NCBI RefSeq assembly: GCF_002287175.1
Contig: NZ_LMVM01000023.1
Coordinates: 149,921 to 181,920 of the forward strand
Reading direction: 5' to 3'
Length of the DNA: 32,000 nucleotides
From: Methanobacterium bryantii
Lineage (GTDB): Archaea; Methanobacteriota; Methanobacteria; Methanobacteriales; Methanobacteriaceae
The position numbers and the translations under genes are program-made. Every line of letters begins with the position of its first letter. The stretch's first letter is position 1. The notes under the pieces are model-generated. The model was not told the origin of the DNA. It worked only from the letters and a program-made list of their open reading frames with translations, and made no database searches. Below are positions 1 to 32,000 of this stretch, in pieces.

Positions 1-339
1 ATTATCCTGCTGAGTTTTATATTCGGACTTATTGTGCCTGCATTTGAAGAGCTTTTGTTTAGGGGATACCTTTGGAACAATATGCAGAATTCTCTTAAAG
101 GGAAACATTCAGGATTAATTACATGGATTACCATTACTATTCTATTTGGATTATGGCATATTGGATACATAGATGTATTTCTAATCCATCCAAAAGAGTT
201 TGCCCTGGTACCACTGTTAATAGGTAAGATAGAAGTTGGACTAATATTAGGGGCTGTTGTAGGTTTTATACGCCTTAAGACCAACAAAGTCTATGGATCT
301 TTCTTATTCCATGGATTCTGGAATATTTTTGCACCTTAA
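1..339 (+). CDS. CPBP-family intramembrane protease (CAAX protease-like), C-terminal part; the 5' end lies outside the window
   Basis: The frame is open from base 1. It carries the motifs EELLFRGYLW, FGLWH and FHGFWN in a hydrophobic context, as expected for CPBP/Abi-type glutamic endopeptidases. Confidence 0.8.
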   Translation: MILLSFIFGLIVPAFEELLFRGYLWNNMQNSLKGKHSGLITWITITILFGLWHIGYIDVFLIHPKEFALVPLLIGKIEVGLILGAVVGFIRLKTNKVYGSFLFHGFWNIFAP

Positions 340-364
340 TAGATGAAAATTGGAGGTTTAAATT

Positions 365-1132
365 ATGAAACAGTTGAAGTTTATTTATGATATTTATGAG
401 TGGTACATATCCCGAAATCTCAAACCAGAAAACCTGCCCAAACATATAGCAATAATAATGGATGGTAATAGGAGATACACAAAAATAATGGGCAACATGG
501 AAGTTATAGACGGACATAAAAAGGGAGTGAGTACCCTTGAAAAAGTTATGGACTGGTCCATTGAACTGGGAATAGAAATTATCACTGTTTATGCATTTTC
601 CACGGAAAACTTCAAAAGGCCTCCCAAAGAAGTGGAGGGTTTAATGAAACTCTTCCAGAAAAATTTTGAAGATGTGGCGAAAAACCCTAAGATCCATAAA
701 AATGAAGTCCGAATTAAAGCAGTGGGTAATCTAAATTTACTCCCAGAATATGTCAGGGAAGCCATTAGAACTGCAGAGGAATCCACAGCCCACTACCACA
801 AAAAACATGTGAACTTTGCAATCGGTTATGACGGGCGTATGGAAATTATCGACGCTATAAAAAAGATTTCAAAGGAAGTAAAAGAGAATAAATTAGATAT
901 AAATGAAATAAACGAAGATATAGTTAATAGAAATTTGTATACCGCAGGTTTAGATGATCCCAACCTTATTATAAGGACAAGTGGGGAAGAAAGGCTCAGC
1001 GGGTTCCTATTGTGGCAATCTTCTTATTCGGAGTTATATTTCTGCGATAGTTTATGGCCAGAGCTTAGAAAAGTTGATTTTTTAAGAGCTCTCAGGTCGT
1101 ATCAAGAAAGAGAAAGGCGCTTTGGAATTTAA
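365..1132 (+). CDS. uppS: Undecaprenyl-diphosphate synthase-type cis-prenyltransferase
   Basis: Contains the signature [12 protein letters not shown], plus [29 protein letters not shown] and a C-terminal RERRFG. A GGAGG Shine-Dalgarno sequence sits at 353-357, 7 nt before the ATG. Confidence 0.9.
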
Positions 1133-1161
1133 ATACACATTCAAATAAAATTGAAGTTGAT

Positions 1162-1204
1162 GAAAATCGAAGATTTTCGAACATTAAAAATCAAAGATTT
1201 TTAA
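1162..1204. repeat. Pair of short hairpins of the same family between convergent genes
   Basis: The stems are 1162-1178 GAAAATC-gaa-GATTTTC and 1184-1204 TTAAAAATC-aaa-GATTTTTAA. The second overlaps the DUF116 stop codon. Confidence 0.7.
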
Positions 1205-1908
1205 AGTATTTTACGTTTAGGGCGTTCAACAACACATGAAGCACTTTTATTTGGCAGTACCATATTTTGAGGCGTTTCAATACCTATTTTATCAAGAACT
1301 GCCCTTATATCAACTTTAGTACAGACACACCCATCTTTCAGGAGAGGGACTCCCTGACACGGGACATGGGATAAATTCATCATTGCTAAATTCAAGTCTT
1401 GATGACATGCAACACCTAAAACGCCCTTAAATTCATGGTTTTGAGCAATCTTCTTCAAAAAGGTTGATCCAGGTATTATAAACACATCGTATCCTTCATT
1501 TTCCGCTTTATTTTTTAAAACACCTATCACGCATCGATTACAGTCAGTGCAGTGAAGGCCGGTAGAGTCCAGTTTGGCCTCACATCTTGGACTTCTTAAA
1601 CAATGGGGAAGTACTAAAATCTTATCTTTGTTATCTACATCATTAAAAGCCTTTTCATTAACTTTATTTCTTACTTCAACACCCATTTGATCCACAATTT
1701 TTTCATCTAAACCAACATTTCCTGCGAACTTTTTAAATAAGCCATAAAACACGTCTATTGTAAACAGAAGCAGCTTAGGAAAAATAAGGCGTTCCTGCTT
1801 TATAAGAATCCGTCCAAGGATAAGTGCTACCGATAGCAGACTTAAAATAAAAATACCTGCAATAAACACTATCTGTCCAAAAATGGTGTAAAATTCGTAA
1901 ATTGACAT
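1201..1908 (-). CDS. DUF116-like membrane-anchored Cys-rich protein
   Basis: Has an N-terminal hydrophobic helix followed by [30 protein letters not shown] and later GVACHQDL. This pattern is recalled for the DUF116 family. Confidence 0.7.
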
Positions 1909-2001
1909 ATTGATCTAAATCTAAGTATTTTATGTTATATTAACCTAATGGTTATTAAAATTAGTTAAAAAAGAGTTATTTAGATTGATTATTCTTAATA
2001 T

Positions 2002-2487
2002 TCAAAATTTTTCAACTTTGAATTTTTTAACAGTTCCTTCAACTTCAACACCGCCTTTCGATGCTGTTATTTGTGTATCTGAAAGATCATCACATGCACA
2101 TAATATATCCTGTTCTGGATGAGTACCTGGAACTATATTACAACTTAAATTAATGTAGTTTCCTGCTGCTACAACCATCGGAAGCCTTCTGGAAGTTGGA
2201 TGATTTTCTGGAAGAACAGTAATTGGAAAATTCATTTCTCTAAGTAAATAAAGCATACTTCTTATTCCTTTTTCAGCTTTTTTACTATTTTCAAATGCAG
2301 AAACTGCAATTATATCCTCGGGTTCAAGAAAAGCAACTATCTCTTCTTTATCAGGCGTACCTATAAATATCTGCTTTTTTTCTCCAGCCTTTAATATGCC
2401 CAGTTCTCCAGATTCTCCGATTAAAAATAAAATTTCGTCTCCAGTTATTCTAATGCTTCTACGTTGTCTGACTGGCATGATGGACAT
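2002..2487 (-). CDS. Hypothetical protein (161 aa), no family recognised
   Basis: The ORF is long and clean with typical composition. It lies in an operon-like arrangement with the upstream zinc-ribbon ORF. Confidence 0.55.
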   Translation of the reverse strand: MSIMPVRQRRSIRITGDEILFLIGESGELGILKAGEKKQIFIGTPDKEEIVAFLEPEDIIAVSAFENSKKAEKGIRSMLYLLREMNFPITVLPENHPTSRRLPMVVAAGNYINLSCNIVPGTHPEQDILCACDDLSDTQITASKGGVEVEGTVKKFKVEKF

Positions 2488-2579
2488 ACTACTCTTTTTC
2501 CAATTCCTTTAAACTCGTTTCCACAATCCCGGCATCGATATCTTTTTGTTTTAAGCTTTTTCAGTTTAATATCTGCCAT
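2445..2579 (-). CDS. Small zinc-ribbon protein (44 aa), absent from the ORF track because it is under 60 aa
   Basis: Hand translation gives MADIKLKKLKTKRYRCRDCGNEFKGIGKRVVCPSCQSDNVEALE*. It has paired CxxC motifs and overlaps the start of the 2002-2487 ORF by 43 nt in another frame. Confidence 0.5.
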   Translation of the reverse strand: MADIKLKKLKTKRYRCRDCGNEFKGIGKRVVCPSCQSDNVEALE

Positions 2580-2730
2580 TGGTCCTCCAACTGTACACAT
2601 ATTATCACCAATTCTGCTTATGTAATCAGTATTATTTATTCTTTATGATGTAAATTTTAATAAAGAAGTTCAAATTAATAGTGATTTAAAAACTATTATG
2701 TCCATGATCCCCTGTTTATATGTCATATAT

Positions 2731-2935
2731 TGAAAAATCTAGGATTTTTCACATTAAAATAAAAATTTTCAATCTTTACATATTTACAAAAATATGTTCT
2801 GTGAACTGGAAAACACGAAGTGTTTGCGGTTGAAAATCTTCGATTTTAAACCGGAAAAATTTTCTATTTTTCTGTCACAAAACCTTTGGTTTTGTGAACA
2901 TGCAAACCTGAGCGTAAATAAATGTTGTTATTTAC
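2731..2935. repeat. Cluster of seven short hairpins of the same family
   Basis: Stems read directly from the sequence:
- 2731-2751 TGAAAAATC-tag-GATTTTTCA
- 2778-2797 ACATATT-tacaaa-AATATGT
- 2811-2825 AAACAC-gaa-GTGTTT
- 2833-2847 AAAATC-ttc-GATTTT
- 2854-2872 GAAAAAT-tttct-ATTTTTC
- 2876-2896 CACAAAACC-ttt-GGTTTTGTG
- 2914-2935 GTAAATAA-atgttg-TTATTTAC, which overlaps the methyltransferase stop codon. Confidence 0.75.
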
Positions 2936-3728
2936 ACTTCAGTAATCGGACAATTATCACAGGAGGTATTTCATACCAATCAAATTTATGTGAATTATCC
3001 TTACATTGAAAGACAGGTTCAGCGAATCCATTAATAACAAATCCTGCTTTAAAACACGTTTTGAACAACTGTGATAATGGTCTGTGATAATATAATTGAG
3101 GTACAGGCTGGTTTACAATTCCTATTCCTTCATGAACGCGAGGATTAATATATTCAAATAAATGAACACCCTTTCTTACACAAATTTCATTACCCGCGTC
3201 CTCTGTTTCCACAACCGTTCTCATAGAAGGAGATTGAAAACAAGGATGCATTATTGAAAATACAAATATTCCATTTATTTTAAGTAATTCATATACCATA
3301 TCCAGAAGTGGAACGACGTCAGCAATATCCATAATTGCCATATTGGACACTGCTTTATCAAATTCGCCAAAATTTTTCAATTTCATTAGTTCTTCATAGT
3401 TTGTTGCGTCAATAACTAAAAAATCTATCTTATTTAGATAATCAAAACAGCGTTTTTGTGCATTTTCAATCATTTTACTGCTATAATCAAATGCAGTCAC
3501 TTTAGCTCCAAGTTCAACTAACCTTTTTGAAAAATTTCCATTACCACAGGCTATATCCAGAACTTTATCTTCAGGACTAATAGAAAGAAGTCTTTCTGTT
3601 TCTGGCCTTATAATTTCTCTATGAAACTGATTACTGTACTCTCCCATCTTATTATCCCAAAAATCTGCGTTTTTCTCCCATCTCTTTTTGCTTTCATCAA
3701 CAGTATCTGCCCAGTTGCTCATATTCAC
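2928..3728 (-). CDS. Class I SAM-dependent methyltransferase
   Basis: Motif I is VLDIACGNGNFS, followed by an acidic post-I residue (AFDYS) and DKAVSNMAIMD. The spacing is typical of the Methyltransf_11/25 type. Confidence 0.85.
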   Translation of the reverse strand: MNMSNWADTVDESKKRWEKNADFWDNKMGEYSNQFHREIIRPETERLLSISPEDKVLDIACGNGNFSKRLVELGAKVTAFDYSSKMIENAQKRCFDYLNKIDFLVIDATNYEELMKLKNFGEFDKAVSNMAIMDIADVVPLLDMVYELLKINGIFVFSIMHPCFQSPSMRTVVETEDAGNEICVRKGVHLFEYINPRVHEGIGIVNQPVPQLYYHRPLSQLFKTCFKAGFVINGFAEPVFQCKDNSHKFDWYEIPPVIIVRLLKCK

Positions 3729-3948
3729 ATCCCCAAATAAATTATCAATAGATACACCCCATATCTATTGATAGCCTTTCCCTAACTCTTATCAAACTAC
3801 ATTATTTTATTTTCCTTAAATTTCTAGATAACCGCCAGTTATTGGTTAAAATAATATTATTGATAATATATTTATGGATCAAATTTATAGTATTAATACT
3901 AACAAAAGTTCTAATTTAATAAATTAAAATTATTTCACAATAGAAACG

Positions 3949-6096
3949 GTGAGACTATTGAAAAACCTTATTTTTCCATTTTCGGCAATTGTAGGTCAGG
4001 AAAACGTGAAAAAAGCGCTTATACTAAACGCCATAAATCCGGGGATCGGTGGGGTCCTTATCAAAGGAGATAAGGGTACCGGTAAAACTACTGCAGTAAG
4101 GGCGCTTGCAGATCTTTTACCCTCGCTTAAAGTTGTAAAAGGATGCCCATTTAACTGTGATCCTGATGATGAGGAATCTGCATGCAATACATGCAAATCA
4201 GACAATGCAGAAATTGAAGAGAAGAAAATGAGAGTAGTAGAACTTCCACTCGGTTCTACAGAAGACCGCGTAGTTGGATCAATAAACATTGAAAAAGCAT
4301 TAAAAGAAGGTACTCGGGCTTTAGAGCCAGGAATACTGGCAGAAGCCAATAGAAATATACTTTATATTGATGAAATTAACCTTCTTGACGATAATTTAGT
4401 AGATGTCCTGTTAGACGCTGCTGCATATGGAATAAATATTGTAGAAAGGGAGGGGATCTCAGTATCACATCCCTCCAGATTTATACTGGTTGGAACAATG
4501 AACCCTGCTGAAGGTGAGCTCAGACCACAGCTTTCTGATAGAATTGGCCTGCACATCATAGTGCACAGTATCATGGACATAGAAGACCGTGTTGAAATAA
4601 TGGCAAGAAGAGAAGAATTTGAAAGAGATCCCACTGCTTTTAAAAGAAAATTCAGTACATCACAAAAAGAGATACTGGATGATATCTTAAATGCTAGAGC
4701 ATTACTCAAGGATGTTAAAATTTCTCCAGAACTAATGAAAATAATAGCACATGTATGTGTTGACATGGGCGTTGATGGCCACAGGGCAGATATTGCAATA
4801 CTTAAAACATCAAAAACTATTGCTGCTTACAATAAGCATTTAAAAGTTGATTATAATGATGTCGAAGAAGCTGTGATGCTTGTACTTGGAGAAAGACTTC
4901 AAAAATCTTATGATCAAAAAAAGATTAAACAAAAGCTTGAAAAAGCAATTTCAGATACAGAAGATGAACAAAAAGAAGATGAAGATCAAACCCAAGAAGA
5001 GCAAGATAATAGTGAAGGAGATTCTGAAACTGCAGAAAATCAGGACGAAAAAGCCTCTGATGATGAAAATCAATCCCAAGAAGGGCAAAATGAAGATGAT
5101 AGTGGTTTAAAACCTGAAACTGAAGAAAATCAAGAAGAAGTCAATGATGAGGAAGATCAACCCCCTGAAGAGCATGGCAATGTAAACGTTACCCCCCATC
5201 CTACTGAGCAGCCTGAAGATCCTGAAAAAGAAAAAAAAGGAATCATTTTGAAAAGTATTGAAGAAGAAGGAACTCCTGTAGATTCTGATGACGACGAAGT
5301 CGATATTAAAAAGCTCCTTAAAATGAAAGGTAAAAAAAAGAACAGGTTGTATGGAAAACGGGTCGATTCAAAAACTCAAAAAGGGAAGTACATAAAAAGT
5401 AAAATTCCTAAAAATGTTTCAAATGATATAGCAATAGATGCAACTTTAAGGGCAGCTGCCATTAAATCAAACGGCAGCATTAATGTTAAAAATGAACATA
5501 TACGCCACAAGGTTAGAAAACATGGCGCAAAAGCATCAATAGCTCTTGTGGTAGATATAAGCGGATCTATGTTTTCACAAAGGAAAGCAAATAAGATTAA
5601 AGGTATTTTAAATCAATTGATTGAAGATATAAACCACCATAATGATAAAATAAGTGTTATTGGATTTAAAGGTCAGGAAGCTGAAGTTATAATCCCAACA
5701 ACAAGAAGAGCTTCCTCATTTAAAGAACAAGTTGATAATATACGTGTTGGAGGCACCACTCCCCTTGCAGCAGGCCTTAAAAAAGGGTTAGAGCTTCTTA
5801 AAAAGGAAAAATTTAAAGAGGAGTTCGTCCCCATGATGATTGTACTAACAGACGGCATGCCGAATGTAGGCATCAACGACAGGCCTGCAGAAGATGCCCT
5901 GAAAATTGCTGCAGACTTAAAAGAAAATGAGATACATACTATCATTGTTAATTTTGAGAGATCAGTTAAATACGGGCGAGATATGAATATGGAACTTGCA
6001 CTGGCATCTGGCGGCCGTTATTATGATTTAGAAGATATCAAAGACACAAAATGTGTTGTATCACAGATTGTTGAGCAGGAAAGATCCGTTTTATAA
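3949..6096 (+). CDS. AAA+ ATPase (Mg-chelatase ChlI/BchI-like) fused through an acidic linker to a VWA domain (ChlD/BchD-like architecture)
   Basis: Walker A is GDKGTGKT, Walker B is [10 protein letters not shown], and the sensor region is [21 protein letters not shown]-rich linker spans about 4948-5300. The C-terminal VWA domain has the MIDAS motif VVDISGSM and LTDGMPN. The start codon is GTG. Confidence 0.85.
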
Positions 6097-6174
6097 ATGT
6101 ACAACTGTAAAGAACTTATATAGACATCATAGATACAGCATCTGCGTTATAATGCCAGTTTATTCATTTTTAAC

Positions 6175-6489
6175 TTATTTTCCTTTGAAAGTGTAATTTT
6201 CAAGGGTTCCAGCCATTCCATTTCTGCTCCACCTCCAGTTCACATCTATGCGCAATGGAAATATAATCATATAGCCTGTTTTCTTTTATTCTACTTACCA
6301 TTCCCGACATTTTACATATCTCATCATACACGAGGAAAAGTATTTTACTTCCTTTACTCCAGCCGCCAACATAATGTGAATCTGGAATGAACACATCCGT
6401 CCATTTTTCATAAGTATCCTATCGAGCATGGTCTTCCAAACCTTTTCTTTTGGTGCATCTATGACAATTGAAAAATGCATTTTCTCCAT
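6175..6489 (-). pseudogene. Decayed SRPBCC/AHSA1-like paralogue with two frame changes and C-terminal truncation
   Basis: The N-terminus MEKMHFSIVIDAPKEKVWKTMLD runs in one frame. The sequence continues as DTYEKWTDVFIPDSHYVGGWSKGSKILFL...MVSRIKENRLYDYISIAH in a second frame. It then returns to the first frame as GTLENYTFKGK*. The track splits this into ORFs 6295-6489 and 6200-6394. Confidence 0.6.
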
Positions 6490-6518
6490 TATTTTTCCTC
6501 CATTTAAATATCCAAATT

Positions 6519-7049
6519 CTATTTTTGCATCTTTTCCAACAGCTCATCAAGGCGATTATACGAATCATTAACTCCTTCTTCCATTCCAGACTGGAGCATT
6601 CCATCACGATCTTCAATTGTCAGAAAGACAGATTGAGATGTCATCTTTGTTCTGCCGCCAGTTAACGTCTCAAATATAGTCTTTTCAAGGATAACATGAC
6701 CAGTTTCTGGAAGTCCTTCAAATTCAAATGTGCCAATGATTCTTTCTGGAGCTTTAACTTCATGATTTACTCCATGAAATGCAAATTCATTCCCTTCAGG
6801 ATCCTTTTGAATATATCGCCAGGACCCTCCGTTTTTCGATTCAAATATTTCAAGATTAGTTTCAAGTTCCCTTGGCCCAATCCACTGCACATAAAGATCT
6901 GGATCTGTGTATGCTTTAAAAACAAGTTCCCGCGGCGCATTAAACTCCATTATAATAAAAATTTCCTGTTTTCCAGGTTCTGCAGTAATTTTTGTTTTAT
7001 TATTCGCCATTTTTTCAGCTCTTATACCAATTCCTTTCTCATTTAACAT
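6519..7049 (-). CDS. SRPBCC-superfamily protein (Aha1/AHSA1-like domain)
   Basis: Contains [55 protein letters not shown] and a C-terminal [17 protein letters not shown]. The true start may be the internal MANNK. Confidence 0.8.
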
Positions 7050-7056
7050 TCCAATT

Positions 7057-7590
7057 TTAACTTTTCGCCAGAAGTTCGGCGAGTTTATCTAATGATTCAT
7101 TCCAGCCCTGCTGCATATCATTTAATTCAGTCTCACTGAGCCCTTTAATATCCGAATGTTTCACAATTAGCTTAGTTTTGTTATCTTGTTCTTCAAATGT
7201 TACTGTGATCGACATTTCCCGTGGAAAATCTGCACCCATTCCATAATACGTCGCTGAAACAGTGTTGCCTTCCTTATCTGCGAAAGAATCAGTCATTACC
7301 AGCCGTTCCGGTTCGACTATCTCCAGGTAAACCCCCTTACTGCAGAAATCTTGCCCGTCAGGTGCCCTCATGCAGCTGAAGTATTCACCTCCCTTTCGGA
7401 GATCTATCTTAGAGATAGGTGTTGTAAAGTCTTTTGGCCCCCACCACTGCATGAACATGTCAGGATCCGTCCATGCTTTCCATACAACTTCACGCGGCGC
7501 ATCTAAATCACATGTGAGAACTAATTCTTTTTCATCTGCCATTTGTTTCAACTCCTTTTTTTGCTCGCTATCTACAAACTTAATAATCAA
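7057..7590 (-). CDS. SRPBCC-superfamily protein (Aha1/AHSA1-like domain), paralogue of 6519-7049
   Basis: Contains [53 protein letters not shown] and [13 protein letters not shown]. The start may be the internal MADEKEL. Confidence 0.8.
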
Positions 7591-7785
7591 TTAAAGTCAT
7601 ATAGTAATAATAAGTACTTCAAAAATTATAAACTTATCTTAAATCAAAATTAGACCATTTATTTAGAGAATTAATTAATGGTAAATTTAATATAACAAAA
7701 AATCATAACTAGTAATGTCTTTTGTTTTTGAATTCAAACTGAAAAAATAATAATGGCTCTAAGCTAAAATAATATTAAATGTGTT

Positions 7786-8298
7786 TTGAAAATGAAAATC
7801 GTTGTTTATCATGCAGAAGAGTGCGACAGGAAAAAATGTACTACAGTTAAACTTGGAAAACAGGGAAAAGTTAAAGTAGTCACAAAATTAAATCAATTAC
7901 CTACCGGTGCAATTGTTTTAGATCCTTACTCCCCAAAATCATTATCTGTTGAAGACAGGGAGACAGTGATGGAAAAAGGGCTTGTAGGACTTGATTGCTC
8001 CTGGAAAAGGTTAAATAAAGTTCCTTATAGAATAAAAACAGGTAAAAACAGCAGATCACTGCCTTTCATGATTGCTGCAAATCCCACCAATTATGGAAAG
8101 CCATGTATATTATCTACTGCTGAAGCAATTGCAGCAAGTTTTTATATAATTGGATTTAAAGATATAGCTACCGATATTATGTCGGGGTTCAAGTGGGGAC
8201 CGCATTTTCTAACGCTCAATGAAGAGCTTTTAGAAAGTTATTCTAAAGCTAAAAGCAGTTTAGAAGTTGTAGAAATTCAAAATGAATATATAAGTTAA
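7786..8298 (+). CDS. tsr3: Tsr3-type 16S rRNA aminocarboxypropyltransferase (DUF367)
   Basis: Contains ECDRKKCTTVKL, LDCSW, RSLPFMIAANPTNYGKPCILSTAEAIAASFYI and FKWGPHFLTLNEELLESY. The likely real start is the ATG at 7792. Confidence 0.85.
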   Translation: MKMKIVVYHAEECDRKKCTTVKLGKQGKVKVVTKLNQLPTGAIVLDPYSPKSLSVEDRETVMEKGLVGLDCSWKRLNKVPYRIKTGKNSRSLPFMIAANPTNYGKPCILSTAEAIAASFYIIGFKDIATDIMSGFKWGPHFLTLNEELLESYSKAKSSLEVVEIQNEYIS

Positions 8299-8305
8299 AA
8301 ATATA

Positions 8306-8313
8306 TTTATATA
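8306..8313 (+). promoter_or_regulatory. Candidate archaeal TATA box for the L40e gene
   Basis: TTTATATA lies about 80 nt upstream of the ATG, in the intergenic gap after tsr3. This rests on position and sequence only. Confidence 0.3.
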
Positions 8314-8391
8314 AAGAATTGACTAAAAGACGAGTATAATCAAGAACTCAATTTTAAACTGTGTTAAAACAGATGATAAAGGAGGCTAATA

Positions 8392-8538
8392 ATGGCTAGA
8401 TTTGAAGAAGCAGAAAATAGAATATTCAATATCAAAATATGCTTAAAATGTAACGCAAGAAACCCACCAACTGCAAAAGTATGCAGGAAGTGCGGATACA
8501 AAGGTCTAAGACCAAAAGCTAAAGAACCAAGGGGATAA
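8392..8538 (+). CDS. rpl40e: Ribosomal protein L40e (48 aa), absent from the ORF track because it is under 60 aa
   Basis: Hand translation gives [48 protein letters not shown]. It has a CxxC...CxxC zinc ribbon. A GGAGG sequence lies at 8381-8385. Confidence 0.9.
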
Positions 8539-8561
8539 ATAAATTCCTTAAAGTTCAATTT

Positions 8562-8581
8562 GGGAGAGTATAACCTCCCAT
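8562..8581 (+). terminator. Hairpin followed by a T-rich tract, downstream of rpl40e
   Basis: The stem TGGGAG...CTCCCA (6 bp) is followed immediately by TTTATATTTA. Confidence 0.35.
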
Positions 8582-8621
8582 TTATATTTATAATATCCAT
8601 TTAACTTAATTAACTATTTTC

Positions 8622-9371
8622 TTGATGATGCTAATGAATGTCGAAAATTACATTAGAACTACACTTGAGGATCATAAATTACATTTAACACTTTTAGATC
8701 CAGAAGAGCAGAACCCTGAAGAAGCTGTCAGAATAGCTAAAGAAGCAATTGCAGGAGGCAGTGATGGCATAATGCTCGGCGGATCCACAACAGAGCCTGA
8801 AGAACTCGATGCAACTGCAAAAGCGCTGCGTGAAAATGTCGACGTCCCAGTTATTCTTTTTCCAGGTAATATAAGCGGTGTAAGCAAACATGCAGATGCC
8901 ATATTTTTTATGAGTCTTCTAAATTCAACGAATCCCTACTGGATAATAGGTGCTCAAGCGTTAGCAGCTCCAGGTATTAAAAAAATGGGGATGGAAATCC
9001 TTTCTATGGGTTATCTTGTTGTTGAACCGGGCGGAACTGTTGGATGGGTTGGAGATGCTAAATTAATTCCAAGGAACAAGCCAGATCTGGCAGTAGCATA
9101 TGCAATGGCTGCAGAATTCTTTGGAATGAAATTAATCTATCTTGAAGCTGGTTCTGGAGCTAATGAACATATTCCTGAACAGATGATTGCAGGGGTCAAA
9201 AAAATGACTGACATAATTGTAATTGTAGGTGGAGGAATACGCGACGGAGAAACCGCTGCAAAAATTGCAAAAGCAGGTGCAGATATTGTCGTGACTGGAA
9301 CTGTAGTTGAAAATAGTTCTAATGTTAAAGATAAAATTGAAGAGCTGGTTAGTGGAATTAAATCAGCTTAA
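8622..9371 (+). CDS. Geranylgeranylglyceryl phosphate synthase (PcrB/GGGPS family)
   Basis: Contains LHLTLLDPEEQ, GGSDGIMLGGS, VPVILFPGN, IYLEAGSGA and VGGGIRDGETA, a TIM-barrel GGGPS pattern. The true start is probably one of the ATGs at 8625-8636. Confidence 0.85.
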   Translation: MMMLMNVENYIRTTLEDHKLHLTLLDPEEQNPEEAVRIAKEAIAGGSDGIMLGGSTTEPEELDATAKALRENVDVPVILFPGNISGVSKHADAIFFMSLLNSTNPYWIIGAQALAAPGIKKMGMEILSMGYLVVEPGGTVGWVGDAKLIPRNKPDLAVAYAMAAEFFGMKLIYLEAGSGANEHIPEQMIAGVKKMTDIIVIVGGGIRDGETAAKIAKAGADIVVTGTVVENSSNVKDKIEELVSGIKSA

Positions 9372-9596
9372 AATTATTCATTTTTTATATAAATATGCTT
9401 TTTTTCATTTAATTCTTACTTTAATTTAATATTTATTGATTATCAACTATTTATATGGTTTATTATTTTTGATTATTTAAATATGTCAATATAAGAAATT
9501 ATATCATGTAAAAATCCAATATTATCTATTACTTATATTCTATTTTAAAGAGAATTTCAAATAGAAATAAATAATTTAAATAATATAATAAAAACG

Positions 9597-10295
9597 GTGA
9601 AAATCATGGCAGAAAGCACTTGCGAAGTAGAAGGATATGATATGATATCTAAAGAACTTAAAGAAAGACTCGGTTTAGACAAATCTCCAGTAGCAATAAA
9701 ATTCGTTTTAAGGGAAGAAGACATTCCAGAGGGAATAGAAAAAATAGACGAAAACATAAGGCACTGCGAAATGGTCCAAAGGGCAGCTCAGGGCGCCATG
9801 TTCTATGCAACAAACGATGAGCAGATGTGTAAAGGTGGAGCATCTGCTATTGGACTTATGGAAGCTCCAGAGAAGATAAAAACAGGTGAATTTTACCAGA
9901 GCCTTGGAAGGTTCTCCAGCCTTGGAGCTGCAAAGCGTACACTCGAGGAAATACCAAAAATAGACCCTATGATGAAAGCTGTAATCTACGCGCCTTTAGA
10001 AGACATTAAATATAGTCCAGATGTAATTGTAATAATATGTACACCTGTTCAAGCAATGAAACTTGCTCAAGCTATGGTCTATACTCGTGGAGGTAAAGTA
10101 GAAGCAAGCTTTTCAGGAATTCAATCTATATGTGCTGATGCTGTGGCCGGTCCGTTCACTAAAAATACCGCAAATATAACCATGGGATGCAGCGGTTCAA
10201 GGGGATATGCAGATATAAAAGAAGATGAGGTAATTGTCGGTATGAACGGTGAGAATATAGGGTGCGTTGTAAATGCACTTGTATCCATGAAATAA
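9597..10295 (+). CDS. DUF169-like protein
   Basis: Contains KSPVAIKF, HCEMVQRA, a Cys-containing central block and a C-terminal GCSGSRGY. This pattern is recalled for DUF169. The likely start is the ATG at 9606. Confidence 0.7.
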   Translation: MKIMAESTCEVEGYDMISKELKERLGLDKSPVAIKFVLREEDIPEGIEKIDENIRHCEMVQRAAQGAMFYATNDEQMCKGGASAIGLMEAPEKIKTGEFYQSLGRFSSLGAAKRTLEEIPKIDPMMKAVIYAPLEDIKYSPDVIVIICTPVQAMKLAQAMVYTRGGKVEASFSGIQSICADAVAGPFTKNTANITMGCSGSRGYADIKEDEVIVGMNGENIGCVVNALVSMK

Positions 10296-10325
10296 TAACT
10301 GATAAATAGGTTAAAGGGGGATTAG

Positions 10326-10526
10326 ATGGCCGAAACAAAAATATTTGAAATATTGGATGAGGCTAAAGAACTGGATGCAAAAATAGCAAAATATAAAGAT
10401 GTGGCAGATCAGGACATGATGATGGTCTGGATGGACAACATACTGAAACTGGTAACCAAGCTTGGAAAAGCAGAGGAAGAACTGCAGGAACGATTTGAGA
10501 TGTTAGAAGACAGTTTAGAAAAATAA
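10326..10526 (+). CDS. Small acidic coiled-coil-like hypothetical protein (66 aa)
   Basis: A strong Shine-Dalgarno sequence (AAGGGGGA) lies 5 nt before the ATG. The ORF follows the DUF169 gene by 30 nt on the same strand. Confidence 0.5.
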   Translation: MAETKIFEILDEAKELDAKIAKYKDVADQDMMMVWMDNILKLVTKLGKAEEELQERFEMLEDSLEK

Positions 10527-10564
10527 ATTTACTTTTTTTATTTTTCTCTAATGTTTCAATCCAT

Positions 10565-11373
10565 TTCAAAATAATGATTAATTATACTTCTTTTTAATAT
10601 CAACATCACTTCATCCACTAACATGCCCTCATTAGATTCAGCAGCTGATCTTTTAACAGTTTCAAGATGATACAAGACATGCTTAACTATTCTTTCTTTT
10701 TCTGTTTTATCCTGATTTTCATCCAAATACCACTTGTAATCCCTAACTACTCTTAAACCCGCTCTGAATATCCCCTAATCATATTTCACCAATGAAGCAT
10801 TCATGATATAAATAATTGGTGGTATTGGGTCATCTTTTTCTATTAGTTTCCCATCTGCACTGGCAGCTGCCAAAATACTTTTCTCAGTAATTCTTTCTGT
10901 AAGTTTACCAATTACAGCAGAAGGTTTCAGAAGGTCCAAAATATTCCGTATATAAGGTATCAAAGCTATAAATGCAAACATGCTGATGTAGTATGCAAAA
11001 AGAATATAATTTTCAAGGTGAAATCCTGCTTTGAGTGTCAACTATGAGTTTCAGTAAAGTTACACAGTATGCTATGGCAAAAATGTAAACCACAATCAAA
11101 ACCCAGAGGTCTGGAGTTCTCTTGAATATATCAATTACTTGGAGAAGACGATGCAGCAAGCTGCACTGCTACTAGACTTAAAGTAACGACTATAGCTAAA
11201 TAGTAGCTTCGATTTCAATAAAAGAACTTAATATATAACGGGCACTGTCTATACCTGTATAAAGTAGCTTAAAATGATAAAAGAAGATATGAAACCAGTG
11301 TAACCATTACAAAGATAACTAAATAAATCGTCAATCCACGCAGCCAATCATTTTAAAATGAAACATTAAGCAC
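10565..11373 (-). pseudogene. Decayed, truncated paralogue of the adjacent 528-aa membrane protein
   Basis: It shares the start context GTGCTTAAT with the intact gene at 13006. Fragments align to the intact protein across several frames: LAIVVTLSLVAVQLAASS vs IAIVITLTLVVLQLTASS, VIDIFKRTPDLWVLIVVYIFAIAY vs VIDIFEDSPSIWLIVGIYIIAIGY, the track ORF 10775-11041, and IVKHVLYHLETVKRSAA vs VVKHIFTHLERVGKLAA. There are multiple stops, and the C-terminal repeat region is missing. Confidence 0.65.
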
Positions 11374-11419
11374 CATATATTATTATAGTTCATTATAAAG
11401 CACTTTCTTTTCTCTAAAC

Positions 11420-13006
11420 TCAATCTAATTTTTTTTTATACCTTACCTTCTCTCCATCATGAATACTTTTTTCCTTTATTATTTTGTTAATCTTTTCTAA
11501 GGAAGACTGAGCGGCTAAGCTTGTTTCTTTAACTTCCAGTTCTTTTGCTCTTTTTCTTATATTTTCAAGGGATTCTTTGGCATGTTTTAATATACTATGG
11601 GCAGCTAAAACGCTTAATTCACTCCATACAGCTATTCTTCCAATTTCCCACAAATATTCAGCCACGTCATTTGTATTTTTGCTAAATTCAGATTCTAAAG
11701 CAGCTGTGCCCAAATTAGAGAGATAATTCACTATCCTTATGGTAGTCTTAGGGAGATCATTTCTTGCCGTATATCTTCCCATATTCCCCATGGAATTTAC
11801 TGCACTGGAAACCGACTGCTCCAATTTTTGAGTTATTGCCAACTTCCCAATTCCGTAGATAGTTCCCCCCATCCAAACTGTTTCTTCCAATCCACGTTGA
11901 GCATGTTTAGCTGCATCTATAGCAATAATTCCCAGTGAATTAACCGCTACGCTGGTTGCAAAATCAAGTTCATTTTGAGCAGTCCATCTGCCAATTTCCC
12001 CTATTAAATCAGTTGCCGCTGCTCTTATATCAACCATTTCTCGATTTATAGCCAGTCTAGCAATATTTTTAATGGAATTAACTGCTTCACCCACCACGCT
12101 CTCAATCTTATTTTCCATGGCCGTTTTTCCAATTAAATAGATAGTAATTACTACTTCCATAACAGAATCTTCGTCATCACGGCTTGCTGCTAACTTTCCA
12201 ACCCTTTCCAGATGAGTAAATATGTGCTTTACTACTATACCCTCTTCCCGCTCAAATTTTCCATTTTTAAGTGTAGCCATCATATAATTTTCAAGTACAT
12301 TCAATCCATACCTCATTGTTCCATAATCGTATTTCATCATTGAGCTGTGTATAATATCAATTACAGGTTGAACTGGATCACTTTCAGTGTCAATAACCGG
12401 TCTCATTATATCTGAATAAATGTAAGAATAGCTAATATCATTTGAATCAGCACCAACAATTTTTTCAGATTCTTGAACACCGGCTAAAATGTTTTCATTT
12501 GTTATCCTTTCAGCAAACCTATCTACTACTGTTGAAGACTTCATAATCTCAAGAGACCCTAACAAATAAGGTATTAAAGCACCAAATGCAAAAATACCAA
12601 GAAAATAAGCAACCCAAACACTAATCTCAAAATTTAAAATACCACTTGCATGAATAGCATCTATAGCATTTAAAACTGTTAATCCATAGCCAATGGCAAT
12701 AATATAAATTCCCACAATCAGCCAGATTGATGGAGAATCCTCAAATATATCTATAACCCTAGTTGAATAAGAAGAAGCAGTTAACTGGAGAACAACGAGT
12801 GTTAATGTTATGACTATAGCTATGACGGTGGCTTCACTTTCAACAAGAGTAGACAAAACAAATCTAGTGCTTTCAATAGATTTATAGATGAATGCGGGCG
12901 AGAAATAATACAAAATAAAAGAGGATATCAGTATTAAAGAACCTGAAACCAAGAAATATATTCTTAAACTCCGGGATAATCTAGCTAAGAAGAACAAATT
13001 AAGCAC
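11420..13006 (-). CDS. Multi-pass membrane protein with a C-terminal alpha-helical repeat domain, family not recognised
   Basis: The N-terminal ~160 aa contain several hydrophobic helices. The C-terminal part holds about 8 degenerate ~23-aa repeats of the type IG..A....L......AVNS. The start codon is GTG. Confidence 0.7.
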   Translation of the reverse strand: MLNLFFLARLSRSLRIYFLVSGSLILISSFILYYFSPAFIYKSIESTRFVLSTLVESEATVIAIVITLTLVVLQLTASSYSTRVIDIFEDSPSIWLIVGIYIIAIGYGLTVLNAIDAIHASGILNFEISVWVAYFLGIFAFGALIPYLLGSLEIMKSSTVVDRFAERITNENILAGVQESEKIVGADSNDISYSYIYSDIMRPVIDTESDPVQPVIDIIHSSMMKYDYGTMRYGLNVLENYMMATLKNGKFEREEGIVVKHIFTHLERVGKLAASRDDEDSVMEVVITIYLIGKTAMENKIESVVGEAVNSIKNIARLAINREMVDIRAAATDLIGEIGRWTAQNELDFATSVAVNSLGIIAIDAAKHAQRGLEETVWMGGTIYGIGKLAITQKLEQSVSSAVNSMGNMGRYTARNDLPKTTIRIVNYLSNLGTAALESEFSKNTNDVAEYLWEIGRIAVWSELSVLAAHSILKHAKESLENIRKRAKELEVKETSLAAQSSLEKINKIIKEKSIHDGEKVRYKKKLD

Positions 13007-13249
13007 CAGTATACTATCTAGTTTTAATGTTTAAAATAATAATTTTATTACAGAAAGTAATTTAACCAGAAATGTTTTTTTCCAAGATATTAAAGTGATT
13101 ATCAAGTTTATTGATGTTTAAAAGTTTCACATCATATAAAAACTCCATAAAATGTAATCTTCAATTTGACTATAAGATCCTGCTCTTACCTTTTTAAAAT
13201 ATTTTAAGCATCATGTAAAAAAAAATAAATCTAAAATATGGGGAGAAGA

Positions 13250-14077
13250 TTAGTCCCTCAAGCCCAATTCAGTTACTTTCTTCTCAACATCAGTCTTGTC
13301 TGGAATAAGGTAATATATTCCATTAACACGCTGGCTTTTCCCAGTAATTATCTCAGTCGGAGCATCATTTATGTCAAAATCCAGAAGAAGTTTTCCAAGC
13401 CTTACTGAGTCATAAATAGGAACATTTGTATGTGTATTTTCACTCAACTGGCTTAAAATAGATGGCAATTTAGGTAAATTAGAAGTTTCTAATGACTCCC
13501 TGATAATTTCTGCAATAATCTTTTGATGTCTCTGCACCCTTCCAATGTCTCCTTTACTGTCCTGTCTAAAACGCGCGTAAAGCAACGTTTGATCTCCATT
13601 AAGTTTATGTACGCCTGCAGGTGCTAATTCCGGCCGGTAATCAGCGATTTGTGGTTCGACATTGACATTAATTCCGCCCAGAGCATCCACAATACTTTTG
13701 AACTCTTCAAAGTCTATCACAACATAATAATCTATATGTACGTTCAAGAAATTTTCTACAGTAGTGGTTGTCAAGTTAATTCCACCATAACCATAGGCAG
13801 CATTGATCTTATCCATACCATGTCCCGGTATATCTACTTTACTATCCCTCGGAATAGAAAGAAGGGAAACTTTCTTTGTCTTCTTATCAATGGAAAGAAT
13901 TGTTATAGAGTCCGTATTACCCGAATAAATTGAATTTTGAGCATCTCTACCCAACAATAATATATTTATCTTACCACCCGTTTGTTGATCTGTAAGTTCA
14001 AATTCAACCAGGATAACTGCAGTAATTGAAACCAATATCAATATTATAACTATAAGAGCTTTTTGCCACCTTTTCAT
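13250..14077 (-). CDS. LytR-CpsA-Psr (LCP) family protein with an N-terminal membrane anchor
   Basis: Contains NILLLGRD, TDSITILSID, SLLSIPRDSKVDIPG, KINAAYGYGG, IDYYVVIDFEEFKSIVDALGGINV and ARFRQDSKGDIGRVQRHQ. Confidence 0.85.
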   Translation of the reverse strand: MKRWQKALIVIILILVSITAVILVEFELTDQQTGGKINILLLGRDAQNSIYSGNTDSITILSIDKKTKKVSLLSIPRDSKVDIPGHGMDKINAAYGYGGINLTTTTVENFLNVHIDYYVVIDFEEFKSIVDALGGINVNVEPQIADYRPELAPAGVHKLNGDQTLLYARFRQDSKGDIGRVQRHQKIIAEIIRESLETSNLPKLPSILSQLSENTHTNVPIYDSVRLGKLLLDFDINDAPTEIITGKSQRVNGIYYLIPDKTDVEKKVTELGLRD

Positions 14078-14204
14078 TTTAACCCCTCTCGCATATCATA
14101 CTTTAAAATCCGTTAAAGCTTTAAACAGCTTGGTATTTATTTTACAAAGACTTCAAATTATTAAGTCCGTTTATAATTTTTTATTAAAAAACCCAAATAA
14201 TAAA

Positions 14205-14855
14205 TCATTTTCTACATTTTAAATAATCATTATACTTATTTATGTTTAAAAGTTCCATATCATCACGGGGAGGGACCCCATAAAATATAATACGATTTTT
14301 AACCATTTTTCTCAAAATTGGGTTCAAATTATCTTTATTTCCAGTTAAATATTTTTTTAAAATATCTGTGTGGCATGCAAATGGCATTCCAAGACCTTCT
14401 GCACTATCCAAATATCCTGATTTTCCCCTTGCAAGAATTGAAACCGTATTTTGGGGTTCGGGGCTATTGAATATTTTCATTACAATATTTTTAAAAGTTT
14501 CAGATGATACCGTGGGTTGATCTGCTGCAACACAAAGGCAAAAATCATTTTCAGCCTTTTTAACTCCATTTAAAAGAGATTCCGATAATTCAACATTAAT
14601 TTCATGATTTATGACTATTTTAACTCTTTCATCATCAAATTCATCCAGTACGGATATTATTTCATCACTGAAGTGTCCTAAAACAACGATACATTCGTCG
14701 ACACCAGCATTTAACGTATTTTGAAGTGTTTGTAATATTATTGGATTTCCACGAAAATCAAGGAGAAGTTTATGCCGAATTTCCATTCCACGAGATCTAA
14801 AATCTTCCCTCATTCGCCTATTTTTACCTGCCGCAGTTATAATTGCTGATACCAT
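14205..14855 (-). CDS. MobA-like NTP-transferase-domain nucleotidyltransferase
   Basis: The N-terminus has AIITAAGKNRRM (the LAAGxSxRM-type motif), followed by VVLGH and CVAADQP. Confidence 0.7.
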   Translation of the reverse strand: MVSAIITAAGKNRRMREDFRSRGMEIRHKLLLDFRGNPIILQTLQNTLNAGVDECIVVLGHFSDEIISVLDEFDDERVKIVINHEINVELSESLLNGVKKAENDFCLCVAADQPTVSSETFKNIVMKIFNSPEPQNTVSILARGKSGYLDSAEGLGMPFACHTDILKKYLTGNKDNLNPILRKMVKNRIIFYGVPPRDDMELLNINKYNDYLKCRK

Positions 14856-14966
14856 TTAAATCACATTAATATTACAAACCAGTTAGTTATTCCATTAAAC
14901 ACGGAATATAAAATTTAAAAGTTATAAATAATAGAAAAAAAGGAAATTTAAAATTATTCCTTTAAA

Positions 14967-16136
14967 TCAATTAGGAACAAGTTCAATAACCTTAGTATAT
15001 ATGTTCATACTAGTTCCAGACCCTTCAGTCCACATTAATATCTTAATTGGGTAATCCTTAGTATTTGTAACTGTTATACCAGTAGCAGGGTTATAACCTA
15101 ATTTTACAGCATATTCCCCTGACTGCATGCCAACTGGGAGTCCCAATCCGGCATCAAATAGTGCACCTCTCAGCGACCTTGCTGCAGGGCAAACACCATG
15201 AGTTACCCATCCAGCTGAAACAGTTGTATCAGAAACTCTTTCAAATCCTACTGTTTCCTTTCCTGATGAAGTTGTGTGTGGTGGAATTATAGTTCCATTC
15301 CATGCTTCTGCAAACGAATGTGCATTATATGCCCTTTTTGCATTATCATACTCAGCATAATAACCAACTGTATCTGCTCCAGTTCCAATGACTTTTTGGG
15401 TTACAGAACTATTATAAGCAAGTATTGGCAATCCTGCAGGATAATTTTCCATGTAATCTAATACATCACTTCCAAATAAGGATTCAATATTTTCAGGCGT
15501 GACCAAATTCCTTCCATCGTTGAACTTTGAAATTGCATAATCTAAAGTTATACTATCTCCAGTGCTGGCGCTTTCATACCAGTCTTTAAGAGTGTTTACG
15601 CTTACATAATCATGAGGCACAGTACCATTATTGATCTGATCGTAAGGCACTACTTTTACAGTGTTTTTTCCTTCTATTATTTTCAAACCATCATTTGTCT
15701 TAACTCCAAAGGTATAAGAAGTTTTATATCCATAAACAAAATTACCAGGGTAAGTAACAGTCAATTTATTATCTGTAACCGCTAAAATTCCAGGACCACT
15801 GAATCCCTGTGCAACTCCTTCTTTTGATATACCAGTACTTGTAAGCTGATCAGTTGGAGTTTTAACTGTACCCGTAACCACCGCATCTATAACATCTAAA
15901 AATTCCATGTTACTTATATAATACCCTAAGTATTCAGGATGATAAAGTAAAGGAACCTTTCTAATTTTACTATCATCTGTAACCTGAGTTCCGACTATAA
16001 CAGTATCGCCTACACTCAAAGAAGTGATGTCTGTTGGTCCCTGTTGTGGACAGTAAGTTCCCACAATATTTCCAAATGGATACATGGCCAGTGCCAGTAA
16101 AATAAGTACAGCTATGTTAATTTTTGAATTTCCCAA
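14967..16136 (-). CDS. Exported or membrane-anchored protein of unknown function (389 aa) in the Mur-ligase operon
   Basis: The N-terminus (M)GNSKINIAVLILLALAMYPFG looks like a signal anchor. The TTG start overlaps the upstream ligase stop by 20 nt. The protein is beta-rich and rich in G, T, Y and N. Its one conserved-looking Cys block is WVTHGVCPAARSLRGALFDAGLG. Confidence 0.7.
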   Translation of the reverse strand: MGNSKINIAVLILLALAMYPFGNIVGTYCPQQGPTDITSLSVGDTVIVGTQVTDDSKIRKVPLLYHPEYLGYYISNMEFLDVIDAVVTGTVKTPTDQLTSTGISKEGVAQGFSGPGILAVTDNKLTVTYPGNFVYGYKTSYTFGVKTNDGLKIIEGKNTVKVVPYDQINNGTVPHDYVSVNTLKDWYESASTGDSITLDYAISKFNDGRNLVTPENIESLFGSDVLDYMENYPAGLPILAYNSSVTQKVIGTGADTVGYYAEYDNAKRAYNAHSFAEAWNGTIIPPHTTSSGKETVGFERVSDTTVSAGWVTHGVCPAARSLRGALFDAGLGLPVGMQSGEYAVKLGYNPATGITVTNTKDYPIKILMWTEGSGTSMNIYTKVIELVPN

Positions 16137-17658
16137 GTATTTCTGAAGAATATTTAACTCCCCCTTCCCCTATTATCAGAATGATATCCTCTTTTTTCGC
16201 TTCATTTATTGCTAAATTTAAGCTCTCTCCCACCTGTACCTTACTTGCGCCTAAAGTTCCTATTTTAGAGCCCTTTTTGCTAGATTCTGTCAATATAACA
16301 TGGTTATTAACATTAATCTTAGATGAAGCTTTTCTACTAGCATTCGATGCTACTACTATAACATCTGCATCTTTTAATATTTTTGCTATTTCTATATCTC
16401 CCTCAATTCCACTTTCAGAGGATACAGTATTTACAACGATTAATCTTGAGGTTTCTGGTTTTTCTCGGATTAAAGTTTGAATTATTGCTTTAACACCCGC
16501 AGGATTATGGGCATAATCTATTATTACCTGCTTCCCAATATCAACTTTCTGAAATCGGCCTTTTACACCTTCAAAAGTCTCAATACCCTTAACAATATCA
16601 TTAAAATCAATATTAAGCGCTGTAGCTCCGCTTGCTGCGGCAAGGGCATTGTAAACATTGTGAACACCTGCCTGTCTGAGTTTAACTTCTGCAGTATTTG
16701 ATCCTATAACAAGTTTAAAAGAGTCATTCTTTACATCAAATGCTTTAACATCAGGTTCGGGGCGTTTAAATCCACAAGAACATTTATAAACTCCAAGATG
16801 ACCCAAATAATGTAATGAATATTCAAGTTTTTTGCCACATAGAGGGCACTCTCTTATTTCAGGATAAGCTTCTATTTCCAAAGCTATATCCTCAATTCCA
16901 TAAAAAAAGATTTTATGAGATGTATCATTACTAAAACCAGTTACTACAGGGTCATCTGCATTGAAAATTAAACAGTTGGCAACATCTACAATCTCTCTTT
17001 TACAGCTTATATAATCCTGGAAGTTATGGGATCCACTTAAATGATCCTTAGAAATGTTGGTTATAATCCCTATGCTTACCTCAGATTTAAGGGCGCAGTT
17101 TTTAATTTCATTAGGATTTCCATGAGTACCTATCTCTAAAACAGCGACATCTCCCTCAAGTCTTGCCTGAAAAGAAGGTGTTAATTCCGTATTTCCCTGC
17201 ATTTTCAGTTTATGTTCAGGAGTTCTATATCCGCTGAGATTTAATATATTTTTAAGCATCCATGTTGTGGTGGTCTTTCCGTTGGTACCTGTTATTCCAA
17301 CCACAGGTTTACTTACTTTACATGTGCTTAAAATCTCATCCACACTTATTATATCTGCGCCTGTAACGCTCTTTATTTTTCCAATCAATTTGTTATTTTG
17401 AAGTAAACTTGGAGCAACTACAATTACATCTGCATTTTTCAGGATGTTTTCGTCATGTTCTCCAAGATTGAGTTTTATCCCCTCTTCTTCAAGGATATTT
17501 ATCTGCGGACTGTCTGTTGAAAGATCAGATACCGTGACGTCAGCACCGTTATCCTTTAAAACCCTTGCCATTAAACTCCCAACAGTTCCGCAGCCACCGA
17601 TAACTACTGCTTTGAATTCTTGTTCTTTCATAAAAATAAATCCGTTTAGCTGGTTCAC
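16117..17658 (-). CDS. Mur ligase family protein (MurD-like Rossmann N-domain, pseudomurein peptide ligase type) with a Cys4 insert
   Basis: Contains VVIGGCGTVGSLMA, the P-loop GITGTNGKTTT, ITNISKDHL, the insert CPLCGK...YKCSCG, NVYNALAAA, GRFQ and IIDYAHNPAG. The start may instead be the ATG at 17631 (MKEQEF). Confidence 0.85.
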   Translation of the reverse strand: MNQLNGFIFMKEQEFKAVVIGGCGTVGSLMARVLKDNGADVTVSDLSTDSPQINILEEEGIKLNLGEHDENILKNADVIVVAPSLLQNNKLIGKIKSVTGADIISVDEILSTCKVSKPVVGITGTNGKTTTTWMLKNILNLSGYRTPEHKLKMQGNTELTPSFQARLEGDVAVLEIGTHGNPNEIKNCALKSEVSIGIITNISKDHLSGSHNFQDYISCKREIVDVANCLIFNADDPVVTGFSNDTSHKIFFYGIEDIALEIEAYPEIRECPLCGKKLEYSLHYLGHLGVYKCSCGFKRPEPDVKAFDVKNDSFKLVIGSNTAEVKLRQAGVHNVYNALAAASGATALNIDFNDIVKGIETFEGVKGRFQKVDIGKQVIIDYAHNPAGVKAIIQTLIREKPETSRLIVVNTVSSESGIEGDIEIAKILKDADVIVVASNASRKASSKINVNNHVILTESSKKGSKIGTLGASKVQVGESLNLAINEAKKEDIILIIGEGGVKYSSEILGKFKN

Positions 17659-17664
17659 TGAAAT

Positions 17665-20454
17665 TCAAGTTTTATCTTTATACTCTTTAATACCTTTATA
17701 TATCTCTGATTTTACATTGTCATATGCATTAACGACACCGGGGCCTATATGAATTATTGTATCTCCCTCTTTTGCAATTTCCAATGCTGTAGATATTGAA
17801 TCGGCAATATTAATTGTTTGGTATGTTTCTATACCATCAGCTCCATCCACTACTGTCTCCGCTGCTTCAGGATCTATTACTTCCGTAGTTTCATTTTTTG
17901 CGCTTGCAATAACCACATCAGCATACTTTCCAAGCACAGTACCCATTTTAAATTTATCACGAACTGTAAGTGTATCCGGATTATCTACTGATATTATAAG
18001 CTTTCCTTCAAGAGTTAAACCATCTAAAAGACGTTCTACAGCTTCAGGATTGTGGGCTGCATCCATGAATATGTTTACACCGCTAATTAAGTCAATTTTC
18101 TCAAATCTTCCAGCTACTCCTGAAAAGCTTTCCATTTTATCTTTAATATAGTCTAAATCAAAATCTAAAACCATATCTACAATAAAAGCAGCCATTGCAT
18201 TTTCTATATTGCATGCACCTGGTGATTTAAGATTTATTCTCATATTACATGGATCTCTATACTTCCTTTCAAAGTTACCACAGTTACAGTATACTTTACC
18301 ACAGTTTTTACAAACCACTGTGGGAATAGTTCCAGTTTTAATGGTAAATTCGGAACCATAAAGGCCTTTAAGCTCAACATCTTCTGCTAATATATCAAAG
18401 TCTATATTATTTTTATGATGATAAGTTTTACCTTCACATACAACTGTCCGGGGTTCATTAAAACCATAATATATGACTTCTTTATCAAATTTAGGGGCCA
18501 ATATACTTATGATTGGATCATCACCATTTGCAATTAAAATCCCGTTTTTATGGAGTAAATCTTTTATAGCCACATTTCTCTCCACGTATTCTTCATATGT
18601 ATTAAATTCATCCATATGATCTGGAGTAAGATTAGTTAAAACCCCTGCACAAATTTCAAGCCCGTCTAACATCCTTATAGTACCATGAGGAAGTTCAAAA
18701 ACTGCGAAATCTTTATTTCCAGTTCCGTTTTCGACTATAAAGTCAACTAAACCTTCAATAACAAGCGAGTTCTGCAGGGATGAGAAAAGTAATGTTTCAT
18801 ATCTATCAGATAATGTATAATTTGTCATGTTGGTGGTTGTGGTTTTACCATCTGTTCCTGCAATACCAATCATAGGGATCTTTATAATAGAATTTATCAT
18901 CTTTCCAATGTCCCTTGTACCAATTTCCATGATCTCGTAGTTCTCTTCACACTCATTAATAAATTGTCGAATTTCAGAATTTTTAGGGACATTTGGAGAA
19001 ACAAAAACAACATCCGCCCACATTGCATGTTCATTTACATGCGATCCAAGTTCTACAGCTATTCCTTTTTCTTTAAGCTCTTCAATTCTCCTTCTGGCTT
19101 TTTTTGGCAGCTGTTCAAATTCCTTAATATCCGAAATAATAACCTCATTGCCAAGGTAGTTTAAAAGATGTGCTGCAGGCCTTCCCGCGTTTCCTGCGCC
19201 TATTATCAGTACTTTTTTGCCCCTAATCACTGTATCATCCTTTGTTAATCTCCGTAGTGTTTCCTGTATTTCTATAAGTTTAGTTTGGCCATTTCCACCT
19301 ATAAATATATTTTTACATTTGTCACTGCACTCCACTGCAAAGTTAACAACGTCGGCTGTATCTTTCATTATTTTAACAGTCCCATTATAACCTTCATTTT
19401 TTAACTTTTCCAATGCAATATCAGTTGTATTGTCTAGTCCTGGAAATAAAACTATAGTTTCTGGATTAACTTTGACTACTTCCTTTAAAATTTCATATCT
19501 ACATGTTTCATTCTTTCGGGGCGTACCAATTATAACAACGTCAAATTTTAACTCATTAAGCACTGCTGCAGTTGCATCAACATTATCTGTTTTTCCAACC
19601 ACAAAATTACATCCAGATAAATTCAGAGTTTCTGATCTTCCATTAACGCCTTTAAATTCACTTAATGTATCATCAATATCGCTTTGTGGAATCTCTAAAA
19701 ATTGTGCAACTTTTTCTGCGGCAGCAGCATTTTGAAGGTTAAATTTACCGAACATTTTAAGATCTCTGTATCCATTTCCAAAAAAGAACGTTTCACTAGG
19801 ATAGTCTTTAATTCCAGATAAAAATTCATCTTGTCCATTTAATATAGCCGTTTTCCCTTTTAAGAATCTGCCTAACGAGTTTCTATAATTCTCAAGAGAA
19901 TTATGGAAATCCATGTGATCATGCCCTATGTTTGTTACAACTATCAGGTCAAAATCAAAGGCATAAGAACAAAAATCAAGAGTCATATCACAAACTTCAA
20001 CTATTAAAATGTCACATTTTTGTTTAGAAGTTTCCAGTATGAGTTTTGTGTATCCTCCAAATCCGCCACCAGCATTTCCACCTAGGAGTACATTAAAACC
20101 TGCTTTTTCAAGTATTTCCTTAATCATAAAGCAAGTAGTTGTTTTGCCATTGGTTCCTGTTACTCCTATTGTGAAAATAGATTTATGATCCGCCAGAATG
20201 TCTGATAAAGACTTCTTACGAGATCTTATTTTTTCGCCGATCTTACTACTCCACAAGCTTGGACTTAAAACTACTGCATCTGCAGAATTTATTTTATCAA
20301 AATCATGATATCCAAGATCAAGATCTATAGCAGAATTATGTTTTAATTCCACATTTTTTTGCATATCAGAAGCATAAACTTTATATCCATAATTAATAAG
20401 GGATTTTACAGCATTTTTACCTTCTGTTCCCAATCCGACCACTGCAACTTTCAT
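17665..20454 (-). CDS. Tandem fusion of two complete Mur-ligase modules (929 aa)
   Basis: Module 1 has MKVAVVGLGTEG, GVTGTNGKTTT (about 20134-20166), VTNIGHDHMD, GKFNLQNAAAA and FKGVNGRSE. Module 2 starts near aa 415 with KVLIIGAGNAGRPAA, then GIAGTDGKTTTT (about 18832-18867), LTNLTPDHMD, CKNCGKVYCNCG, CNIENAMAA, GRFEKI and DAAHNPEA. Confidence 0.85.
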   Translation of the reverse strand: MKVAVVGLGTEGKNAVKSLINYGYKVYASDMQKNVELKHNSAIDLDLGYHDFDKINSADAVVLSPSLWSSKIGEKIRSRKKSLSDILADHKSIFTIGVTGTNGKTTTCFMIKEILEKAGFNVLLGGNAGGGFGGYTKLILETSKQKCDILIVEVCDMTLDFCSYAFDFDLIVVTNIGHDHMDFHNSLENYRNSLGRFLKGKTAILNGQDEFLSGIKDYPSETFFFGNGYRDLKMFGKFNLQNAAAAEKVAQFLEIPQSDIDDTLSEFKGVNGRSETLNLSGCNFVVGKTDNVDATAAVLNELKFDVVIIGTPRKNETCRYEILKEVVKVNPETIVLFPGLDNTTDIALEKLKNEGYNGTVKIMKDTADVVNFAVECSDKCKNIFIGGNGQTKLIEIQETLRRLTKDDTVIRGKKVLIIGAGNAGRPAAHLLNYLGNEVIISDIKEFEQLPKKARRRIEELKEKGIAVELGSHVNEHAMWADVVFVSPNVPKNSEIRQFINECEENYEIMEIGTRDIGKMINSIIKIPMIGIAGTDGKTTTTNMTNYTLSDRYETLLFSSLQNSLVIEGLVDFIVENGTGNKDFAVFELPHGTIRMLDGLEICAGVLTNLTPDHMDEFNTYEEYVERNVAIKDLLHKNGILIANGDDPIISILAPKFDKEVIYYGFNEPRTVVCEGKTYHHKNNIDFDILAEDVELKGLYGSEFTIKTGTIPTVVCKNCGKVYCNCGNFERKYRDPCNMRINLKSPGACNIENAMAAFIVDMVLDFDLDYIKDKMESFSGVAGRFEKIDLISGVNIFMDAAHNPEAVERLLDGLTLEGKLIISVDNPDTLTVRDKFKMGTVLGKYADVVIASAKNETTEVIDPEAAETVVDGADGIETYQTINIADSISTALEIAKEGDTIIHIGPGVVNAYDNVKSEIYKGIKEYKDKT

Positions 20455-21155
20455 ATTACCTACCGATATTTATAATCCTAAAGGTTATTATGACTATCTA
20501 AAAATGGCTTCTAAAATAATTTAAATAATATAGATATTTAATTGTAACGCTTGAATTTCTCCGAGCTCTGTGAATCGAAAACAGCCGATCCCGTAAATTC
20601 ATAAATAAGTATCCATTCTTATTATTAAACCCTAATTTATCTATAGAAAGCCATAAGATCATTTTCAATATTAGTTACCTCAAACAGCCATATTTACTTT
20701 TTCGTATTAATTTTTTTGTTATTTGTAATAATAAATTTTTTGATAATTCTATTATTCAAGTAATTTGATCTATACAAACTAGAATAATCAATTTGTATTT
20801 ATTACAATCATATATAAATGATTTTTAATTAATATCATTTGATAAATATATCGTAAATATAAAATCAATGAAATGAAACTACTATCTCCTAACATAAATA
20901 ATTTCAAATAATTAAAGCATTTTATTTCGCTAAATACTCCCAGAATTCCTATTAAAATTCAATAAAAATAATAAATCAGCAATTATATAACAATGTATTA
21001 ACAATATATGAAATAAACTAACTTGTTTATTTAAAGTCATTACTTAATAAATATCCTTAAGCTTATCTGTTAATCCAAGGATTTTAATGATAAATAATTA
21101 TAACAAAAAAAATGATTTGATACAATCAACAACGAAAACATATCAAGGTGACATC

Positions 21156-22205
21156 ATGAAAAATCTATCCAAAGAAATAGTAGAACGCATTGAAAACATT
21201 TCAAGGCCAGTTAAAATAATGCACGTATGTGGCTCCCATGAACATACCATAATGCAGCATGGAATAAGATCATTGATTCCAAAAGAAGTAGAAATAGTAG
21301 CAGGTCCCGGGTGTCCTGTTTGTTGTGTACCTTCAATAGAAGTTGATGAATGCCTGTATCTTGCACGAAAAGGCGTTACCATTACAACATTTGGAGATAT
21401 GCTGAGGGTTCCTGGAACAACAGGGACACTTGCAGATGCAAAAGCTGAAGGTGCTGATGTAAGAATAGTTTATGGAATAAATAATGCGGTTGAAATTGCA
21501 GAAAAGATTGATAACGATGTCGTATTTATGGCAGCCGGTTTTGAAACTACTGCACCTACCACTGCAGCAGAAATAGTCGCGGGGCTTCCGAAAAACCTTT
21601 CAATTTTATCCTGTCACAGATTAATACCCCCAGCACTCAAATTTTTAATTGAATCAGGAGAAGTAAACTTAAATGCACTTATAGAGCCGGGACATGTTTC
21701 AACAATAATAGGAACAGAACCTTATGAAGAATTTTCCAAAAAATATGGCATTCCTCAAGTTGTAGCAGGATTTAATCCACTTGATGTCCTGATTGCAATT
21801 TATATGATATTAAAACAGATGGATGAGGGCAAAGCTGTAGTTCAAAATGAATACAAACGAGCTGTTAGAGAAGAAGGAAATATAAAAGCTCAAGAGCTTA
21901 TGGATGAAGTTTTCTATATTAAAGATAAAGAATGGAGAGGTTTCCCAGAAATTCCTGACTCTACATATGAAATAAAGGATGAATTTGCAGATTCCAACGC
22001 AAGGGAAAGATTCGATATCAAAGTAGAGCAGGGTGAAAAAGTCCCAACTGGTTGCATATGCGGCCCAATTCTGCGGGGAATTGCAAGACCAGAGCAGTGC
22101 AAGCTTTTCAGGAAAGAATGCAATCCTATGAACCCAATTGGCGCATGTATGGTCAGTAAAGAAGGAACATGCAACATAGCATTTAGATATGGATCAGGAT
22201 TATAA
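21156..22205 (+). CDS. hypD: [NiFe]-hydrogenase maturation protein HypD
   Basis: Contains MHVCGSHEHT, GPGCPVCV, FMAAGFETTAP, GHVSTI and a C-terminal CxC...C region. The track ORF opens at 21087, but the ATG at 21156 (MKNLSKE) is preceded by AGGTGA and fits the usual HypD N-terminus. Confidence 0.9.
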   Translation: MKNLSKEIVERIENISRPVKIMHVCGSHEHTIMQHGIRSLIPKEVEIVAGPGCPVCCVPSIEVDECLYLARKGVTITTFGDMLRVPGTTGTLADAKAEGADVRIVYGINNAVEIAEKIDNDVVFMAAGFETTAPTTAAEIVAGLPKNLSILSCHRLIPPALKFLIESGEVNLNALIEPGHVSTIIGTEPYEEFSKKYGIPQVVAGFNPLDVLIAIYMILKQMDEGKAVVQNEYKRAVREEGNIKAQELMDEVFYIKDKEWRGFPEIPDSTYEIKDEFADSNARERFDIKVEQGEKVPTGCICGPILRGIARPEQCKLFRKECNPMNPIGACMVSKEGTCNIAFRYGSGL

Positions 22206-22283
22206 TCGAAATCTCTAATTGTAATTCGAGCCTAATTTTCAGGCTCCAATCCAGTATTTTTAAATAATTGGAGTAATGTTCTA

Positions 22284-22952
22284 ATGAAAGCAGTTGCTGT
22301 AGACATAGATGGTACGATTACTGATAAAAATCGGAAAATATGTGTAAATGCAATAAATGCACTGCGAAAAGCAGAAGATGCAGGTTATCCGGTTATATTA
22401 GTGACTGGAAATGTACTCTGCACAGCGAAAATGGTATCCACAATGTTAGGTACATCTGGCGGAATAGTCTGTGAAAATGGCGGAGTTGTATATACCACAA
22501 AAAGAAATTTAATTCTTGGCGATGTTAAAAAATGCAGCCCTGCCTATGAATTATTAAAATCACAATATGATGTGGAAAAAACAGAATTTTCAGATCTTCG
22601 GTTATCGGAAATTGCGATAAAACGCACTATTGATGTAAATACTGTAAAAAAGACTGTAAAAAATTTTGATGTTGTGGTATACGACACTAAATTTGCAATA
22701 CACATTACAGACCCTTTAGTTAATAAGGGAAAATCACTTAAAATTGTTGCAGAAGATATGAGCATAACAACTGATGAAATACTTGCAATAGGCGACAGTG
22801 AAAACGATCTTGAGTTCCTGGAGGTTGCAGGGTTCAAAGTTGCTGTTTCAAATGCAGATGATGAGCTTAAAGAAAATACTGATTATGTAACAAAAAAGGC
22901 CTACGGTGATGGGGCTGCAGAAGCAATTGAAAAATTTATTTTAAATAAATAG
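22284..22952 (+). CDS. HAD-IIB phosphatase (archaeal phosphoglycolate phosphatase-like)
   Basis: Contains AVDIDGTITD (the DxDGT nucleophile motif), VTGN, NKGKSL and GDSENDLEF. Confidence 0.8.
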   Translation: MKAVAVDIDGTITDKNRKICVNAINALRKAEDAGYPVILVTGNVLCTAKMVSTMLGTSGGIVCENGGVVYTTKRNLILGDVKKCSPAYELLKSQYDVEKTEFSDLRLSEIAIKRTIDVNTVKKTVKNFDVVVYDTKFAIHITDPLVNKGKSLKIVAEDMSITTDEILAIGDSENDLEFLEVAGFKVAVSNADDELKENTDYVTKKAYGDGAAEAIEKFILNK

Positions 22953-22991
22953 CATTATTAAGATGTTAAATAACATAACAGGAGATCTTAT

Positions 22992-24293
22992 ATGATAAAT
23001 ACTGCAGAACGCGCGTTAAATCTTGCTTTAAAAGATTCTGATTATGCAGAAGTGTATATAGAAAGAGAAAAAAGTATTGATGTAGACATCCAGAGAAATG
23101 AAATTAGTTTTGCAAAAGAAGAAATTACCTACGGATTAAGTGTAAGAGTAATTTTAAGAGGAAAAATGGGATTTTCTTATACAACTAATATTGATAAAAT
23201 TGATGAAACCGCGAAGAATGCAATATTCAACGCGAAATCTAATATTGAAGATGAATATTTTGATTTTGCCCATGAATCCAAATACAGCCAAGTTAAAGGT
23301 ACTTATGATAAAAAAAATGAAGCAATGGATATCGAAAGTTCCATAGATTTTGCAAAAACTATGATAGACACCGTTGAAGAAGAAAAATGTGGACCAACCT
23401 CAGGAGGATTTTCTGCAGGAAAAACAGAGAGCGTAATCTTAAATTCGAATGGTGTAAACCGTGAAGAAATAGGAACATCATTTTCAGGGTTTATAGCAGT
23501 AAATGCTGAAAAAGATGGAGAAATATCAACAGCATACGAAGGGGACTCGTCAAGGCTCTTTGATATTAACCCTGAATGGATTGCAGATAATGCATGCGAT
23601 ATTGCAAAAAATTCTTTAAACGGCAAACCTGTAGAAACAAAAGATATGGACGTAATATTAGATTACCGTGCATCTGCAGGTCTTCTTGGAACATTTGTGG
23701 GTGCTTTTAATGCAGATAATGTTCAAAGAGGCAGGTCTGTTTTTGCAGATAAAATAGGAAATGAAGTTGTTTCGCCTTCATTAAGCATTTATGATGACGG
23801 TACACTTGAAGGAGGACTTGCTTCATCAATAAGTGATGGAGAAGGAACCCCTACTCAAAAAACTGCCGTAATTCAGGACGGAATCCTAAAAAGTTTCATT
23901 TATGACATATATACATCTAAAAAAGGAAATACAGAAAGTACGGGTAACGGTATGAGGTCTTCCTTTGCAGATATGCCTTCAGTGGGCTTAAGTAATTTTG
24001 TTCTTGAATTTAAAGATACCCTTGAAATAGAAGATATTAAAGAAGGAATACTTGTTACAGATGTTTTAGGTGCACATACAGCCAACCCAATTTCAGGAGA
24101 CTTTTCAGTTGAGGCCAACAATGCATTTAAAATAGAAAATGGAGAAATTAGTTACCCTGTTAAAAAAGCCATGTTATCTGGAAACATATTTGACGTTATG
24201 AAAAATGCAGCAAGTGGTTCTAAAGAAATCAGACAACGAGGACCTTTCGTTATTCCACGTATTTTAGCTCCGAATTTAAGAGTAGTAGGCTAA
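22992..24293 (+). CDS. TldD/PmbA family metallopeptidase-like protein
   Basis: The length (433 aa) and several blocks fit PmbA/TldD: SVRVILRGKMGFSYT, DDGTLEGGLASSISDGEGTPTQKT, GNGMRSSF, VTDVLGAHTANPISGDFSVEA and ISYPVK. Confidence 0.8.
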   Translation: MINTAERALNLALKDSDYAEVYIEREKSIDVDIQRNEISFAKEEITYGLSVRVILRGKMGFSYTTNIDKIDETAKNAIFNAKSNIEDEYFDFAHESKYSQVKGTYDKKNEAMDIESSIDFAKTMIDTVEEEKCGPTSGGFSAGKTESVILNSNGVNREEIGTSFSGFIAVNAEKDGEISTAYEGDSSRLFDINPEWIADNACDIAKNSLNGKPVETKDMDVILDYRASAGLLGTFVGAFNADNVQRGRSVFADKIGNEVVSPSLSIYDDGTLEGGLASSISDGEGTPTQKTAVIQDGILKSFIYDIYTSKKGNTESTGNGMRSSFADMPSVGLSNFVLEFKDTLEIEDIKEGILVTDVLGAHTANPISGDFSVEANNAFKIENGEISYPVKKAMLSGNIFDVMKNAASGSKEIRQRGPFVIPRILAPNLRVVG

Positions 24294-24404
24294 GTAATTT
24301 TAGTTTAGTTAAAGAGATTTGGAAATTAACCAAATCTATCTTTAGTTTTAAAATAAAAGAAAAATTCATTTAGAGATACTTGTTTTAATTCAAATATTTT
24401 AGAA

Positions 24405-24770
24405 TCACAATGGCATGTAACGTTCATTGAGTATCTTACTTTTAACATGCGATGCTTCTTCTTTAACTACAGGTATTTCATCATCATTAAGATACAGATT
24501 TAATTTAATCATGCCTTGAGGTTTTACAGGACCCACTACAATATCTGATCTTCTATCTACTCCTGTAAACCTCAAATGGGTTGCTTCATTTTCATTTACA
24601 ATCTTACCTTTCTCATTTTCATATTCAACATCATGACCCACATATGTTGAAGGAATACACACCTCTGAGGCAGGTATATCACTAGGCACAGCCACATCTT
24701 CCGGTATGGGTATTAACTCAATTCTGGGCAATTTTTTCCATCCTTCTCCACGCAAAGTTATCACCTCCAT
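24405..24770 (-). CDS. Hypothetical protein (121 aa)
   Basis: A clean ORF with an ATG start, preceded by an A/T-rich spacer. No family was recognised. Confidence 0.45.
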   Translation of the reverse strand: MEVITLRGEGWKKLPRIELIPIPEDVAVPSDIPASEVCIPSTYVGHDVEYENEKGKIVNENEATHLRFTGVDRRSDIVVGPVKPQGMIKLNLYLNDDEIPVVKEEASHVKSKILNERYMPL

Positions 24771-24902
24771 ATATCGCCAAAACTACCTTTTATTTAATTT
24801 ATGGATCAATTCATCCTTATTTTTAACTTCAAATGTGTACGTACGTCCATAAAATGGTTCAGCGAATTTTTTTAGACTCTTCAGATACTTTCATTACATG
24901 TT

Positions 24903-25073
24903 TCAAGGGAAATTTTTCCTAGTGCCTTCAGGGTATACGGTATTGTTTTCAAACCATTTTGCATCTTCTTCATTTTTAAATTCAACTATTATGGCTATTT
25001 TCTGGTCGATTAGTTTACATTCACCGCAGTTATCATGAAAGGCACTTTTTATTTCCTCAAACTGTTCTGCCAT
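24903..25073 (-). CDS. Possible small Cys-containing ORF (56 aa), or the remnant of a longer gene
   Basis: Hand translation gives MAEQFEEIKSAFHDNCGECKLIDQKIAIIVEFKNEEDAKWFENNTVYPEGTRKNFP*. After the stop cluster TGA-AAC-ATG-TAA-TGA, the same frame stays open for 33 more codons, down to 24783. Confidence 0.3.
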   Translation of the reverse strand: MAEQFEEIKSAFHDNCGECKLIDQKIAIIVEFKNEEDAKWFENNTVYPEGTRKNFP

Positions 25074-25153
25074 AATGATCTTTTATTATTATATATGACC
25101 TTATTAATACTTTTGAGTCAAACATATACTATCTAAAGCATAAAATAAGATCA

Positions 25154-26176
25154 ATGAACCGTGCTATAGAAAAGGAACTCTCAACTTATTTTGAAATTAT
25201 GCTCAATCAAAGAGCATCAAGAGTCAAAGTAGCTTCAACGATAGAAGCAAAAGAAAATGAGAATATTGATACTCTTTGGAGAGAACATGAACATATTCAA
25301 AACGAATTTAAAAACATATTCAATACAGTATCCTTTAATAGCCTGGAAAAGCCTGATTTTTCTTATCTTGATCTAAAAATAAAGATTGGAGAAAAAATAT
25401 TTGAAAGCTGTTATTTTTGTGAGATGAAGTGCCATATTAACCGAAATATAGAAAAAGGATTTTGCAACGTGAAAAATCCAAAAATCGCATCTGAATTCAT
25501 GCACATGGGTGAAGAAACTCCACTTATACCAAGCCACACTATTTTTTTTACAGGCTGTAATTTTGAATGTATTTACTGTCAAAATTTTGATATAAGTCAA
25601 TTTCCAGAAGCAGGAATAAAAATAAGTGAAATGCACCTGGCAAAAATAATTGACAAAAGAAGAAAAGAAGGTTCAAGGAATGTAAACTTCGTTGGAGGAG
25701 ATCCAACTCCAAATTTATATTACATTTTAAAGACAATGAAGCAGTGTAATGAAAACATTCCCGTAATCTGGAACAGCAATTTTTACATGAGCGAAGATGC
25801 TATGAAACTTCTTGATGGTTTTGTTGACTTATTTTTAAGTGATTTTAAATATGGACCAGAGGAGTGTGCAGAAAAGCTTTCTAAAATTTCAAATTACTGG
25901 AATACTATAACAAGGAATCATAAAATGGCGAAAAAGTCTGGAGATATGATCATAAGACATCTTGTACTTCCGGGCCATGTTGAATGTTGTTCAAAACCTA
26001 TTTTAAAATGGATAAGTGAGAATTTAGGAAAAGAAACCGTTATTAACATTATGGGCCAGTATCACCCAGTTTATAGGGCTTGCGAATCTGAAAAAATTAC
26101 GAGATATCCAAGCCGCCGAGAACTTGAAGAAGTGGTTAATTATGCAAAAAACTTAGGTTTTATAAATTTAATTTAA
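25154..26176 (+). CDS. Radical SAM protein, PflX-like (homologue of pyruvate formate-lyase activase)
   Basis: Contains FFTGCNFECIYCQN (CxxxCxxC), an upstream Cys cluster CYFCEMKCHINRNIEKGFC, and NFVGGDPTP. Confidence 0.85.
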   Translation: MNRAIEKELSTYFEIMLNQRASRVKVASTIEAKENENIDTLWREHEHIQNEFKNIFNTVSFNSLEKPDFSYLDLKIKIGEKIFESCYFCEMKCHINRNIEKGFCNVKNPKIASEFMHMGEETPLIPSHTIFFTGCNFECIYCQNFDISQFPEAGIKISEMHLAKIIDKRRKEGSRNVNFVGGDPTPNLYYILKTMKQCNENIPVIWNSNFYMSEDAMKLLDGFVDLFLSDFKYGPEECAEKLSKISNYWNTITRNHKMAKKSGDMIIRHLVLPGHVECCSKPILKWISENLGKETVINIMGQYHPVYRACESEKITRYPSRRELEEVVNYAKNLGFINLI

Positions 26177-26680
26177 ATATAGCCTTTTTATAACTTTTAA
26201 CTTTGTTTTAATGTCATAATATAGATTTATTTTATACTAAATCTAATTTAAGTATTTAGAGTTTAAAATTAGTCTAGTTACATTCATATTTATATTAAAA
26301 TTTTTAAAAAAACAACATAAACATTAATAATTAATTTATGTAAAAACTAGTTAATATCTATTTCTTTAAAACATATTAGTTATCTAATAACTATCCTTAA
26401 ATTTACAAACATAACTGAAGCTACTAAAATTCCCAAAAAATCATTTTAACACAAATAGAATACCTGCAAAGTTTATTTAGGAATTATAACAACACTAGCG
26501 GAATTATAAAAGTAATGAGTATGACCTCTTTTGTTATACAACATTTAAAATAAACTGATTTATCCAAAATACTAATTGAAAGAGTTCACCCCAAATATCT
26601 TATTTCAATAACCGCATAATGTGTCTTAAATACTAAAAAGAGCTTTAAGCGTACTTTTTTTGAGGATTAAAATCAAAATA

Positions 26681-26687
26681 TTTATAT
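26681..26687 (+). promoter_or_regulatory. Candidate TATA box for the first PMBR/transglutaminase-like gene
   Basis: TTTATAT follows an A-rich tract. It sits at the same offset (+210 from the start of the conserved segment) as TTTATAA at 29294-29300 in the second copy. Confidence 0.35.
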
Positions 26688-26804
26688 GATATGGAATATT
26701 AACTATTTTCTACCCATAGAAAAAAAACCTTAATTGAATTTTTACATGTTTGTGAAATATTTTTTATATTTTGCAACCAGAAAAATTAAAAAAATTTTCC
26801 ATGA

Positions 26805-28313
26805 TTGGGCATTGGAGGCGTTATAATTAAGAAAAAACTGCCTTTTGCAGTTCTACTAATACTTGGCTTATTCCTGGCAAGTATAGCTGGCGCGAGCGCG
26901 GCAGATGTAGGCACTGCACAATCACAGGCTGTTAATAACAGCACTGTGCAAGAAAATGCTGGAATACACACAAATGATACATACAATGAAAACGAATCGG
27001 TTGCAACGCAAAATTCAACCGATGAAAATATAACGGAGGGTACGAGTACTGCAACCTCAAATACCAGTACCAATCAAACCACCGTTAAAACAGAACCCGT
27101 TGCACAAGATATAGCAAATACAAGTGCTGATCAAACTGCAACAACTCTCACAGTGACTTCAACAAACTCCACCAGCAAAAATTCAACAGTTTCAGAAACT
27201 AACACAAAAAACGCAGTTTCAACTGCATTAAACAACAGTCAAAATTCAACAAGCACAAAAACTAACACATGGAATAATACAACCAGTACTCAAACTCAAA
27301 GTACTGGGTATGATACTATCAAAAATAATGATAGTTATCAAAAAGCAGCTGCAGGAGAAACGAAAGTTACCTCCAAAAGCTTTACTGCAAAGCAAATCAA
27401 TAATGCAGCGGCAAAAGTTAAGGCATACGTTGAAACCAACCACAGACTTCCAAACTATGTGACAATTGGTACAATCCAAGTGCAAATGTCTGATTTCCTG
27501 AAACTATTAACTGCAAATATACTGCAGTTATACAATAAGAAAACAAGTTCAATAACACTAAAAAGTATAAACAGTGCAGCAAAACCTAGCGAAAGTGTTA
27601 AAAGCGGTACTATGACCAAATCATGTTATTTAGACCTTGCTAAAAGAGTGAATGTATTTATAAATACAAATGGTGCTTTACCAAATTATGCAACAAGCAG
27701 TCTTGGCAAACTGAATTATAAATCATTAATTTACACGTTTTCCAAGGTACTTGCCTTCTACAATACAAATAGTAGATTGCCAAATTACGTTACTGTTAAA
27801 CCATGGAGTAAAGTTGGAACTTCAGATACATCAAATTCATCAACACCAGTACCTGCATCATTACAGCAGTATCTTAAATCTACTACAAACTGTCAGGTAA
27901 ACAACGCACAAATTCAAGCACTGGCAAAATCAATAACAAGCGGTAAATCATCCACATATGCTAAAGCAGCAGCAATATTTAACTGGGTACGAGATAACAT
28001 AGGCTATTCATTCTACTACAATACCAAATATGGCGCAGTTGGAACATTATCTTCAAAAACAGCCAATTGTGTCGATACATCCCACTTGTTAATAGCACTT
28101 GAAAGGGCCGCAGGAATTCCTGCACGATACGAGCATGTTTATGCTAAATTCTCAAGTGGCACATGGTATGGGCATGTTATTGCTCAGGTTTGGGTTAATG
28201 GTAAATGGTACTATGCAGATGCAAGTAGCTCCAGAAATACATTTGGTGTTATAAATAACTGGAATACAACAACAGCAACAGTATACGGTACATATACATC
28301 CATATCTTTCTAA
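26805..28313 (+). CDS. Secreted pseudomurein-binding-repeat protein with a C-terminal transglutaminase-like (Cys-His-Asp) domain, copy 1
   Basis: The signal peptide is KKKLPFAVLLILGLFLASIAGASA. A long S/T/N-rich linker follows. There are three repeats of the type [42 protein letters not shown] and FYNTNSRLPNYVTV. The core is NCVDTSH (Cys 28068-28070), GHVIAQV (His 28173-28175) and YADAS (Asp 28218-28220). Confidence 0.85.
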   Translation: MGIGGVIIKKKLPFAVLLILGLFLASIAGASAADVGTAQSQAVNNSTVQENAGIHTNDTYNENESVATQNSTDENITEGTSTATSNTSTNQTTVKTEPVAQDIANTSADQTATTLTVTSTNSTSKNSTVSETNTKNAVSTALNNSQNSTSTKTNTWNNTTSTQTQSTGYDTIKNNDSYQKAAAGETKVTSKSFTAKQINNAAAKVKAYVETNHRLPNYVTIGTIQVQMSDFLKLLTANILQLYNKKTSSITLKSINSAAKPSESVKSGTMTKSCYLDLAKRVNVFINTNGALPNYATSSLGKLNYKSLIYTFSKVLAFYNTNSRLPNYVTVKPWSKVGTSDTSNSSTPVPASLQQYLKSTTNCQVNNAQIQALAKSITSGKSSTYAKAAAIFNWVRDNIGYSFYYNTKYGAVGTLSSKTANCVDTSHLLIALERAAGIPARYEHVYAKFSSGTWYGHVIAQVWVNGKWYYADASSSRNTFGVINNWNTTTATVYGTYTSISF

Positions 28314-28325
28314 TAGAAAAATAAG

Positions 28326-28465
28326 ATGTTAAAACCGTTGCAGTAGGAGTAATGTGAATATAATGGCACTTTGTGCTGAAACCATATAAATTCCACTAGC
28401 AACTTGAGTGCCCATCTAGCAGCTGAAAATTGTTAATACATCAGACAACACTAAAATTGGATAAA
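28326..28465 (+). pseudogene. Remnant of a PepSY-protein gene, paralogue of 30786-31184
   Basis: The nucleotide sequence aligns by eye to the 5' third of 30786-31184. Examples: GTTGCAGTAGGAGTAATG vs GTTGCAGTAGTGGTAATG, GAAACCATATAAATTCCACTAGCAA vs GAAACCACATAAATTCCACCAGCAA, and CATCAGACAACAC vs CATCAGATAACAC. It stops after 6 codons (ATG TTA AAA CCG TTG CAG TAG) and the PepSY domain is missing. Confidence 0.55.
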
Positions 28466-28512
28466 CACTGGTAAATCGACATAAATGCTTTAACTAACAA
28501 AAAATGTTGGAG

Positions 28513-28789
28513 ACACTAAATTTAGTGTATTCCTCTCAAATCGGTTTAAACTGGAAAAATCTCAAAGAGATTTTATGCTCGAAAATTCCCTCAAAAACTG
28601 AAAGTTTTTGACGCGATAAACACTTGTATTTGTCAGCTATGAATTTTCCGCACCCTAGGAAACATAGTTTCCTGGGCCCCAAAATCATAGATTTTGAAGG
28701 CCCCAAACACGGCGTGTTTGAGGCCGAAGAATCTATTGATTCTCGGCCCCAGAAATTCACAGAATTTCTGAGGGGTCCTTTTTCTTTTT
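28513..28789. repeat. Array of about 9 consecutive short hairpins ending in a T tract
   Basis: Stems read directly from the sequence:
- 28513-28528 ACACTAAA/TTTAGTGT
- 28556-28574 AAAATCTC-aaa-GAGATTTT
- 28591-28611 TCAAAAACT-gaa-AGTTTTTGA
- 28615-28634 imperfect
- 28657-28673 AGGAAAC-ata-GTTTCCT
- 28680-28696 CAAAATC-ata-GATTTTG
- 28704-28720 CAAACAC-ggc-GTGTTTG
- 28724-28746 CCGA(A)GAATC-tatt-GATTCTCGG
- 28750-28770 CAGAAATTC-aca-GAATTTCTG
The array is followed by GGGGTCCTTTTTCTTTTT. Confidence 0.8.
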
Positions 28790-29293
28790 AGTCTTGAAAA
28801 ATTAGAATCCAAATAATCTCCTCTAATTTTTAATATATTTGTCTCGACATATTCACAGCATCTAAATTTTCAATTTTGTATTAATCTTGTTTGGGCCATG
28901 CCCTATTCCTGAAATTTTAGTATTAACAAATGAGGAATAATAATTAAACTATACAAAAAAAAGTTAATACGCAGCTTTTTTAGTAAATTTTTTAACATAA
29001 TACTTAATAATTAATTAATAAAAAGGAATAAAATTCTTAAAATTTCAAATAACTTCGTTTAACCCAAATAGAGTGCTAATAGAGTTTATTTAATGATTAC
29101 CCCAATTATGCCCAAAGTATAAAAGTAATGTACGTGCCTCTTTTTGCCAAATAATGTTTAAAATAAGGCAATTTGCTGAAAATAATAATTGAGAGAGTTC
29201 ATCCCAAAGATCTTATTTAAATAACTCCACAGCGTGTCCTAAATTGTAAAAAGAGCTCAATAAGCGCCTTTTTTGGGTATTAAAAACAAAAGA

Positions 29294-29300
29294 TTTATAA
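29294..29300 (+). promoter_or_regulatory. Candidate TATA box for the second PMBR/transglutaminase-like gene
   Basis: TTTATAA is conserved in position with 26681-26687 and lies about 60 nt upstream of the ORF start. Confidence 0.35.
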
Positions 29301-29359
29301 GGTATAGCACATTAACTACTCCATACCCATAGGAAAACTCTGATTGAGTTTTCCCATGA

Positions 29360-30757
29360 TTGGAAATCGGAGGCGGTATAATTACGAGGAAATTGCTTTT
29401 TGCAGTCCTATTAATATCCAGTCTATCTTTGACTGGTATAACTGGCGCAAGCGCGACAGATGTAGGCACTGCACAAACACAGGCTGTTAATAACAGCACT
29501 GTGCAAGAAAAAGCCAATATACAAATAAATAATACATGCAACACAAACAAATCGGTTGCAACGCAAAATTCAACCGACGCAAGTGTAAAAACAGTGCAGA
29601 ATACAAGTACTGCCATATCAAATGTCAGTACCAACCAAACCACCGTTAAAACACAAGCAGTAGCACAGAATACAGTAAGTACAAAGGATAATCAAACTGC
29701 AGTAACTTCAACAGCGACTTCAATAAATTCAACCAGCAAAAATTCAACAAATACAACCAGTACTCAAACACAAGAAGCAGCTGCAGGAGAAACAAAAGTA
29801 TCTAAAAACTTTACTGTAAGCCAAATCACAGATGCCGCAGCTAGGGTCAAAGCATACGTTGAAACCAATCACAGACTTCCAAACTATGTGACAATTGGTA
29901 CAACCCAGGTTGAAATGCCTGAGTTTTTAAAACTACTGACTGCAGGTTTACTACAGTTAAACAACGGAACAACAACATCAATAACACTTAAAGATATAAA
30001 CAGTGCAGCAAAACCTAGTGAAAGTGTTAAAAGTGGTAATATAAATAAAGCAGGTTATTTAGACCTTGCTAAAAGAGTGAATGCGTTTATAGATGCAAAT
30101 GGTGCTTTACCAAATTATGCAACAAGCAGTCTTGGTAAATTAAATTATCAATCTTTAATTTACACATTTTCCAAGATAATGGCTTTCTATAAAACGAACG
30201 AACGGTTACCAAGTTATGTTACAGTAAAATCATGGAGCACAGTTGGAACTTCAAGTACATCAACTTCAAATTCTTCAAACACATCTACATCGGTACCTGC
30301 ATCACTTCAGCAGTATCTTAAATCTACTACAAACTGTCAGGTAACCAATTCACAGATCCAAGCACTGGCAAAATCAATAACAAGCGGTAAAACTTCCACG
30401 TACGATAAAGCAGTGGCTATATTTAACTGGGTAAGAGATAACATAGGTTATTCCTTCTATTATAACACCAAATACGGTGCTGTAGGCACTTTAAGCAAAA
30501 AAACTGGAAACTGTGTTGATACAGCTCACCTTTTAATAGCACTTGAAAGGGCCGCAGGAATACCAGCACGATACGAACACGTTAAAGCTAAATTCACAAG
30601 CGGTAACTGGTACGGGCACGTTATTGCCCAAGTATACGTAAACGGCAAATGGTACAATGCAGACGCAACCAGTTCTAAAAACACGTTTGGTGTTATTAAA
30701 AACTGGAATACAGGAACAGCTACATACAAAGGTACATATGCTACATTGCCTTTCTAA
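29360..30757 (+). CDS. Secreted pseudomurein-binding-repeat protein with a C-terminal transglutaminase-like domain, copy 2
   Basis: The architecture matches 26805-28313: signal peptide [21 protein letters not shown], a shorter S/T/N linker, three ...LPNYVT/LPNYAT/LPSYVT repeats, then NCVDTAH, GHVIAQV and NADAT. Confidence 0.85.
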
Positions 30758-30785
30758 ATCTAGTTAAATAAAAAAATGAGGTTGA

Positions 30786-31184
30786 ATGATGATTAAAAAA
30801 TCAATAGTTGCAGTAGTGGTAATGCTGGCTGCAGCGGCACTGGTATTCGGTGCTTCTGGAAACCACATAAATTCCACCAGCAATTCTAATCAGGGACAAC
30901 AGTCATCTGTTACTGGCAGCAGTTCATCCAGTAACAATACATCAGATAGCGACAAAACATCAGATAACACAACTAAACCAAAGATAACTTCAGAAGAAGC
31001 CCAAAAATTAGCTCAAAAATACATTGACGTAGAAGGAGCAACCGCAGGAACACCTAAATTGATCAAAACTGATGGTCAATACATATACGTGGTTCCTGTT
31101 ATCGACAACGGAACAAATGTTGGTGAAATAGACATTAACGCTATAACTGGCAAAAACGTTGGAGGAGCAGGTGGAGCACCTTAA
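30786..31184 (+). CDS. Small secreted PepSY-domain-like protein
   Basis: The N-terminal hydrophobic segment is IVAVVVMLAAAALVFGA, followed by an S/N/T-rich linker. The C-terminal part is ITSEEAQKLAQKYIDVEG...YIYVVPVIDNGTNVGEIDINAITGK, typical of PepSY. A GAGGT sequence lies just upstream of the ATG. Confidence 0.7.
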   Translation: MMIKKSIVAVVVMLAAAALVFGASGNHINSTSNSNQGQQSSVTGSSSSSNNTSDSDKTSDNTTKPKITSEEAQKLAQKYIDVEGATAGTPKLIKTDGQYIYVVPVIDNGTNVGEIDINAITGKNVGGAGGAP

Positions 31185-31513
31185 GGTGTTTTCCCAAATT
31201 GATTACACTGAAAAGATCTCTTATGAGATCTTTTCCTATTTTTTTATTTTAAAATTGCCCAATTTATTATCTTCTTTAAAATTTATTATCACACTTTTAA
31301 GGCAGAAAAAGTCTGTAAAGTTTAAAAAAATAAAATAACTTGATAGTACATAATTTTAAATATTTGAGTTCATAGTTTATTACATAGTTATAAATAATTA
31401 AAGAAGTTAACATACCTAAACACGATAAAGCAGATAAAATATTTTATCTCAATTTTATAAATAACACATGGCGAAGTAATTAGATTTATTAAAACCACAA
31501 ATAAGTGATAAGA

Positions 31514-32000
31514 ATGATATGTGATAACTGCGGGGCAGAAATAGATAACAAAGAAACATACTGCCCTAACTGCGGAATGGAACTTCCAACTTCTAAATCC
31601 TCAAAAAAGAAAAGTAATAAAAATTCACAGCAGTTTGATAGTTTCCAATCAAAGAAAAAATATAGAAATTACCCTAAAGAAGAACATTTTGAGGGGAAAC
31701 GCTCAAGAAGAGAGACTGATCCATCTGATTTTGCATATGATATCCCTCACCCAAAGGCAGATTATACACGTTATAATGAAGAAGAAGATTACAAAAAAAA
31801 GCCTTTAAAAAGAAAATATTACGGAGGCCATTCAGCTTCTAAACGCAATGATTCGCCATATCAAAACGATATGGATTATGAAAGTTATTATGATTACGGA
31901 GAGGAAGAAGTTCCTGAAACAAAGAAATCCAGAATTAGTTTAGGTACAATATGCCTCTTCATGATCATGATACTTCTGCTTGGATTTGTTATAGGGTTGA
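31514..32000 (+). CDS. Zinc-ribbon protein with a charged low-complexity region and a C-terminal transmembrane helix; the 3' end lies outside the window
   Basis: Hand translation gives MICDNCGAEIDNKETYCPNCGMEL..., then a K/E/Y/D-rich stretch, then SLGTICLFMIMILLLGFVIGL. The frame is still open at base 32000. It is absent from the ORF track because there is no in-window stop. Confidence 0.6.
   Translation, partial: MICDNCGAEIDNKETYCPNCGMELPTSKSSKKKSNKNSQQFDSFQSKKKYRNYPKEEHFEGKRSRRETDPSDFAYDIPHPKADYTRYNEEEDYKKKPLKRKYYGGHSASKRNDSPYQNDMDYESYYDYGEEEVPETKKSRISLGTICLFMIMILLLGFVIGL

Follow-up and report, generated by a model that had tools for sequence, protein, structure and literature searches.

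The last ~125 residues of PmurA, an Mfer335-family protein encoded in the window (the whole 32,000-nucleotide stretch of DNA that was analysed), are a strongly diverged VanW-type domain, a remote homology that we recognise by comparing sequence profiles. Among the bacterial enzymes that act as L,D-transpeptidases on peptidoglycan, the second family has the VanW fold. VanW domains are Cys-dependent L,D-transpeptidases and carboxypeptidases in which the Cys is essential for transpeptidation, and biochemical activity has been demonstrated for the bacterial proteins Ldt4 and Ldt5 of C. difficile only (PMC11348318). For PmurA itself, we consider the chances about even that it works outside the cytoplasm on the stem peptides of pseudomurein, as a Cys-dependent transpeptidase or peptidase.

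The PmurA open reading frame (14967..16136, minus strand) encodes 389 aa from a TTG start to a stop codon at 14967-14969. The initial annotation could name no family for the protein. However, NCBIfam model NF053640 ‘Mfer335 family protein PmurA’ matches it over its full length (E = 2e-164; 547 bits, cutoff 400), residues 11-388 covering model positions 1-378 of 378, and PmurA has already been described in the literature as part of pseudomurein gene cluster 1. The Pfam search of PmurA returned nothing significant, its sole weak match being VanW (E = 0.09). As first noted, the TTG start overlaps the end of the upstream ligase frame by 20 nt, the two frames sharing 16117-16136. No Shine-Dalgarno-like sequence lies 5-10 nt from the TTG, and the nearest purine-rich run, GGGGAAGGGGGAG, is >20 nt upstream, so that the exact start and translational coupling can only be inferred.

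Profile-profile comparison carries the homology. In hhalign, the PmurA C-terminal domain (approximately residues 263-389; 14970..15350, minus strand) aligned with a 102-sequence VanW-domain alignment over 120 columns with a probability of 93.7%, P = 1.9e-7 and a score of 47.3, placing Cys on Cys and bearing out a VanW resemblance that had at first been noted as an impression only. Shuffle, reversal and wrong-domain controls scored 12-22 compared with this 47.3; across 300 column shuffles the score was 12.6 ± 2.7 and reached at most 22.1, and the reversed profile gave 12.6. The probability rose from 52.7% with 22 VanW sequences to its final value with 102, and these diverse alignments supersede our earliest comparison, made with a narrow VanW-B-only alignment (27 columns, E = 0.07). 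Since AF2-derived secondary structure entered hhalign with an SS score of 0.0, its agreement was counted separately: between independent AF2 models, 97 of 123 aligned columns (79%) agree without any helix/strand clash, compared with 34 ± 7% under circular shifts. Among the 15 aligned VanW columns that are conserved to at least 90%, nine hold the same residue in PmurA, and the conserved positions that are matched comprise R268/N271, P286, GG...G314-x-C316, P334-x-G336, N358 and P363. C316 aligns with the VanW catalytic Cys (C in 99/102) and G314 with the invariant VanW G, the PmurA context GG-xxSH-G-V-C-P facing GGGxCQ at the N-terminus of a helix. In the AF2 model Cys316 opens helix 316-328, just as Cys128 of VanW-B stands at the start of helix 127-139. 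PmurA resembles the VanW L,D-transpeptidases (PF04294; Ldt4/Ldt5; VanW-B of the vanB cluster) in the order of its secondary-structure elements and in its Cys, which follows G-x and begins the central helix, and has the R..N helix, the P-x-G motif and the Asn of ‘kfkN’ in common with them.

At this distance, comparing an HMM with sequences is not sensitive enough. The Pfam VanW model (PF04294) reached 12.7 bits on PmurA against a gathering cutoff of 27 (E = 0.091, residues 268-300 only), other HMM-to-sequence comparisons gave at most 15.8 bits, and a profile HMM search of 1.84e9 proteins recovered the PmurA family alone and reached no bacterial VanW. VanW was the only recurrent weak Pfam match, with E < 1 in 8 of 29 family members and a best value of 0.018. 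Foldseek with the PmurA AF2 model (pLDDT 90.8) returned nothing under E = 0.05 from the PDB and BFVD, a result that is uninformative about VanW because a sequence search found no VanW structure in the PDB and a genuine VanW-B model also matches nothing. A profile search of PDB sequences with PmurA gave chance-level matches only.

The putative active-site segment, (A/G)G-WVTH-GVCPAARSLR at residues 308-323 (15168..15215, minus strand), stands out by its conservation; residues 310-332 read WVTHGVCPAARSLRGALFDAGLG. H313 (codon 15198-15200, minus strand), G314, C316 (codon 15189-15191, minus strand; gca on the plus strand, TGC in the gene), P317 and R320 are each present in 131/131 homologues and R323 in 130/131, and the H-G-x-C-P-x-x-R-x-L-R segment is kept down to 27% overall identity. 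The conservation of both His and Cys, on which the initial annotation had made its proposal of an enzyme depend, is therefore found throughout these homologues. Its description of a single conserved-looking Cys stands as regards C316, invariant in all 131; PmurA contains two Cys in total, though, and the other, C29, is variable (Y/I/V/F elsewhere).

The canonical VanW triad is absent from PmurA, because its His is deleted and its Asp position is variable. The VanW catalytic His (102/102 in the alignment; erxxH, about 23 residues past the Cys) falls in a PmurA gap, an earlier alignment having paired it with the variable S339, and the Asp (GxDAT, 92/102) falls on variable position 338 (S/T/N/R/Q), after the conserved P-x-G. 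His313, invariant and three residues ahead of the Cys, lies within a four-residue insertion that PmurA has relative to VanW GGGxC, so that the ‘His-Gly...Cys spacing logic’ suggested at the outset is not that of the VanW triad. PmurA further departs from VanW proteins in scoring under the Pfam threshold, in having CP..R.LR where they have CQ.S..LY, in having no PG_binding_4 or G5 domains but an N-terminal ectodomain that is unrelated and some 235 residues long, and in being archaeal and tied to pseudomurein. Its substrate bond cannot be the L,D bond between meso-DAP and D-Ala, since the stem peptides of pseudomurein are built from L-amino acids alone and feature gamma and epsilon bonds.

The other folds proposed for comparison, YkuD, sortase and NlpC/P60, received no support from Pfam or Foldseek. 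A YkuD reading was rejected on three grounds: Pfam YkuD matched neither PmurA nor any of 29 homologues, Foldseek found no YkuD match in the PDB, where many YkuD structures are present, and the spacing differs from the signature phi-G-phi-HG(S/T)-X10-(S/T)XGC-phi-R(M/L). PmurA would share with YkuD enzymes, many of which are membrane-anchored, a Cys acyl-enzyme chemistry on wall stem peptides, but its HGVCPxxR is only loosely and superficially similar to the YkuD HG and G-C-phi-R elements (PMC12729407), from which it differs in spacing and context. The YkuD and VanW folds are not superimposable (PMC11348318).

Between anchor and VanW-like domain lies a middle ectodomain region (residues 27-262; 15351..16058, minus strand) that AF2 models as beta-rich plus alpha/beta, with pLDDT mostly 83-96. 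It carries an F[NS]DGR motif, with D207 and R209 invariant and G193 in 129/131 homologues. No Pfam or PDB match and no recognisable family was found for it, and hhalign gave no similarity to the PG_binding_4 regions of long VanW proteins (P = 0.38) and P = 0.07-0.22 against the VanW domain.

The N-terminus is best read as a membrane anchor or signal peptide for an exported ectodomain. Residues 1-26 (16059..16136, minus strand), of which AF2 models 4-26 as a helix, contain an uncharged hydrophobic segment at residues 8-22 (16071-16115, minus strand) following a basic N-terminus (K5). Across 40 family members the segment comprises 15-25 uncharged residues, with a mean Kyte-Doolittle value of 2.86 over the best 15-residue window and a net charge of +2.0 before and -1.3 after it, which is a positive-inside bias. 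A basic N-terminus and hydrophobic segment are in frame in 80/80 related loci, and some of these loci offer no start codon downstream of the segment that would retain conserved residues. These features agree with the signal-anchor claimed in the initial annotation, and the predicted topology is N-in, C-out. Ldt4 and Ldt5 are described as having an N-terminal membrane anchor and an extracytoplasmic catalytic domain (PMC11348318), an arrangement that PmurA would share. For its own gene models, PMC11915815 predicted the orthologous group to have no signal peptide and 0 TM. PmurA gene models cut to 372 aa conceal the membrane anchor, which is a gene-model problem. A point against an extracytoplasmic role is that the genes neighbouring PmurA act in the cytoplasm.

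In its distribution PmurA follows pseudomurein, a co-occurrence that had been put forward as a check and is borne out almost entirely by Methanobacteriales-type genomes. The profile search of 1.84 billion representative proteins yielded 59 PmurA matches, and the genome scan found 219 loci; among the best 80 of these 219, 79 were labelled Methanobacteriales-type and one (L046) Methanomicrobiales, the latter probably owing to mis-binning. The 172 word-indexed homologues all came from Methanobacterium-like sources. Among the most divergent family representatives, one is found on contigs of 62% GC and is probably Methanopyrus-like. This agrees with the report that the Mfer335 family is limited to pseudomurein methanogens and invariably lies in cluster 1 (PMC10117817). 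The gene order in the window is pMurD2/D1, pMurC, PmurA, PmurB, all on the minus strand. The cluster is headed by a fused pMurD2-pMurD1-like ligase frame of 929 aa (17665..20454), which matches NF053647 with 672 bits over residues 1-400 and NF053646 with 440 bits over residues 414-925, the latter under its cutoff of 610. The pseudomurein peptide ligase pMurC (16117..17658; NF053645, 600 bits, cutoff 560) follows, its stop lying 17 nt inside the PmurA frame, and PmurB, an Mfer334-family MobA-like nucleotidyltransferase, is encoded downstream of PmurA (14205..14855; NF053639, 336 bits, cutoff 260). Among related loci PmurB lies directly downstream on the same strand in 76/76, a Mur-type ligase frame on that strand stops a short way upstream in 70/75, and PmurA is a single-copy, universally conserved gene of the core biosynthetic cluster. 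Like VanW, it is thus encoded alongside cell-wall precursor genes. In the bacterial dcw cluster, FtsI/PBP3 is a membrane-anchored extracytoplasmic transpeptidase encoded among mur ligase genes. The place of PmurA in a Mur-ligase operon parallels this in gene organisation only, FtsI having a serine penicillin-binding fold and an unrelated sequence. An LCP-type polymer transferase gene adjoins the cluster in the window, as such a neighbour does in 4/80 loci. Two genes for exported transglutaminase-like proteins with PMBR repeats lie 10-15 kb off in the window.

As an extracytoplasmic enzyme, PmurA would be bitopic: its short, basic N-terminus would lie in the cytoplasm, and a single hydrophobic helix would connect it to an ectodomain of some 360 residues. 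Cys316 would attack the exported stem peptide of pseudomurein at one of its peptide bonds, most likely the Lys-Ala bond that bears the terminal alanine, to form a thioacyl-enzyme. An amino group on a neighbouring stem could then accept the acyl group, resulting in cross-linking, or water could, resulting in carboxypeptidase trimming. His313 might take over the role of general base from the lost VanW His, which is conjecture, and the invariant Arg320 and Arg323, both on the Cys helix, may bind the free alpha-carboxylates that gamma- and epsilon-linked peptides of pseudomurein typically have. More specifically, and only tentatively, since we rate it as possible rather than probable, PmurA could be the sought pseudomurein cross-linking transpeptidase, an archaeal offshoot of VanW that kept the Cys, relocated the His to a new insertion and acts on all-L, gamma/epsilon-linked stem peptides.

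A VanW-like Cys enzyme outside the membrane need not be the cross-linker, and PmurA may instead be a carboxypeptidase or endopeptidase of stem peptides, or attach a protein or secondary polymer to pseudomurein, while PMBR-transglutaminase-like proteins cross-link; we regard this as rather unlikely. It would be in keeping with the carboxypeptidase activity of the VanW proteins Ldt4 and Ldt5 and with VanW proteins lacking LDT activity (PMC11348318, PMC12729407). LDTs can carry out many kinds of acyl transfer (PMC12729407), and some LD-transpeptidases attach lipoproteins. Exported transglutaminase-like proteins are, moreover, the current candidates in the literature (PMC11915815), and the window holds the two with PMBR repeats mentioned above. 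Such proteins and PeiW/PeiP would have in common with PmurA that they are exported Cys-dependent enzymes acting on pseudomurein peptides, but they possess a papain/transglutaminase-like fold (Transglut_core, Peptidase_C71) and PMBR repeats, none of which PmurA matches. Their genes are multi-copy and lie outside the core cluster, whereas a single-copy, universally conserved cluster gene such as PmurA would be expected for an indispensable step more than for an accessory one. The adjoining LCP-type transferase would fit a role in polymer attachment, but its rarity among the loci speaks against this. Somewhat less likely again, PmurA could be VanW-like but non-catalytic, and link the making of precursors in the cytoplasm to export and assembly as a membrane-anchored scaffold, substrate-binding factor or regulator. 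Both the catalytic His and Asp of VanW are absent, actinobacterial VanW homologues even carry Ser for Cys, and LDT activity is lacking in some VanW homologues (PMC11348318). However, the invariance of Cys316 and its surrounding motif in all 131 homologues, however distant, has the appearance of an active-site signature. The nucleophile is usually lost in pseudo-enzymes.

The current guess for PmurA is a different one, namely that it is a cytoplasmic ATP-dependent phosphotransferase, a glutamate kinase producing the first precursor of pseudomurein. Mfer335 is one possible phosphoryl-transfer enzyme in Subedi et al. (PMC10117817), recombinant PMurA is reported to break down ATP, and a glutamate kinase has been proposed with mention of an ‘NTPase domain’ (PMC12996149); the position of the gene among those for cytoplasmic steps would fit. 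Nevertheless, we consider this reading very improbable. The expected Glu-phosphate product was not detected, and the Pfam column for PMurA is blank in Table S1 of the same study (PMC12996149). Neither PmurA nor 29 homologues matched a kinase, NTPase or P-loop family in Pfam/NCBIfam, and sequence and fold searches found no PDB relative of PmurA. The conserved N-terminal hydrophobic anchor with its positive-inside bias would place the bulk of the protein outside, and the only homology detected is with a domain of wall enzymes that work outside the cytoplasm.

An experimentally identified pseudomurein cross-linking enzyme is lacking in the literature, in which only transglutaminases are postulated for this step and these archaea are stated to have no homologue of murein cross-linking enzymes (PMC10117817, PMC11915815). 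Of the genes invariably present in the core cluster, two are unexplained, one of them PmurA/Mfer335, and the link of PmurA to VanW makes it a testable candidate for a pseudomurein cross-linking or trimming enzyme. As a methanogen-specific protein that may be surface-exposed, it is a possible drug target with relevance to rumen methane mitigation. The link also bears on the debate about common ancestry versus gene transfer in the murein and pseudomurein pathways. If PmurA is the cross-linker, this would contradict the view that archaea have no counterpart to murein cross-linking enzymes, and the shared ancestry of murein and pseudomurein would extend past the cytoplasmic Mur ligases and MraY to extracellular cross-linking.

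The gene at 14967..16136 on the minus strand, which encodes 389 aa from a TTG start, had been assigned to no nameable family in the initial annotation. However, the protein matches NCBIfam NF053640 ("Mfer335 family protein PmurA") end to end with 547 bits at a cutoff of 400; the family is already catalogued and not new. The closest relative of the window, which has 34% G+C, is Methanobacterium sp. MBAC-LM, with 93% protein identity in this gene. According to Subedi et al. 2021 (PMC10117817), Mfer335 is a constant component of pseudomurein gene cluster 1, occurs in no organisms other than pseudomurein methanogens, has an N-terminal membrane-insertion segment and may play a role in phosphoryl transfer. 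The name PMurA was introduced in a 2026 paper together with the guess that the protein is a glutamate kinase (PMC12996149). In the literature searched, we found neither the placement of its C-terminal domain (residues 263-389) in the VanW transpeptidase superfamily, as made here, nor any paper connecting VanW with pseudomurein.

A 2024 study established VanW domains as a second L,D-transpeptidase family acting on peptidoglycan. They have a Cys-His-Asp triad whose Cys is essential to transpeptidation, and no solved or similar structure was known (PMC11348318). VanW was the only Pfam family to match PmurA, and the match stayed below threshold (12.7 bits, E = 0.091, residues 268-300). For profile-profile comparison with hhalign, VanW alignments were built from VanW-B of the vanB cluster, 14 diverse plasmid-borne VanW proteins and 80 metagenomic VanW domains. 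The narrow profile based on VanW-B only aligned with PmurA over 27 columns (E = 0.07). With 22 diverse VanW sequences, the C-terminal domain was matched with a probability of 52.7% (P = 1.4e-4, score 31.3), and with 102 sequences with 93.7% (P = 1.9e-7, score 47.3) over 120 columns, which span the whole domain. Such a climb of the score with profile diversity is expected of true homology. In comparison, 300 column-shuffled VanW profiles scored 12.6 ± 2.7 (maximum 22.1; Gumbel-fit P ~3e-8) and the reversed profile 12.6; the N-terminal region of PmurA reached 17.5 against VanW (P = 0.07) and its C-terminal domain 10.7 against PG_binding_4 regions. Independent AF2 models of PmurA (pLDDT 90.8) and VanW-B (pLDDT 77.7), with secondary structure kept out of the alignment, agreed in secondary structure in 97 of 123 aligned columns, and nowhere was a helix paired with a strand; a circular-shift null gave 34 ± 7% agreement (maximum 49%). 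The resemblance to VanW noted in the initial annotation is real, and homology of the two domains is highly probable.

Both domains have in common an R..N pair in their first helix (in PmurA, R268 and N271), a proline past the first strand (P286), glycines ahead of the nucleophile, and P363. PmurA Cys316 (codon 15189-15191), located in the block WVTHGVCPAARSLRGALFDAGLG (residues 310-332), aligns with the catalytic Cys of VanW (C in 99 of 102 sequences), both where the central helix begins. P334-x-G336 falls on the P-x-G-(r)-D of VanW and N358 on the invariant Asn of its "kfkN" motif. In contrast, the invariant VanW His (102/102) lies in a segment missing from PmurA, the VanW Asp (92/102) pairs with a variable position, and CQxS..LY of VanW corresponds to CPxxRxLR. 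Among 131 full-length PmurA members, D207, R209, R268, N271, W279, H313, G314, C316, P317, R320, P334, G336 and N358 are invariant, and R323, G330 and G372 occur in 130; the core motif is (S/T/A)-H-G-(V/A)-C-P-(P/A)-(A/G)-R-x-L-R. Cys316 is indeed the single conserved cysteine, as C29 varies. The His-Gly...Cys spacing had been likened to Cys-dependent transpeptidases. The canonical VanW triad is not reproduced, and His313 belongs to four inserted residues (x-A-S-H) that separate the GG of VanW from its G-x-C. PmurA is best regarded as a new and divergent lineage within the VanW superfamily, with a putative active site that is rearranged. Three actinobacterial plasmid VanW homologues (L013, L014 and L015) have Ser where the catalytic Cys would be (GGGISQ, GGGVSA) and keep the His; they may be serine-nucleophile or inactive variants.

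Foldseek searches with the PmurA model returned no match in PDB or BFVD. This result is neutral with regard to VanW, since a sequence search of the PDB found no VanW domain and the VanW-B model was likewise without a match. As the PDB is rich in YkuD, sortase, NlpC/P60 and transglutaminase folds, it does argue against these four, the first three of which had been proposed for comparison. The stretch of about 235 residues that separates the VanW-like domain from the anchor matched no known family, PG_binding_4 included.

In all of the best 80 of 219 loci, Lys/Arg and then an uncharged hydrophobic segment are encoded in frame upstream of the conserved ectodomain, in line with the signal-anchor N-terminus noted initially. 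In 40 members the segment comprises 15-25 residues (mean 18), with a Kyte-Doolittle mean of 2.86 in the best 15-residue window and net charges of +2.0 ahead of it and -1.3 beyond; residues 4-26 form a helix in the AF2 model. These features predict an N-in, C-out orientation by a signal anchor or a Sec-type signal peptide, and an extracytoplasmic location is likely. An A-L-A motif at residues 15-17 is not conserved in the family. Many public gene models (P0002-P0051 and others) comprise 372 aa and begin at a first Met within the hydrophobic segment (Met18 in PmurA, window 16083-16085), so that the anchor is lost. Gene models of this kind may, and probably do, explain why the PmurA orthologous group OG0001147 was reported as uncharacterised, without signal peptide or TM segment (Lupo et al. 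2025, PMC11915815). Several homologues have ATG or TTG at the aligned start codon and others begin a few codons upstream; some clades have no alternative downstream start that spares the conserved residues. No Shine-Dalgarno-like sequence lies 5-10 nt from the PmurA TTG.

A word-indexed search yielded 172 homologues, all Methanobacterium-like, and among 1.84 billion representative proteins a profile search matched 59, of which about a dozen are full-length and none comes from outside the family. Scanning 185,579 species genomes, we found 219 PmurA loci; 79 of the best 80 carry Methanobacteriales-type labels. The remaining one (L046, "Methanomicrobiales archaeon") is probably a mis-binned or mislabelled MAG, since the distribution is otherwise strictly Methanobacteriales. 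P0135, at 27% identity the most divergent member and possibly from a Methanopyrus-like source, is encoded on contigs with 62% G+C, and its gene (4001-5179 in L176/L177) lacks ligase neighbours and is flanked by TP_methylase and radical-SAM MoaA-like genes. Among the best 80 loci, PmurB immediately follows PmurA on the same strand in all 76 with enough sequence; on its other side, the end of a Mur-type ligase gene lies close upstream in 70 of 75.

In the window, this ligase is pMurC (16117..17658, minus; NF053645, 600 bits), whose reading frame overlaps that of PmurA by 20 nt; the ORF, overlap, motif and Cys codon had all been placed correctly. Further upstream, a fused ligase ORF (17665-20454, minus, 929 aa) joins a pMurD2-type half (residues 1-400; NF053647, 672 bits) to a pMurD1-like half (residues 414-925; NF053646, 440 bits, under the cutoff of 610). 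Fused or overlapping ligase annotations are known from some pseudomurein cluster types (PMC10117817). Just downstream of PmurB lies a LytR-CpsA-Psr (LCP) family gene (13250-14077, minus; PF03816, E = 6e-44), which adjoins the cluster in only 4 of the best 80 loci and hence does not belong to its core. In Gram-positive bacteria, LCP enzymes link secondary polymers to peptidoglycan. A DUF2254 membrane protein (11420-13006, minus, 528 aa), with a long, helical-repeat-like C-terminal half, has homologues after PmurB in 14 of these 80 loci. Two plus-strand genes (26805-28313 and 29360-30757) encode proteins with PMBR and Transglut_core/Peptidase_C71 (Pei-like) matches, the class favoured in the literature for pseudomurein cross-linking or remodelling. 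Housekeeping context, all plus strand, is provided by a Mg-chelatase-like AAA+/VWA protein (3949-6096), a PcrB-family (GGGP synthase-type) protein (8622-9371), HypD (21087-22205) and a PmbA/TldD peptidase (22992-24293).

PmurA has an invariant Cys/His/Arg cluster, a conserved operon position and a domain homologous to that of Cys-dependent wall transpeptidases, and is probably a catalytic Cys enzyme. The exported stem precursor is Glu-gamma-Ala-epsilon-Lys-Ala with gamma-Glu on Lys (PMC10117817). Cys316 could attack this peptide to form a thioacyl intermediate, from which the acyl group would pass to an amino group of a neighbouring stem (cross-link) or to water (trimming). In the scheme of Kandler and König, the terminal Ala is reportedly released on cross-linking. 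A role as transpeptidase or peptidase on pseudomurein stems outside the membrane has about an even chance, while the assignment to cross-linking specifically is tentative.

In a rival reading, transglutaminase-like proteins, two of which are encoded in the window, would be the true cross-linkers and PmurA a trimming or attachment enzyme. That PmurA is a pseudo-enzyme or scaffold is unlikely given its invariant active-site-like motif. The published view of a cytoplasmic glutamate kinase draws on observed ATP breakdown, but the expected product was not detected (PMC12996149); the membrane anchor and the failure to detect a nucleotide-binding family in PmurA also argue against it. Overall, the observation in the initial annotation is confirmed and its interpretation partly supported, and the VanW assignment of the PmurA C-terminal domain makes the role of this protein directly accessible to experiment.

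Follow-up and report, generated by a model that had tools for sequence, protein, structure and literature searches.

A hypervariable cluster of perfect palindromes behind a PepSY pseudogene of Methanobacterium bryantii belongs to a genus-wide class of small intergenic hairpins

Why does a stretch of archaeal DNA behind a broken gene consist almost entirely of back-to-back hairpins, and did the hairpins break the gene? The window, that is, the whole 32,000-nt piece of Methanobacterium bryantii DNA analysed here, carries such an array at 28513-28789. The original prediction placed the array exactly where a PepSY paralogue is truncated and suggested a MITE- or REP-like mobile insertion, with a multi-hairpin non-coding RNA or a terminator stack as alternatives.

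The array itself is real: it packs eight perfect stem-loops (stem of at least 6, loop of 3-4 nt) into 277 nt, six of them with stems of at least 7, whereas 300 dinucleotide shuffles of the region averaged 0.27 and never exceeded 2. A degenerate hairpin (28615-28634) and a long-range pair of arms (28581-88 with 28641-48) come on top of these eight. RNA folding yields z = -7.7 on the plus strand and -6.8 on the minus strand, and neither strand folds better than the other, the stems being perfect palindromes. The locally higher GC content is borne out (0.35-0.37 in the array versus 0.25-0.31 downstream), as is the regular G/C-rich spacing of the 3' half, which reads as units of about 24 nt of the form GGCC(CC)-palindrome-GA and terminates in GGGGTCC TTTTTCTTTTT.

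From 5' to 3' (single palindromes, the core and clusters are given without strand), the array begins with Hairpin 1 (28513..28528), a 16-nt perfect palindrome ACACTAAATTTAGTGT identical in all four orthologous lineages compared here, namely the window, L125, L126 and L128. Hairpin 2 (28556..28574), AAAATCTC(aaa)GAGATTTT, is kept in the other three lineages with only its loop varying. The core that follows (28575..28775) is hypervariable among orthologues. It includes a split outer hairpin (28581..28648) with arms GAAAATTC and GAATTTTC, nested in the minimum-free-energy fold, which contains both the degenerate hairpin and a hairpin TCAAAAACT(gaa)AGTTTTTGA (28591..28611) found only in the window lineage among the compared orthologues. 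The remainder of the core is a five-hairpin module with GGCC(CC) feet on the plus strand (28654..28775), with the units CCTAGGAAAC.., CAAAATC.., GGCCCCAAACACG.., GGCCGAAGAATC.. and CCCCAGAAATTC..GAGGGG. Last comes TCC with the oligo-T tract TTTTTCTTTTT (28776..28789, plus strand), conserved in all orthologues.

Could the region simply be a gene? The NCBI record calls a 59-aa ORF here (28633..28812 on the minus strand; L003 11829..12008), a 74-aa ORF occupies 28536..28760 of the same strand, and frames are open on both strands. However, as the original prediction had it for the 74-aa frame, both ORFs merely read through the stems and are composed of hairpin arms themselves; no Pfam hit is on record, no gene is called there in L125, L126 or L128, and the block indels that separate the orthologues (about 48, about 100 and 52 nt) would break any frame. 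I regard a protein-coding explanation as having practically no chance of being right, and the call of a 59-aa gene within the array is almost certainly an error.

The relationship between the array and the PepSY gene turned out differently from the original prediction. The decayed paralogue (28337..28512, plus strand) is frame-disrupted and has an internal deletion of about 250 nt: its remnant at 28337-28402 matches 30807-30883 of the intact copy by blastn, and its 3' end is retained at 28474-28512, where frame 2 and pairwise alignment give the C-terminal codons 'IDINALTNKK' against 'IDINAITGKN' in the intact copy. The array therefore lies downstream of the gene's end, not at a truncation point. 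Nor did it replace or shorten PepSY, because the remnant is also present in L125, L126 and L128 and the internal deletion is common to all four lineages. The PepSY copy is an old, internally deleted pseudogene that kept its 3' end; for annotation, it is not a gene cut by an insertion.

Comparison with the intact copy also identifies which parts of the array are old. Hairpin 1 is the homologue of a 12-nt palindrome, CACCTTAAGGTG (31177-31188), that holds the stop codon of the intact PepSY; its sequence has changed between the copies, yet its pairing is still perfect. Hairpin 2 is the homologue of the hairpin at 31210-31235 behind the intact gene, with a G and its partner C lost symmetrically. 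That comparator, GAAAAGATCTC(ttat)GAGATCTTTTC followed by T7 (31210..31250, plus strand), is called by the terminator scan at 31210-31235; Hairpin 2 is the ancestral PepSY terminator hairpin. The oligo-T tract 28776..28789 is in turn homologous to the T-tract at 31234-31250. In the alignment of the two copies, the intact copy passes from its hairpin directly to the T-tract at 31236, with no counterpart of 28575-28775. The claim that the array is extra DNA relative to the second copy therefore holds for the core, and these approximately 200 nt lie between an ancestral terminator hairpin and its own oligo-T tract.

What happens to this core between close relatives? The flanks of the four orthologous loci are 89-98% identical with 0-3% gapped columns, whereas 50-78% of the columns in the core are gapped. 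Hairpin number at the locus ranges from 4 to 13, and the orthologues retain only four of the window's hairpins. L126 and L128 are 98% identical without a gap over 584 nt of flank, but their cores differ by three blocks of about 48, about 100 and 52 nt, whose junctions share only 2-3 nt (TT, CCC, AGG). The outer arms 28581-88 and 28641-48 enclose one hairpin in L125, three in L126 and five in L128. One block specific to L128 terminates in an inverted copy of its own left flank, which fits template switching. Loops vary faster than arms among array copies, in keeping with a report that the spacers of inverted repeats carry a higher substitution load (PMC13155455), and some loops are inverted (ata versus tat). 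The foot of the last hairpin, next to the T-tract, is GC-rich in each lineage. Four lineages do not fix the polarity of most of these indels as gains or losses.

The same locus contains a second variable cluster, in the leader of the upstream transglutaminase/PMBR gene (26750..26776). L126 has four to five hairpins between TTGTGAAATC and GATTTCACAA; the window keeps a hybrid hairpin where L126 still has two similar ones apart, the product of a deletion between them. I had considered the G-T 'wobbles' of this hybrid as evidence for pairing at the RNA level, and rejected them as the scar of that deletion. These alignments show that clusters gain and lose whole hairpins while the neighbouring intergenic DNA stays colinear.

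Such turnover speaks against the idea that the region is a discrete structured non-coding RNA, a multi-branch molecule of about 125-270 nt, or a guide-RNA-like array of the CRISPR or TIGR kind. The fold z-score is very strong, a consensus fold of three copies leaves three shared-block hairpins fully paired and a closing helix paired but for one end pair, and conserved frames around variable cores superficially recall repeat-spacer arrays. Against this, orthologues with 89-93% flank identity keep only four hairpins, the palindromic stems fold as well on one strand as on the other, and Rfam searches at gathering and permissive thresholds returned no match on the window and none on 16 related loci (best sub-threshold E = 0.3). 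A tRNA scan found nothing. TIGR arrays of prokaryotes and archaeal viruses are alike in being tandem arrays of variable, consistently palindromic stems, but their units have large loops with box C/D motifs, two 8-12-nt spacers and an adjoining Nop-domain Tas gene (PMC12045711); the 3-4 nt loops here offer no room for these, and no Nop-domain gene is called within +/-10 kb, so that a TIGR array was rejected. A CRISPR array, with identical direct repeats of 23-50 nt, was rejected as well: the longest direct repeat is 9 nt and no cas gene is called in the same interval. A conserved multi-hairpin RNA, one of the alternatives first offered, is on this evidence very improbable.

If the hairpins do not form one conserved molecule, are they peculiar to this locus? 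The reuse of a small stem vocabulary at 1162-1204 and 2731-2897 was confirmed, the same hairpin words being found there. AAAATCNNNGATTTT has five exact sites and one with a single mismatch, against about 0.74 expected when up to one mismatch is allowed, and the core word AAAATC-N3-GATTTT occurs five times in 32 kb. All clusters in the window are intergenic, with units of 15-27 nt. More broadly, the array hairpins belong to a genus-wide class that stacks in tandem between genes. Its members have perfect stems of 6-12 bp and 3-nt loops closed by a 5'-C..G-3' pair, and in most of them the 5' arm is A-rich and the 3' arm T-rich. Across 107 kb of loci not selected for hairpins there are 36 triloop hairpins closed by C..G, versus 0-2 in shuffles, and one closed by G..C; a larger set gave 239 of the C..G-closed kind versus about 14 in shuffles. 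The stems are very diverse. The density in the 107 kb is 0.34 per kb, and by extrapolation from it Methanobacterium genomes appear to carry roughly a thousand small perfect palindromes of this one structural class. A scan of 185,579 species genomes for the twin-hairpin pattern placed 47 of 120 matches in Methanobacteriaceae. These recurring words and the genus-wide class support the suggestion of a repeated, REP-like family. In viral contigs the same pattern matched nothing but plain 24-nt tandem repeats of giant-virus bins, which have no relation to the class.

The context of these hairpins bears on a rival of some weight: that the array is a selected stack of bidirectional terminator or 3'-end-protecting hairpins serving the upstream transglutaminase-like gene. 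The A-rich arm would pair with the U-rich arm, so that a transcript ending in a U-run has a base-paired 3' end, and turnover would reflect relaxed constraint on which hairpins do the job. At the array locus this reads well, for the array separates the gene tail from a T5CT5 tract that all four orthologues keep, the GC-rich foot of the last hairpin adjoins that tract in every lineage, and the intact PepSY copy has the called hairpin and T7. Elsewhere in the window, a methyltransferase gene acquired recently has an array at its 3' end, before the next operon begins. The first hairpin falls within 40 nt after the stop codon in 22/56 cases versus 12/51 before start codons, a mild enrichment, and A-rich 5' arms with T-rich 3' arms on both strands would suit a bidirectional signal. 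However, all four intergenic contexts carry hairpins, including divergent regions that hold only promoters, at similar density, as does a gene leader; only about 4 of some 12 gene 3' ends in the window have them. T-rich tracts follow the outermost hairpins no more often (20%) than random nearby positions (17%), and loop sequences have no strand bias relative to genes or transcription (34 versus 29). The last hairpin of the array (28747-28775), followed by TCC and T5CT5, was not called by the terminator scan. In four archaea, moreover, Term-seq has shown termination by U-tracts without upstream hairpins (PMC8716108). A terminator stack, as originally proposed, may apply at the array locus but is unsupported as a general role for the class, and as the explanation of the array I consider it unlikely.

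Do the clusters instead move? The five-hairpin block 28654..28775 recurs in the same order, and in the same orientation to the upstream gene, at an unrelated locus of another Methanobacterium (L075). It is also present in L128, and L124 retains just its last three hairpins and a hybrid. Identity among copies is 81-93% (81-90% with the L075 locus), the differences being mostly in loops, and block size varies between 120 and 170 nt. A search through about 1.3 Mb of related sequence, together with a metagenome scan, found the block at one other locus, L075 (L124 in part); the scan, made with the module's central hairpin, gave a single match, the orthologue of L075. The MFS genes, considered as a gauge of how far the window and L075 have diverged, are not orthologous (28% identity).

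Many further multi-hairpin segments are common to different loci and genomes, and additions are placed within older hairpins. One hairpin that L124 has intact holds two others in its loop in L075, and a GCGAAGC mini-hairpin that is intact in L072 and L108 is split by arrays in L013, L083 and L069. Five Methanobacterium genomes share an element whose ends (CTCCGCAGCG ... GGATTTTTTGATCCACCTTTTTTTGAAAAAAGG) are conserved; in L013 a 21-nt direct repeat flanks it.

The two-hairpin unit between the convergent genes uppS and DUF116 (1162..1204) has eight hairpins in L179 and L180; downstream of uppS there are one in L177, two in the window and L178, and eight in L179, with conserved frames in which each core is a different perfect palindrome. 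The GTTGA..GAAC.TTA frame was found at the uppS locus only, in about 1.3 Mb, and such locus-specific unit frames argue for amplification in place. Frames alternate in the L078 and L179 arrays. The six-hairpin array at 2731..2897, of the same family, lies at the 3' end of the methyltransferase gene 2928..3728 (minus strand); both gene and array are absent from orthologous loci, and the gene, which has no close Methanobacterium relatives, is itself an insertion.

These observations divide over the possibility that hairpins or blocks are non-autonomous mobile elements, moved by an enzyme encoded elsewhere that targets single-stranded hairpin loops, such as a RAYT or IS200-IS605-type single-strand transposase or a structure-specific integrase. 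The recurrence of the block in another species, the many shared segments, the repeated additions within loops and the element with conserved ends all speak for it, and the strict C-NNN-G apex could be a recognition feature. Against it stand the absence of a transposase or nuclease among the genes called within +/-10 kb of the array and beside the large L078 arrays (the inverted arrays there have just a membrane protein gene between them), the want of a fixed-length target duplication at junctions with 2-3 nt of microhomology, the locus-specific frames, and hairpin sequences far more diverse than any known repeat family bound by a transposase. Blastn of the array against phage and plasmid collections gave no match. 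The MITE-like element originally suggested fares no better, as there are no terminal inverted repeats beyond the hairpin arms, no fixed target-site duplication and no transposase called within +/-10 kb. An IS200/IS605 omega-RNA or palindrome-associated transposable element was rejected, with no IS, tnpA or tnpB gene in the same interval. Mobility of this kind seems to me quite unlikely, even though the block shared with L075 at 81-90% identity could equally reflect true mobility.

More doubtful still is the reading that the clusters are no passive by-products but traces of an archaeal system in which a dedicated enzyme inserts hairpin cassettes, with conserved frames and hypervariable, always perfect cores, at the C-NNN-G apex of hairpins already there. 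They would be self-nesting mobile or diversifying DNA with a possible use at the RNA level. Such a system would be widespread in Methanobacteriaceae and would extend to Methanosarcinales and DPANN genomes, and hairpins written by an enzyme would be a new kind of mobile DNA.

The explanation I favour, and think slightly more likely than not, is a palindrome cluster resembling REP/BIME clusters, in which errors of replication or repair at the hairpins drive the turnover. The cluster lies in the untranslated tail behind the transglutaminase-like gene and the dead PepSY gene. Its first two palindromes are the old PepSY stop-codon palindrome and terminator hairpin, and about seven others were added before the oligo-T tract. 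Additions go to the unpaired spots of older hairpins (loops and feet), losses fuse the arms of similar hairpins, the two arms of a hairpin change together, loops change fastest, and multi-hairpin blocks are common to separate loci. The driver would act at the DNA level, where replication could stall or break at extruded hairpins. Template switching or microhomology-mediated copying during repair would then mirror changes between arms, create new inverted copies, import blocks from other clusters by way of shared arm words and delete between similar arms. Template switching is known to create and maintain hairpins (PMC8794818); that it, or hairpin breakage, occurs in these organisms I infer from sequence comparison. 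Transcribed with the upstream gene, the cluster would give a chain of hairpins ending in a GC-footed hairpin and U-tract. Such a chain may contribute to forming or protecting the 3' end, as a secondary benefit at most; some evidence for a selected role in RNA or termination comes from the conserved T-tract, the array behind the newly acquired gene and the mild enrichment after stop codons. By itself, turnover at the DNA level leaves unexplained why C..G closes nearly every hairpin, why 5' arms are A-rich, and why tandem units conserve their frames while their cores diverge completely.

Palindrome clusters of this kind are widespread and apparently undescribed: literature searches returned no description of such arrays in Methanobacteriales. 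Because strains that differ by just 2% already diverge in whole hairpins, the clusters make useful markers of strains; they also offer a natural system for the study of unstable palindromes in an archaeon whose replication and repair resemble those of eukaryotes. Any effect of the hairpins on RNA 3' ends would depart from the current picture, in which archaeal termination does without a hairpin.

How do these arrays compare with known systems? They resemble intrinsic terminators in the GC-footed last hairpin followed by T5CT5, and bidirectional terminators with an A-tract and U-tract in that A-rich and T-rich arms give the same RNA shape in either direction; they differ in that hairpins of the class also occur in promoter-side and leader regions, have no T-tract enrichment and stack up to 13. 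With the hairpins made by template switching (PMC8794818, and the literature on quasi-palindrome correction) they share perfect stems in one step, arms that change together, including a symmetric single-base-pair deletion, inverted loops, and one inserted block that ends in an inverted flank copy. Those hairpins, however, are isolated events in rRNA and other sequences, whereas the present class forms tandem clusters of up to 13 with conserved frames and a fixed C-NNN-G apex.

The closest comparison is with the REP/BIME palindromes of Enterobacteria and Pseudomonas. These too are short extragenic palindromes (about 20-35 nt, against array units of 15-27 nt), lie outside genes only, often in transcribed tails and between the genes of operons, and form tandem stacks with short conserved linkers in strain-variable number per cluster; the corresponding linkers in the window are GGCC(CC) and GA, and hairpin numbers among relatives are 4-13 at the array locus and 1-8 at uppS. 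REP/BIME clusters are likewise hot spots for further insertions, and the roles proposed for them are accessory (mRNA 3' protection, termination, DNA topology). Counts of REP-like palindromes exist for a small number of archaea; that set does not include Methanobacterium, and such arrays are not described in it (PMC12306157). The present arrays are distinguished by an archaeal host, by units without a conserved flanking tetranucleotide or definable orientation, by the absence of a RAYT transposase within +/-10 kb of the array, and by 3-nt loops with a strict C..G closing pair on stems that are perfect and extremely diverse, where REPs follow one imperfect consensus per family.

The DNA between two tandem PMBR/transglutaminase-like paralogues (26805..28313 and 29360..30757) contains, at 28513-28789, eight perfect hairpins (stem 6 bp or longer, loop 3-4 nt), against a mean of 0.27 and a maximum of two in dinucleotide shuffles of the same segment. 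Also within this array are a degenerate hairpin (28615-28634) and an orphan pair of arms, GAAAATTC and GAATTTTC (28581-88 and 28641-48), that encloses two array hairpins. Folding the array as RNA gives z = -7.7 for the plus strand and z = -6.8 for the minus strand, both strands folding alike as expected of perfect palindromes. Its 3' half consists of units of ~24 nt, GGCC(CC) - palindrome - GA, in which adjacent hairpins have GGCC feet in common, and terminates with GGGGTCC TTTTTCTTTTT. Words from the hairpins are found again at 1162-1204 and 2731-2897, and AAAATCNNNGATTTT has five exact sites and one site with one mismatch where ~0.74 would be expected (up to one mismatch allowed). Thus the array, its G/C-rich spacers and regular 3' half, and the reuse of its words were all correctly described in the original prediction.

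That prediction also placed the array exactly where a PepSY gene is truncated, as though the array had cut or replaced it. A tandem duplication of ~2.6 kb with ~80% identity (26325-28512 and 28938-31188) holds the transglutaminase/PMBR gene, PepSY and a downstream hairpin; it is common to four Methanobacterium lineages, and PepSY of copy 1 is decayed in each. As claimed, the second copy has a full PepSY gene (30786..31184), which lies 3' of the second paralogue only. Blastn homology of the two copies stops at 28402, the terminal PepSY codons of copy 1 remain readable at 28474-28512, and beyond the PepSY end the copies are still homologous. Hairpin 1 (ACACTAAATTTAGTGT, 28513-28528) has the position of a perfect palindrome in copy 2 (CACCTTAAGGTG, 31177-31188) that includes the PepSY stop codon, hairpin 2 (AAAATCTC(aaa)GAGATTTT, 28556-28574) is the homologue of GAAAAGATCTC(ttat)GAGATCTTTTC (31210-31235), and TCCT(A)TTTTTCTTTTT (28776-28789) is homologous to the T-tract directly 3' of the latter. 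The 3' homology and the readable last codons show that PepSY copy 1 is an internally deleted pseudogene with its 3' end kept, rather than a gene broken off at the array. Since the pseudogene has identical scars in 4/4 related lineages compared, its decay is old and the array is not the cause. Relative to copy 2, the extra DNA is the array core (28575-28775), which lies after an ancestral terminator-like hairpin and before the T-tract that belongs to it.

Three further lineages that have the gene order of the window were reached through homologues of the upstream protein (86-89% identity); they are represented by the loci L125, L126/L127 and L128/L129/L130. Pairwise identity is 92-95% in the left flank (pseudogene and hairpins 1-2; 1-3% gapped columns) and 89-98% in the right flank (582 nt, to the next gene; ~0% gapped columns), and is not comparable in the core, where 50-78% of columns are gapped. 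From the pseudogene end to the T-tract, L125 has four perfect hairpins, L126 six, the window eight and L128 13. The flanks of L126 and L128 differ at 2% of positions with zero indels in 584 nt, and their cores differ by three blocks (~48, ~100 and 52 nt) that each consist of entire hairpins and whose junctions share no more than TT, CCC and AGG. Every lineage keeps the first two hairpins, outer arms of the form GAAAAT(T)C / GA(A)TTTTC, a CAAACAC(ggn)GTGTTTG hairpin and the T-tract after the array. The original prediction envisaged orthologous loci lacking the array; the loci found are colinear in their flanks, and every lineage carries an array of 4-13 hairpins. A multi-hairpin ncRNA had also been proposed, but a conserved structured RNA appears unlikely because close relatives retain just four hairpins, and there is no Rfam match in the window or the related loci and no tRNA match in the window; I give an ncRNA or guide array very little credence. 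A 59-aa gene in the NCBI record (28633..28812, minus strand) falls wholly inside the array and was probably annotated in error: it has no counterpart in the orthologues, block indels would break any frame, and that the region is coding is next to impossible.

Comparison of clusters reveals four recurring patterns of change. First, new hairpins appear to be placed where older hairpins are unpaired. Between the outer arms 28581-88 / 28641-48 lie one perfect and one degenerate hairpin in the window; L125 has one hairpin there, L126 three and L128 five. Four or five hairpins sit within TTGTGAAATC..GATTTCACAA in L126; L075 has two within GCAAAAC..GTTTTGC where the orthologous L124 has a simple hairpin; and arrays in L013, L083 and L069 interrupt a GCGAAGC mini-hairpin that L072 and L108 have intact. 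Second, hairpin losses seem to fuse the arms of similar hairpins, as in the window hairpin TTGTGAAATAT(ttttt)ATATTTTGCAA (26750-26776), a hybrid of two that are separate in L126, and in L124, which holds a hybrid of two L075 hairpins. Third, paired arms change in concert: compared with its homologue in copy 2, hairpin 2 is short of one G and of the C that pairs with it, the palindrome at the stop codon is rewritten between copies and still perfect, and one base pair in the shared five-hairpin module changed from A-T to G-C. Fourth, loops are the fastest-changing part and sometimes inverted (ata vs tat; ggc/ggt/gct; tcc/tct). One L128-specific block, in addition, closes with an inverted copy of its left flank (CCTTTGGTTT ... 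AAACCAAAAG). Template switching and slippage at extruded hairpins would be expected to leave all four patterns and the inverted flank copy. In other sequences template switching creates and maintains hairpins (PMC8794818), and across genomes the spacers of inverted repeats are reported to show more substitution than the arms (PMC13155455).

A second variable cluster, probably in the transglutaminase/PMBR leader, lies at 26720-26800 (L126 5788-5990), downstream of a conserved TATA-like box (26680-26690) and ahead of that gene's start, with ~3 hairpins in the window, five in L125, ~10 in L126 and five in L128. At this position copy 2 has just one (29332-29354).

Several arrays are tandem units in which the frame is conserved and the palindromic core entirely different, the frame being GGCCCC..GA in the window, GTAT..ATAC gg TTAC..GTAA acat in the related locus L078, and GTTGA..GAACC TTAA..TTAA 3' of uppS. 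In the convergent uppS/DUF116 spacer (window 1133-1204), a single two-hairpin unit is present in the window and in L178, one hairpin in L177, and four tandem units with eight different perfect cores in L179/L180 (uppS 94% identical; L179 4781-5003). Within the ~1.3 Mb of sequence compared, this frame is confined to that locus, a point in favour of amplification in place. L078 itself carries arrays of six and 13 hairpins with alternating frames (7-155 and 1437-1794), partly inverted copies of one another that flank the gene of a 322-aa membrane protein, the larger lying in a divergent intergenic region.

Blocks of hairpins are also found at unrelated positions. In L075, a Methanobacterium MAG, the final five hairpins of the window array (28654-28775) are present again, with order and feet kept and 81% identity, between genes for a coiled-coil protein and a UvrD-like helicase and in the window's orientation relative to the upstream gene. 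The last three and the hybrid recur in L124, a metagenome contig, with 85% identity, and the L128 copy of the five-hairpin block matches the L075/L124 copies at ~90%. Comparing 64 arrays all against all reveals many other multi-hairpin segments (40-110 nt, 78-96% identity) common to loci or genomes, so blocks move or are copied from cluster to cluster, for which short shared arm words (AAAATC / GATTTT etc.) could be anchors. Of the mobile, MITE- or REP-like element originally predicted, the REP-like part is upheld; a classical MITE is rejected, since a fixed target duplication is lacking and +/-10 kb around the array contain no transposase. Enzyme-driven mobile hairpin elements seem to me rather improbable. 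A recurrent element with conserved ends, CTCCGCAGCG(AAGCGAGG) ... GGATTTTTTGATCCACCTTTTTTTGAAAAAAGG, occurs in five Methanobacterium genomes (L013 2340-2470, L083 3973-4100, L069 4795-5023, L072 5436-5552 and, on the minus strand, L108), with 0-6 internal hairpins and inserted in the loop of the GCGAAGC mini-hairpin; in L013 it is flanked by a 21-nt direct repeat, GTTTATAAACTGTAAACTTTT.

A search for paired AAAATC-NNN-GATTTT hairpins within 30 nt, in one genome per species, gave at least 120 matches. Among the 120 listed, 47 are Methanobacteriaceae (Methanobacterium, Methanovirga and termite-gut Methanobrevibacter), others are Methanosarcinales, Methanolliviera and DPANN archaea, and the remainder are mostly Bacteroidota repeats. 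At the archaeal loci the pair is embedded in arrays of up to 13 different perfect hairpins. Hairpins with 3-nt loops number 323 (shuffles ~76), those with a 5'-C..G-3' closing pair 239 (shuffles ~14) and those with 5'-G..C-3' 11 (shuffles ~13); the four commonest loop pairs, on either strand, are GAA/TTC, AAA/TTT, ATA/TAT and AGA/TCT. In 107 kb of Methanobacterium loci unselected for hairpins there are 36 C..G-closed triloop hairpins, against 0-2 in shuffles, and one closed by G..C. Similar arrays, in which perfect C-NNN-G hairpins of differing sequence alternate with short regular spacers, are present in L076, L098, L100, L113 and L119 (Methanolliviera, Methanosarcinales, an unclassified euryarchaeon, an unclassified archaeon and a Woesearchaeota MAG), so the phenomenon extends past Methanobacteriaceae. 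Giant-virus MAG contigs (L138, L143, L147, L151, L161 and L167) matched through simple 24-nt tandem repeats, GAAAAATC(nnn)GATTTTTC + gccag in up to nine identical copies, that are probably unrelated to the archaeal arrays.

Relative to the orthologous L177 and L179, the window has an insertion of ~1.15 kb (2600-3940) with a class I SAM methyltransferase gene (2928..3728, minus strand) whose nearest relatives, up to 71% identical, are mostly Bacillota/Clostridia; a six-hairpin array lies at its 3' end and a 12-bp-stem hairpin (3743-3773) upstream. It resembles a gene taken up by horizontal transfer, which then gained a hairpin array of the native type.

Could the hairpins be a selected stack of terminators or transcript stabilisers, as the original prediction also suggested? 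At the array locus a terminator or 3'-protection role is attractive: the ancestral arrangement is one hairpin and a T-tract, the T-tract is conserved, and the last hairpin has a GC-rich foot in every lineage. The array behind the inserted, mostly Bacillota-related methyltransferase points the same way. As a general explanation of the class, however, this role fails several tests. Hairpins are similarly frequent in divergent intergenic regions and a gene leader, they occur at merely ~1/3 of window gene ends, T-tracts are unenriched at cluster ends (20% vs 17%), the loop sequence has no strand bias, and archaeal termination, as mapped to date, does not require a hairpin (PMC8716108). Immediately 3' of stop codons the excess of hairpins is only mild. 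I regard a selected stack as doubtful.

Among known systems, a CRISPR array is rejected because the longest direct repeat is 9 nt and cas genes are absent nearby, and a TIGR stem-loop array because it needs large box C/D + spacer loops as well as a neighbouring gene with a Nop domain. Arrays of such hairpins in Methanobacteriales were described in none of the literature searched. The strict C-NNN-G apex, A-rich 5' arms and conserved frames with hypervariable perfect cores leave room for a more novel mechanism. I lean, by somewhat more than an even chance, towards perfect palindromes in a REP/BIME-like cluster that was inserted after an old terminator hairpin and ahead of its T-tract, made hypervariable by hairpin-centred replication or repair errors and exchanging blocks with other clusters, for which a benefit at the RNA level is possible but secondary.
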